NCBI GenBank assembly: GCA_965644265.1
Contig: OZ286476.1
Coordinates: forward strand, 19,964,001 to 20,028,000
Source of the DNA: Glycera tridactyla
Taxonomy: Eukaryota
Reading direction: 5' to 3'
DNA length: 64,000 nt
Shown here: one piece after another, positions 1 through 64,000 of the stretch
How positions within the stretch are numbered: position 1 is the stretch's first letter
How the letters are laid out: the number at the start of each line of letters is the position of its first letter
Translations under genes and position numbers: made by a program
Notes under the pieces: generated by a model
Databases searched by the model: none
What the model was told of the DNA's origin: nothing
What the model saw: only the letters and a program-made list of their open reading frames with translations

Positions 1-1
1 C

Positions 2-275
2 CCAGAATTCCGTGTACAGATGCGTGACATCAAGATCAATGTGGGTGAGCCCGCAACATTTGACTGTCAAATCACAGGATCGCCAGCACCTGAAGTATTC
101 TGGACAAAGAATGGCCAACGGGTGGCGGAGAGCCAGCGCTGGAAGTTCATCAACGAGGAGGATCATGTCACCTTCCTCATCTATGAAGTCCAGCAGACTG
201 ATAGCGGTCTTTACGAGTGTATCATTATGAACAAATTGGGCAGGACACATTGCTCAGCCAGGCTTACTGTATCCG
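2..275 (+). CDS. Exon 1 (5' truncated): I-set Ig domain (PEFRVQMRD...CSARLTVS)
   Basis: Ig motif FDCQITGSPAPEVFW...DSGLYEC; donor G|GTACGT at 276, phase 1. Confidence 0.92.
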
Positions 276-594
276 GTACGTTCATGATTATATTGCAGAG
301 AGGAAGATATTTCACTGGGAAAAGACCTCCTCTTCAGAGTTCTCCCATATAACCCATTATCAGTTTAACATTAAAAATAGAGCACAGAGAAATTGCTCAA
401 CCAATCAATCAGCCAATCTTCATTATACTATGTTTCTGATCTGTAGAATTGCACCGGGGATTTTCTACTCACAAAGTATAGTTGAACATAAAATGAAACA
501 CAACAAATGATCAATCAATCAATAAACTATTCTTCATCATACTATATTTTCATTCAGTAGAGTTGCACCACTCTGTTCTTGAAAGATACTTATA

Positions 595-710
595 TTCATA
601 ATAATGATAACGATGATGATAATAATAATAATTAATAATGATGATGATGATCATAATAATAATAATAATAATGATAATAATAATAATAATGATAATGATA
701 TTAACAATGA
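595..710. repeat. (ATA/ATG)n microsatellite
   Basis: Direct reading. Confidence 0.95.
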
Positions 711-806
711 TAGGTAGGGCTGGATCCTGGCCATCTTGAGGTGACTCAGGACCCAGGAAAGTATGCATCTTCATCCTTTGATGTTTGTTGGTTTGCGTGT
801 CTCCAG

Positions 807-931
807 GTACACAGCGTACACAGGCAATACCAATGGACATGAGCGGCGGCACTGCCCCACAACTTTTGACAACACTCAAAGATGCTACTGTGGATGAAGG
901 CAATCCTGTCAGCTTCCAGTGCATGATTCAG
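807..931 (+). CDS. Exon 2: linker plus N-terminal half of Ig (APQLLTTLKDATVDEGNPVSFQCMIQ)
   Basis: Acceptor ctccag at 801-806, donor CAG|GTGAGT at 932; phase 1 to 0. Confidence 0.9.
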
Positions 932-1193
932 GTGAGTGCAGTGCAGACCTTATCTGTTGGAGATAAGATAACATAAGATAACGGTTCACTGATATCTTTC
1001 AACCCTATGCTCAGCTTCCTGAGAGGTTGATTCTATAATGCTGATAATGGAAATTACTATGGGAGGATGAATACAGTATCGCTGTTTAAGAAAGGTTGTT
1101 GCTTAGGGCAGGTTTGAGTATGTATTGTGATTTGAGTTGGAGTTGAAAAGATGTTCTGCAGGATGGTTCATGCTTATCATACTGTGATTGTAG

Positions 1194-1707
1194 GCTACCC
1201 CAACGCCAGTTGTACAGTGGTATTACAACAACCAGGTCATCAAGCCAAGCAAGTACTTCTTGATGAAGACAGAAGGCAATATTCACACATTGACCATCGC
1301 AGGGGCATTCCCCGAAGATGAAGGCGTCTACAAGTGTGTTGCGTATAACCCCGCTGGTGAGGTCACATGCATTGCTCACCTCAAGGTCAACTCAGCTCTG
1401 GCGCTGCCAGGACCACAGAAGAACATGGTACCACCATCGTTCGCGAAGTCGATCGCTGGGTTGGATGTCAAAGATCAGATGCCAGCTCGTTTTGAGGCCG
1501 AAGTTGCCGGTACGCCAGCGCCGCAGGTGACCTGGTTCCGTGAAGGTCAGCAGATTCAGCAAGGACCTCTTCACAACATTCAAGTCCAGGGCAACCGTCA
1601 TGTCCTTCTCATCAAGAAGACTCATCCTCGTGATACCGGCGTCATCACATGCCGTGCCACAAATCCGGCAGGTGTTGCAGAATGCTCTGCTGAGCTCTAT
1701 GTTGAAG
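1194..1707 (+). CDS. Exon 3: C-terminal half of Ig plus one complete Ig
   Basis: Acceptor tag at 1191-1193; reads ATPTPVVQW...EDEGVYKC and PPSF...DTGVITC; donor G|GTCAGT at 1708; phase 0 to 1. Confidence 0.92.
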
Positions 1708-3192
1708 GTCAGTACCATTCTTTTATGACAAACTTCAGAATTAACCTCTTGATGCATGGTATTCAATCAATTCATACTGCCCACACTTCCAATGAACTCT
1801 CAATTTGTGATGCCATGTTTTCCAAAAATTCATAAATAAAATCGTGATTTGGTGAAATTTAGTTTGAGATAATACTCTAGTGTTCAGAGTATGTTGAAGT
1901 GTTAACAAAATCTCATTCCATCTTTTAGGTGTCACTGTGATCAGAATGTCCCATATTTCTGGACTTCAGAGAGACAGTTTGATTACCCATTATGCGCCAG
2001 AGAAAAGATACTTAGACCTAGAAAGATTTACATGTGATACTTTTGTGACTAGTATTGATCAGTTCTGTGGCTGCTTTTGGATAACTAGCACTGAGCCCCA
2101 ACATAAAGACAAGTGCATAATATTTACTGCCATATCTCGCATAGTTCTCACAGAAGTGTCGAAGCTGCGATAATAGTTTGGTTCAGCTAGTCCTTTACAA
2201 TGTTCATTTGGGATTTTGGGCAGATCATTCAGTTTGTGATAGTGTAATTGTGTTTGTCTCCCATGTGAATGCTAGACAGTTTTTAACCCTTTTCAGAATA
2301 TCAATGATGTTGATTTTTCTTTTACATTTACATCAATTGTTGAATCAAGCTGTCATCAATGCCTAGACTCATTCAATAATATGTCATGTAAAATAAACGC
2401 AAATGCAGTTCAACTTCGTATAAGAGATCACCCTAATAACAAAGAATTGTGGCTTACAAACCAGGTCCTTTCTTCTTGATAAGTATATTTGACTGGATCA
2501 AAAAGCAAGGGGCCTATGAGTGGTCTCCCAAAACAAGTGGTCATTTGACGCAGGTCTCCTATTGTAGATGCAAATATTTGTTGATGTATGTCAAATGGTC
2601 ATTCTCATTCATTTGTGATACCAAAATTCTCATACAAGGAAGGCAGGAAGGCAAAATTAGGAGATGCAATTCTCTTTAGTCATATTCTGATTTTCCTTGG
2701 ATGATCAAATGAATGATATTTCAATGCAGAAACATGTTGACGCCATGATATGACAACATTTCTAGATCAAAGTGAGATATTTTGGAGCTTTTGTGAACAA
2801 TTTCACGCACACTTTAATAGAGTGAAGTTTGAAAGTGATGTATGGAGTCAATCTCTGTTTATATAAAATCTTACAAGAATGATTATCCATATTGACATGT
2901 AATGGGAAAATGTACAGGAATGTTTGAGACATATACATTGAGTGTCCTTAGTTTCGATGTTGAATGCATCGGTATTTGCTGGCCTGGTTCGTTTGATATT
3001 GGTACATTTTTGCATCGATGAAACAAACGAATGACATTTTTCTTGAGACCATGCATGTGATGTGCTAAATTTGTCTGTGTGTGTGTCTGTCTGTAAACAC
3101 CAGTTTTGTTCCATAGCTTTTCCGTGAGTGTTATCCTAGTCAGACCATCAAATTTCTCAATGCATGTCGAATCATCCTTGTATTTGGGTGTG

Positions 3193-3384
3193 NNNNNNNN
3201 NNNNNNNNNNNNNNNNNNNNNNNNNNNNNNNNNNNNNNNNNNNNNNNNNNNNNNNNNNNNNNNNNNNNNNNNNNNNNNNNNNNNNNNNNNNNNNNNNNNN
3301 NNNNNNNNNNNNNNNNNNNNNNNNNNNNNNNNNNNNNNNNNNNNNNNNNNNNNNNNNNNNNNNNNNNNNNNNNNNNNNNNNNNN
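3193..3384. other. Assembly gap (192 N)
   Basis: N run. Confidence 1.
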
Positions 3385-4393
3385 TAGATCTGTGGATAGA
3401 ACATAATGTTTAGTCTTGACGGATGTGTTGCCACCAGTTTACCAATGCCCGTGTCCGTGCAAGATATCCCCGCATGTACCGTCTTGAAAACCCCACCGCA
3501 TTATTTATCGAATGCTGATTTTGCTGACCGTAGTGCCTTCAGTTTTGTTCGTGCCATTTGTGGTTTTTGTGCATGCGTATTTTTCGCGATGTTTGACCAG
3601 TAGCTGCAGTCACCTTGACTTTGACCTCTGCTGACCTCTGATGTTCTTGACTTGCATGCTGCCAACTTCAGCCAATTGAAGGTAAGTGTTTTGTTGCATG
3701 TTAGAAAATAATCTCGCACGAAGCACTGTTCAAGATTGTATTCACTGTCCAGGTTTTGATTTCTGGGCTGATATTTTGATGGTTTACCATCAGCTTCAAA
3801 CAGAGAAAAGAAAGTCATCAGGAAAATAATTCAATCAATCTTCCACTCATAATGTTATTTACAAGATGCAAATTACAACAACTGGATGTTTGTTACCTAT
3901 ATTGAAACTAAGCAAGTCATACTCTGAACCTACAAATTGTCATTTAAGACTAGTGTAGATATGATTGCTTGTTTCAGTGAATAAATGTATATATCATGAT
4001 TTAAAATTTGAAATTTTCGTGGAAGGATGTGTGATTTCTATTATGATTCCAGTAGCATGAGATAAGTCCATTGAGGCCATGTTTATTGCAATAAAGTAAT
4101 CTGTAAATGGTTAGGGCAGAACCAAGGAAGATGCAAATATATTAGTTTTTGGGTGTATCTTCCATTTCAATAATGTTGACCACATCCCGTTGGATTTTAA
4201 AAATATGTTTAAAATCATGGTTCGGTATATTGTGATATATGGTAGTGAGGATCTTGGTATATACAGTATATCAGAGAAATATTTTGGATGGGGATCATGC
4301 AAGTTGTTATATGTATTCGCTGCTGTCCATGATTCGCCACATAGTGAGATTATTCTTACCTCCTCATTCCAGATAAGTCACGTATCGCTACAG

Positions 4394-4490
4394 GTCAGGT
4401 GACTCTGGCTAAGGGACCACCACCTCAACCACCTACAATTCTGAAGGCACCATCACCACTCCGTGAGGTCCAGGCTGGCAGCACCACAAA
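4394..4490 (+). CDS. Exon 4 (97 nt, below ORF-track cutoff): Pro-rich linker plus Ig A-strand (GQVTLAKGPPPQPPTILKAPSPLREVQAGSTTK)
   Basis: Acceptor ctacag at 4388-4393, donor AA|GTAAGT at 4491; phase 1 to 2 exactly bridges exons 3 and 5. Confidence 0.88.
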
Positions 4491-4576
4491 GTAAGTGTGA
4501 TTTATCATCCTATGTATCGGATACATCCTGAATGAACAGTATGATGCAAATTTCATACATCCATTTATATATTCAC

Positions 4577-4756
4577 TACAGTAAAACCTGCTATAGCGAA
4601 ATCCTGTTCACAGTGAAATCCTGTCTACAGTGAAAAGAAAAATCTGGCCCAAACATTTTGTTTTCACTATAATTGACCTGTATATAGTGACATCCTGTCT
4701 ACAGTGAAAAGAAAAATCTGGCCCGTGACTTTTCACTATAGACAGGACTTACTGTA
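4577..4756. mobile_element. MITE, Tc1/mariner-pogo-like termini, with an internal tandem duplication
   Basis: TA-CAGTAAAACCTG...CAGGACTTACTG-TA; ATCCTGTCTACAGTGAAAAGAAAAATCTGGCCC occurs twice inside. Confidence 0.65.
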
Positions 4757-5011
4757 TTTCTTCATCAATGTACCTCCAGAGTGACAGGTTACCTGTATCA
4801 TGATGCTGGCACATATGATCTCAAAGTTTTTTATCATGGAGTCAACATTCATGTAGTTATCCTGATTAGATACAGCATCTTAATTACATCATTACATTTG
4901 CATGAGCAGGTTTCATTGATTGTACTTAAGCACACCTACCTGAGTTTATGACTTGTACAAACATACATCTATTGAAAATTGTGCAAGATTAGGTGGAGGT
5001 AGAGCTTAGAG

Positions 5012-5170
5012 TTTTTATTATTCCCCACTCTTGAAAAAGCGGGATATTATAGTCTCACCTCTGGTGTCCATATGTACATACTTATTTAGAATAGTACGTT
5101 AGTACATCCGCGCGGTCACATTTCGTGGATTGGCTGGTCCAATTTCACAAAACTTCGTAACTGTGATCTA
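5012..5170. mobile_element. Possible Helentron-associated (HINE/DINE-like) interspersed element fragment
   Basis: TTATTATTCCCCAC...GCGGGATATTAT short inverted end followed by GTCC/CATCCG-type sequence; resemblance only. Confidence 0.3.
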
Positions 5171-5204
5171 TGTGAGAATCATTGATCTTCCTTGATTTTC
5201 CCAG

Positions 5205-5422
5205 GATTGTTGTACAGCTTGCTGCATACCCGCCACCACGGTTCACATGGTTGATGAATGGACAGGAGATTAAACCTACACAGCGTTTCAAAACTCTGTA
5301 TGAGCAGGGTATTGTCACCCTCATGATCTACAATGTTCAGCCACAAGATTCTGGGGACTATATCCTCCGTGCCTCCAATGAACTTGGAGAGTGCACATGG
5401 AAGACTACCCTCAATATTAAGC
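5205..5422 (+). CDS. Exon 5: remainder of Ig domain
   Basis: Acceptor cccag, IVVQLAAYPPPRFTW...DSGDYILRASNELG; donor C|GTGAGT; phase 2 to 1. Confidence 0.9.
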
Positions 5423-6125
5423 GTGAGTATGAACACTGGCCATATTTCCGGATCTTTCAATTGTAGAACTCAAAGATTTGTCATAAGAATCACCTTCAAG
5501 AAGTATCACTAATGCAGGGATGTGATTGTTCCTCGGATCAACAGATTTCCATGTTTTTATTACAAATGTAGCAGGTACTACTCGTGTCAGAAAAGCATCT
5601 TATGCTGATTATGTCAGCTTTTAAGATCATGAAAATCGGGCGAGAATTGGTAGAGGTAGAGCTCAGAGTCCTTATTGAGTTTATTTAGTCAGCAGTAGTT
5701 GATCCAGAAAATCATGCTTAAAAACTGCCTCCGGCATTGATTTCAGGGTTTCTCAGTTTGTTCAGTAATTCTCTATTTCATCTCTTTCGATATATGCCTA
5801 TCACATCCCTGCTGATGAAAAACTACATATATTGTTGTTGAAGTGGACAATGATGCATATTTTGCAGAGGGTATGGCAGGAGATGAATGGACTAACAACT
5901 GATACCATGATCATGATGGATTGATGACTTATTTTGGTGATGATACTCATCAGTTCCTTGGTGATGTTTTCATCATTCATGTGAAATGTATATTTGTTCT
6001 GACTTTTGGTTTAAATAAACATTGTCCATAGTCAAATAAAATTTTGAATAACTCTCTTCCAAATTGTTCGCTCTTTTCCTTGTTTCCTTCAAGTTGATCA
6101 TGCTATTCATTTTCATTATTTATAG

Positions 6126-6294
6126 CAACAGAGAAGGTTGTACAGATTCCACAAGGAACACAAGAAGTCAGCATCATTTCCGCTGAAAAGATGGACACTG
6201 TCGATGCTGCTTCTGCCCGAGTCGTGGATGTGGCACCTGTATTCTTGAGTCCACTACCACCAGAAACAACAGTAAATGAATCTGTCACAGCTAG
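6126..6294 (+). CDS. Exon 6: linker plus Ig A-strand (PTEKVVQIP...APVFLSPLPPETTVNESVTAR)
   Basis: Acceptor tatag at 6121-6125, donor AG|GTCAGT at 6295; phase 1 to 2. Confidence 0.88.
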
Positions 6295-6769
6295 GTCAGT
6301 ACTCACTCATGATACTCAATCATTATATTCAGTCAGTTGACATCATACTTCGATCCAGTATCCACATTGCTTGTCAACACCTTCATATTTGCATATTTCT
6401 CTTGTAAGTACAACAGCTTGAAATCTACACGAACTATTGTGAAAGCGCCTAAATGGTGCTAATTGCAAGATGGGAATTTGAATGCAGTGTTGTGAATTTT
6501 TCCTCAGGAATTTCCATGTAATTGGCCTACTTGTTAGATGCTTCAAAGATTGTTAGTGATTCAAAATATATTGTGAGCCATGAGAGAAATATCATAATTG
6601 GTATAATTTCGATCTCATTCCACTTCCGATGAATCATCTTATGCTAGGTGTTATGCAAATATTAAGGTGTCTAGAATTACAAGTTGCAACATATTGGGAA
6701 TAAATCTTGATGAATATATTCATGCTAGCCCTCAAGTCATGACTGATGACATCCTTACTATGTTTTTAG

Positions 6770-6987
6770 GTTGGAAGTTCACATCAAGGCTGTACCAGTA
6801 CCACAAATTGTTTGGTTGCGCAATGGACAACCCATCAAACCATCTGTCAAGTACACCATCATGTGGGAAGGTGACAAGTCAGTCCTTCTCATCAAAAATA
6901 TCACCAAAGAAGATATGGGGACATACACATGCCGTGCGATCTCGGATCTAGGAGAGGCTGTTTGCAGCACCACTCTGTACATTATCC
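6770..6987 (+). CDS. Exon 7: remainder of Ig domain
   Basis: LEVHIKAVPVPQIVW...EDMGTYTC; acceptor tttttag, donor C|GTGAGT; phase 2 to 1. Confidence 0.9.
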
Positions 6988-7699
6988 GTGAGTATTATGC
7001 TGTTTTTAGTTTTTCCATTATGCATAGTTTGTGTCCAGCTGATATATGTATCGGATGCGGAATTGAATGTGTGATATACAACCTAGATGGGTTCTCAAAG
7101 TTTTAGGTGGATAATCTCAATTATTTCATGGTGAACAGTTGATCTTACTGACAGTAACTGCTAAACATATGATCTTGCTGACTAAATTATTTGAAGGAAA
7201 CTTATCACTAGGACTAAGACAGAATTTTCAAAATGAAGACTATTTTGCAATGAATAGGGGGAAATCTTCATCCTGATTGTGAATAAAGGCAAGTGGGGAT
7301 AACAGTGAATAAACTCATCACAAGCCCTCCTTTCAGAATTACCTTGCCCGCTTGGTCAGCAAATTGGGAGGTGGGTTTTATGCATGTTGGCCCTGATATG
7401 CTGTTCTGAGCTTATGTGGAAGACAAATATTGGATCTGATAAGGCAGATGCAGATGATATCTATCACACTCCTGATTTCAGCTTGGTGATTATGGTGGGG
7501 AATGATGAAATCTCCTCACAATCATATTTTTCTCTGAACAGATATTCAGTCTTGACAATAAATATATCCCGACTGTAAGCCATATCTTCACTGCTTGATG
7601 ACCAGAAGAGAATCAGACACCACTGTTATGAACATATATTCATATGCCAAGCTGGAGATAATGATTATGATCCTAATGTTTTATTTATCTCTATTCCAG

Positions 7700-8334
7700 C
7701 CAAGGAACCGCAGATGGGATCTGAGCCACCACGTTTCTTGTTGCCACTGCAATCATGTGAGGCATTTGATGGCGAAGAGGTTGTTTTGACATGTACTGTC
7801 ACTGGAAGACCAAAGCCTGAAGTTTCCTGGTTCCATAATGAAAAGAATATTGATCAGAGTGAAGACTTTGTTCTGAACTACAATCGTGAAACTGGAAAAG
7901 TTGACTGTGTCATTGTGGAATGTTTGCCTGATGATCAGGGCGTATTCAAATGTATCGCTTCCAATGAAGCTGGTCAGGCTGTAACTGATGCCAGGCTTAC
8001 ATGGAAACCTGCACCACCTAAACCACAACCTAAAGAGGAACAGGTTAAAGCTGAATCAACTGTAGTAGTGCAGGCAACACCAGGAACAGTTGAAGAGAGA
8101 AACGTAAATGTTGTCAAGAAACAGGAGTTCAGTGTAGAGGGTGAATGCCGTCTTGATGTTGAAACAACACAGAAAACTGAAACAAAGACCGTGAAGAAGA
8201 TTGTTAAGAAAGCAAGTGGTGAGCCACCACGCTTCTCTCAGCCCATTCAGCCACAGGTCGTTAGAGAGGGAGAAACCATCACATTCACTGGTATTGTCTC
8301 TGGAGCACCACAGCCGGAAATTGCATGGCTCAAG
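7700..8334 (+). CDS. Exon 8: Ig, ~70-aa spacer, N-terminal half of Ig
   Basis: Acceptor ttccag, donor AAG|GTTGGT at 8335; phase 1 to 0. Confidence 0.88.
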
Positions 8335-8524
8335 GTTGGTGAAATTTTGGTTCAACCCAATAACAAATCCCACAATGTGAAATTCCTACCATATTGGATG
8401 ATACTTGATGTCACACTGCACCAAGTGATTTCAAAAGTATATTTAAATTGATGGAGCATGCTTCAACTGCAGAAAAAATTGATTATTTCTGATGATTTCA
8501 AGAATAATTCTGCATTATTAGGGA

Positions 8525-8527
8525 TTA

Positions 8528-8559
<32 letters not shown>

Positions 8560-8560
8560 T
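8525..8560. repeat. (TTA)n microsatellite
   Basis: Direct reading. Confidence 0.9.
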
Positions 8561-8666
8561 TTAGGGATGTCGTTTCATTCATGATGATTGTGCACCATCT
8601 TAGTGATTGTCATCTCACTATTTGATGAATAGGAGTTAAAATGCTTTTTGATGATCTTTGTTGCAG

Positions 8667-8838
8667 GATAAGAAAGAAATGACGCAAGATGCTCGCATCA
8701 AGTTCCTGTACGATATTCCAACTAACACCTGCAAGCTTGTCATGACAAATGCTACTGAGGCAGATGTTGGTGTTTACTCATGCCGTGCTTCAAACCCGGC
8801 AGGACGTGCAACCTGCACTGCTAATGTCGTTGTTGTTC
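8667..8838 (+). CDS. Exon 9: C-terminal half of Ig (DKKEMTQ...TANVVVV)
   Basis: Acceptor ttgcag, donor C|GTAAGT at 8839; phase 0 to 1. Confidence 0.9.
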
Positions 8839-10772
8839 GTAAGTGTGACATTATCAGTAAATCTATTTGCAGTGTGTCTGATTGGGGGGGGGGGGGGGGG
8901 TGGAGAGAGTTAAGATCCACATGTATGTGGCACCTGCTATTGCTTCTATTATGTGCTTCATATCACTTTTAAGAATTGTATCTTGAATGCTTGGAAGTAT
9001 TGACAAACAAAATTAATTATTGTCTTATTGTTAGTCTAGAAGCAAAGGAAAGGTGATCTCTGCAATCCATCAAGATGATGCACCTTTCCAGGTTGTGCTG
9101 CATCCCATAGCACAAACTGGGTTTCATTTCATATTGAACGATTTTGCAAATATTTATTGTCATATTGTGTAGTAGCAATATTTGTTTGTGAAAGTGATAG
9201 CAGTGAGCAGAAGTTAATTCCACTGAAAATAGATTATTTGAACATTTATTCAGTATTTGTAAATATCCAGATGGGTAGAATCAATAACTTTATGTAACTT
9301 ATGCTGATGCTGTAATGTCTCTTTGTATGTCTGTGTATGCTACTTAGGAAATGAAATATTTTTTCATTAGGCCATATTTGGCAGGAGTTGGCATGATGCA
9401 AAACTAATCCTGCTCTGATGGATTCTATGATATTGCTTTGCATGGACTGATCATCTACCTATTGCAGGCTTTCTGCCAATCCTAATATGCATTATCCCCA
9501 TCAATTTCCTTTTTCCAATTGCCATACATTTCATTTTGTCATTTGATACACACCCTCATATCTCTTGCATGTGTTCTCTGGAATGGGTATCGCAATTTTT
9601 TTTCAGATGGTCAATCATTTTTCTGTTCAACATGTACATGTGAATTGTGAAGTTTCTTTCATATTAGACTTTTGTCTTCGGCCAGGTGTTCTGTGGTCAT
9701 CTTCTAGAAGCTGATTCCTGGGTGCTCCTGGTGTGTTACACTTCTGTGACATCTTTATCATTATTTTCATGTCTTATGATCACTTTTAATTTGGGGTGTC
9801 TTGAATATTAGGCATGCCAAAAGAGAATGCGTCGTTGGTGCCCTTATGACTGATGGGCAACTTTGTTAGGATTCCAGTGCAGTAGAGAAAAGTTGACCAA
9901 ACATTGTGAGTTATTGCTGAGAGAGCAATCTAATCTGCAAACATTTGATCTCTCAATAGCACCTATAAACCCGTTGTTGGTATACCTTGGTGAAATCTTC
10001 GTTCCTTGCTACTCTGGCCAGCATCACCTAAGTTGCATTTTCTGAATTGGATCGATTCTAATATCATATCCCATGTCACCAAGTTTTTGTTGCTATGGTA
10101 CATTTTTTATCTTCATCATCTTTATTTTCATTGAAACTATGAGTCAGTCTTAACAGATTCCTGTTAAAAATCATGAGATGCTGTAAATCTGATATATTTT
10201 TTTAGTAAGCTGAGTGTCCTTTAGTGTGTACTGTATTTGGAGCTCATTTCTCATATAACCCAAGAATAATTCACCTGAATTGCACAAACAATCCCATGCA
10301 TCCACTTGGTACCTAAAATATATGCAGTGAAAATTATATCACTGCCCAAATCGACTGCAGCACCACTACTATATCCAGTAGTACTTGACACCAAGTATGT
10401 ACTTCAACAAAATCATCTATAGGTATTATCCGAATTTCAGTTTAAAAATTGATATTGCATACTTGCTCACCACATGTCTTTTATCACCATTATTGTTCAA
10501 ACATATACCTGATAACTGAAATCAGCCACTTTTGCATGGGTGAACTCTGGATTTTGATCTGCTGTACTGATAGCAATGGTGTACTGAAGCATGAATCATT
10601 AGATCTATATCTTCTAGTGTATCTATATCTTCTAGTGTATCTGGGTTTTCTCAAATGCTGTAGTTTCTATCGGCATATTTGTGGTCATGCCTCTATCACA
10701 ACTCGATTGAGCTCTCAACTTGAATAATTGTTCCTGATTGTAACACATTTTACTTCTCTGTGTATCCTTCAG

Positions 10773-12689
10773 CTGGAGAGCTTAAAGCATTTGTTCAACA
10801 TCAGCCCCTCACAACATCACAAGAACTGGTCAGCCAGTTACCACAGACTGAACAGCCTTTGTTTCCTGCTAACCAGTCACCATACTTTCTTCAAGAGTTA
10901 CAGCCAGTCAAAGCTGTGGACGGTGATCATGCGGTGCTTACATGCACTGTGACAGGACAGCCATGCCCAAGGATGACTTGGTACCATGATGATAAGCAGA
11001 TCGATCAGAGTGATGATTTCATCATGAAATGTGATCCTATTACTGGCCGGTGCCATCTGATAATTACAGAATGTTACCCAGAAGATGCTGGCATGTATAA
11101 ATGTATTGCCAGAAACCCTGTTGGACTAGCAGTTACATCAGCAGAACTGAAAGTGTCGATGTCAGAAGGTATCATTTCAGATAACAATGATAGTGATTTT
11201 TTTCCTGAGGATTTCACAACTTCCTCAATTGGAGTATCAGCTGAGGCTGTTGAATATGATGAAGGAGCATCCCAACCAATTGGTGCATTTGATTCGGATG
11301 CACTTTTATACATTCCAGAAGACATTTTAGCTGCTACAGACAAAGATACATGGAGATCAGATGTCAAAATGATGGTGGTCAATCCTGAAACTCTCACACC
11401 TTCGGTGCAGAGGAGAAAGTTCAGTCTGCAGAGACAAAACCACATTATCATTCCTTCAGAAGCAGTATCGAATCATGGAGATGACTCCATTCAATTCGGT
11501 AATGCATTACCATCCATAATGAGTGATACTGTGCAGGATGAAAACCCTTCATTTCTACAGCAAATGGTATCTGAATCCACTTTAAAAATGGATGGTGCCA
11601 ATATCTCACAAACACCAAGAAGAAAATTAAGTTTGCAAAGACAGAATCTACCACTCAATACTGCCACAGTGGTGTCACATGATACAGATCATAGTACAGA
11701 AAGCAAACTCTCTGAGACTGATGCATTCTGTGCCATTGAGACTAGTATTACACAAAATATACCTGAAGATAATATCTCACGAACGGCAGACAGCCCCCAG
11801 ATTCAGTCTGAAAAGGTTGGATGTGATCCTGCCATATTTGGGATATTTGAAGTTCAAGCTGATCATTGTAGCAATATAAGTGATGTTATGCTTATGACTG
11901 ATTCTCATATTGCACCCCAAAAAAGAAAATTTTCTGCCATAGAGGATGAGGTCGTACCTAAAAAGAAATCAGAAGCCGATGTAGCTGACACAAAGATGGA
12001 ATTAGCACATGATACACCAGATGTTATAGCTTCTTCGGATCCAGCATCTGTTGATGTAACTGCAGTCGTAATTTTGAATGAGGGCAGTGTAAATGATATG
12101 GCTTGCACACAGAGACGAACATCAGAAGTTACTCTTCCACCCAAATTCAAGGGATCATTGCCAAGAAGAATATCTATGGAACTCACGCCATATGGGCATG
12201 TGATTATTGACCAAGAACCAATCGAAGATTCATTAATGAAAGCAACACCTCACCGTTTAATTGAGCAGCCACCCAATTCACATCAAATTACGCAATCATC
12301 CGATACAGCTCTCAGGGAGGTGACATATCCAGCTGATGTACAAAATGCAAATACCGGTAGAATGTCCCATCATTTCAAGTCAGGAGTAAATGATTATGAC
12401 TTCGAGCCATGCCAATTTCAAGTTCCCATCAAACCTCAGGTAGTCAAGGCTGGAGAAGATGCAATATTCGCAGCTGTGGTAACTGGCAGACCTTGCCCTG
12501 AAGTGGTTTGGCTAATGGACAAAGATGAGTTGCTACCAAAAAGTGATGTCTTCATCACACATGACCTGGTATCAGGCAACTGTGAGCTGAAGCTGCAGAA
12601 TTGTTGTCTCGGGGAGTTTGGAAACATCACTTGTCAAGCATCCAATATACTTGGGAAGGCTTCGTGTATATCCAACCTTGTGGTTGTTC
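10773..12689 (+). CDS. Exon 10 (cassette A, 639 codons): Ig, ~415-aa Ser/Asp/Thr-rich spacer, Ig
   Basis: Acceptor ccttcag after a pyrimidine tract, donor C|GTAAGT at 12690; symmetric phase 1-1; two degenerate Cys-rich I-set Ig domains. Confidence 0.82.
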
Positions 12690-13663
12690 GTAAGTATCTT
12701 AGGATCACTCGTCCAGTCACAATTGCTGATCTTTCCTCATTTGCCCCTTTCTCTCTTTGTATATCCATTGCAGCATGATGTTTGGAAAACAACGTTGGAA
12801 TAGCGGCTTAGATTTTGATTTTTTTCTTGATTCTTGAAATCATTAGCATGATGAAGCAGATCAGGAGCAGTCCCAGATTGGAGCTGGTAGAATCATTTCC
12901 ATCTTTGGTCTTGAGAACTTTCCATTCATGTACTTTGTTGTAGTCAGCCTAGTCTGTTACTGTCTTTCTGAATATTCTTCTGTATCAGTTTTGACCTCTA
13001 CTTATTTTGTCGACTGACCTTCTCTTTTATTCTTCTCTTTCTCCTTGAACGAAAACCGAAACTGAACCTAGTACAGATAGTTGAGATCCTTGAGTAGCAG
13101 AGTGTCCTAGTATACAGTATATGTCATGGTGAGCATTTGCTTCAATTTTTGTCCAGAATATGTGTATAGCTCTGGAGCATGACGTCAAGAGTTATCATTT
13201 TCTCAGTTTTCCAGCACCAGGATAACAAATAGTTTGAATAGTTTCTAGTTACCGTTTTACCATTGCTATATACAAAGTAGAATACACAGGCAGTACCATA
13301 CATGGCTTCCTATCAATAGCTGACCCAGACATAAGTTTTCATCCTACCATCTGCCCATCCAATTGCAGTCCACGGCATTGGAGCGGGTTGGCGCATTATA
13401 ATATGTGCCAGTGACATTGTCCACAACAATAGTCTATCCTGATGGGTCATGGTATTGATGTCATGTTAGTGACAGTTACTAGACTGGTATTCGGCATGCA
13501 ACCAAAAGGCTTTTTAGTAAACAGTCTGAAGGCAATACATTTCATGGACATTCATTGCTGAATGACCATATGACCTGGCATGAAGGAGGCTGCATGGACT
13601 TTAGTCTGACTCAAACAATGAGGCATCATGGAAAGTCACTTCTCTCTTTTTTGCTCTCTGCAG

Positions 13664-16552
13664 CACCAGACAGCATCATCACCAATATTACAACTCAACG
13701 TGCTGACTATCGAGCTCCCCACTTCACAAAAGAATTGGAATCACTACAAATCAGTGAAGGCAGCCAAGTGACATTATCATGCTGTGTGGTTGGGACACCC
13801 ATGCCTCATGTTTCTTGGTATCGTAATGAAGACTGTGTGGACTCTTATGCAGACTACAGTACATTATATAATCCCCTCAGTGGGGAATGCAAACTAGAGA
13901 TTATTGATACATTTGCTGAAGATGCAGGACTGTATAGATGTATTGCTACGAATGAAATGGGGCAAGCAACAACTGCCTGTCTGCTTGATGTGATAGGTGA
14001 AAATATGATAAGTGGGAAAAGCACTGTCACAACTTATGATGCACATGGAAACCCAACAGTGAAAACGATTGAAAGTCCGAGAAAGGGTCATAGTCGTGTT
14101 GTAAAGGAAACATGCTGCAAGCCAGAACAAATTGTGACACATAATGTGATGCAAGCCTCGCAAAGTGGTCCCTGTGATCAGCCTCAGCCACATTCTTCTA
14201 GTCATAATGGTTTACCAGAACGTATTGCGATGGAAGACTCCATAGATATGTCCCGGTCAGAGCATGTGACCACGAAAAAAATCACCACACCAATGGATAC
14301 TGGCCAACATAGTGATAGTGTTTTCATTCCCGAGAAGAGAGACCCATTCATGCTTCTCATTGATGCCAACCAGCAGTTGTCTGGTGCCCAACCTATTCAT
14401 CAAAGTGAACTTAATCATAATGTTAGTAGCAATACTCATTTGAAATCAGTTCCACTACTTCAGGGACAAGACAAAATTGGTGATATGGAGTCATGTTTAG
14501 ATGATGAAGTCATTGGAATAACACAACAACGATTGAGCTCTGAGGTGTCTATGATGAATAGCGAGCTACAGCAAGAGATATGTGAAAAACATACCCAAAA
14601 CCATTTTCCTGTTGTCCAAATCGATGGAAAAAAGATGAGGTTTGACATTGATGCACCACTTTCTGTTTGTCACATGGATAATTTGAGTGATATGGACAGG
14701 AAGATTCATGAGTCATGTGTTACTCAGAGATCAGTCACACCATCTGGATTTTTGGATGAGACTGTCCACACGACACATGTCATTAAACGTGCCACCACTC
14801 CGATTGGTTTCCTTGATGAGGCAACAGAAACCACTCAAATCACCCAGAAGTCTCTGACACCTGTGGGACATTTACTTGACGAAACTGTCAAAACTTCACA
14901 GGTGATAAAACGATCCACAACACCCAGACCCGACGTGGATTTAGCTACTCAGCTGTGCATCCAAGAAGCTCCAGGCTCTGTACAATCCCAGCATCTGCTC
15001 CCTGCTAATCAACTGTGCACCACAGGAGCCGCAGCTCCCACTGATCCTCAATCAAGTAGTGCATTGGTATTTTCAAGTGACAGTGCAAAAAATCCTTTCA
15101 TCCAGTTCAAGCCAGATGGGACACCTGCTGTACCCTTCTTCAAAGACTTTGAAAAATTCACAACAGCTGAGACTTCCATGCTGACCAGCTCATTCTCGGA
15201 GTTGTGGGAGCAGCTCCTGAAGCAGATGCAGACAGATTCCACCACCAGTACTGTCACCATGCCTGGAGATGATTTAGTGGCCAGAGCTTTGAATGTCATT
15301 AAACAAACATCTAATGAAACATACCAAATGCTCATGAAGGCTCTCGCTTCTGGAGATATCACATCACCAGCATTACATGTTCTGAAAAACACAATAGAAT
15401 ATTTGTCATCTCAGTCATCTTTATCCCATGTGTCGCTGCCACCTGTGGTAAATACAACGTCGACCAAACAATCAGGTTACATTAGAAAAGAGACGATCAC
15501 CCAGCCTGATGGAACAGTTGTTACTTCAACAACAACCACTCCAGATGACAAATCATTCAAGCCTATTGGACATGCAATTAGTGTACCAACTAAATATGCT
15601 TTGGAGTCTCCCAGGGCAAAGCGGAAGGTGCCCTCTATGGCTGTTCAGTCCAGTAAGATTTTGGAGGACCACAGTGTGGAAAATGCCCACACATTCAAGC
15701 ATTTGACTGTGATTGAGCATACAGACAGTGACTCTGATAGTTGTCACACAACTGCATTACATATGCATCCGACTGGTGACAAATTCAAACCAGTTGAAAT
15801 TCAGGTTCCAATGCCTACTGAGAGAAAACAATCAGCATATCTACAGGCACAATGCCATCATATGCAGACTGAATATTCACCTTTGGAAATGACAATACCA
15901 GTTGGTGGAAGTGAAGGATTAACACCTCAAATAACAAGAGCACAGAACATCACAGCTCAGGTTCCAGAGTCAGCAGCAGCTCCTAATGAGCGTGATACTA
16001 CAACTGTTGAAAGCCTTGACTACTCTGTGACTGAAACATTGAATGTCACTGTAGACCAGCCAGTCCACCAAAGAATTGCATCGCCTCCTACCAAAAAATC
16101 ACATGCTAGTGTTGAACCTAAACCAGATCAAGAAGTTGAGTTGTCTATCCACGGACAGAAACAGGACTTCAAGGCTGTTGAAATGACTGCTCCAGTACTG
16201 AGTAAATCCTCATTACAAGCTTTTCCCACTGGGCATGTAGAATCAGGTGGCCCACCACCAGCAAAAATGATGCCGCCAACGTTTGTTGTTGCCATTGCAC
16301 CACAAATCATCAAGACCGGGGAGACTGCATCTTTCTCTGCACGAGTTAAAGGCTTCCCTTCACCGTCAATAGAATGGCTTTGGCGGAAGGAATGTCTGAA
16401 AGAAGGTAACAAGAAGATCACCTATGACGTTGAGACTGGTGTATGTCGACTTGTCTGGCCTGAAACAACCCCAAGTGACTTTGGAGAGGTGGTCTGTGAA
16501 GCATCAAATCCCCTTGGTACAGCAACCTGCACTGCGAACTTGGTTGTTGTCC
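13664..16552 (+). CDS. Exon 11 (cassette B, 963 codons): Ig, ~760-aa spacer, Ig
   Basis: Acceptor ctctctgcag after a long pyrimidine tract, donor C|GTAAGT at 16553; symmetric phase 1-1. Confidence 0.85.
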
Positions 16553-17295
16553 GTAAGTACTCAGAGTCTTCCACTGAAGCTGAAAAGCATTGCCCACAGT
16601 TGGAATGATATCTGGTTTGGTGCATTGTAGGTAGTTTGGCACACATTAGGGAAGGATGGACCTGAGTTCAGTGAGGATACTGAATGCACTATACTAGCAG
16701 TAGACATTGACAAGTCTTTCTGACATTTCATGGGGCTTCACATTTGATTGAATGTTGGAATGATCAGCTTTCAACTGACTATCACATCTACATTTCAAGC
16801 CTAATCTTTCACCCCTCTTTCTCTACTTTGAACACATCATTCTCTTGCCTTCCATTTACCAAATATGAGGAGTTTTATGAGTGATTGCATGTAACATTTC
16901 CCCGCTTTATTCATGTGTGTATTCAAATTACCAGGAGCTTCAAAATGCCCTCATCCCTGATCTCTTTGTCTTAATCCGAATGACTGAGCTTGTGTAACTT
17001 CTACTTTCCGTTGCATACTTCCAATTCCATCTCCAGCCCACCTCTTGCCATGATAATTGATAAAATGTTTCGCTCTAACAGTTTCATTCACGTTTTGAGC
17101 TGATTATTTATTCTGACCATAGTTGTCACGTATAAATCATTCATTGTGTGGACAAAGATGTTAACTATGATCCCGTGATGTTTTTACCCATTGTTGAATT
17201 GTATGCTCCATCCTGTACCATTAACATTTACCACTCATCATTTCAGGTCTGTTGATATATATGACTAAGAAATGCTTTATTGTTACTCTTTCTAG

Positions 17296-17455
17296 CACCT
17301 GATGCCGAGGTGACTGTAACTGAAAAGACCACATCTGTGAAAAAAGAGAAAATCACAGTGGTTGGTGATCAGGAGACTCGTCTTGTTGAGACCTCTCCAT
17401 CATGGCATCAGCAACTCTTCCCGCAGATGGAAGCTAATGAGGGAACAAATGTCAC
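17296..17455 (+). CDS. Exon 12: linker plus Ig A-strand (PPDAEVTVTEKTT...QMEANEGTNVT)
   Basis: Acceptor ttctag, donor AC|GTGAGT at 17456; phase 1 to 2. Confidence 0.87.
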
Positions 17456-17825
17456 GTGAGTACCACCCCTTTAGATGTTCCAACCAATAATCACATTGAC
17501 CATGATCATGCCAGATTATTCAAGGTATCAGTAGCACTGTGTCACATGCAATTTTTAGGAAACCCATGCATTCCCTGTGCCTGATGCATCTCCATGTTCA
17601 TGTATTGCGCTCTTTCTCTTAATCACTGTGTGCTGGTTTTAGTGTTTACTACTCAGATGTGCTACAGTCCAGATTCATCTGCACATGACATTTAGATTAA
17701 GGTGTAGATGACATACCATCTGGCTCTTCAACATGTCATGGACCAGCTTGGAACCATAGTTGTATCCAGTATTGTATATCAAAGCTTATCCTTGTAACTC
17801 AGTCGTTCAGTCAGTTCATGCTGAG

Positions 17826-17990
17826 TAAGTAGAGGTGTATCTGAACTGTCAGCTACTTTTGCTTGACCTTTCAGTTTCCCATCATCTTGTAATCAGGGTT
17901 TTGGAATGTGATACCTGCAGGGGACAGAATATCTAGTTTTATTGATCAGGAGCACACCGCATACATATATCCTTCATCAATGAAATGCAT
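17826..17990 (+). ncRNA. Intronic structured-element family, copy H1 (hairpin 17888-17956)
   Basis: Shares TCAGGGTT...GTGATACCTGCAG...ATCTAG...GATCAGG with the other copies; the arms pair. Confidence 0.5.
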
Positions 17991-18060
17991 GACAGCTGTC
18001 TTGTGAGAATGCAAAATACCATGATATTGATGCTAATTTAAATTTGATTGTATTTTATAG

Positions 18061-18278
18061 GTTGGAGTGCAAGGTAGATGCCGAGCCAGCACCTGAAATT
18101 ACCTGGTATTTCAATGGTGGACAAATTCTTCCATCACCTCGCTATGAAATTCGATTCAATGAAGGTATTACATCATTGACGATCATCAGTGCTACACCAC
18201 TTGACTCTGGTGAATATATCTGCCGAGCAATCAACAAATTGGGCGATATCAACACCAAGACTATCCTCACAATCAGAT
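18061..18278 (+). CDS. Exon 13: remainder of Ig domain
   Basis: LECKVDAEPAPEITW...DSGEYIC; donor T|GTAAGT; phase 2 to 1. Confidence 0.92.
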
Positions 18279-18687
18279 GTAAGTCTTTCGAGTTGCACAT
18301 TTTCTGCAGCCAGTCTGTAGTGAAGTCCAATAATGTTAGTGTGATATTGTATTGACTATCCATAGCACTTGGGGTGACTGGGAATTCCTTTCCTTTTTTT
18401 GACAAATTGGCAGCGGATCATCTTGATTAGTAGTATGTACCCCCACCCCTCCCTCTCGTCAAACCTAAAGTAAATAAAATCATTCAACTCACTCTGGACA
18501 GTTGATTTAGGAGCTAGTTCATGAAGCATATTTTACACTCAAGTCAATCTCATGAATTAATATATGACACCCATCACTTTGTCAGAAATCCTGTTGTGGA
18601 TCATCAGTTGGACTGATGTTTATATCATGGATGAGCATATAAGAAAGGTTTTTACTTGGATTATTTCAAACTTGCATATGTTTGCAG

Positions 18688-18977
18688 CTTTAACTCAACA
18701 ACCAGTTGCACAGCCATCTCAACAGCCATCTGGGCCGGTACCACAGCAGCCAATTGTACCTCAGACTGTTTCAACAGTACAAACCAAGCCCAGTCTGGCA
18801 CCAGAGGCCCCAGCACCCATGACAGAACCTTGTGCTGTTATTCCACTCGGCCCACGATCTGCAACATTACAGATCGACATGCCTGCACGCTTTGCACCAG
18901 GGCAGCCAGAAGCTCCACGATTCACCATGCCGCTGCGTGATCTAACTGTCAATGATGGGGATCGTGCTTCATTCAAG
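18688..18977 (+). CDS. Exon 14: Pro/Gln-rich linker plus start of Ig
   Basis: Acceptor tttgcag, donor AAG|GTGAGC; phase 1 to 0; EAPRFTMPLRDLTVNDGDRASFK. Confidence 0.88.
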
Positions 18978-19695
18978 GTGAGCCAGCAGGAGTTTATTGA
19001 GAGACTACTATTTATATTATGTTTATCAGAGCACTACCAGTATTATATATGTGATGAAGGCATTTTTAGTTTAGTGATTATTGATTCAATGTCTCCAAGA
19101 GAGTGCATAAGCATTCATAGAGGATCCTAGAATTCCTATCTCATATCTATGTCTTTGATACTAATGAATGATCAGCATAGAATGCTGGATGAAGAGATTT
19201 AAACCAATATCAGAGATTGGCCCCAATCCCTTCTGGAATTTCAGTCACTTTCAGGGTTACATGTACATATTGAGGCAATTTAGACCAGCAGGTCCAAGTT
19301 TGGCTAACTGAGAAACCTATAGCTAAATCTCCTACCAAGCATTCTCCATCATAATGTTTGACAAAAAAAGGATTGAGACTCCTTTCTAAAGTATTCTTCA
19401 TGTTAACTGTGGCAAAAAAGAATGGGTCTCCTGTAACAAAAATGTTGCAAAATGTCAGCGTCCTTTAGCTACAATTGAACAGCTTGCAAGTTATCAAATG
19501 ATGTAATCAAGCATCCAAATTGTGTTGCATCTGTCATCATACTAGTATCAAATTGTGTCAACTCACTAAAGGATGTAATCATTCGGTCATATTCAACAGC
19601 GTCCTGCATGTTCGCCTTTCTCGTATCCCTTTGGTAGGAATGAAATCATATTGAACTCTGACTCGATACCTAATTTCTTTCTGAATTTCCAATAG

Positions 19696-19912
19696 GTGAT
19701 GTTCCGTGGTATGCCGAAGCCAACCATTTCCTGGTTCTTCAATGCCCAGCCTATTCAGCCTTCAGCTGATTTCCAAATCAAGATTGATGTGAATCAGGGT
19801 GAAAGTACTTTGATAATCAAGGAAGTGTTCCCAGATGATGAGGGTGAATACATGGTCAAAGCAGAAAATCCCCTTGGTGCTGCAGTGACACACTGCCATC
19901 TGTTTGTACGCT
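19696..19912 (+). CDS. Exon 15: remainder of Ig domain
   Basis: VMFRGMPKPTISW...DDEGEYMVKAENPLG; donor T|GTGAGT; phase 0 to 1. Confidence 0.9.
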
Positions 19913-20356
19913 GTGAGTATATATTCTGGTCATAGAATGATGCCAACTAGTCATTTTGTTATGATGTCTCAATGTAGCTCATTTAATATACCATTTGATG
20001 GAACTGTCACGAGGTATCTAGTACAGTCTCCTCTATTTGTTTTTTTGTGAAATGAATGATCAATCTAAGGTTTTTCTTATTTTAGAAGGTGTTCAATTTC
20101 GGAATATGACCATATCCAATTTGCTGAATGTCTATCTAGGTCATGTGATCATGTTTCATTTGATAATTTAACCGGGAAGGAATTGTCAGATTATGGATTT
20201 CTGTCCAACTGAATCATTCAGTCCTATGAACACGTTATTCTTCTATGCAGAACCTCTAAATCATAGAGATCATACGGTGACTGTGGTACCCACCTGACCT
20301 GAGTATGAGGTGTAATGCAAGATAACTGCAAAATTGATATATTGTTGTTGTTACAG

Positions 20357-20565
20357 TGCCAAGCTCCTCAGATGATGAAGTAGAGAAGCTGTACAGCAAA
20401 TCAACCGAAGTTGTTCGCCTTCAGCAGCCAATCCAGGTGAAACAGCGATCATCCTTCTCTGAGACTATCAGTGTTGAGACGAAGAATCGTTTCCAGGAGT
20501 TCCAAATGCAGTTCCAGATTCCAGACAGGAAAGCTGAGGTCTCCGAGCTCAAAATGCGTCAGCAA
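20357..20565 (+). CDS. Exon 16: unique inter-Ig sequence
   Basis: Acceptor ttacag, donor CAA|GTAAGT; phase 1 to 0. Confidence 0.85.
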
Positions 20566-21092
20566 GTAAGTAAATCTCATGAGTTGTAGGTATTATGTGA
20601 GAACCAGATTCAAACTGTGTCACACATGTTACAGCATCATCTAAAATCATCTGGGATTCAGCAGGATGTTCAGTTCAGTGAACAGAAAAAAGTTTTCTGT
20701 CTGCAGAGTACATAAAGAAATTTCAGGATTACATGTCTGTAATGAAAATTTAGCAAATTGAGGTGAACATTGGCTGCAGCTGAACATCCTGCTATCATAG
20801 GTGCTGCAGCTTTTCTTGATCACATCCATTACATATTTTTCCATCAGAAATACACTAAAAATATCGGATATAGGTTTTTTCATATTGGAGCCCCTATTCT
20901 GAATAATCATATCCCTGGAAGTGAGAAACGAACATTTCTCATGATTTGCAAAGCTGACATTTAGTGATGGTTGGAGCATGTAATTAAGTATTGACAAGAA
21001 TATTATTCATTAGATGATAATATCATGGCCCTCTCACCACTGCTATTTATATCGAAACAAGCCTTAGAACTTTTTTTTTGGTCTTGTTATAG

Positions 21093-21831
21093 GCTGCACT
21101 GCAGGGCATGAGAATGGATGTGGACTTGCCTGGATACCAGCCACCAAAACCGCAGACCACAAAGACTACTCTTCATTTGAAGCAGCAGACCAAAACCACT
21201 GTGGAAACCCAGAAGAAACCTTTGCCTAAACAACTTCAGATGCTGCAGCTGCCACTTATCCAGCAGCGTCGTTTCTCAGAAACCATCGCCATTGATCGGT
21301 CTCGCCCAAGTACTCCAGTACAGGTGATGTTCAGCTTACCACAGAAACCAGCACCCCAACCAGAGAGGAAGCGCATTGAAAAATCATTGATCAATGTTCA
21401 ACAGAAGTCTGCCCTACGTGGTATGAGGATGGAGGTAGAGATTGCTGAGCAACGTCGTCAGAAGGCTGAACTTAAGTATCTGCAAAAGAAGCGTGCTCAG
21501 GGTATTGAAACCAAGCGTCAAGAGTTCCATATGCAGCTGGAAGGTGCCCCGCCACACTTCACCATTGATCTCAAATCTGCAAAGGTTATGGATGGTGAGG
21601 AGGTCAAATTCACCTGCAGAGTCATTGGCAATCCAATGCCAGAAATCACTTGGTACAAAAATGGCAAAGTGGTTGTTGACAATCCTGATTTCCGCACTGC
21701 TTATGATAAGAAAGCAGGCGATGTCATGCTTCATATTGTGGAGGTGTTCCCACAGGACACAGGAGAGTACCGCTGTATCGCTGTGAACCAGTATGGCCGT
21801 GCAGTTACTGGTGCTACTCTTCAGGTTGAAG
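21093..21831 (+). CDS. Exon 17: basic Gln/Lys-rich linker plus Ig
   Basis: Acceptor ttatag; GAPPHF...DTGEYRC; donor G|GTGAGA; phase 0 to 1. Confidence 0.9.
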
Positions 21832-22217
21832 GTGAGACATTTTCACAACTTGATGATGGGTTACTGATACCAAAATACACATTGAAAAAGTCTGGTGGGT
21901 TGTGGGTGTTTTCAATTGGTCACATACTCCTGTGGAGGAATTATTGCCTATGCCGTTGTACTACAAGTTTTGATAGATTGGGAATACTTATGCTTTTTTC
22001 TTTATACACAAGGCCAAGCTTGCCCACTAACTATTTTATATGGAGTAAAACCATTTCACATTTCAGATTGATTCATCTGTGTAGTCACATCCCCTCTACC
22101 AAGAGTTTGTCATAACAAATGTTAGTAGTAAGTGAGTTTGATGTGGATTAGATGCTTAGATTTTAACAATCAAGTCCATTCATGCAAGTAATATTTTGTC
22201 TCCACTTTCTGTTTCAG

Positions 22218-22690
22218 TGTTTGAATATGTTGCTGACAGTGAGGAAGCATCTGCCTCTGCTGCTGAATCCATCCCAGAGCGGATTGTCAGTGAAGATGAA
22301 GCTGAATTCATTGAGCGAACCCAGGCTTTCATTGCAAATATGCAGAAACTTCGCCAGGAGCTCCAGGAAGAGCATGTTGAGGAAGAGGAGATTGAGCTCA
22401 CTGAAGAATTCCATGAGGAGACTGTGCAGATGGCTGATGTCAAGTGGCAGATTCCCAAGAAGGCTGTTACCATGGAAATCGAAGTTGCACCAGAGGTAAC
22501 TGAGGAAATCACCACTGAAATTACTCAAGAGGTGATGCAAGAACAGCGTGTTGATGTTGAAATGAGGCGTACCAGCCTACAGCAGCAGATGGAGACCATG
22601 GTTCATGTGCAGCCTGCCCCTGTGGCAGAAGAAGTCACAGAGGAGGTTGTCAGTGAGGCATCTGAAATCACACAGGAACAGCTTATCCAG
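22218..22690 (+). CDS. Exon 18: Glu-rich PEVK-like segment
   Basis: Acceptor tttcag, donor CAG|GTAATT; phase 1 to 0. Confidence 0.87.
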
Positions 22691-23247
22691 GTAATTAACT
22701 CTATTGGGTAGATTCAGATGGCCTCTATTCCTTATCTGTTTACTCGTTTTTTGAAGATAACAGGTTGATTTCTGTTATCCCTGTCATTGCACCTTTACAG
22801 AATAAAATGGATATTTCTTTCTAATGAGCTACCCACTGAATGTTGATCTTCCCACTTGTAGAGTATTCATTAATGACCTACCATGATTTGAGGCATGCAT
22901 TATTGCTATATCCAGGATCCAGGGTTCCATCCCACTGGATACAGATTTCCAGTATTCAAATATCCCTGTGAATAGATCAATGCAAATTCAGTTGTCACTC
23001 AAATCTTTCATATTTGGTTGTAGATGACATAAGTAAATTCAACATTACTTGGCTACACATACTGGCTCAGGTGATGAGATCATGCTGAATTCAACATAAT
23101 GGAAACAGAACTCTAGCTCTAAAGAAAATATACATCCTACTGGGGGAATTATAAAGTCCCGCATTCCAATAGTAGCCTGTATTCAGACAGTTGTGATCAG
23201 AAGGGTTGTATACACAAATTTTCACTCAACGGTTTGCTTTATTCCAG

Positions 23248-25220
23248 GTGGATATGCAGGTTCATGGTGTCCAGGAAAAGCCTGAGATGCAGGCACAGGT
23301 TGTGGAACAGGTTCTTGAACCTGAACAGGTCATGACAGAAGAAGTTCGTATTAGTACTCCTGAGAACATTGAAGAACAGCACATTGTTGTTGAACTTGCA
23401 CAGGGTGTAATGGAAGAGGCGAGAGAAAGCCTTGCAATGACCCAGGAAGCAGCAATAACTGCTGAAATGGCTGAAGAGATTGCTGAGCGCATCCCAACAC
23501 CTGAGGAAATTTCTGAACAAGTTACTCCAATGGAGTTAGTTGTCACCACCTCTGAAGAGGCTAAAGAGAGCCGTGCTGTTCAACAGGAAGAAATGATGGT
23601 GGAGGAAATCACAGAGGATTTCACTGATTGTGTTCCATCCCCAGTTGAAACTTCCGAACAGCAGGTCTTTGTTGAGCTACAGCAAACAGTGTCTGAAGAA
23701 GCCAAAGAGAGTCTAGCAATGATGCAAGTAGAGCATCTTGCAGAAGAAATTGTGGAAGAAGCTGCTCGTGTTCCAACACCCGAAGATATTCAGGAACAAC
23801 AAGTTGTGGTTGAGCTCAGCCAGACAATCGCTGAACAGGCAAAAGAAAGTCGGGCTGTTCAACAAGAAGAAGTGCTCACTGAGGAGCTTGTTGAAGAATC
23901 TGCTGAGCGTATTCCAACCCCAGAAGGAGTACAAGAACAGCAAGTCATCGTTGAACTTGGCCAGACTATTGCAGAAGTTGCAAAAGAGAGTCGTGCTGTT
24001 CAGCAAGAGGAACTGATGACAGAAGAATTGGTGGAAGAATCAGCAGAACGTATTCCAACACCAGAAGGTGTTCAAGAACAGCAAGTCATTGTTGAACTTG
24101 GCCAGACTATTGCGGAAGTTGCAAAAGAGAGTCGCGCTGTGCAGCAAGAGGAACTGATGACAGAAGAATTGGTGGAAGAATCAGCAGAACGTATTCCAAC
24201 ACCAGAAGGTGTTCAAGAAGAACATGTTGTGGTGGAGCTTGGGCAAACAATTTCTGAAGCTGCAAAGGAGAGTAGGGCTGTAACACAGGAGGAATTGATG
24301 GTTGAGGAACTCACAGAGGAGTCCACTGAGCGAATTCCAACACCTGATCAAACAACCGAAGAACAGGTGGTTGTGGAAATGAGTCAGTCAGCAGTTGAAG
24401 CAGCACAAGGTGCTTTAGCTCCAACTATGGAAGAACAGCTCACTATTGATGAGGTCTATGAAATGCTTGAACGAATGCCATCACCAGTTGAAGGCAGTGA
24501 AGATCAAGTCATAGTTGAGCTTGCCAAACATGAAATGGAAGGTGCAAAGCCTTCTTTGGTTGGCATTACTGAGGACCGTGTGTCAGAGGGCTCAGTCGAG
24601 GAGAACATTGAAGAACTCACATCAGATTTCACAGAAGGTGAAGAGATCATTGTTGATCTGTCCAAGAGTGATGTTGAAGCAGCTAAGGAGAGCTACATTG
24701 GCTTTGTTGAGGAGAGCCATCCTGCTGAAGAAGAAGAGGATATATTCTTTGAGGCTCCTGAGCCAGAGCTGGAGGGTGAGGAAGTAACTGTTGATCTCAA
24801 GACAGTAGACATTCGCCAGAAGGCCGAAATGATGACATCCATGCAAGAAGATGTGGTGGAAGTCAGTTGCACAGAAGAAACTGACACTGAATACACTGAA
24901 GAAGAACCAGAAAAAGAAGAGATCAAAGTTGATCTTTCTCAAGCAGTTAGAGAAGAACCGAAGCCCAGCCATGTTGGAACTCAGGAGCGTGTTCTTACAC
25001 CTCAACAAGCAGAAGACTTTGAAGCAGAGCAAGTTACTGAAGAGGAGACCAAAGGTCAGGATGTGGTTGTCGACCTTGGAACCGTTGCGAAGGAAGCTGC
25101 AAAGGGCAGTCTGGTTGCACCATCCCAGGATATTGTTGAGGTCCAGATGACACAGGACGATATCACACCACTTGTTGAAGAGGATACACACAAAGACCAA
25201 GTCATCGTTGATCTTGAAAG
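23248..25220 (+). CDS. Exon 19: Glu/Val-rich exon with about 13 copies of a ~47-aa repeat
   Basis: Acceptor ttccag, donor AG|GTAATC; phase 0 to 2; 141-nt period visible at 23980 vs 24121. Confidence 0.88.
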
Positions 25221-25609
25221 GTAATCAAAATTCATTCAAGTTGCTCAGTGTGACGTTCATGTGTTATTAGCTTCCGATATTTGGTAAATCAATTTTGTGA
25301 CATGGAATGATATCAATCAATATCATCATATACAGTGCAAATTTTGCAGGATCAGAGGATTCCATTTCTTTCTGGAGTATGTTGAATTCACCATGGATAG
25401 AATACTGGCTTGAGCCACTTGATATCATTAGAAAGCATTTTTAAGAGATATAAATTGTTCAAAGGGAATGAATTGTTTGATCGAATTCATGTCTAGCAGC
25501 GTGATCTCAGATTGTAAATTGGTTGTTCACTCAACAGTACCTCTGCTCATTATTTGATATTTGATACATGAGTCATGACCACTTCCTCAATATACATTCA
25601 TATTTTCAG

Positions 25610-25784
25610 TGGTCAGACAATCGAGCAGCCCCTACAGCAAACTGGATGGATGGGTGAAGAGATTCCCCCAGAACTCATTGCAGAAGAGTATGCTGCAAAT
25701 ATCAAGGAGATCCGCATGATCCCAAGTATTGTGATGCCAGAATATGAGCCAGCTGTCATTGAGCGTTACCGTCTTGAAGCGCAG
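25610..25784 (+). CDS. Exon 20: unique segment
   Basis: Acceptor ttttcag, donor CAG|GTAGGT; phase 2 to 0 restores the frame after exon 19. Confidence 0.82.
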
Positions 25785-26094
25785 GTAGGTCTTACACAGC
25801 TGTCTCTTGCTCATTCTCATTCTCATTCAGAGAAAAGTTGCTGGAAACAAATTAGTTTGTTGTCTTGAAAATGTGCTGCACTGTTCATGTTATCCAAATG
25901 TATATATTAGTTGTAGCGTCATTAGAAAATATCTTTTGATTCCCATATTTGTGCTCATTCTTAAAATGTTATCTTCCACATAAGTCGGACAAAATGAAGG
26001 CATTACTACCAGGCTTCAATGTCAGCTTCCAGCCAGTTAAATTGTCAGATATATTATCTTCATGTTGATCATACTCATGTTAGTTAGGCATCTA

Positions 26095-26237
26095 AGCCCA
26101 CTTGAAAACATTTCTGGTTCCAATCATCATGTGTTCAGGGTTTATGAAAGTGATACCTGCAAGGAACAAATCATCTAGCCTTCATAGACCAGGGACACAT
26201 TGCATGAACACACTGGGATTGTAACATGCCATTAAAC
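26095..26237 (+). ncRNA. Intronic structured-element family, copy H2 (hairpin 26129-26200)
   Basis: ATGTGTTC/GGACACAT, GGTT/GACC and TATGAAAG/CCTTCATA stems. Confidence 0.55.
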
Positions 26238-26454
26238 TTCAACCAAACTGAAGTCTGCAGGTTGGTGTAATCCAAAAGCAAGTAACAATAGATCCATATT
26301 CAAAACCTTGACATGTGTCATTATGTGGTGTCTCCGAGCTTGAGATGGTGATTTGTTCTTGGCAAGCAACCATGCTCAGGTTCTGTTGAAAATCAACCTC
26401 TGATGCCAATAGAATATTTCTCAGAATTCATGTTTTGCCTGATTGCAATTCCAG

Positions 26455-26619
26455 GTACACCCAGATCAAGCTCAAGAGGAGGGCATGATCATTAGTGATG
26501 GTGGTTACCTTGAGCAACAGGCTGGCATACAAACCTCAATGAAATACACTGTCTCCCAGCAGCAGGGACAGAAGATCCAAGCTACTGCACAGAAGGCAGT
26601 TCAAGAGGTGACTCCACAG
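26455..26619 (+). CDS. Exon 21: Gln-rich segment (symmetric phase 0)
   Basis: Acceptor ttccag, donor CAG|GTAAGT. Confidence 0.82.
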
Positions 26620-27358
26620 GTAAGTGATTTGATATTAAATGATTAAGTTTCGAAACATTTCTCCTGCATATCTCACTCTATTACCATCACATGGCACCTG
26701 TAGTTTGGTGAATTTTTCTCCCTCACCACCAAAACAGTTGGAAACATTTTTGTGGTGGGCTGAGATTGACAATCCAGATGATATATTTAATTTGCTGATC
26801 CATAATTATTATCTCCATTGACTGGTCTAGCTATGCTCAGACAAGCATCGACCAGATAGGTCCTAGATTCACTTTGAAAAGCTCATCATGGTTGTCTTAT
26901 TATCAGTTGTATGCTCGAAAGAAAAAAAAAACTGACTCTTACATGGATGGCTGTCTGTCAAAATCATGGCATCTTTAGGTAATTATCCTTGAGGATATGC
27001 CTTATTAAATTTGTTCCCAGGACAAGATGGCCACATATGTTGTTGATACCTCTGATTCATCATACTATTGTTAATTCCACTAATGCAAATCATTCACTGT
27101 GTAATTGTTAGCATGGCTCGAGACCCTTGAAGAACCACATACCAGTTCATCCATTCTATATTGGAGCTCAGAAATGCTGCTGTGGGAATTCCTTGAAATG
27201 GAATGGTCATTGGATTGGAGGAAATTCACTAACATTTCTAAGCTAATGAATACACGCCTGACAAAGATGAACACTGTTTGTGAGAGCCTCTTTCATGATG
27301 TAGTGTGTGTGTGTGTGCAGTTTTATTTCTCTCACAATTTACTTTCATGTTTCTGCAG

Positions 27359-27965
27359 TTGAAGATGATGTCAGCTCAGATGGCGCAACAAGTTGTACGT
27401 GCAGCCCAAGAAGTCACAGAAGAACGCGAAGTTGTGACAGAGGTCACTACAGAAGAGATTGAGGTCATCAAGAAGCCGGAGGTCAAGGAAGAGGTCCGAA
27501 GAGAAGTTGTCAAGACTGTACATGAAGTGCAGCTTATGGCACCAGTGTTTGAAGTTCAGCTGTCTGACATCACTGTCATTGACAGTGAAAAGGCATACTT
27601 CGAGTGCAAGGTTGTTGGTGTACCTAGGCCTCAGGTCATGTGGTTTATGGCAGGAGTAGAAATCAAGATGTCTGCCGACTTCCGCATGGAATATACTGAA
27701 GAAGGCTGGGTGCGCATGCTGATCACTGAGGTCCTTCCAGAAGATGAGGGTGAATACACAGTGAAGGCATGGAATGATGCTGGTGTCTGTGTTACTACTG
27801 CATATCTGACAGTCCTTCCAGCTGAGCGGCCATCCCCAGTGACTGAATCAACAACAGTCATTGTTGATCGGAAAGCAACTCGTGAGCACATTGTCTCTGA
27901 AGCATACCGCAAAATGGAAGTTGACATCTCGATGCAAACCAAGAAGGAGATCTCTGTTATTGAAG
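27359..27965 (+). CDS. Exon 22: Glu/Val-rich linker plus Ig
   Basis: Acceptor tctgcag; APVF...FECKVVGVPRPQVMW...EDEGEY; donor G|GTGGGT; phase 0 to 1. Confidence 0.88.
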
Positions 27966-28433
27966 GTGGGTTTTATATCAGCATCCTCCATGACATCAAG
28001 TACCCACCAGACTAGTGTAAAAATTCGAATGATATGGGATGTAGAAGCACATTATTTGATTATCCTTCATGATTACTTGTCATATAATAGATGAGGTGTT
28101 GATGTCCCATTTGTCATGTTGCACCACACAAGTGACACATAGAATGTGTTTCTGTTGTATGCGGGTAACAATGAAATCACCAATATTTCAGTGGGAGTGC
28201 ACAATAAACACTATCAAATAGTTCCTTGAATTGTGAGAATGCATATAAAGATGTGTTCCAAGAAAGGCTATCAACAGTCCCTTCAACATAAGTCCAAATT
28301 CATGTGAACTATGAATGTAGATATCGGTGTTTGGATTCATGGTTCTGATTTAAAATAGGGTCAGTTTTTCTGAAATGTTTTGAACTGATATCACTCATAG
28401 TGAAGTAAAATGGTTGCCTGTTTTTTTTTCCAG

Positions 28434-28567
28434 TTCCGATTCCAAAGGAGGTTCAGGCTCCAATGTTCATCAAAGAGCTTGAGCACAAGGAAATCTTCGA
28501 ATCAATGCCAGTGGTTTTGGAGTGTCATATTACAGCTAATCCACAGCCAGACATCATATGGTATCAG
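28434..28567 (+). CDS. Exon 23: N-terminal half of Ig (VPIPKEVQAPMFIKEL...NPQPDIIWYQ), missed by the ORF track
   Basis: Poly-T acceptor ccag, donor CAG|GTAGGC; phase 1 to 0. Confidence 0.9.
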
Positions 28568-28662
28568 GTAGGCAAGATGAATGAGTGTATGTCCTGTTTG
28601 CCCATTTAGCCAACCAGGATGAAATTGGTGTCAGATTTTTTTTTCCCAATTCAAATTTAATA

Positions 28663-29092
28663 CAGTGATTTTTTTCCCAGGCTGCTTATCATAGGAGTAT
28701 GCCCACTTTATAGATCAACACAAGTTTCTTGTCCACAAAAAGGGCATAACTATAGTTTCATGGTAGTGCTGTGGAGGGTGATTGATGGAATGATTGCCAA
28801 ACAGAGGAAATTCCTGAGTTTCTGACGGTGCTTGTCCATGGCAGCAAAATTTTAATTATTCTTTGTTTGATGGTCCGTATTCCAATGCATAATGTCCAGT
28901 GTTAATAATTTCTTTTTCTTTGCATCCTGGCATTTATACCATATTGATGCAACATGTTGGAGAATTGTCAGGATTCCCCATATAATTTTGTATTTTCGTG
29001 AGACTTTTTTCTGAAAAATTTCAATGCATGGTGCATGGGGGCGCATCAACAGATTTTTCGATGCATGGGATCAAAAGAGGAGAAAATCACTG
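28663..29092. mobile_element. Possible old TIR element
   Basis: CAGTGATTTT at 28663 and its reverse complement AAAATCACTG ending at 29092; no target-site duplication seen. Confidence 0.3.
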
Positions 29093-31017
29093 AAACATTG
29101 TTCTCATATACTGATCCATTATGTCACTGATAGCACTGGTCATCCTGGAACTCAGACTTTGACTTCTGATCATGTATTGGATCGAACAGCTTAGGAAAAT
29201 CCAGAAGAATATCAAGGAATACACTTTAGCATATGCCTTCCAAATTCGTGACAACTGATTGTTCACACAAAGGGCTCTACAATAATTTGTTTCTTCAGCT
29301 GCTCTTGGGACAGGTGGAGTGGAATTCTCACCTGTCCTCCAACATTGAAGTAGACTGAATAATGTTTACATTCCTGCCCATCATGCAGTCAGACTGATGA
29401 AATTACCTGCAATAACAATGTATCTGTCTGTTTGTGCTAGTGAGGTAGGCCTTAGCGTTGATTACCAATATAGTGTATGTATTCAAGTAACTATTGCATA
29501 ATCACTGCAAACACATACTATGAACATGTAGAAATATTAGCCAAGTTTTTAATAATCAAAACAGAGTGGGTTAATTCATGAAGCAAAGAATACTAGTTGC
29601 CGCTTCACAGAGAACTGAACAGCAAAAAACAAGTTGAAGGTCATATCAATGACCATCTGTAGCATACTGCTAGCTCACATGATTAAGACAGAGGGTTGTG
29701 CAATTTGAGCAGAACTATTTATCTTCAGTAGATCAAACCATCAGTCAGTATGTCTGACAAGGTGGTGCTTCTGTTACTGATGCTGGTGTCGCAATGACTC
29801 CTTTCTCACTTCTGTTGCATCCCACATGATGGCCGCATGGGAGGTAAACCACGATGCCCTGCATTTTCCTCACAGGCATACGTAATCCTCTGGGTAGATA
29901 AATGCTGTTAAGCTTCAGCCAACCAAGTAGCTCAGACACCCAGTGTGATTCTGGGGTTTGTGATTGATCCATTTCGCCCCACTGCATTCAATCAAATTTC
30001 AACCACTAGAATCACACATTCTTGTCTCATATTGATTGTTCGATCACTACATGTTGATCTGAACTTCGTGCCTCACCAAACAACTGGAATTACTTGTGTT
30101 CACCCATCCTAATCCAAACTTACCAAATCTCATTCTTAAGATAGTGTTCATCATCACTCATCAGCAAATGTGTTCAGCCTTCATTTGCTTTGATTGTTAC
30201 ACAATTGAGTACAAGTAAGCAACCTTTCTCTCAACTTGAGAATAATTCTTCGCAATGAGTAGGGAGAAATCTGAGGAGTAACAATATACATAAAGTGGTT
30301 CTGCAAGTATACAAAGATATTCCCTCACTCTGTCATTATTTACCTTGATAAAGTTATGAAGACAATTTATCCATTATCGAAATAATCTAAAAGTCTGTGT
30401 ATTTTACACCCCGATATATGTATGGTAGGAAAATGGTCACTTTCAGACTTCTGGATGCCATGCTGGTCATGCCAATCAGAATGGCTAATACTGCTTCATT
30501 TTGCAGTTTAAGAGCTGATGTCCCGACAAACAGCAACTAACCTGATAGTCAACCCTAAACAAAACTCAGTAGAATTTGCATGATTGAAGAAATTGGTCAT
30601 TGCCTCTCAGTTTGATTAGGCAGATTTAGATGCTGAGTGCACCGTAAATAGCAAATGTTATAAGCATATTTTGATGACTGGTAGTCATACACTTATATGA
30701 AAATCTTGAATGCACCCCTCAACCCAGTTTATTGCATTGGATTGCCAGATACCTTTGACATGGTTTGACATGAGTTGAATCTGGTTTAGACGGATTTGCA
30801 TATTATAGGGCTTGTTCAAATCAAGTCATGCCATATTTCCACTTGAGAGAGCTGTCTGTAGAAAGTCTGACATTATTGTTTTTGAAGTATCCCCCAAATA
30901 ATTGAACAATGTTTATATATATTGACTGAGATGGTATGATCGGATGTTAAACCATACTGGATATTAAGAATATGGATTGTTTCCCTGCAGGTTTGCATGT
31001 TTTCTCTTTTCATCTAG

Positions 31018-31183
31018 GATGGGAAGAAGATCACATCTACCCAGCACATGGAAGTGTCCTACACCAAAGGTGTCTGCAGACTCGCTATCGACAAAGTCTC
31101 CATCCAGGATGAAGCAGAATACGTTTGTGAAGCTCGTAACCAGTACGGTATCGCAACCACCATGGCTGAACTTCTTGTGGAAA
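31018..31183 (+). CDS. Exon 24: C-terminal half of Ig (DGKKIT...DEAEYVCEARNQYG...LLVE)
   Basis: Acceptor catctag, donor A|GTAAGC; phase 0 to 1. Confidence 0.9.
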
Positions 31184-34100
31184 GTAAGCAGAAGAAACGT
31201 TTTGCGCATGCCATGGACATGGTCAAACCAGCCATGTCTTGTTTGCGAGGAATATAAAGATTGTTTCCTGTAGGTCATGTAGTGATCAAATGACCCTGAC
31301 TGCAATGTTAGAATTTTTGGTTACTTTCAGTTCTGGCATTTTTAGGCGCTGCGTCTTTTCTTTCTGAAATCAAGCTATCCTTCGGAAATGCACATGCTAT
31401 TAGTTATCATTCAATATAGCTCTATTCCAGCTGTTAGTTTTAGTCTAGCTACGCCTGGATTTATTTGCGATTTTTGTGAAATTATGCAGAATCTTAATTT
31501 GCTTGATGCTTCAAAATCACGGATTTGACAACATAAAAACGGATTTGACAATATTCAAAAGTGGGAGGAACTCATACGGGAGGCCCAAATGGTCTCCTTT
31601 GTTCTGTGTGTTTTTAAATAGTCTTGACCATACATTTTTCTATAAGTGTACATTACCTTGTCTTTCAGTGCTTCAAATTCATCCTTCAGTATGCATTTTG
31701 CTCATGTCAAAAATACCCTTCTTCCTGGAGATATGTTTGAAATCTCAGGGATCTGTTTTTTTTTTATGAATAATTATTGTGTTTGTCAAATGCGCGCAAT
31801 AGTAGTGAGATGTAGTTTCAGCTGAATATCTGATGTGGTTTTGTGAATACGTAGGATATGAAGCATGCAGCGTATCCTGTTGTGTGAGCGTGATTCACTA
31901 TAATGTAGTCTATTCTAGTAGCTTAGCTACATCATAAAGCTATGTACTACTTTCTCTGAACCTCACGACCTACAAAGCACTTTATTGACCTAGTTTCTCA
32001 ACTATATCCTAGGCAGAATGTATGTATGTTTTCGTCAGCCTTCAGTTTATGATCATTTTGATTTGAACCTATCACCAGTATATCTGAAAAATGGCAGAAC
32101 CTAATTTAATTTGGTCTAGACTCATCAGGTTGATAGCTTGTAAATACTGAACCATTCTTTCAATGGTAAGGCATTCTCTTTTTATGTATACCCTTAGTAT
32201 TTCCTCCCTTGTATTTATTCACCCTATCATTATATAATTAAAGAACATACTAAACCCACTGAGAATATCCTGATTCTACCAATTCTCCACTAAAATTCCA
32301 TACATTTCGGTGGTGTTCTTTTTCTTTCATTCAGTTTGCATTGAATACTAAAAACATATATATGCTTTCGCTTCATAACCTGCATTGGAGCCGTGGTTCC
32401 AAGCTGCACTTATTAGAAACTAGGTCAATGTTTGCTTTGTGGTCGATGAAGTTGTGGTAATTGATTGGTTGATTCTCATCAGGTCTCATATATCTTTGTT
32501 CTTTAGAGCTCATCAGTACGGTTGAACAGGTCATTCTCGAAGAGTTTTATGAGATTGAGATAGAAATGTTCGTGAAATGGCGGAGGCCGAATTCCCAGCT
32601 GGCACATCCCCTGTGAAAGGGAGAGGAGGATGCCTTGGCATGAGCAATTTGTTCAAATATAGTCAATTTACATCAATTTGCACATTCTTGTGCTGGACAT
32701 CTGGGCAAATTATGCATGAGCAGCATCATGTGGCAAATTGTCTTCAGTTGACAAAATGAGTTTGCCTAATCATCAGGCAATTTATCATCTGAAACAAGCA
32801 TGATGTGAGAACAATGACAGGTCATATGCTCACTTTGCTATTATATAGCAACATGGTAACAGTAAAGGAGTATCTCATAAATTCCTTTTTTCTTAAAACA
32901 TTATCATGCAGTGATTCATCAACTTGGACTGTCATACCGATTTTCATCTTAGCACAGGCATGTCCAGATTTTTGTAAATTGGCCATAAAAATACTTTTTT
33001 TATGAATTGAAGGTCACAGTGTGGTCAGATTGCTTTATAAGTCATCTTACTTTTATTTTTGGTTGTTTTCAACCATAATGGAGGATGAATCTCAACTGCC
33101 CCGTCACTGTCTTTACTGATTATGTCAGGTGTATCGAATTTGTGGTATATGTTTCTCCCACGCATGTACCACAAACACAGGTCTTGATTCTCTAATGTCA
33201 CCGATGGTGACTAATATAGTTAGATGACTGACTCAATCTATGAACTAATTTTGACATGAATGTCAAAAAGCCCTGGTTCTTCTCCTTTTGTGAGGCATGA
33301 CGAAACAGAAAATTGGAAGCAAGTCTCAATTCGCGGACCCTCAACTGCCATCATGTCTGAAAGATTCAAGGAATTCTTTCAATCATTGAGATTTATTCTG
33401 TTGACGTCATTGCCCACATCACATGTATGCAAATGCATGTAATGGTGGTGCAAGAAAATGGACAGAGTATTTCATAACAACTTTCGGGCATCAGATTTTG
33501 ATGCAGACCACTATTATATGTGATAAATGCAACATTGTGATATAACAAAAGGGACCAGGGTGAAATGATACTTATTCCTTATTCAACTTTATTGTTACAT
33601 ATACCAACTATTTATTGGCAATCTCTTTATGTACCCACTGTGACCTTGATGGGATATGGGGTAGTAAGTCTGAAGGAAGACTACAACTTTGACTGCAAGG
33701 CATCATGGGATGATACAAATGGATTTCAGATGAAGACATTTCCCTTGCTCCAAATTTCCCCTTCATCGTGTGAAAATGAAAGAAAAAATGAAAAAAAATC
33801 CCCCCTCCAATTTTGACGTTCATACTTGCACCTCATCTTTTGTTTGAATTTATGTTGTGTTTGCACTTGTAAATTCAGATGTAGAGTTGTTCTTTGTCTG
33901 CCATTTGTTAGAATGTCAGACGATGACCATCCCATGAAGCTTTGTGCCACCCAGAAATGATATGTGTATTCATGGCAACAATGTGTTTCTCATTGTGACT
34001 TGGCTCTGGTTCACTTTCCTCAGCAAGAGAGTGTTGAGCGTCTTTCTACTCTTGTAGTCAGTCTAAATTGCACTTCCCATGATATATGACCTTTGTAGAT

Positions 34101-37100
34101 GTCTCTTCCTATGTCTTGTATCTTCACTTACCCCTTTCAGAACCTGGATAGTTTTAGGCTGAATGCACTTCAATCCTCTTTTCCAGGGAGAAGCAACTAA
34201 AGTTTCTTCTTTCCATCAATATGGCCAATTTATGGGGAATCGAGAAACAGTGCACTTCAATGAGAGTTTCATTCCTGATGAATGGACTCTCATGTTTGTG
34301 TAGGTTTCTGCATTCCACAGTGGTCTCATTCTCTTATGACTGGTGAAGAAGTCTTATTTTCAGATTTGGGTGGGAGGTTTAAAGTGCAACATAACATTCA
34401 TGATCACATCCTCTCTCAAGCTGGTGGAGAAAGTGAGCCACTCCCAAGATTTGTTTGAAGTCACACACCCAAAGGTGGCCCAGCGAAAGACAAGAAAGGC
34501 ACTCGAAGCATCCATGCGAGAGGGGAAGGGTGACGACATCGGCCTTTGCAGTTTGTCAATCATTTGTGTTCCTGGGGTTCAAAAACACTGTGAGCACTAG
34601 ACTGGTTTCTGGAATCCCCTTCCGGAATGGTCTCACAAACAAACCATGACCATGATAGGTAGTTACTGCAATCGCTACATTGATCAGGCAAGAACACATG
34701 TACAGTGAGATGTATTGACTTCTGACACAGATAGGATAGTAGGTAGTGAGAAGTTTGTCTGTAAATGTGTAAATGACAGTAGGAAGCTTGCTTCATGGTT
34801 ACAGTCAATTCATAGCACGTCATAATTTCTGCACATTGCTTATATTTGCATTCTGATTTTCATATATTCGGTCCCACACAGAATGCATTCTGAAAATCAC
34901 ACATTTCAGAAATTGCTAAGTTATTGAATGGATGCAATTGCTGTCACATGAAAGGAGTATGCATTCATTGGATGTTCCGCTGGTATTAATGGTATGAAAT
35001 TCTGAGCATGTATGTTTATCCAGAATATCATTCACGGCACGGGCATGATATTCTGCTGAATATGCTTTGGAATATTGTGACATGCTATGAGAAGAATGCA
35101 TCCATGTAAGAGCTTTTAGTGTGAGAACATCATTCATTCTGTCTGTAGTATAGAACTTTTATATGACATGACATGAAGGACCATCTAACCTGAGTCTTTG
35201 TAAGCGTGTAGCGTGCCTGCTGCTGCTGCTCATGTAAGTGTCTATATATACATATATATATACGCCACCATGGTGCGCTTCTTTCTCTGTGCTATGTGCT
35301 ATGTTAAGACATATCAGTCGGTAGATCTGTACTGCTCAAAACTGCATGGCTCTCACATTAAAAACACCCGAGAATGCTGTTAAAAAATCTGGAAAATTTA
35401 TTTTAGTTTATTTCATTTATGTTTTTATCAGTTTCGGCCCAGAGTAAATTCTAATGTGTTGATGTTTGAAGTGTTTTGTTGTCTTTTGGTCCCACATCAC
35501 GGATACAACTAGCAGATTTGGTCTCATTGGTATATCTCATGCATTATATATGCTACATGGGCCATTATGCTCATCTCATTCGAGGTCATGAGTGCTGTGC
35601 GACCTCATGCAGTTTTGAGTAAATTTGCTGCCCCATATTGGGTCACTGTGAAATACAAGTTGGCAGGTTGTATAAGCTGGGCAAAAAATAAGTTATGTAC
35701 AGAGTTATATGAGGAACAAGCCATGTGTTGTATGTACTGTTAGTGGTTACACCAGTTCCATCCGTCTGTCTGTAGTGGTCCTTTGGATGTGTGACTTCCT
35801 GCTTGTTGTATGATGAAGAAAACAAAGCTTTGTTGAGAGCAATAAAAAAAGGAATGAAAAATGTATGGCCGTCCCGTTTTAAATATAAGCCTGAATTCAT
35901 TGCTTATGCATTCATACACTTGCACCAACACACATTATTTCTTTTGTATGCAGTGTATATTTAGCCACTTCTGTAATTCGAATGATAGGGGTGAGATTTA
36001 AGCTGAATGTTGATATTTGATGTTAAGTAGGTTATATATTTCTGAAGTGAGGTATTGCAAAGTTGCTGGCACACAGTGGTGTTCTACTTTGTCCTCGCAC
36101 TCTGTCTCTTCTCTTGGGTAACACGACATAACCTGCCAACTTTATTGACAGTGACCTCTACACTCTAACGTGTGACCTTCGCATAGTGGTTTGACCCTGA
36201 TACTGTAGCAGCATTCACATTGGCATATGAAGGTTTGGTAGAGTGATACTATACACCGATATCGGTGTATCTCTTGATTGTGGTGAATATTTTGGATGTT
36301 GAAATATTCTGTAACTTTCATTTCACAAACTGAGTCACACAAGCTCCAAGTTTGTGTAGATGAGGGTCTGAATGAAAACTAAATGACTAGATTAAAGGTT
36401 ATTCATGTGGGTTTGTTAATTCTTTGCAGGCAGTCTGTGTCATTGTTAACTTGATGTGCCAATGTGAATGTATCCTGTTGTTTGAGCTTGTTTGGTTCAT
36501 GTTATGTTCTGTTTCTCGTTGAATTTCCAGCACCACATAACCTCTGTGAACCTCACTAACATATTGATGAATGTTTTCGATATAAACATCTGCTTGACCA
36601 TGGTAAAAGTTGACCTTGTTAAGTAAAACAAATTTTGATGGGTCCATAAAGTGATGATTCATCACACTACAATGTAGTCTTAATTGTTGAATGGACCCAG
36701 CAATCTCTCAGTCAATATTCAACAATTCAAATTTTCAAATTCAAATTCAAATTCAAAAAACTTTATTTTCGCCGTATCACAATTTGCAACATAGGCACTA
36801 CACAGAAAATAAAGCATCTACGAGATGAACACTCACAGTCAGATTCATCAGTATCCCATCATATAGATTCTGATGTATCACAAATGCAAATACAACTCTT
36901 TATATATATACATACATGTATCAAATACAACTCATGACCTAGATTCTGAGATGAATAATGATGAAGCTGGCATAGTGACGTAAGCAGATGGCTTTCTGTG
37001 TAATGAAATATTGTGCAAAATAGTCTATTTTCATCCTTGTCCATTTTTGGGAACATTTTTAGTCAACTATGATCACAAGCAACTAATTAGAGATGAGAGG

Positions 37101-38201
37101 TCTATCTGACAATGCACACCTATGAAATGCACCTGGGATTTTTTTATTTTTCACTCTCCACCAGAGAGCCAGTAGCAGTTCCTGAGTGATCACTTCTGAC
37201 GCCCATTGCATATGCATCCACAGTATAGCACTCCAGATACTGATTTGATGCCAAACCATGATCAATCAATTGCTAATGAATAAAATAAAATCATTCATCT
37301 GAGAGATTGCCATTTTATCCGTGACCATCTCACTTGATTCATTAAAGAATTTTGTATTTATACATCATCCATTAATGTGCCGATCTATACCTAAAATGGC
37401 AAAATCATGCTTGATGGACACCACACTTTTTATGTGTATATTACAATTAGAAATTGAGGCAATAGGGCCGACTGTATTCTTACTTGATTTTACGTGTTAT
37501 ATTTCATATCTGTGATATGAAGCTTGTTGGAACATCTTGTATGTACCATGGCTCCACTTTGATAAATAATTTATTTGTAGTGTTTTACATAAATAGGCAT
37601 GTAGACATGACCTGTGATATACCGAATCAAGATTGGTTTGTTTCTACGAAAAGACCCTGCCATTCTACTTGAATGTTTTAGGTGGGCTCTTGTTTTTTTA
37701 TGGATGGATGGTTATCCATCATCAGCCAGGCTATATAGCCAGTCATTTTTGAATCATTCACTGTCATCATTCTGAATGAGAAATACCCAATTTATGGGCA
37801 TGAATGAATTGGACTCATGGCTGTGACACTGTTCTATGTAATGTATGTCTATATCCAATCCATTGAGTGTCTTGAAATTTAATAAATTCTCATTTTAAAT
37901 CAGGTACCTGACCCTATTGCATGGATATCATAATATAGTCCTTGCGATGCTATGAGAAGAACCCAGATTTGTTTGATTGGTGTGAAATAACAGCATGGAG
38001 TTTTTGAGCATGTTTGTTTGTTTGTTTATTTGAAGTGCATGTCTTACTCATGTAAATAAAGAAAATGATGCTGATACTCTTTTCCGGACTTTGTTCTTCC
38101 TGGCTTTTGTTCTTGCACATTCCTGTATGATGTCTTGTTTCAGATATATTTTTGCACCATTCTTCACAGTTTGATCCACAGGAAATCAGTACTCATTATA
38201 G

Positions 38202-38373
38202 TACAGTGAAACCTGGGACCACCCTAACTGTCACCGAAAAGCGGTCTCTTGAAAGATGTGGTCTCGGTGAAGATATATTTGACTATGTCAAATGGAAAAG
38301 CTGCCCTGGAAAAGCGGCCTCCCGTCGAAGGTGGTCCATCATCAAGGGGTCTCTCGTCGCAGGTTTCACTGTA
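38202..38373 (+). mobile_element. MITE family M1 copy
   Basis: TA-CAGTGAAACCTG...CAGGTTTCACTG-TA perfect TIRs with TA flanks. Confidence 0.85.
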
Positions 38374-38959
38374 TTGTCTAGGAGGGATATATCATATTCT
38401 GGCTTCAGATTCCCGACACCTGAAATATTGTGATGCATTTTTTGATGCATTTCAAATTGATATGTAAGTGTAAATTTGGCTATTGTGATGCATTCTGGAT
38501 GCTCCCAGCCATATTCAAGAATGATGGCGAATATCAGAAGTCTTCTGTCATTGTGACTGACAAATTGAAATCTTCATTTTACACAGCAATGTTGGTGTAA
38601 TCTTTCCCATACCTTAGAGGTGGCTGTAGCTGATGTTAAGGTAACAACAAATCATGAATTAATGTAAAGAATACTTTGGTGACTTCTACCCCACGCACTG
38701 AGGGTCTGTGGTTTTAGAAAATAGACACATTGAGGACCCCGGAGGGGGGGAGTCTAGAGTGATCCCATCCATGCCTATTGCATGGGGTCTCGATATAGTA
38801 AAATAACCGTCCAAATTGTACAAGCATCAGCGCTACAGCATCGGCACTACTATATTCCACGAAGAGCTGAATATTCTTCATCAGATTCACATCAGGTGTT
38901 GGGAATCAAACCAGTATTTATTGTTTTTCCTCAATTTTCCATATAATTGATGGTCATAG

Positions 38960-39136
38960 TACAGTGAAATTTGTAATGATAGACTGACATGGAAGCCAAC
39001 AGGAAGTTGTCTTTTGAAAAAGATGGCACTTCCAGAGATACAAGTCGCTGTTCAATGAAAGGAGCCTTCTTGAGAAAGTGTCTCCCTTGATGGGTTGAAT
39101 TTTCGATCAGGGTCTCTCATCACATGTTACACTGTA
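38960..39136 (+). mobile_element. MITE family M1 copy (diverged)
   Basis: TACAGTGAAATTTG...CATGTTACACTGTA; interior aligns by eye with the 38202 copy. Confidence 0.6.
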
Positions 39137-40691
39137 CAGTTTCCATTGATGATACCATCAATTGTTACAGGTAAATGACTTTGCTGACCCTCTCTATCCT
39201 TTGCATCCTGCTGGTTAAGAATACAAGTGATTCATGAGTGATTCTATCTGCCCTGTGGTTGAAGGACTCTGTCAATAACCCACATACTCTCTTTGCCCTC
39301 TGACCTTGCATCTTCTATCACTTCTTCAATGAGTGGTGTTCTAAATATAGCAGTTTACTGGCCAATTACTAATTACAATTTAAATCCTACCATGCATGAT
39401 ATCATCCTTATATCATTCTGCATGGACGTGCACCCATCAATGCAATAATTTCCCGACAGAATACGCAGAACTGATGACTGATTACTCAAGATAGGGAAAG
39501 AGGCGCATCCAGGGAAAAAGTAGGACTGATCAACATGTGATATCAATTTGGTCACTGTATAAAGTGCCAAATTTTAGGTAGGTATTTTTTTTCTGCAAAG
39601 AAAGATTATGCTAAGACTGAGATCAGGGAAGAAATGGACATGATTTTGAGTAATGATTTAGTTTTAGATCTCACCCACATTGTTCGAAACATCCAGCTTA
39701 GAATAAACCATAGTGGCTATTGAGGTTTCATGTGGTCGAAAATATTGTGGTCATTTCTTGGATCACTAATGGAATGATGAGAGAAATTCCTTTGACAGAA
39801 TGCCCCATTTTGATTGTCATGATACTTCATCTCTTCTGTTGAGAATTCATTCACCTTAGAAAAGAGAATTCATCCACCTTTGGACAAATTTAGGAAATGA
39901 TTGAGACAATTTGGTGTCTGTCTTGGGGTCTTGGTCATATGCTGAATCAAATTCAAGATTGACTGACCATTGCAACAAAACAGTCACATTACCAAAAGCC
40001 AAACTTAATGTTCTATATAGATCACCTTTGGACCAAGAATGTCCTATCAAGATCCCCCAGGTCAGTTTTGTATGACTGGCATGGGTTACCATGACAAACA
40101 GAATTGAATTGAATTGAATTGTTTCTTATCGATCATCGTGATAGTCTCAATCTCATGATGTCAAAATCCTCCAACAACATCTCCAAAGCTACTGATGTCT
40201 TGCTGGATCAGAACCAGCTTGGCAATAAATTTGAGGTCTTTTTTCACTAAATGCATATTTTTCTAATCCTGATAGCTATTCACGCAATTATGGCACCATG
40301 AAATATGATGGAATCAGCTGGGGCATTTATCAGATATATTCCTGACCACAAGGAATCAAAATGAATATCACTGCATCTATAGATATGAACACAATACAGT
40401 CTAAAACACAGTCCTCTTCTCTACACTGTTCTGAATAACCAGGTTCCTGATCATCTCAGGATGCCCGTAGCCACCTTGGCCCTACACAAAACATTCAGGG
40501 GCCTTGGTGGGAAACTAGGGCATTTTGATATGATTATGTATTTCTCAAAGATTGCTATTCTCAAATTTTGAAATACCCTGATGATTCACTAATCAGAAGA
40601 CTAGTATCAGCATTCTGTAGATAATGTCTGATACCTTTGCAATTGTTTGGATCAACTATTGAGGGTGAGCTATGTCTCAAGGGCCCAATAG

Positions 40692-40858
40692 TACAGTGAA
40701 ACCTGCAACCAGAGGCCGCCCTAAATATCACAAAAAAGCGGTCTCTCAAAAGAGGTGGTCTCCCATCAGAGGTACCTTTGATTATGTTGGATAGAGAAGC
40801 TGCACTGAGAATGTGGTCATCTGTGGGAGGTGGTCTCTTCTTGCAGGTTTGACTAGTA
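40692..40858 (+). mobile_element. MITE family M1 copy
   Basis: TACAGTGAAACCTGC...GCAGGTTTGACTAGTA; shared AAAGCGGTCTCT and GAGGTGGTCTC interior. Confidence 0.75.
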
Positions 40859-40985
40859 TCCACTCTAGAGAACATGTTAAACTTGAAAAAATGGGAACAC
40901 TTTTATTTTCAAATTGAAAGTAATTAACAACTGCAGATTTTGACTCACTTAGGATCAGTATTCTGTATCTCACAATGTATCCCTA

Positions 40986-41165
40986 TACAGTGAAAGCTGC
41001 GACGAGAGACCGCCCTAAATGTCACCAAAAAATGGTCTCTCAAAAGAGGTGGTCTCTCATCAGAGGTATATTTGACTCTGTCAAATAGGAAAGCTGCCCT
41101 GGAAAAGCGGTCTCCCGTGGAGGTGGTCTCATGTCAGGGGGTCTCTCGTCGCAGGTTTAACTGTA
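40986..41165 (+). mobile_element. MITE family M1 copy
   Basis: TACAGTGAAAGCTGCGACGAGAGACC...GGTCTCTCGTCGCAGGTTTAACTGTA. Confidence 0.85.
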
Positions 41166-42426
41166 GCCAAATTGACTACTTCGGTCACTTATCCTTCAGC
41201 TTGTGGTAGTTGATCGAGATAGCCCGTTTGGCTACCAGAACACCAGGAAGTTTTGAATAGAATCTCGAGTGAGTGAACTCTGAAGTGAGTAGAAATTCAA
41301 CCATGAATGCCTGGAACATGTGTAGGAGGACTGTGTTTATATCTTATGTCACTGTTCAGTACAGTGCTATACAATTACAGTTTGCCATGTTGGGCTGTGT
41401 GCTCAGTACAGCATACAATAGCTGGATTTCCGCTGCTCGTTCCTGCCACTTTGGAGGCTGGAAAATAGCAACATACAGGTTCTAGAGTGGAGCAAATGAT
41501 GAACTTGACACTCCTGACACTGTGCTACCCATCAGCGAAATCGCCAATCCTGGCCAAATCTTGTCTCATTCTCCCTTTTTTAGCATCATTAGAAAAAAAC
41601 TATTGTGGCACACTTCTTTTGCAGTTCTATTCAAAACAATAATTATGAGTGTTCTATCATTGGTTCGCATCAAAAGGACATGAACTCACTCTGTTTATCG
41701 TGTCAGGTTGAGGTGCAATTAACATTTGCACCGTAATTTGGTGAGCTCGGTCCCTTGTGATCAGATTTCACACCTTTTGTTCATGCATCTCGACTCATTG
41801 TCAGATTAAATCACCCAGAAATATTGAGGTCAATATTATTCGGAAAGAACATGAAGAGTCAATTCATCAATTTACAATGAAGATGTGTTCACTGATGAAA
41901 GTTTTCAGATAATTATCTAATCAGATATTTTGCCCACATTTTAAGATATTTTTATCATAATGTAAATTTCGCGATGAAGAATGATTTCAGATATTTTTGT
42001 GATAGCAACATTCATCCCTGTATGTACAAAAAATGAGACAACGTTGAGCTGAATGTATGCATCCCATTTTGCTGCTGGCATCAGTGTTGGGTCTTTGTGC
42101 TCATCGCCGGTTCCACTCTAGTACCAGTATGTAGTGATTTGCCGGCTGTCTGAGTGGCTGGAAGAAGGTGCGGAAATCAAGCAATTAGACAGTAAGTAGC
42201 CATATTCAGCTTGAGGCTGAAAAATACGATTTTGTTCTGACTATTCACTTTCTGATATGTGGCTATTCACTATCTGATTTGTAGCTTGATCCAGTATGCA
42301 GTTCATGGTGTCAAACGGATTCTATTTATAGCACATGTATCATAATGAGACCAGCGGGCTCAGTGCTCCCAATGAGCTGTGCGCTCCAAAAGGCTTGGCT
42401 TGCACATAGGTATATGCAATATACTT

Positions 42427-42606
42427 CACAGTGAAACCTGCGACAAGAGACCAACTTGAATGTCACCAGAAAGTGGTCTCAAGAGAGGTGGTTTCTCTTC
42501 AGAGGTATGTTTGACTACATTTCAAAGGGAGGTGATGCTCTGTGAGAGCGGTCTTCTATAAGAGGTGGTCTCTCATTTGTTGTCTCTTGTCGCAGGTTTC
42601 ACTGTA
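42427..42606 (+). mobile_element. MITE family M1 copy
   Basis: CAGTGAAACCTGCGACAAGAGAC...GTCTCTTGTCGCAGGTTTCACTG-TA, a long perfect TIR. Confidence 0.85.
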
Positions 42607-44320
42607 TATTGAATGACCAATATCTGTATACACATGTAACAACTCACATGATATCATGGTCAGAACAGGAAGTCAACAGATTGATGATTTTATATTTCTA
42701 TGCTGCACAACAAAATTTGCATAAATGTGGGACTACTGTATTTTATAGTTCAGAATTGGAATATAGCTTTTTGGGGTTCAGTCATCCCTGTAGCATACTT
42801 TGGGACTGGAAGCCAGGTGTGATAGATTGATTAGTACATTAGTAATCAGATAAGATGAGCTGGTACAAATCAGAAATGATCTGGTTTTGAATAGCACAGG
42901 ATTAACATTTGGTCCAGAGAAATCCCAGGAATACATAAAATTGGACATTCTCAGTTCAGGTCTTGTCCCTGAAATGATGTATTCGAGTGCAGATTATCAG
43001 TTTTTCTGTCAGGTAAGTAGGCTCCTGTGGCCCATGGACCGGAAACATCATCGTCCAAAATAATGGGCCTATTCATCCATGATTAATAGGGATGTTAGTG
43101 CTAGATCAGTTGATTAATAGTAGGGTACATTGAAGGGCTGAAAGGCAGAATGGGGGCCAAGTGCCCAGGCCCTTCACAATTTTGAAGCTCTGCAAATGAG
43201 CTGGAGTTCCTATGTCATTTATTTGATATTTTTTGCCCCATGAGACACCAGTGAAGCCACACAGGAGTTTGATGGAGCAGTGTTTAAAGGAAATATTCTG
43301 AATGCTTAGTGGTCGCTGGAATATCTATGCTCTGGGAATCCCAGGACTTTATTGCATACCAGCATGTAGAGAATCCTCAAAATAACCTCTGCTGGATTTC
43401 ATTCTGTGATCACATTATTGTGTACTTTATTTTGTGGCGGTATAGGTAATCAATTCTGAGTGACTTTCTGTTTTTATCATGGTTTTATATGATTCTGTTA
43501 TTTCTATGATGAATTTCATTCAGCAGTAATTTTTCAAAAGTTTCAGATAATATTAGAGATTGTACAATAGTTGCCCCTATATGGTATGGGTTGTGCTGTG
43601 CTGCCAGTCTCCGAGGAGGGAGAAATTTCTTTTCACTTTTATTCGAGCCTATCTTCAAATTAGTTGATTCACTGCTGGATGTAATCATCATATTATACAT
43701 GTATTGTCATTCATGATTTTCGACTAAACCTTCAATGAATTTCCAAGCGCTTCTGCTGTGAACATATATATCTTGATATTATGGATGAATTTTCCTTGTG
43801 TTTAATCACATGTTTTGGGCTTCCTTAGTAGCCAAAATATGTGATTGGCATGGAAGAATTTCATTCATAGGCTTCCACTGTTGTTCAGATATAAATTTTT
43901 GAATTCAAATTTCCATATGCTGTTGGCATTTTGAGCTTCCTGAGTAGTCCAAAATGTGATCAGGATATGGATATTCATGCCTCTGGTTACTGACTACAAT
44001 CACAGAGATGGCATGCACAGTGATATTCATTTCAAGGGAATCATTATAGAGTATACTGGGAGTAACCCTAGAGGAAGTCAGGTAAACTCTCAAAATTATC
44101 ATAAATATTGTAGTGGGAACTGATTTTTTATGGAGGGAAAAAGCATGAGGTTAAGTATTCACCATTAGGATTCAATTTGCTATATGTATACTTACGAAGA
44201 TAGGCATCAATAATATGAGGCAATGATATTTGAGGAAGGAGTGTTTCATCGCTTAAAATGGAGGAGGAAGGGAGGAGAAGCTCGACCCATCAACATGGAT
44301 GCTGCGAGAACCTTCTGGAT

Positions 44321-44507
44321 NNNNNNNNNNNNNNNNNNNNNNNNNNNNNNNNNNNNNNNNNNNNNNNNNNNNNNNNNNNNNNNNNNNNNNNNNNNNNNNN
44401 NNNNNNNNNNNNNNNNNNNNNNNNNNNNNNNNNNNNNNNNNNNNNNNNNNNNNNNNNNNNNNNNNNNNNNNNNNNNNNNNNNNNNNNNNNNNNNNNNNNN
44501 NNNNNNN
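44321..44507. other. Assembly gap (187 N)
   Basis: N run. Confidence 1.
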
Positions 44508-44539
44508 GTTCCGTGTTCTGTTGGTAATAAAAGGTTGAG

Positions 44540-44605
44540 TGTGCGTGCATGCGTGCGTGCATGCATGCATGTTTGATGGTGATGTGTGCGTGTGTGCATG
44601 TGTGA
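44540..44605. repeat. (GT/GTGC/ATGC)n compound microsatellite next to an assembly gap
   Basis: Direct reading. Confidence 0.85.
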
Positions 44606-45327
44606 GTATTTGAATAAGTGTCAAAGCATTTGAAACATAATAAGGTAATTCCACTCTTTGTGAGCAAAAAATGGATTTACATGTTAATTCATCATTATCG
44701 AATTCCGGAAGATTGAAATCAAGTGCTTCAATCCTTGTCACAATCAGAGACATTCATGTAACAACAAAATTACCTTTTGAGAAAGTGGTTTGATGAAAAC
44801 TGCTGGTCTCTCTTTTTGTGGATTCTTGTCACAGGTTTGGTCCAATCTGGTATGGGCTTGATATGAACCATTGGCCTTTTTGTGTGTCCATCACTTCCAG
44901 GGAGTGAGTCTGGGTGTTGAATGTGTGTTCGCATGTACGTGTATGTGTGTAGATATTATTACAATTCATCAGCTGGATTTTCTCTTCTTCAGTCACAGGT
45001 AAAATGCATGGTCTCAAAGAACAGGTGGTCTCAGAAAACAGGACTCGTGAGCATATCCATTGAAAAGAAACTCACCAATGTCTCATTTACTAATTTACTT
45101 GTATAAAAAATTCATCAGTTTTCCACCATCATCAATTCATTCCATGGAAGCTCCTCGATCTTCAATCTGGTTCCTGAAATATATTATCTACTGTGTCACT
45201 GCAAATTATCAATTTTGCGCCCTTTTAAGTAGTCTCTTGTGGCCGAGTCATATTTTTTCAACTTGCCCCCAATTCAGCCTTTTGGTTTTGGATGTATGAC
45301 ATACATACATTCATCAATTTATGACAT

Positions 45328-45462
45328 GTGGGTGGAGGTGTGTTGGAATAGATGAATACTTCCACTTACCTCACTTGACAACCTTGTGTTTGGGATATGT
45401 GAGAGTGATGCCTGCAGGGGGCCAAGCATAAAATCATCACTTTTGACCGTCGCTTAGGCAAG
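45328..45462 (+). ncRNA. Intronic structured-element family, degenerate copy H3
   Basis: TGTGAGAGTGATGCCTGCAG core; GAGAGTGATG pairs with CATCACTTTT; shares upstream TACTTCCACTT with H5. Confidence 0.4.
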
Positions 45463-45613
45463 GATGAAGCTTGAAAATCAGATAAATTTCAATGTCCTCT
45501 AAGAGAATTCATGTTGGGTTTCTTTCCACTGGAACTGCTCATCTCTTTTACACAATCTGTTGCTATTTATCCAAGCATATTGCTCATGATACATGTGCCT
45601 TTCATTGTAACAG

Positions 45614-46228
45614 GAGAGACGAAGACCACGGAAACCACAACGGTAACCAAGACAACCAAGAAGATGGTAACACAGACCAAGCAGGTGCAGGTTGCTAAGC
45701 AGGAGATGAAAGGTGAGGATGATGATGATACAAAGTTTTCTGGTAGTGATGATGAAAAGTCGAGTATCCATAGCGACGAGATATTGCCACATTTCAAGTA
45801 CACAAGCACAGATATTGATGATGTCATGAATAGATTAGCGAAGATTGAATCCGAAAACGGTGATGGCGAGGGAGATGTTGCCAGCGTACGTCCTGATAAT
45901 GGTTCCCCTTTGGAAATGCATGCTGGGATGTTCAATGCCAAAGATAAATCCCCGATGTTCATTGTTCCACTGATATCGCAAGAGGTCACAGAGGGTCATC
46001 CAGTGATTTTCGAAGCAAAAGTTCAAGGTGATCCGCTACCAACAGTGAAGTGGTATTTCGACGAAGAGGAGCTAACAGACACACAGATTTATGAGTTTGT
46101 TTCAACACCAGATGGCATTGTTCGTTTGGAGATACATGAAACGTTCTCGGAAGATGAAGGAGAATACGTTTGTGTCGCAACTAACCCGCATGGCACGTGT
46201 GACACCTCCGCTAGGCTCATATTAACAG
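45614..46228 (+). CDS. Exon 25: Thr/acidic linker plus Ig (symmetric phase 1)
   Basis: Acceptor gtaacag; SPMF...FEAKVQGDPLPTVKW...EDEGEYVC; donor G|GTGTGT; follows a 14.4-kb intron in which I found no other convincing exon. Confidence 0.87.
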
Positions 46229-46944
46229 GTGTGTCCCTATGCTTGCTTCTCAAACCTGGAGACCATTCAACAAAGGCTTCAAGCTACCTCATATCTATAG
46301 ATACATGTCATGGTACATGGCACTATATGGTTATGTGATAACCTGAACTTAAGTTTGATTGTCTCCACTGCAGCTTCAAGAAAATCACCAACAAAATTGT
46401 CCATGATACTTTCCCATTGCATTTGTGTAGTGGATGGTTTTATGGCAAAGAAAGAATTTCAGAATTGAAACGGCATTTCAATTTATTCAGTTCATCAATT
46501 TTACTTGGGTATAATAATCTAAAGAAGGGCTGGAATTGAATCCCAGCTATAAGTTAGCCCTGAGTAAGCATTGGATTTGTTGCCATAGTTTTCTGGAATC
46601 AGATATGGCGGGTCCTGAACTTTGAATCCGTATGATTATAGTTGGTGATTTCACTGAAGTTTGTTGCATATCTACTTGGTCAGTGCATCTCAACTGGATT
46701 GGTACCTTTTAGTTCCAAAGATAGCAACTATTTCAATGGGCTTGTCTGATTAAAAACCTTTATTTTGGCATCCTGCTCCTTGTCAGTGGGTAGGGTGATG
46801 GCCTTGCCACATCAATAGATGACATTTGAATACATAATTCCCACTACATAAAGTTCAGATTGGAAAAGTTCTAGTTACAAGATATGAAGTACATGGTGCA
46901 CACAAGTCAGGCAAGAATTGAAGGAGTGTTTACTCATTCTCACA

Positions 46945-47069
46945 TACTTGCACATTATCTTGTGTTCAGGGTTTGTGAGAGTGATGTCTGCAGGGCAGAG
47001 AACATCTAGCTTTCATTAACCAGGAACACAAGGCATTCATAACCCTAGGATCAACACATGCCGTTAAAC
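46945..47069 (+). ncRNA. Intronic structured-element family, copy H4 (hairpin 46959-47032)
   Basis: CTTGTGTTC/GAACACAAG perfect basal stem; about 30 bp paired in total. Confidence 0.55.
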
Positions 47070-47990
47070 CTATGAAATAAATAAAAAATTGAATGAATTC
47101 ACGAATAATGAATAGATCCATCAATTTATGAACAGATGATCACATTGACCAATGCTAGTGGGTACGCTGGTTTTCCATACACAAAAGACAAATCCTCAAT
47201 AACATTGCTTTTCCTCATGTATGCATTCTCATGGAAATGTTGAGGAAAAAGGAAATAGACAGTCAGTAAATCAATCCATGCGCACCATTCAATGACCAAG
47301 TGGATATTGCTATTATCTCCATCATTGTATTGCCTGGACAACCACTACATTTATTGCATTACCTAATTTGTCATTCTCATCCACATAATCATCACCATAA
47401 TACAATCATTATTGTCTTACCTTGCATTTTCATCCACATAATCATGACCCTCATCCCCATCATTGTGTTTCCTTGGTAACAACTGCATTCATTCATCAGT
47501 AAATCATCTTCAGCTTCATCATTGTGTCCTGCATCCTTCCTATTCATGGCATGCCAAGCTGAAAGATTTGGTGAGAAACCCTTGGTTGTTTTTCAAATTT
47601 TCAGCCAGAGCTCTACTTTCAAGCCTGCTCTACTCTCAGTAAAAGGAAATCAGTGTAAATTTGTGAGGCATGAGCAGGCGAAAATATTGAGAAAGACTGG
47701 TTAAAATTTGGCTTCACCTTTCAGAGTGATGTTCCATGAATTGCCATGCCTTCAAATGGTATTTATTGTCAATTCAAAAGTAATTGGTGCAATTTCCTTG
47801 GGATGACACAGCTCACTTGTTGCCATGGCAATGGTGACTATCACTTTGAAGGATATGGCACAGTTGGTCATCTTTTTTCCCTTTTGGCATGAATACCAGT
47901 AAGTAGTATAGTAGTATAGTTTGTATGAAGAAAAATCAAAACCTTGATATCTCTCATTTGATAACTTCTCACTGAATGATAAAGCTGGCA

Positions 47991-48070
47991 TACAGTAAAC
48001 CCTGTTATAGACCCTGCCCCAAATTACATGAAAATGGTCTTACTAAACAGGTGCCCTCTCGTCATGGGTA
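47991..48070 (+). mobile_element. Truncated CAGT-ended MITE fragment
   Basis: TACAGTAAACCCTG...AAAATGGTCTT...CAGGTG; no right TIR found. Confidence 0.4.
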
Positions 48071-48167
48071 TATTATGAGTGCTTGAAGGAATGCATACCC
48101 ATACATTCACACATGCATGCATGCAAATTCCTCTGCTCTCACACTCAGACATCCACATACCTCCCCC

Positions 48168-48193
48168 ACACACACATACACACGCGTGTGCAC

Positions 48194-48256
<63 letters not shown>
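48168..48256. repeat. (CA)n microsatellite
   Basis: Direct reading. Confidence 0.97.
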
Positions 48257-48258
<2 letters not shown>

Positions 48259-49122
48259 ATTTCGTAGGTGAACGCATGTGGAATGATACCAGCATGTAAA
48301 TATACTCTCAGAAACATGTACTGACCCGGCATAGTTCCATCGTCTCCCATTCAATACCCATTATCAATCATTTACTAGCACTGCATTGTTTGTGGAGTAC
48401 ATCTACATAAGTATCCAAAATCACAGCAATAACATCATTGCCTTTCACAGATCCCTAATTTGTAATTCCAGTGTCATGTTTGCATTGCATTTGCTTTTCC
48501 TTCTCTAACAAAGTGTCCATATGAATCTTTGCATCACTGCCCTTGGTACCTCCATGGTAGGTCCTGCTTGTGATGTCACTGCATAACTCACTTGTCCTGA
48601 TCATGTGTGGCTCCGAAACAATTTTGATGTTTCATGTGTCTGAGGTATGTTTCCCTGCTATGTGACTAACTGAAAAGTATTCTCCTTCAGATGGTTTTCA
48701 AACAAATGAAACAATCTTATCAGGTAAACTCAGCCAATTCTCATCATTAGCGTGGTGTTCAAAGCGACCTCCTGTGATATTTGTTAGGATTTTCAAGACG
48801 GGAAGTTAGTTGACTACATTTCAGATTCGATGGTTGTACACATTTTTTTCTAGGTGTATCAATTCGGAAGTATGTGCAGCATCATGATCTCTCGCCATGG
48901 CAACATTTATTCTTGCTTACTATTTAAATGCTTACTGTGCTTATATATCACTATAAAGATAATTCAGCTATCTCTTACGCGACAATATGCTAAAGCTTGT
49001 CAATCTTCTCACTTGAACTTATTCTTTGCTGGTGGATATGCAGATGATTCTGAATTATTTTATGTACCTTGATAATATTGTAATCTTATTTATGCTCATA
49101 ATGGTGATGGGAAACATGCTGA

Positions 49123-49422
49123 TACAGTGAGACTTGCAGGAGACCACCCCAAATGTCTCAGAAAGCAGTCATTTGGGAGAGGTGGCTCAATTGGAGGTAT
49201 ATTCGACTTCAGTCAAAACCATGAGGAACCACTTTCAAGGAGCCAAAAATGGTTGCTTGAGAAGAATTGAAAAGTGACTTCTCAAAGCAGATTGTGAACT
49301 CATACATTGGTTGCTTGATGCAGGTTCCACTGTATGTCAAACAGGAAAGCTGCCTAGAGAAGGTGGTCAGTCTCCCAGCAGTGTAGTCCTCATATTGGGG
49401 TCTCATCGCACGTCTCACTGTA
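49123..49422 (+). mobile_element. MITE family M1 copy interrupted by a nested 123-bp MITE (49210-49332)
   Basis: Outer TACAGTGAGAC...GTCTCACTGTA; inner CAGTCAAAACC...GGTTCCACTG-TA; outer minus insert is about 175 bp, like intact copies. Confidence 0.7.
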
Positions 49423-50339
49423 GTGATCTCATTGCCAGATGAGCTGAAGGGTTTTACTCTTCAATAAATATGGGTCCAGCTGTATATTTAATGGAAGCTG
49501 GTATCTGCTTTGGTCTATTTCCACTGAAGTTCACTGGAGATCATCAAGACAGATCATAAGAAATTTAATCTGGCCATGAGAGAGACAGCATTATGTATAT
49601 ACTCATTGCTTTGTATTGTATCAACACATTTTGCCCAATATATTTGCTGATTCATTTGCTTTTGCTGATGTAACTTGCTGGTATTTATCAACAATTATAT
49701 GAAATTGGTGCCAGTCTTTAATAGTATCTATTTCAGCATTTCTTCCTCACAGCAAATATGTCTCTTGGGATCTTTGATGATTTTCATCTTTTTCTTGATT
49801 TCTCAACATCTCCTCTTTTATGTTTTCCTCTGGTCATTTTATGATTTCACCTTTGTTTTCCATGATTCAGAATTGGACTATGTCCTTTTTTATTGCTAGG
49901 ACGAAAGCAACATGGAGAATTTACTCCAATTTTGATGCCATATATATTTTAGTTTTATCCTGTTTTTCCAACATCATTTCGATTCTCATATCTTGATTTT
50001 CAGATACCCTCATTTGACCTATTGAAATGTGACAGAAATAGTGATATTAGAATTATAGGTACCGGTAAATCATCAATCATTAGAACTTCTCATTCCTGGC
50101 TTCACATCGGATTGCTGTTGTGAATCAGACGCGTAATTTGGACACACCGTTTTCGTGGATCACTCTAGGGTTCCGTGATGTTATCGGAATCAGGAAATAT
50201 TTTGTACAATAATAAGTTGAACTTGAAACAAAATGTTGTTATTCCTGTCACACTTAAAGGATCCAGTTCATCCTGAGCATTATTTATCCATATCCTGTGT
50301 TGTCATTGTCATGATTTTATGTTGTTTCTTTGCACCCAG

Positions 50340-53300
50340 AACTCCCCCATACCGAACAGTTGACTGTACATGTTGGCCAGCCACAAGAAGTTGCAGAGAT
50401 CACACATGTTACAACACAAGTGGTTACAATGGAGGTCCCAGATCAACCACTGGCACCAGAAACCACACAAATTTCGACGCAGCAGGTGACTGTGGAAATG
50501 CCTGTTCAGGCACTGGCCCCCGTCACTTTGGATATTTCTGTGCCTCAGGTCGAACAAGCACATGTACATATTGTGGAAGAGCCTTCCGCTCTTTCTCCCT
50601 CGGGAAGGTCTGAGTCACCCGAAGAGTTCTATGATACTGAGTCAACTCAGATTGTAACTGTTTCCAAAGTGATGTCTGAAACCAAATCAACGGAAACCAT
50701 GCTAACAACCACAACTGAACAAGTTTCTGATCTCTCCACTGCTGAAGAACTAACAGTAGATGCCACTCAGCAGCAAACTGAACTCAACTTGGGTGTGCGG
50801 GAATCACCTTTAGTCACTAAGATATCTCCACAAGATGTTGTCTTCACAAAAGAAGAGTCGCAAACTCTTCCTGCTCTTGAAAAACCTGAGAATCCAAGAG
50901 TGCAGGATGTACCTGAGCTTGAAAGGGTTGCTCAAGTGGTACACCCTGTTGAGGCCAGGACAGAGCCTCAGAAAGAGGAGTATGTTGTGGAGGTACCAGT
51001 AGGTTTCGATGATACACGAGAAGAGTCCCCAAAGGAAGCAGCTGAAGAACTTGTGCCAACGTCCTTAGACGTTGCCATGACAGTGTTACCAGCAGAAATG
51101 AAGGAAATGTATCAGCAAACAATAGAAGTGAATCCCAAACCGCAAGCTCATGTTGTCCAACAGTTACCTATGGATGCTGGGCAGCAGCCTGAGCAAACTG
51201 TAGTGTTCACACAAGTCGATGGTACAGTACCAAGTCAACAGGTAGCTATGGTTGTTGATGTTAGCCAGCAGAAAGTTCTGACAACGACGGAAACAACGGA
51301 AGTTACTCGAGAGGTCACCACCATGGAGATGGAAGTTGAAGGCAAAAAGCTGCTACAGGAGGTGACTTTTGAAGTTCCTGTTGTAACTGAAGAACCAACT
51401 ACCATGTTTGTAGTTCAGCAGCCTGAGAAACAAGTGACTGAAACATTACTGAAAGAGCCAGTGCAACCTGTTGAGAGACGTCCAGAGGTAACAACAGAAG
51501 TCACTACCAGAGAAATCACAACCATGGAGATGGAAATTGAAGGCAAAAAACAGCTTCAAGAGGTGACTTTCGAAGTTCCTGCTGTAACTGAAGAACCAGC
51601 AACCATGTTTGTAGTTCAGCAGCCTGAGAAACAAGTGACTGAAACATTACCAAAAGAGCCAGTGCAACCTGTTGAGAGACGTCCAGAGGTAACAACAGAA
51701 GTCACTACCAGAGAAATCACAACCATGGAGATGGAAATTGAAGGCAAAAAACAGCTTCAAGAGGTGACTTTCGAAGTTCCTGTTGTAACTGAAGAGCCAG
51801 GGAATATGCTTGTTGTTCAGCAGCCTGAGCAACTAACAGAGGTGCAACCCATTGAAAGACACCCTGTGGTTTTGGAGCCTACAGTTGTTGAGCTTGTGCC
51901 AGCCCCTGACACAGCTATTGGCCCCATCACCCCCACAACACAGATCACTACAGCTACTACAACCATGATAATGGAAGTCGATGGCAGACAACAGCCACAA
52001 GAAGTTACATTTGAGATACCAGTAAGTGAGGAGCAGGTTGTCAGTAAAACAAAAGAAGTGACTGAAACTACATATACTCAAATGGTGACAGCCCTGGAAA
52101 ATATGATGCCTGGAGAACTACAGCAGACATTGGTGAGCCCTCCCAAAGAGGCTGAGCCAACCATGCGAACTGCACTGGAAATACCAGTGCAACAGGTGCC
52201 ATTACCAGAACAAACCATTGCAATTATTCCACTAGATGATACTACAGTGACACAGCAAAGTGCCTTGGTCGTTGATGTGACACAGGACAGACCGATAACT
52301 TTCACCAAGGAAACCGCTACCATGGTGATGGAGATAGGTGACCAGCGTCTTCCACAGGAAGTATCTATGGAGATTCCAGTTCCTACTGAGCATGTGACCA
52401 CGGTACATGTTGTGCCACAGCAAACTGAAATGCCAAAACCCCAGATGCCTATTTTGACTACAACTGAAGTAACTGAAATGCAAGTTGGGGTTTCACAGTT
52501 ACCCCAGCCAACAGTACAACCAGGGATCTCAGCCATTGCTATTACTCAAGAGCAAGTGCCTCGCGAGGTGTCTGAGGTGCATCTTGATGTCACTTCACAG
52601 CAGGTGATCCCAGAAGTTGCTTTTGAAATTCCAATGCCTGTTGGTGATGATGTTATCATGACAAGAGTTATGTCTCCTGCGGATATAAGAGAGATTGTCT
52701 CGTCGCCAGAATTATCAGATGATGCCTTCCACACTCCTGAGGAAGAGCTTCCACCGACCTCACCAACTGAAGCTGCACTCATTGCTGAAGTTACTGAACA
52801 GATATCTTCATTGATCGCGATTGAGCAAGAGAAACTGCCAGAAGGTATGGTTGTGGTTGCACCAGTCCCTGAATCTGAGCAATCCATGGAGATTGGACAA
52901 ATTGTTGTGGGTGGGCGACATATTAGCTTGCAGGCGACAGTCATGCATGAATCTCAACAGGAGATAATCCAGACAGTTAGCAAGTCAACAGAAGAGCTCA
53001 TCTCACAACCCATTGAAAAGCCAGAATCTCCTCAAACCGTTACTGACCAGCCCGAGGAAACATTGGTGGAAATCAAGCCTGTTGTGTCGGAAGTACCCAC
53101 TGAAGTTGGTGACATTGTAGTGGGTGGGAGAAGAATTAGTTTACAGGCTGTGTTAACCCCTGAAATTGTTGCAGAGATAGCCAAGGACATTCCAACACCA
53201 GAGGCACCGAAACAAGTGGTTTCAGAAAAACCATCTGAGGTCACAATGGAGATTCTTGACCTACCTGATACTCATAAGGCTGAAATAGGATCAATCAAAG

Positions 53301-56300
53301 TCAGTGGCCAGCAGGTCAGTCTACAAGCTGTCATAACACCGGAGATATCCAAACCTGATGTCACACCAGAGGAGGTTGCATTGAAACTCACTATGCCTGA
53401 GCCACTGAAACCAACTGATGAAATTCCAAAGGAAAGCAAAGAACCACGAATTAGTGAGGTTATTGTGAGTGGGAGAAGAGTAAGCTTAGTTTCTCCTGAG
53501 CCTGAGTCTGAACCATCAGAAGCTATAGTATTACCCTTGAAGCCAACAGAGCCTATAACCACAGAATTGATATTTGGGCATCGTAAATTCAGTGTGGTAG
53601 CCTACGATAATGAAAAACTCCTTGAACAAGTCAGAGACATTATCTCGAGGGAAGCATTGAAGGCAGCAGTAATGAAACCCAAGGAACAGCTACAGACTGA
53701 ACTGAATGTAGGTGGTGAAAATATCACTATATCTGCTGATAATCCAGAGGAACTCATAAAACAGATCAGGCAAACACTTGAACAAATTCCCCTTGAAATC
53801 AAGCCAGATCAAGTGACCGAAATCAAGCCACTCGAACCTGTTTCTGCCCAACTGAAGCTTGGGGCCCAAGAATTTACCTTCACAACTGAGGATATGGCTC
53901 ACATGGTTGAGCAGATGAAATCTGTGATAGAAAAAAAGAAGGTTGTAGAGAGCCCCGAAACTTTCACTGCAGAGGTTGTCGTTGGTAAGAGGAAGGCCAG
54001 TCTGAAAGCTGAGACAGCACCAGAATTGTCCAAAAAGGTACATGATTCAGTTCAGAGAATGCCTGAGCCTGAAGCCACTGAGCCAATCACAACCGAATTA
54101 TTCATTGGGCCACGTCATGTCAGTGTAGTGAGTGATGACAAGAAAAAACTTGTTGAGCAGGTTACTGTTGTACTTGAACAACAGCCAGTTGCCATGGTCA
54201 GTGAAACACCAGTGAAACCGGTCACTGTTGACATATCAGTCGGTGATGAGGTTGTCAGGATTGAGGGAAGAGATGCCCCAGAGGTGGTTATCAAGATTCC
54301 TGAAGAGATTGCCAAGTTACCCGAGCCCACAGTCAAGAACCCAATTACCACAGAAATGGTGATTAATGAGAAAACCATCGCAGTGGTATCTGAAAGTAAG
54401 GAGAAATTTGCAGAACAGATCCAAAATGTATTTGAACGAGTACCATCCTCCCCAAATAGTGAACCTGTAGCAGCTGAGGTGTGTGTCGGCACTAAGAGAG
54501 TCAGCGTGGTTGCTGCTGATTTCAAGGAGTTAGAGAGCAAGGTGAAAGAGACAATAGAGCAGTTACCACAGCCTCGTTTCCGTCAGCCAGTCTCTACTGA
54601 TTTGGTCATCAGTGGACAAGTAGTAAGTTTTGTTTCCGATAACAAGCAGACAATATTACGTGAGGTTGAAGAGTATTTCAAAAGAGAGACCACAACACGC
54701 ATAGCAGACACAAAACAGACATACTCAACTCAGATGGTTGTCAGTGGCAAGAAAATCAGTGTCATAGCTGAAGATTTGCCCACCATGACAGAGCGAGTGA
54801 AGAAGCTAACTTCCAAGAAACCTAAGCCATCAGAACCAATCACTGCTGAAGTTGTTGCCGGTGAGCAGAAGATTACTTTAGTTGCAGATGACATCCAGAA
54901 ATTGAGTGAGCAGATTGTGGAATTATCTATATCTACTGTCAAAGAAAGTGTAAGTCTGTACAAAGCTGAAGTGATTCTGGGAGATCGTAAGATTGATATA
55001 GAAGGGAAGGATTCAAAGGAACTTACAAGAAAGACACAAGATACTGTCAGGAAGTTACCTAGACCAAAGTTGAAGCAATCAATCACTACTGAGATAGATG
55101 TCGGTGATCGACATGTCACTATTATCAGTGATGATAAGGAGAAGTTAGTGGAGCAGATCCACACCATTGTTCAGCATGCCCCTGTTGCAGTTGTGACTGA
55201 AGAGAAGTTCAAACCAGTCACCGCTGAAATTGCCCTAGGTGAGAAGAAGGTCACTGTTGATGCAAAAGATGCTCCTGAAATAGTCAAAAAGGTTGGTGAT
55301 GCTGTGAAGAAGCTACCCAAACCCAAACCTGACCAATCAATCACTGCTGAAGTAGTTCTTGAAGGTAGAAGAATCAGTATTGTCGCTGATGACAAGAAGC
55401 CCTTGGTAGAGCAACTTCAAGTAGTTCTTGACAAGCAGCCGGTATCAAATCCAGTAGAGAAAGATAAGGAACCAGTCGCTGCAGAAGTCAGCATAGGTGA
55501 AATGAAAGTGAGTGTGGTGGCACAGGACATCAAACAGTTGACTGAACAGATTCGAGAAACTGTACAAGAGCTTCCAGAGCCAGAGAAGGCAGAGTCAGTC
55601 ACCACTGAACTTGTTATCAGTGGCAGGAGAGTGAGTCTGATTGCAGATAGCAAAGAGAAAGCACTGGAACAAATTCAGCATGTTGTTGAACAGACTCCTG
55701 TTGTCACAGAATCAGATTCCAAATGTTTAGCCACAGAGGTCACAATATCAAGTAAGCAAATCAGTATAGTTGCTGAAGATGCTAGTGCACTTATAGGGCA
55801 AATAGAAAAAATCTCACCAGCTCCAGTGATTGAAGCCCCAGTTGTAAGTGCAGAGGTGATTGTTGGTCCTCGGAGGATTAGTGTATCTAGTTGCAAGCCG
55901 GAGGAGTTGGTTGAGCAGATTCAGGAGGTTGTCCATGAGGCAACTTCAAATCCAGGTGAGATAACTCTGCAGGGTAATCCTGGGCCAGTGCAACCAACAC
56001 CAGTTATGGCACCGGAGAAAATTCTCCATGTAGTGAGTGAAACAGTTGAGCCAGTTCAACCTGTCAATCAGGTTTCAGCAGAAATCAAAGTGGCAGATGA
56101 GGTCAGGCATGTTGTTGCACCATCTACTAAGGAACTCGGTGAAAAAGTCAAGGCAGCAGTTGAAACATTACCAGCTCCTACCGTTGAGCAACCAATAACC
56201 ACAGAACTGGTTGTCGGACCACGACGTGTGAGTGTGATCAGTGATGATAGGGTGAAATTGGGAGAGCAAGTGAGTGTTATTCTAGAAGAGCAGCCCATGT

Positions 56301-59300
56301 CTGTGACCAGTCAAGAAGAGATTGCTCCAGCTGAGGCAGAGATCAAAGTAGGTGAACAAACAGTCAAAGTTGTTGCAAAAGATATTCCAGATCTTGTGAA
56401 AAAGGTTGATGATGAACTAAAGGTACTACCCAAGCCTTCGTCAAAATCACCTGTCATGTCAGAAGTGGTGACTCCATCTGGGAAAACTACCATCATTTCA
56501 GATGACACACCAAAATTGCTCGATCAAATGTCAAGCCTGCTTGAGACTGGAGCTGTGCCTACCACTGTTGATCAATTGTGTCAGCCAGTGGCAGGCGAAC
56601 TGAAAGTGGGAACAAAGAAAATCAGTATTGTTGCCAAAAGTTCAGAGGAGCTAGAAAAGAAGGTTGAAGAAACTTTAGAGGTATTGCCTCAGCCACGATT
56701 CAGGCAACAGGTAACTGCAGATTTGATTCTCTCTGGGAGAAGGGTTAGTGTCATTTCAAGTGACAAACAAACTGTCCTGGAAGAAGTCAAGAAAGTTCTT
56801 ACTTTCATAGAGGATGTGAACAAGGCCATTGAGCAACATCCAGCTAGGCCTTCAATAACTCCGCAACCATTGACAGCTAAGATAACGTGTGAGGGAAGTG
56901 AAGTTGACATTGTGGCAGAGACTCCCCAAACCCTGTTGCAAGAGGTGGCAAAATTGAAACCCACTTCTCCAGCCTTGTCTGTTACTGCTTCACTGGTTAT
57001 TGGTGAGAAGAAAGTTGATTTAGTGAGTGAGAACATTCCCAAGTTGGTAGATCAGATATCAGAACTAGTCAATCTGGAGGAGGTCCAGCCAGCTGAAGAG
57101 ATGCAGCAACCAGTTCATGCCACTATTACCCTAGGTGATCAGATCACTTGCTTTGATTCAAATGGTATCAGTGAGCTTGTGAAGAACATACAAGAAACAG
57201 CTAAGAATATTCCCAAACCTGAAGGAAGACAGTCTTTTTCAGCTGAGGTTGTTGTTGGTGATAGGCTCCTAGATATCATTACTGATGACAAAGACAAGCT
57301 TGGTGATCAGGTTGATAAGATTTTGAGGCAGTCCCCAATGTCACTTGTCAAAGGGAAGTCACCAGAACGTGTCACTGCAGAATTATCTGTTGGTGATAAA
57401 AAGGTCACTGTTGAAGCCAAAGATAAACCGGATCTTCTCAAGAAAGTGACAGATGCTGCTAAGAAACTCCCAAAGCCAAAACCACAACAGTCAGTCACAA
57501 CGGTTGCTGTTATTGACAACAAACAAGTGAGTATTGTGGCGAAAGACAAACCACAACTCATCGAGCAGCTACAATTTGTGATAGATCAGAAGCCAGAGAA
57601 ATCTCCTGTAGAAAGTATCCCTGATGTAGTAGCAGCTGATTTGAAAGTAGGTGACAAGGAGGTGAGTATTCTTGCAAAAGATGTAAAAGAGTTAGAACAG
57701 AAAGTTACTGAATCCATGACTAGTGTAGAACCTGGTGTAGGCCCTGTGAAGATTGATGTGATGGTCAGTGGTAGGAGGGTTAGTATTGTAAGTGATACAA
57801 AGGATGTAGTGCTTGAACAGGTCAAGAAAGTACTAGAAACAGAGCCTGTCACTGATGTACAAGAACCCACGCAACCAGTGTTGACAGAAGTCACTGTTAG
57901 TGGACGTAGAGTTAGCATTTTTGCTGAAGATACCACTACTCTGCTTGAAGAAGTGAAAACAGTTTTGACCCAGAAGAGAGATGAACCCTGTGCTCCAGCA
58001 TCTGTGCAAATGGTCATTGGGCCAAAAAAGGTGACATTGGTATCTGATGACACCCAGAGCTTGATCAGTCAGGTTCAGGAAGTCATTGAGCCTTCCAAAC
58101 CCGAAGAAGTCGCACATGCTGAGATAACAGTTGGTGATCACAAGACTAGTGTAGTTGCCAAGGATGCTAAAGATTTGGAAGTGCAGATCAAATCACAAAT
58201 CCCTGATTTGCCAGAACCGACAGAGCAACAGCCATCAATTTCTGAGATCACTGTAGGCCCAAGGCGTACGAGCATTGTCACTGATAGTAAGGAGGTTTTC
58301 AGTGAACAGGTTGAACTAGCACTCGAGGATGTTCCCAGTAAGCCACATGAAGGTCCCCAGCTGGCAAAAGCTGATATATCGGTTGGTGAAAAGAAGCTTA
58401 GTTTAGTTGCTGCTGACATCAAACAATTAGAGACTCAGATTGAAGAGATTGTTCATGAAGCTCCGGAACCCACTCAGGGAGAGGTGGTCCATGCTGAAAT
58501 TGAGATTGGTAGCAAGAAATTGAATATTTCTGCTGATAGCAAAGAAGTCTTCACGAGTAAGATGGCACATGCAGTTGAGGAGATACAGATTATGGTTCCT
58601 GACAAAGCTGAAGTTGTCCAGGCAGAAATACAGGTGAAAGATCGCAAGGTTAGTGTGGTTGCTGCCAGCATTGAGCAGCTAGGGGATCAAATCAAGGAGT
58701 TGGTTGTTCAGCTCCCAGACATCACCCCAAGCCAGCCAGTGACTGCAGACATTATGGTTGGTTCTCAAGAGATGATTATTGTATCAGACAATAGGGACGT
58801 CTTCACAAGTCAGGTTGAACACCTTGTTGAGAAGATACCAGAAACTTCAAAGACGCCACAAAGGGTTGAGGCTGATCTACTCATAGCTGATCATGAGGTG
58901 AAGGTGATAGCTGTCAATACACAGCAGCTGCAACACCAGATAAATGAAATCGTTTCAGAACTTCCAGCTCCAACTCCATCTCAGCCATTGACCACAGAGA
59001 TTACCATTGGTCCACAACAATTGAACATTGTTGCAGATAGTACACAGGTGTTCACTGATCAATTTGAGAAGGTGTTTGAACAAATACCTGCCGAGAAAAT
59101 CAAACCAATTGAAGCACAGATTTCAGTTGATGAGAAGAAAATTAGTTTGGCAGCAGATACTGTTAAGGAAATACAGGAGCTAGTGAAAGAGGAAGTTGGT
59201 AAATTACCCTCAGCCACCGTTGAAAAACCTGTTGTCACAGAGGTCACTATTGGTGAAAGACGCGTTAGTATCATTTCTACAGTCTCACAAAAAGTGGTAG

Positions 59301-60785
59301 AGCAGGTGCATACTGCGATTGAACATCTTCAGGAAGTCAAACCAGTTGAGCAGAAACAGGTGTCAACAGAGGTTGTGATTGAAGGTCGAAAGGTCAGCTT
59401 GATTGCACCAGATACCGAGACACTGATGGATGAAGTGAGTAAAGTGGTTGAGCATGTCACCAAACCTGCTGAACCAGTGATCACTGAACTAGTCATTAGT
59501 GGGCGTCGTGTAAGTCTTGTGGAAGCACAACCCATGCTAGAACAGGTTGAAGTGAAACCAATGGAGCCAAAACCAACTGAAAAAGTCACTGAACAACCAG
59601 AACCTCAGAAAAAATTGAAACGTCGTGTGAGTTTCAAGGCTGAAGCCCAAGTATTTTATCATTCTCCAGAATCAACTGAGATAGTTGCAGAGGCGGTCGA
59701 ACCTACTGATGTCACCATGCCAGCTGCACAAATGCCTGATATTGTCACAGCAGAGCTTGGAGAATTCAAATTAGGTGAAAAGCGAGTGAGCCTCACTGCT
59801 GTGGTCCTGCCAGAAGGGATGGAGGAAGTGCCAAAAGAGGTAACACTGCCAGTTGAATCAGTCACTTGTGTGACTGAAGCTAAACCTGTTGAAATTGGAC
59901 TGGGTGAAACAGCAACGATTATGGTCACTCCTTCAGGAGACATTAAGATGGAACCAGAACAGATTTTGCCCTCTGCAATTAAGCCAGATGATGAATATGC
60001 AGTTTCATATCCCAAGGAGATATCATTTGAAGAAGTGATTGAAGATATCTGGGCTGGAGCACAACCTGATGATCAGCCAGAAGACAAAAAGCAGCCAGAA
60101 TATATCACAGAAGTTGTCCAAGCACCTGCTGTGCAGGAAGTCCCAGATGAAACAGCAGTCAAACAGGAGGTCTTGGTCACTGAGAAACCTCAATCCATGC
60201 TGCCAGAGGCTGACAAACCAAAGGATGAGTATACTGTTTCTTACCCATCGGAAGTTTCATTTGGTGAAGAGATAGAGGACATTTGGGCTGGTGCTCAGCC
60301 TGATGAAAAACCAAGCATGCAACAGAAGCCTTCAGACACAATGGAAATGGTGGAACTCCCCTCAGAAGTTCTCAAACCCCATGATGTGACTATTGTGAAA
60401 GGAACTGAAGAAGGACCATTTGTAGAACTTCCCGCTACTCCATTGGCAGTTGAACCCAGTAAAGATGTAGTGGATGCATATACTTCAGAAGTAAGTGTAG
60501 AAGATGTCTCAGATGTTTTGCCTGCTGCCGAAGGAGTTGAAGTAGTAGCCGAAATTCAGATTCCTCAAGAGCATCTTCCCATGGTAGAGCAGGTGGAAAC
60601 TTTGCCAGTGATTGAAGGTACCGAGCAGAAGCCAGATGTCGTGGTGCCAGTGTTTGAAGAGAGTCTACCATCAGAAACAGCACAAGTGGAAGTGATGACG
60701 CATCCCCAGGATGTCACTCCATCGGATGTTCAGCCGACGGAGATGACGGCCGCCATCCCCCCATCCGAACAACCCTCGGAAGAAG
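50340..60785 (+). CDS. Exon 26: 10,446-nt giant exon (3,482 codons); PEVK-like region plus about 50 novel ~40-44-aa repeats
   Basis: Uninterrupted 3,510-codon ORF; acceptor cacccag after a pyrimidine tract; composition turns intron-like right after G|GTACCC at 60786 (weak donor, so the 3' boundary is less certain). Confidence 0.85.
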
Positions 60786-61368
60786 GTACCCAAACCTATT
60801 CCTTCTTTTGTTGTAAAATGTTAATTCCCCAGTTTATAATCTTTTTTTCTCATACATTTTAATCATTCAATTTTAAGATATCACTGTTAATATGATATAA
60901 TCATGAAAACTTTGATGTTAGGATAAAGGTATCACAACCGTTCTTGTGGGTTGCACGAAACTGCCTTTTGTAGCCATTTGTTTTTCTTGCATGAATTACT
61001 GAACTTCTTTTGCAGCCGCGATGCTCTGCGGCATTGATCTACATTCAACTGCATATTTGAAACTCTGCTGTCTAAAGCATGACTACTTCTTCATTCTTTG
61101 ACTCAAGAGAAAGACAAATGACAGTTAACATATCATAAAAGCGACACACTTCACCTCCTGAAAAATTAGGATATACGACTACTGACCAAGATAGCTTTGA
61201 TAGCCTATTGGCTACCATTAGATATTTAGTTTCTTCTCAAGCTCATATACATCCCAGAAATGAACTTCACAATACAGGTAGCAAGGATATGCTAACTCAG
61301 TCCCTGAGCTGAAAAGCACATGCAGTCAGGGAAGGGCACATCCAGCTAAATATGAAGTGCCAAAAAGG

Positions 61369-61548
61369 CAGGGCTCTACGTTGGCCAGATTCTTTAGGAG
61401 CCAACTGGCTCCTTAGTTGAAATTTCTGGTAGCCAATACATTGCTAATTACAACCTCTAGAAAATTTAGAGGTGGCTGGCTCCCACCTTTCAAAATGTGG
61501 TAGCCAGAGGGTAAATTTGGTAGCCATTGGTAGCAGCGTGGAGCCCTG
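61369..61548 (+). mobile_element. CAGGG-ended MITE (hAT-like termini), copy 1
   Basis: CAGGGCTCTAC...GTGGAGCCCTG TIR; interior TGGTAGCCAGAGGGTAAATTTG shared with copy 2; no 8-bp TSD seen. Confidence 0.7.
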
Positions 61549-62505
61549 ACATGCAGATCAACATACTTCGATAAGACAAACTTCTTTAGAGCATATGGAA
61601 TATGAAATGGCACATGGTTACTGGATCGATGTGCTCAAAAGTGTGCTCAAAAGGCCAATGAATCTTGCTAAGTTGGAAAATTACTGAGGTATGGTTGGCC
61701 ATTCAATATTGAACCACACCATTTCACAGATATTTTTATTTGCTCTCCTCACAGAAGTGTTTCCATGTGGATGTCACTTGGGTAGAACATGTGTATGCTA
61801 CCACTCCTCTTCATTCAGGTGTGCATAGGTACATGGCAGTCAAAATGAAGTGCTTAGTCCAATGCAGTTAATTGGATATCATGCTAAGGTTTATTATGTA
61901 ATATGGGTAGAGGTGTTCCTGAACTGACAGCCATCTTCACAACCATTTTTGTGACTCCCCATCATTGCAAGTTCATAGCAGTCATCACCAAAATATTTGA
62001 TAGCCACTTCCCCAGTGAATCAGAGAAATCATTTTCCCTGGAAATATTTTACTCCAGAATTCTAGCTAAAACTTTTGTGAGTATCATGGTGTCAAACAGA
62101 AAGCATCAGTGCCTTTTGGTGTGAAAACTGTCTACTCCCACCATCAATTTTCTGGATGCAGTGACTGTAATACAAGTACTGGGTGGTATAGGGGTGAATT
62201 ATCAAAGTTCTGTTTCCACAGTGAATCTCATACCTTCTCATTCAATGATATGTTCCTTCCATAGAAATTATGGTTAAAACTTATATTCTGAGTGAAAGAT
62301 TCGCACTCCCCTGTTGAGAGTGGGTTCAGCCATTTTACTCTCCCAGTTTTAGATTCACTTTTCCTGGGATTAGGGAGAGTGACCAAACTTGAAGACTGTC
62401 ATAGGTAGGTCTGTGTTATTGAACACCAATGAGACAATCAACCAACCAATCAACCAATCAGTCTCAGCTCTATTATCTTAGACAGGTTCATTTGTATAAT
62501 TGTAG

Positions 62506-62680
62506 GTAGGTAGAAATGTGTCAAACTGACTGCTACTTCCACTTGACTGCCTTTCTGGTTTCCCTTTATATTGTGTTTAGGGTTTGTGAGAGTGATACCT
62601 GCAGTGGACAGAACATCTAACTCTCATGGATCAGGACACTTGCCATCCATAATGCTTCGAGTTGACACATGCTATCAAGC
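62506..62680 (+). ncRNA. Intronic structured-element family, copy H5 (hairpin 62573-62639)
   Basis: TGTGAGAG/CTCTCATG and GGTT/GATC stems; upstream block matches H1. Confidence 0.55.
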
Positions 62681-62694
62681 CCCAATCATCTGGC

Positions 62695-62895
62695 CAGGGC
62701 TCTACGTTGGCCAAGATATCAAACTGAAGTTGAAATTTTTGGTAGCCCATGCAAAATTTTGGTAGCCAGTCAATACATTGCCAGTTACAACCTCTCAAAT
62801 TTTGGGGGCCACTGGCTTATAACTTTCAAAACATGGTAGCCAGAGGGTAAATTTGATAGCAATTGGCTACCTACAGGTAGCATTGTAAAGCCCTG
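62695..62895 (+). mobile_element. CAGGG-ended MITE (hAT-like termini), copy 2
   Basis: CAGGGCTCTAC...GTAAAGCCCTG TIR. Confidence 0.7.
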
Positions 62896-62898
62896 CCG

Positions 62899-62922
62899 GC
62901 CAACCAACCAACCAACCAACCA
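62899..62922. repeat. (CCAA)n microsatellite
   Basis: Direct reading. Confidence 0.85.
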
Positions 62923-64000
62923 CTGATTCATGGACTACATGACATCTAGTCCAGTACATTGTCACCCTGTGAACATGATATCAGTTCACATGGTCCCCAC
63001 TCTGCATCTTGGACATGACATGCTCTGTTAGATGAAATGACAGAACCATAATAACAGTTGCTTTTATTGACTATTCTTGCTTCTGACATGTCTTATTAAA
63101 ACTATTTCTTTGTAGAGCTCTTACACCATACTGCTCTGTTTATTGGCTGCATTTTCACTGTCATTGCTCGTTTACAACTGCTATTTACAATTCATTCTGT
63201 TTCAGCATTAGGTGCTCTCACCTATTTTCTGCTAGTTGTAGATGCTATCTTTGTTATCTTCTACATATGTAGATATAGTTGTGTATCCTGTATGGTTATT
63301 AATTATGGTGTCACAGATTACTTCTGATGTTCGTGCAGCATGTCAGTTATCACTGAACTTCTCTTGTCAGGTTGAAATTCACTTGGCTGTCTTCTTTCTG
63401 GGTCTGATTATGTTTTTTTTTTGTCTTGTGTATGCACAAAATTGGACTACAGTCAAACATATCATAAGCAGCCACACTCGGGAAGGGCAAAGGTTGGCTG
63501 CTTAGGACTGGTGAATGAATGCTTAGGGTAGGTGAGTTATAGTGAAAAATCTTCTGGTCGGTTATTCGAGTGGCTGGAGAGGCAGATGGCCACTCAGTTC
63601 AGTGGCAGCTTAGGACAGGTTAGATCTTACATAAGCATGTCATGAATAGATGCATTCATTTCATCATTAGGATGTCAGACAATATGTTTCATACTTTCTA
63701 CAGGGTATATCCTCATGAACTTTCAGCTGATTATGGCTGCAAAAACTGGCTCATGGCCACCGGATTCTTGAAATTTTCTGTAATGGAAGTGTGGCATGAA
63801 AGGGAGGTAACCCTGAATTGATCACTGATGATACTACACTTGTGGTGTGTCATAAAAGCAAGAACACTCCAATGTGATCATCATAATGATATCAACTGTC
63901 TAGTGGGATAACTTGCTCAGTCTTCTCTTAATTTCTGTGAAATATGACATGCTGGTAGTCTCTTCAGCAAGAAACTTGTCTTTAGCAACCTTTGTTCGGA

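Follow-up and report, generated by a model that had tools for sequence, protein, structure and literature searches.

A spliced giant exon of a titin-like gene of Glycera tridactyla encodes 47 alternating repeat units predicted to fold in pairs

We found that one giant exon of a titin-like gene of Glycera tridactyla encodes 47 consecutive units of about 42 residues, that these units belong to two alternating subtypes, that the exon is spliced at its predicted donor, and that the array has no accepted relative in the databases searched. The units are predicted to fold in pairs. Taken as a whole, we consider it rather probable that the array constitutes about 23 small alpha/beta domains in the extensible elastic or spacer segment of a titin-like protein. 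The DNA analysed, here called the window, is a stretch of 64,000 nucleotides (contig OZ286476.1, positions 19,964,001 to 20,028,000 of the forward strand), and all coordinates below are those of the window. The exon is organized as follows:

50340-60785, plus strand: giant coding exon, 10,446 nt, 3,482 codons, a single exon with phase 1 at both ends
50340-52884, plus strand: N-terminal part of the exon, T/E/V/Q-rich in translation, without significant module match
51315-51833: tandem repeat in the N-terminal part, 201 nt (67 aa), 2.6 copies, recent (Tandem Repeats Finder, 93% matches)
52898-53494, plus strand: four degenerate units, HMM E 2e-4 to 0.15, profile columns 6-34
52898-52945, 53111-53191, 53294-53329 and 53450-53494: the same four units individually, at ORF residues 857, 928, 989 and 1041
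53543-59593, plus strand: core array, 47 half-units of about 42 aa, types B and A in alternation, about 23 predicted two-half-unit domains
59768-59863, plus strand: downstream degenerate unit, residue 3147, mainly the hairpin matched, HMM E 0.006
59864-60785, plus strand: acidic C-terminal tail with 2 copies of a DEYxVSYP...IEDIWAGAQPD motif at 59990-60070 and 60224-60304

The open reading frame (50330-60862, plus strand) runs for 3510 codons without a stop. As read from the sequence, the exon begins after a predicted acceptor (...ttgcacccag/A at 50339/50340) and ends at a donor (GAAG/gtaccc at 60785/60786), and since both ends are in phase 1 the frame would be preserved if the exon were skipped. 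The array and its flanking degenerate units all lie within this one open, frame-symmetric exon. Contigs from two studies, under two organism labels, cover the array with at least 99% identity and no indels, and they look like transcriptome assemblies. A contig of run X1 matches up to 60785 and continues with 27 letters absent from the whole window; its splice junction coincides with the predicted donor, and the intron after this position is covered by none of these contigs. Polymorphism in the exon gives a pN/pS of 0.47, which denotes only moderate constraint. That the exon is a decaying or untranslated repeat, or an assembly artefact, seems to us very improbable: the failure to find a homologue in very large protein libraries would agree with it, but the 3,510 open codons, the splicing at the predicted donor, the indel-free agreement of independent contigs from two studies and a pN lower than pS all argue against it.

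A profile HMM of the unit, for which 21 units picked by hand served as seeds, recovered 47 full units of about 42 aa at ORF residues 1072-3088. The 26 units that were not seeds were also recovered, and for nearly all of them per-domain E-values went from about 1e-4 down to 8e-17, one poor unit (residue 2259) reaching only 3e-3. In 200 residue shuffles of the array, the same HMM found zero domains below 1e-3. These figures, together with four degenerate units upstream and one downstream, come close to the preliminary description, which had counted about 46 full and 6 degenerate units; its limits for the array (52885-59815, that is ORF residues 852-3162) and its unit consensus also agree with our search and with the column profile. 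In the upstream degenerate units the hairpin is well preserved and the helix part is weak, with a spacing of 55-71 residues. Hairpin-like motifs in the N-terminal part of the exon and in the exons of other species were considered as an ancestral module and dropped, their similarity being without significance.

The full units alternate between subtypes A and B, with a mean identity of 29% at lag 2 vs 23% at lag 1. The connector that leads from B to A is Pro-rich and exactly 8 residues long at 18 of 22 junctions, whereas linkers from A to B vary from 5 to 43 residues (mostly 7-12), are rich in Pro, Glu and Val, and receive all the long insertions. Neither the alternation nor the fixed connector is part of the preliminary description. 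Throughout the array, Pro is restricted to linkers. The positions assigned to the strand and helix core are hydrophobic in a fraction of 0.9-1.0 of the units, in an alternating or i, i+3/4 pattern, and identity between units is just about 25-30%. Over its 2017 residues the array contains 14% V, 12% E, 9% K and 7% P with a net charge of -97; Trp is absent, Tyr and Phe are nearly absent, and there are 7 Cys. Tandem Repeats Finder detected no DNA-level repeat in the array, and comparison of the units shows saturation at silent sites (pS 0.72-0.75, with pN about 0.44), which indicates that the repeats are old and have been maintained at the protein level.

Two further features lie within the array:

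55205-55465, plus strand: modelled B+A pair, an 87-aa domain with strands at 5-11, 14-20, 46-52 and 55-61 and helices at 23-36 and 64-77
55946-56074, plus strand: longest inter-domain linker, 43 residues, Pro-rich, from an A half-unit to the next B half-unit

Each half-unit is predicted to open with a beta-hairpin of 7+7 residues and to continue into an amphipathic helix of 13-14 residues. The AlphaFold2 model of four units, of moderate confidence (pLDDT 61.8, pTM 0.38), shows hairpin and helix in every unit, the A-to-B linkers being its only low-confidence parts; together with the hydrophobic pattern of the core, it supports the hairpin-plus-amphipathic-helix unit first deduced from the letters. 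For the B+A pair, modelled from an alignment of 22 such pairs, the prediction reached a pLDDT of 82.8 and a pTM of 0.64, with five of five models concordant and at 80 or more, on a shallow alignment made solely of paralogous repeats of one protein. The pair is thus predicted to be one beta-beta-alpha-beta-beta-alpha domain, with a four-stranded sheet and two helices, and would belong to the two-layer alpha/beta class, going by its best structural matches. B to A is most likely the register of pairing, as the fixed connector against the variable A-to-B linkers supports it independently, and we infer from the confidence values and linker lengths that the two half-units make contact within the pair.

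A possible objection is that AlphaFold over-predicts the fold, and that the array is a PEVK-type entropic spring, disordered or transiently structured, with a periodic amphipathic pattern. In this sense, its composition is PEVK-like and strongly acidic, with the mentioned scarcity of aromatic residues, the four-unit model has a low mean pLDDT, constraint is moderate, and the syntenic giant exons of two other species hold, in the parts read, plainly low-complexity acidic repeats. However, the hydrophobic occupancy of the hairpin-plus-helix core has been kept despite silent-site saturation, Pro occurs only in linkers, the connector inside the pair is fixed in length, and the pair is confidently predicted in all of its models. 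We therefore regard a disordered spring as unlikely next to an array of paired folded domains.

Further similarity peaks of 32% identity appear at lags 8 and 16. The second of these is explained by old duplicate blocks:

54080-58225, plus strand: two old duplicate blocks of 16 units each, the first covering 54080-56185 (units 4-19) and the second 56186-58225 (units 20-35)

Units 4 and 20, for example, share 69% protein identity with a pS of 0.85 and a pN of 0.18, and the connectors QPRFRQ and KPKP(D/Q)QS reappear 16 units apart. This hierarchy is real, and it could be read as a 2/8/16 super-repeat matching a filament periodicity, so that the units of about 42 aa would act as independent mini-domains, or would associate between molecules or with a filament, as a nebulin-like ruler or binding scaffold; the face of the predicted sheet left uncovered by the helices could bind a partner. 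Against it, the old block duplications account for the peaks at lags 8 and 16, a lone hairpin and helix of 42 aa would bury little core, the Pfam scan of the product and of its units shows no known binding motif, and inter-domain linkers of such variable length fit a ruler poorly. Such a role is improbable in our opinion, even more so than the disordered spring, and the reading as paired domains in series is retained in what follows.

The searches for relatives returned very little. A word-indexed homologue search with array residues 1072-3088 found none among proteins whose length was 0.55-1.75 times that of the query. An exhaustive profile search of 1.84 billion protein representatives, a library without the product of this species and of uncertain coverage of its lineage, gave a single weak match, to a bacterial HMA protein (P0001, E 7e-5). 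The array scores 1593 bits on itself in a local run with default HMMER filters, so the blank result of the library is no filter artefact. The ESM Atlas, searched by features, returned no usable match and, searched by shape, just unnamed clusters or clusters of unrelated families (TM 0.50-0.65). In the PDB, the search by sequence gave noise only (de novo designs and CopZ, E at least 0.03), and Foldseek, which the preliminary description had proposed as a check after AlphaFold, found nothing at E of 0.001 or below with either model. Pfam hmmscan, run on the 3510-aa product and on the 47 units one by one, produced sub-threshold chance matches only, namely CIDE-N (18.5 bits, cut-off 23.5) and PDZ_4. 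By Pfam gathering scores, the array is not I-set/Ig, Fn3, Titin_Z, nebulin repeat, PPAK/PEVK, spectrin or Xin, which bears out the earlier exclusion of Ig, Fn3, spectrin, nebulin and plain PEVK and the absence of a named family. Older Japanese work reportedly deals with connectin-like proteins of polychaetes, and the literature consulted on annelid and invertebrate connectin repeats describes no such module. On the basis of well-supported units, a conserved core, the fixed connector and a confidently predicted common fold, we propose a new repeat-domain family whose member would be a pair of beta-beta-alpha half-units.

Regarding the gene context, Ig-bearing ORFs extend across 20-46338 of the window and the upstream exons carry Pfam I-set domains. 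These I-set exons and the acidic repeat exons upstream of the array exon are collinear with two other species, whose contigs hold orthologues of the locus with 35-55% identity. Ig exons, a long gene on the same strand and collinear orthologous loci identify a giant muscle gene of the titin-like (connectin/sallimus-type) class, where the preliminary description had placed the array. The two closest homologues of the Ig exon at 7714-8448 have 70% and 64% identity, and no homologue was retrieved with the Ig exon that lies immediately before the array exon (45511-46335). By walking from the homologues of the 7714-8448 exon, we found, at the syntenic position in two more distant species, one giant ORF of 4941 aa and another of 3041 aa. 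The module is absent from the first 2859 and the first 2029 residues of these ORFs, respectively, and the 2859-residue piece has no BLASTP match to the array exon; the parts read of both are plainly low-complexity acidic repeats, unrelated to the array. As far as these parts go, the three species appear to hold three unrelated repeat contents at one syntenic exon.

How such an array could work may be pictured as follows. Each domain would consist of a type B half-unit and then a type A half-unit, joined by the fixed 8-residue Pro-rich connector, and domains would be placed in series, separated by the variable Pro/Glu/Val-rich linkers. At low force they would resemble beads strung on flexible linkers. 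Under load, less force should be needed to open them than to open Ig domains, as expected from each domain starting in a strand and ending in a helix, and their opening would release chain, up to about 0.7 micrometres. Regulation is suggested by a motif: RRxS occurs at 13 sites within residues 852-3162 vs 0.15 expected from shuffles. The core array accounts for 11 of them, an upstream degenerate unit for one, and the following feature for the last:

59618-59635, plus strand: KRRVSF motif just past the array, found by regex, an RRxS site plus an RVxF-type pattern

RVxF is a docking pattern for PP1. In the core array, all 11 sites occupy the same position, in the turn and second strand of the hairpin of type A half-units; as the excess was inherited with the repeat, they are not independent events. 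A basophilic kinase acting at RRxS sites could tune the stability of type A half-units. The proposal made at the outset, of a new mechanical module that may fold in pairs, is thus supported in part: prediction favours the fold and the pairing, while the spring or ruler is put forward here conditionally. We hold only tentatively a bolder combination, namely a taxonomically restricted new folded family of about 23 p19-like domains that acts as a low-force, kinase-tunable unfolding spring, in a syntenic exon that would be a hot spot where every lineage devises a repeat of its own. Domain birth would then have taken place by amplification and pairing of a beta-beta-alpha half-unit within a giant exon that evolves fast.

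Titin elasticity is modelled with two elements, chains of Ig/Fn3 domains and disordered sequences of the PEVK or N2B type. The array may represent a novel type of spring or spacer within a giant muscle protein and, if this is true, a transcribed alpha/beta array with a different pulling geometry would constitute a third titin elastic design. The animals concerned have obliquely striated body-wall muscles that work over very large length ranges. Furthermore, the array has the look of an uncomplicated natural example of how a domain arises through amplification of a repeat. At 87 aa, the domain is short and easily expressed, and its prediction is confident, so its fold and mechanics are directly testable.

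Among known systems, the single match in the large library makes HMA domains the first comparison. By hhalign, 32 columns of one unit align with HMA residues 30-61 with a probability of 69.5%, presumably the strand 2, strand 3 and helix 2 part. By reasoning on paper, beta-beta-alpha-beta-beta-alpha would be a circular permutation of the ferredoxin-like beta-alpha-beta-beta-alpha-beta; however, only half of the HMA domain aligns and its order of topology differs from that of the array. The array is not an HMA domain (PF00403), there being no Pfam HMA match and no CxxC in the unit sequences read. The core of tombusvirus p19, an RNA-silencing suppressor (PDB 4jk0, 1r9f, 1rpu), is also among the closest systems, and in p19 the face equivalent to the open sheet face binds RNA. 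Sequence homology, the homodimer whose Trp brackets measure siRNA length and the N-terminal reading-head helices that define the p19 family were not found in the array, which is left outside it.

Elastic segments of titin-like proteins include PEVK of vertebrate titin, SEK and PEVK of crayfish I-connectin, and PEVT and BLUE of C. elegans TTN-1, and are described as disordered or as polyproline/coil springs. The array resembles them in being a long run of short repeats between Ig regions in a titin-like gene, in its P/E/V/K-rich composition, in the very large size of its exon and in a repeat content that varies by lineage; it differs in its strict hairpin-plus-helix hydrophobic pattern and its confidently predicted alpha/beta fold. 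Unfolding and refolding of Ig/Fn3 domains add to titin extensibility. Like those chains, the array would be a tandem of small domains in series, for which independent folding is predicted, but its domains would be alpha/beta, of about 85 aa and two half-units each, and all of them are encoded by one exon, in contrast to about one exon per domain in the Ig/Fn3 chains.

The modules lie in a plus-strand open reading frame at 50330-60862 (3510 codons without a stop) and in a single exon of 10,446 nt that follows a predicted polypyrimidine/AG acceptor with its last base at 50339 and ends at a donor, GAAG/GTACCC, directly 3' of 60785. Both exon ends are in phase 1, so skipping would leave the frame intact. 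An HMM seeded with 21 hand-picked units and run on the whole exon product found 47 full units at residues 1072-3088 (window 53543-59593), together with five partial matches, mainly to the hairpin, upstream at residues 857, 928, 989 and 1041 and downstream at 3147. This search confirmed the array coordinates and unit consensus of the preliminary description, as well as its count of about 46 full and 6 degenerate units. Nearly all of the 26 non-seed units were recovered at per-domain E values of ~1e-4 to 8e-17, the poorest (residue 2259) at 3e-3, and in 200 shuffles of the array no HMM domain fell below 1e-3. Tandem Repeats Finder detected no DNA repeat within the array, so the repeat is detectable at the protein level only. 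The N-terminal part of the exon holds a far younger tandem repeat (51315-51833; 201 nt, 2.6 copies, 93% identity, 67-aa units). Directly after the last unit, the sequence KRRVSF (59618-59635) fits both an RRxS site and a PP1-docking-like pattern of the RVxF type, and the acidic exon tail carries two copies of the motif DEYxVSYP...IEDIWAGAQPD (59990-60070 and 60224-60304), which hold the sole Trp residues near the array. Introns of the gene include two N runs, at 3193-3384 (192 bases) and 44321-44507 (187 bases).

Small Logan contig sets (49-88 Mb) from two studies with two organism labels contain 40-90% of the 31-mers of the stretch. Their contigs aligned to 54950-60949 tile the exon at 99% identity or more with 0 indels, and none of them reaches into the intron after 60785. 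One contig of X1, a public sequencing run, matches up to 60785 and continues with 27 letters absent from the window. The junction marks splicing at the predicted donor (60785/60786), and thus at least run X1 is RNA-derived. Read in frame, the 27 letters encode V-E-E-E-F-F-D-A-P, an FFAT-like motif of the VAP-binding type with which the next exon begins. The public contigs differ from the exon at 36 single bases, 14 synonymous and 22 non-synonymous; the resulting pN/pS of ~0.47, from these small numbers, is moderate constraint.

Two unit subtypes alternate along the array, with consensus sequences that are roughly P-I-T-T-E-L-V-x-G-x-R-R-V-S-V-I-S-D-D-K-x-K-L-x-E-Q-V (type A) and P-V-x-A-E-I-x-V-G-x-x-K-V-S-V-V-A-K-D-x-x-E-L-x-K-K-V...L-P (type B). 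Adjacent units (lag 1) share on average 23% identity and next-but-one units (lag 2) 29%, and the mean peaks at ~32% for lags 8 and 16, the latter because units 4-19 and 20-35 are two old duplicate blocks; connectors such as QPRFRQ and KPKP(D/Q)QS recur at 16-unit spacing. Silent sites are saturated between units (pS 0.72-0.75) while pN is ~0.44, and the best unit pair, at 69% protein identity, has pS 0.85 and pN 0.18. Judged from this divergence, the amplification is old and selection has maintained the protein sequence. The array is old, selected and spliced, in transcriptome-like contigs and within a titin-like gene; that it should be a non-functional feature is hardly credible.

Regarding the fold, a four-unit A-B-A-B model, built with paralogous four-unit pieces as alignment input, gave a mean pLDDT of 61.8 and a pTM of 0.38, each unit forming two 7-residue strands and one helix of 13-14 residues. 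The pLDDT fell below 50 in the two A-to-B linkers alone; in the central B-A pair it was 65-76. We then aligned 22 non-overlapping B+A pairs and folded the first with AlphaFold, which predicted an 87-residue beta-beta-alpha-beta-beta-alpha domain (pLDDT 82.8, pTM 0.64; all five models at least 80). The B-to-A connector has exactly 8 residues at 18 of the 22 junctions, while A-to-B linkers vary from 5 to 43 residues and take all the long insertions. Over the 22 pairs, the expected core positions are hydrophobic at 0.9-1.0, every other residue in strands and i, i+3/4 in helices, and Pro is restricted to connectors. The fixed connector and this core pattern support the B+A register independently of AlphaFold, and the two halves of a pair would pack against each other. 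The array is thus predicted to consist of about 23 two-layer alpha/beta domains on flexible linkers, the figure being approximate because an irregular zone (residues 2471-2590) has three consecutive type A units. The proposal of a new module, folding singly or pairwise, is upheld in part: the module is real, and the models favor a domain folding as a pair. Against this evidence, a largely disordered, PEVK-like spring seems rather unlikely.

We infer that the array is a series-elastic or spacer segment. Folded, it would string small domains together on linkers of ~10 residues; full unfolding of its 2017 residues would bring the contour length to ~0.7 micrometres. In Ig domains the terminal strands are sheared, whereas helices peel or unzip, as in spectrin. 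Since each predicted domain begins with a strand and ends with a helix, general protein mechanics would lead one to expect that it opens under less force than an Ig domain does. Residues 852-3162 contain 13 RRxS sites versus 0.15 expected from shuffles. The core array accounts for 11 of them, each placed at the hairpin turn and second strand of a type A half-unit; of the other two, one falls in a degenerate unit upstream and the other in KRRVSF. These sites were inherited with the repeat and are not independent; their phosphorylation could tune the domains. A filament-binding ruler or scaffold would be a quite improbable alternative. The complete reading, about 23 alpha/beta domains forming a series-elastic or spacer segment tunable by phosphorylation, is somewhat probable.

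Long contigs of ENA metagenome assemblies carry homologues of the Ig-spacer-Ig exon at 7714-8448, with identities of 46-70%. The walk toward the syntenic exon was made in two relatives, species L (ERZ25069859) and species M (ERZ25767047), both below the 64% and 70% of the two closest. In species L, window exons 7714 through 28012 have collinear counterparts (35-52% identity) in Ig exons and an acidic repeat ORF of 1792 aa, after which come an Ig exon and a 4941-aa ORF; in species M, ORFs of 1047 and then 1720 aa precede two Ig exons, which are followed by a 3041-aa ORF. The parts of the giant ORFs read were:

L004:12117-20693, species L, first 2859 of 4941 aa
L009:1-6089, minus strand, species M, first 2029 of 3041 aa

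The module HMM had no match in either part, nor did BLASTP match the 2859-residue piece of species L to this exon; both parts consist of other repeats, unrelated to each other and to the window. Combined with the library search, which recovered no family member, these results suggest that only this animal's lineage carries the module, the library's coverage of close relatives being uncertain, and that repeat content turns over fast in the exon at this site. The site seems to act as a hot spot where new repeats arise, and the array would be a lineage-specific repeat segment of a giant titin-like protein, here apparently built of folded domains. The C-terminal part of the upstream 1792-aa ORF recurs at L004 ~14900-17300 (residues ~930-1710 of the 4941-aa ORF), which reflects either segmental duplication or misassembly. 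In the window, the acidic group at 22196-28012 (~45-aa E/V/Q-rich repeats, then an I-set domain) spans several exons, and its counterparts are one ORF each, of 1792 aa (L002:11073-16448) and 1720 aa (L008:2250-7412), which suggests that introns were gained or lost in this conserved portion of the gene.

That the module matches no named family, as first proposed, was borne out. No Pfam model reached or approached its threshold with the whole product or with any single unit, the PDB sequence search gave no meaningful match, and neither the word-indexed protein search, within its length range, nor the ESM Atlas feature search returned any. Among 1.84 billion representatives, in a library without this species' own product, the unit profile matched a single protein (E 7e-5), a fragment of a bacterial metal-transport ATPase that contains three heavy-metal-associated (HMA), ferredoxin-like domains. 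With hhalign, one unit aligned to HMA residues 30-61 (32 columns, probability 69.5%), which would correspond to strand 2, strand 3 and helix 2 of that domain. However, the first strand-loop-helix of HMA has no counterpart in the unit and no CxxC motif was seen in the units, so membership was rejected and the match is read as a common supersecondary motif. Foldseek against the PDB gave no match at E <= 0.001. The predicted fold resembles the core of p19, the tombusvirus RNA-silencing suppressor, although identity to the array is 10-11% and the array lacks Trp. In this sense, the module is a family without precedent in an architecture that has one.

Follow-up and report, generated by a model that had tools for sequence, protein, structure and literature searches.

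The 64,000-nt stretch of Glycera tridactyla DNA analysed here (the window; contig OZ286476.1, positions 19,964,001 to 20,028,000) encodes a tandem array in which an HMM delimits 47 well-formed units (u06-u52), each 41-45 aa long, and the nested repeat pattern of this array is genuine. The array appears to be part of a predicted exon in a titin-like muscle gene, and its module is uncatalogued, without known relatives in Pfam, among PDB sequences or among 1.84 billion representatives. We consider it fairly probable that the units form the core of a coding array within a giant titin-like exon, in which folded A-B modules, multiplied by nested duplications, act as an extensible spacer or spring.

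Results

On the forward strand, positions 50330-60862 of the window form a single open frame, in which 3,510 codons are open at 44% G+C according to the list of open reading frames and the translation. A giant exon of a titin-like gene was predicted within it at 50340..60785 (+; 10,446 nt or 3,482 codons, starting and ending in phase 1). Both splice sites are consensus predictions read directly from the DNA letters, with a polypyrimidine tract and CAG at the acceptor (50339/50340) and AAG|GTACCC at the donor (60785/60786). Upstream of the exon and on the same strand, seven open reading frames (1260, 7714, 10760, 13555, 21108, 27305 and 45511) matched Ig I-set domains at E 1e-19 to 1e-37, and the best PDB match of the nearest of these was the titin Ig tandem I65-I70 (3b43, E 4.5e-43). 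The exon is accordingly placed near many same-strand Ig I-set domains, the gene context of a titin-like gene. Contigs from four sequencing runs and two studies were colinear (99% or more) and free of indels and joints over 53900-59890; none of the runs carrying the stretch is recorded as RNA.

The well-formed units span 53555 to about 59611, and their core aligns gap-free across 30 residues in all 47. A sequence-only reading of the same DNA had placed the super-repeat at 53960-58330, where units are indeed found, but the array is longer than that. Degenerate, hairpin-only units begin at 52889: u01, u03, u04 and u05 (52889..53554, +) gave partial HMM matches, from profile position 4 to 17-30, with the motif E(I/V)G.I.V.G(R/Q)..SLQ, and Pro/Glu-rich spacers place them 36-71 aa apart. 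The head units u06-u08 (53555..53962, +) are well formed (HMM E 1e-10 to 1e-13) and stand out of the 8-mer register, with no in-order assignment to its position classes. These are followed by four super-repeat blocks (u09-u40, 53963-58111) of eight units each in the order A B A B A B b B, namely block I (u09-u16, 53963..54958, +, 332 aa), block II (u17-u24, 54959..56071, +, 371 aa), block III (u25-u32, 56072..57112, +, 347 aa) and block IV (u33-u40, 57113..58111, +, 333 aa). In block II, u24 is 76 aa long, additional Pro-rich sequence occupying about 55949-56071; in block III, u30 bears a 10-aa insertion (56801-56830).

Along the 8-mer, unit lengths are 41, 45, 41 and 45 aa (41 at the fourth place in block I), followed by 41 (39 in block IV), 43-53, 37-40 and 38-76 aa. 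Units in A slots are nearly all of 41 aa (range 37-41), with a C-terminal LPxPxxxxP, and B units range from 38 to 76 aa, both sizeable insertions sitting in B units. The tail (u41-u52, 58112..59611, +) consists of A/B pairs with a two-unit period only; its A units are all similar to position 4, its B units u42, u44, u46 and u48 make up a separate clade of their own, and u51 is similar to position 6. The eight units after block IV sum to 332 aa, yet their sequence is out of register. Val, Glu, Lys and Pro account for 42% of the composition, and 1889 residues contain three Tyr and no Trp.

Amino-acid autocorrelation, computed without segmentation, was strongest at 718 and 86 residues, and smaller peaks stood at 703, 371, 347 and 332. 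Among the 47 HMM units, similarity at even lags exceeded that at odd lags, and neither the value at lag 8 (z = 3.84) nor that at lag 16 (z = 4.0) was reached by any of 2000 parity-keeping shuffles, against which lags 4, 6, 10, 12 and 14 were at chance or lower. Clustering by position modulo 2, 8 and 16, which the sequence-only reading had anticipated, was borne out in a maximum-likelihood tree of the units: 3 label changes were needed for modulo 2 versus 15.9 expected, 10 for modulo 8 (u09-u40) versus 20.3 +/- 1.5, and 18 for modulo 16 versus 25.8 (0/2000 shuffles in each case), while the modulo 6 and modulo 10 controls were not below chance. As this tree was built on 41 columns and is without strongly supported forks, it does not fix the order of the duplications. 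Leave-one-out classification assigned 20 of 32 units to their own position class, 4 being expected by chance, and over u09-u40 as a whole units at the same position were more alike than units at other positions. Global alignment of the blocks at shifted registers was uninformative as a control, since overlapping windows and end gaps permitted the aligner to slide, and the unit-based lag and tree tests were used.

The finer claims of the earlier reading fared differently. The alternation of A and B types is clear in the tree but imperfect: position 6 of the 8-mer groups in the B clade, which would give each block a terminal b-B module in place of A-B. The eight-unit period holds over the four blocks and is lost in u41-u49. 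Matching B units were found where they had been indicated (u10 at 54086, u18 at 55082, u26 at 56195, u34 at 57236 and u42 at 58235); the fifth of these resembles the position-1 class, but it lies among neighbours, u41-u49, that show the two-unit period only. A 16-unit period is detectable, but it exceeds the eight-unit level only at p about 0.02 (permutation within classes) and is preferred by only 4 of the 8 classes; it contributes little beyond the eight-unit level. A period of 4 was rejected as a level of its own (lag 4 z = -0.04; its tree signal derives from the modulo-8 classes), as was an extension of the 8-mer into u41-u52, where the leave-one-out class assignment does not follow 8-mer order.

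Of the 8-mer positions, only 1, 2, 4 and 5 stand out clearly, separation being poor for 0, 3 and 7. At position 2, each block has one basic KKLPKPKP-type unit. The example in block II, u19 (55217..55339, +; AKD.P..VKKV..A.KKLPKPKP), has partners in u35 (57371-57493, 71% identity), u27 and u11, and the motif AKD.P...KKV.DA.KKLPKPKP was confirmed in both u19 and u35, as the earlier reading had it. Its other long-range match, LPQPRFRQ followed by (S/T)(T/A)DL..SG, was likewise located where u13 meets u14 (54590) and where u29 meets u30 (56711), within the pairs u13+u14 (54467..54721, +) and u29+u30 (56588-56869); u13 and u29 are 63% identical. An SGRRVS hairpin occupies position 5 in three of the four blocks.

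The array was undetected by TRF. Between blocks, NG86 dS was 2 or more, or not computable, and third-position identity was 0.33-0.40; identical residues shared the same codon at a frequency of 0.437 in register and 0.41 out of register, with 0.388 expected from codon usage. The block duplications are thus ancient, synonymous sites being saturated and retaining no memory of them. At the protein level, core identity was 0.40 in register versus 0.30 out of register, and dN was 0.47-0.60 versus 0.65-0.79; for u19/u35, dN was 0.20 with dS above 2. As in-register similarity persists despite synonymous saturation, some 8-mer positions are likely to be under constraint of their own. The contigs differ by 16 synonymous and 19 non-synonymous variants (pN/pS about 0.35), and these paralogues, together with this handful of variants, suggest that several 8-mer positions are under their own purifying selection. 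Recent gene conversion was rejected as the cause of the in-register similarity, as there is no excess identity at synonymous sites.

Each unit is predicted to fold as a beta-hairpin followed by an amphipathic helix, these elements being predicted at pLDDT 80-90. In AlphaFold2 models, the A-then-B pair scored a pTM of 0.65 and a pLDDT of 82.3, its A-to-B linker was ordered and 26 of its residues reached pLDDT 90; the B-then-A pair scored a pTM of 0.45, 5 of its residues reached pLDDT 90 and its junction fell below 50. A single example of either order was modelled, on equal, shallow, paralogue-only alignments. The earlier proposal of the A-B pair as a possible folding unit is therefore supported, by prediction only (pTM 0.65 vs 0.45), and A-then-B would be favoured over B-then-A as the folded module. 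The composition resembles that of PEVK-type disordered springs, so the modules may also be marginally stable or unfolded. Foldseek against the PDB gave no match at E 0.001 or below, and the top Z of a VIA-align fold search, 6.8, was that of a generic two-layer sandwich. The tombusvirus p19 core (1r9f, Z 6.8) and a designed two-layer alpha/beta sandwich (7dkk, Z 6.7) likewise have a four-stranded antiparallel sheet with two helices behind it; they are, however, only 12-15% identical to the predicted module, at Z in the tool's range for common arrangements.

Sequence searches for relatives were negative throughout. Pfam gave nothing but noise at E up to 1, and a profile search of PDB sequences gave nothing below E 0.4. 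A word-indexed homologue search with residues 1212-2640, covering proteins of 1930-6142 aa, returned nothing, a single-protein scan of metagenome contigs found no relative, and an exhaustive profile search of 1.84 billion (1.84e9) representative proteins found no homologue; no orthologue emerged from any of these last three. A literature search found no account of such a unit. The exhaustive search yielded 11 weak matches, all of them rejected. P0003 is a 29-aa repeat protein and P0009 an unrelated 75-aa repeat, and the other nine (P0001, P0002, P0004-P0008, P0010 and P0011) are bacterial MBG-type repeats, which match a 20-residue hairpin only. This hairpin, LTIG.KAITITADAKSK, resembles that of the B unit, but the MBG-type repeats are 75-79 aa long and without helix or linker matching the array, and the best stretch scores about 8 bits. 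Identity with the MBG domain was rejected, as about 20 residues and not the full 75-79 aa are matched and the array has no Pfam MBG match; the resemblance is treated as convergent or due to chance.

Discussion

To the observed periodicities, age, coding constraint and absence of known relatives, the following account adds an inferred fold, module boundaries and mechanical role. An A unit and the following B unit, connected by the fixed-length Pro-rich linker LPxPxxxxP, would form a two-layer alpha/beta module of about 86 residues, and variable, flexible linkers would join successive modules. The two-unit module would have given rise to the eight-unit block A B A B A B b B, whose copying, probably from 8 to 16 to 32 units, would have produced the four blocks; the tail (about six A-B pairs) would have arisen separately by two-unit duplications. 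The array would most likely serve as an extensible spacer or spring segment, in which flexible tethers connect small modules that are poor in aromatics and probably weak mechanically; special units recur along it periodically, the basic KKLPKPKP unit at position 2 and the SGRRVS hairpin at position 5.

A different explanation is that the 2/8/16 pattern is a fossil, a mere record of duplication within a largely disordered, PEVK/PEVT-type entropic spring whose positions have no role. We give this a modest chance: the composition is PEVK-like and aromatics are almost absent, the AlphaFold2 alignments were shallow, there is no structural relative beyond the generic Z of 6.8, and positions 0, 3 and 7 are not distinct. 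A disordered spring sits badly, however, with the regular hydrophobic pattern, the gap-free 30-residue core kept in 47 units and the hairpin-helix elements predicted at pLDDT 80-90; and that u19/u35 and u13/u29 are still 71% and 63% identical although synonymous sites are saturated would be difficult to account for unless those particular residues were constrained. That the array is an artefact, whether because the repeat is non-coding or wrongly assembled or because the pattern arose by chance, is scarcely credible; that none of its runs is recorded as RNA speaks for it, but the 3,510-codon open frame, the colinear contigs of two studies, the tilt of the variants towards synonymous changes and the shuffle tests (0/2000) all speak against it.

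The array might also be a ruler or template: the block, about 332 aa long, would match the axial period of the thin or thick filament and set a single special unit, for binding or regulation, in each period, in the manner of the super-repeats of nebulin and the titin A-band. Exactly eight units have been kept in four consecutive blocks although synonymous sites are saturated, residues and unit lengths are position-specific, blocks I and IV and the next eight units all measure 332-333 aa, and the position-2 basic unit occurs in every block and the position-5 hairpin in three of four. Against this, there are just four blocks, insertions stretch two of them to 371 and 347 aa, the 8-mer is given up in the tail, and block duplication by itself predicts in-register similarity. 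Moreover, four folded modules with taut 15-residue linkers would measure about 34 nm or less, short of 38-43 nm; this size is a rough estimate, not computed from coordinates, and 38-43 nm could be reached if modules unfold. The insertions in two blocks and the rough size tell mildly against a ruler, and we think one unlikely. An elaborated form, in which the block is a working periodic scaffold in thin- or thick-filament register, with a basic docking unit (KKLPKPKP) at position 2 and an RRxS phospho-switch hairpin at position 5 making up a kinase-tunable ruler or brake from a module of no catalogued family, seems to us just as doubtful. The extensible spacer built of folded modules remains our preferred reading.

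Super-repeats have been central to the case for titin and nebulin as molecular templates, and to our knowledge they have so far been known from Ig/Fn3 domains and nebulin modules only. The array presents a position-specific super-repeat architecture in a different, uncatalogued small module of an invertebrate titin-like gene. If orthologues keep the order A B A B A B b B, this would be an independent case of a fixed multi-unit period in a giant muscle protein, and the 86-residue module, the basic unit and the RRVS unit would become reagents with which, in obliquely striated or smooth invertebrate muscle, the determinants of sarcomere geometry and elasticity could be probed. Should orthologues lose the order, the array would be a clean example of ruler-like patterns arising from block duplication alone.

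In the A-band of titin, Ig and Fn3 domains are arranged in 7-domain and 11-domain super-repeats (PMC10665226). There, as in the array, counterparts in successive super-repeats are more alike than neighbouring domains; the array, however, is built not of Ig/Fn3 domains but of a predicted hairpin-helix unit, 41-45 aa long and about 86 aa as a pair, and it has four blocks only, two of them with insertions, and is not known to be linked to a filament period. Nebulin consists of simple repeats of about 35 aa in 7-module super-repeats (PMC7754682, PMC2878950) and thus shares with the array a small unit in hierarchical super-repeats. The array has eight units per block, not seven, and its units are predicted to fold in pairs as hairpin plus helix, in contrast to the continuous helix of nebulin along actin; the nebulin signature SDxxYK occurs 0 times in the open reading frame, which has no Pfam nebulin match. 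In the I-band of human titin, duplication of a tandem-Ig block has produced 10-Ig super-repeats (PMC12198301). Multi-domain block duplication yielded a higher-order period in both proteins (in the array, four copies of A B A B A B b B), but the domain type differs and the duplications of the array, with their saturated synonymous sites, are far older.

Invertebrate titins carry disordered elastic repeats, such as the PEVK of Drosophila Sallimus, the PEVT, CEEEI and BLUE repeats of C. elegans TTN-1 and the SEK repeats of crayfish I-connectin. As for PEVK/PPAK elastic repeats, the array is similar in composition alone, PEVK motifs and the 28-aa PPAK-type motif being absent and Pfam giving no match. 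With Sallimus, TTN-1 and I-connectin it has in common giant exons and tandem repeats rich in Val, Glu, Lys and Pro between Ig domains; it would differ from them in its regular hydrophobic pattern and its predicted folding.

Results

The repeat unit and its array

A unit profile, grown iteratively from a single-unit seed, matched one open frame of 3,510 codons (window 50330-60862, forward strand, as read from the ORF list and its translation) at 54 places. Forty-seven of these matches, running from 53555 to about 59611, were well formed (u06-u52 in the numbering of successive units along the frame). Their E-values ranged from 1e-3 to 1e-16, and all but two reached 1e-9 or better. A unit consists of a 30-residue core, aligned without gaps, followed by a linker. 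At 52889-53554 four partial matches (u01, u03, u04 and u05) display only the hairpin, E(I/V)G.I.V.G(R/Q)..SLQ, without the helix and with Pro/Glu-rich spacers between them; these may represent either decayed copies or forerunners of the full unit. Outside the array, a six-frame translation of the window yielded one marginal match, at its very start (3-227, forward strand). At the DNA level the array was not detected by Tandem Repeats Finder. A KRRVSF motif is located immediately after the last unit, u52 (59618-59635).

Periods of 2, 8 and 16 units

The sequence-only reading had described two alternating unit types, A and B, with super-repeats of 2, 8 and 16 units at 53960-58330. A segmentation-free autocorrelation of the amino acid sequence of this stretch displayed peaks at 718 and 86 residues, and lesser ones at 703, 371, 347 and 332. 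In the unit alignment, even lags outscored odd lags; when compared to 2000 parity-preserving shuffles, lag 8 (z = 3.84) and lag 16 (z = 4.0) were each matched by none, lag 24 reached z = 1.6, and lags 4, 6, 10, 12 and 14 were at or below chance. The best partner of a unit was found at lag 8 for nine units, at lag 16 for eight and at lag 2 for seven.

Clustering by position was also examined on a maximum-likelihood tree built from all 47 units, by counting label changes in comparison to shuffled labels. Three changes were observed modulo 2 (15.9 expected), 10 modulo 8 for u09-u40 (20.3 +/- 1.5 expected) and 18 modulo 16 (25.8 expected), with 0/2000 shuffles as low in each case; units thus do cluster modulo 2, 8 and 16. 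The control moduli 6 (19 changes, 17.5 expected) and 10 (26 changes, 22.1 expected) did not fall below chance. Leave-one-out assignment to the eight position classes was correct for 20 of 32 units, with four expected by chance, and positions 1, 2, 4 and 5 were correct in all four cases each. The lag and tree tests strongly confirm the 2- and 8-unit periods; the 16-unit period is present in both, but, with the 8-unit classes accounted for, it is weak. At this level the pairing of the first 8-unit block with the third and of the second with the fourth (I-III and II-IV) surpassed the two alternatives in four of the eight classes and by total score (p about 0.02), carried mainly by u19/u35 (71% identity), u13/u29 (63%), u10/u26 (58%) and u20/u36 (47%).

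Architecture of the blocks and of the tail

The 8-mer spans exactly four blocks: I (53963-54958), II (54959-56071), III (56072-57112) and IV (57113-58111). Inside a block the units follow one another as A B A B A B b B. The b unit, at position 6 (positions being numbered 0-7), groups with the B clade of the tree, although its slot is that of an A unit and its short proline linker is A-like. Unit lengths are specific to the position within the 8-mer: always 41 aa at positions 0 and 2, always 45 aa at position 1, 45 aa at position 3 (41 in block I), 41 aa at position 4 (39 in block IV), 43-53 aa at position 5, 37-40 aa at position 6 and 38-76 aa at position 7. Two blocks are lengthened by insertions, at 55949-56071 and 56801-56830. 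A basic KKLPKPKP-type unit appears once per 8-unit period, at position 2, and an SGRRVS hairpin at position 5 in three of the four blocks; position 5 of blocks II-IV carries an RRVS-type hairpin turn, as do several further B units.

The tail, u41-u52, displays a 2-unit period only. All A units in it are similar to position 4; the B units u42, u44, u46 and u48 form a clade of their own adjoining u12, and u51 is the only tail unit that recalls position 6. The B unit at 58235 (u42), previously listed as the fifth of the matching series, does score best in the position-1 class, but no fifth in-register block surrounds it.

Predicted fold

AlphaFold2, supplied with an alignment of 23 paralogous A-B pairs, predicted for A-B a hairpin-helix-hairpin-helix with an ordered A-to-B linker (mean pLDDT 82.3, pTM 0.65). 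An equivalent run in the B-A order gave a pTM of 0.45; few residues exceeded pLDDT 90, and the junction stayed below 50. Units in A slots are nearly constant in length, and insertions are carried by B units. Together, the two models and the length pattern support, at the level of prediction, the earlier suggestion that the A-B pair is the folding unit. A Foldseek search against the PDB returned no match at E 0.001 or below, and the top VIA-align scores (Z 6.8 for the p19 core and 6.7 for a designed sandwich) both lie in that tool's range for common arrangements. The modules may be mechanically weak, as the array contains no Trp, three Tyr and 42% V+E+K+P.

Gene setting

Consensus splice sites predict within the open frame an exon of 10,446 nt (3,482 codons, forward strand, phase 1 at both ends), with an acceptor at 50339/50340 (polypyrimidine tract and CAG) and a donor at 60785/60786 (AAG/GTACCC). 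Ig I-set domains are found in all same-strand upstream ORFs listed (1260, 7714, 10760, 13555, 21108, 27305 and 45511), and the top PDB match of the nearest one is a titin Ig tandem (3b43, E 4.5e-43). On these sequence grounds, the giant exon most probably lies within a titin-like gene.

The same exon harbors a 201-nt tandem repeat (51315-51833; 2.6 copies, 93% matches), whose encoded 67-aa units carry a hairpin-like motif (TTMEMEIEGKKQLQEVTFEVP); it is young, whereas the main array is ancient and invisible in DNA. Near the exon end are two copies of a conserved acidic motif, DEYxVSYPxExSFxEEIEDIWAGAQPD (59990-60100 and 60224-60330), spaced by ~78 residues, within which fall the sole Trp residues seen in that part. 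Elsewhere in the gene, a further long open frame (23206-25224, forward strand) contains a 141-nt tandem repeat (23767-24300; 3.8 copies, 83% matches, 47-aa units) without a Pfam match. Runs of N occupy 3193-3384 (192 bases) and 44321-44507 (187 bases).

Age and constraint

Protein identity among blocks I-IV is 36-40%, and core identity is 0.40 in register (same position, different block) as compared to 0.30 out of register, a gap that is widest at columns 8, 9, 23 and 28. In the ungapped cores dN was 0.47-0.60 in register versus 0.65-0.79 out of register (0.20 for u19/u35), dS was 2 or more or not computable, and third-position identity was 0.33-0.40. Aligned identical residues used the same codon in a fraction of 0.437 in register and 0.41 out of register, with 0.388 expected from codon usage; synonymous sites therefore retain essentially no memory of the duplications, which excludes recent gene conversion. 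We infer that the block duplications are ancient, with purifying selection of their own acting on positions 1, 2, 4 and 5 at least. Logan contigs from four runs in two studies matched 53900-59890 colinearly at 99% or more, free of indels and joints; their 35 differences comprised 16 synonymous and 19 non-synonymous changes (pN/pS about 0.35).

Search for relatives

Pfam returned only noise on the array, a PDB sequence profile search nothing below E 0.4, and a word-indexed search of a 5.8-billion-cluster collection no relative within its length band; none was found in metagenome contigs either. When 1.84 billion representatives were searched exhaustively with a profile, 11 weak matches emerged, all rejected on inspection as bacterial MBG-type repeats (about 20 hairpin residues only) or as two unrelated repeat proteins. 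The MBG-type surface repeats (matches P0001, P0002, P0004-P0008, P0010 and P0011) have in common with the B unit a 20-residue hairpin (LTIG.KAITITADAKSK), and their many copies per protein sufficed for E-values as low as 3.6e-17, which can mislead profile searches with short repeats. In the literature searched, which did not extend to the TTN-1 repeat paper, no account of such a unit was found.

Discussion

The best reading of the nested pattern is that it records a succession of duplications. An eight-unit block would have arisen from a two-unit module and been copied into four, and a separate two-unit tail would have been added, all among small predicted modules that flexible linkers join into a chain, where the titin-like protein is rich in Ig domains; selection would later have held some of the positions. 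Considering context, composition and architecture, a role of the array as a spring or spacer would be its most economical function.

The 8-mer had also been proposed to act as a ruler for a filament repeat. This is possible but unsupported: there are no more than four blocks, insertions lengthen two of them, and four folded modules of ~3 nm, each followed by a fully taut 15-residue linker, would span at most about 34 nm by a rough estimate not derived from coordinates, which is less than 38-43 nm. A periodic docking or phospho-regulated function of the 8-mer is conceivable, since each period holds a basic KKLPKPKP-type unit and three of the four blocks an SGRRVS hairpin. A super-repeat as such is of a known kind; what is new here is its construction from an uncatalogued unit.
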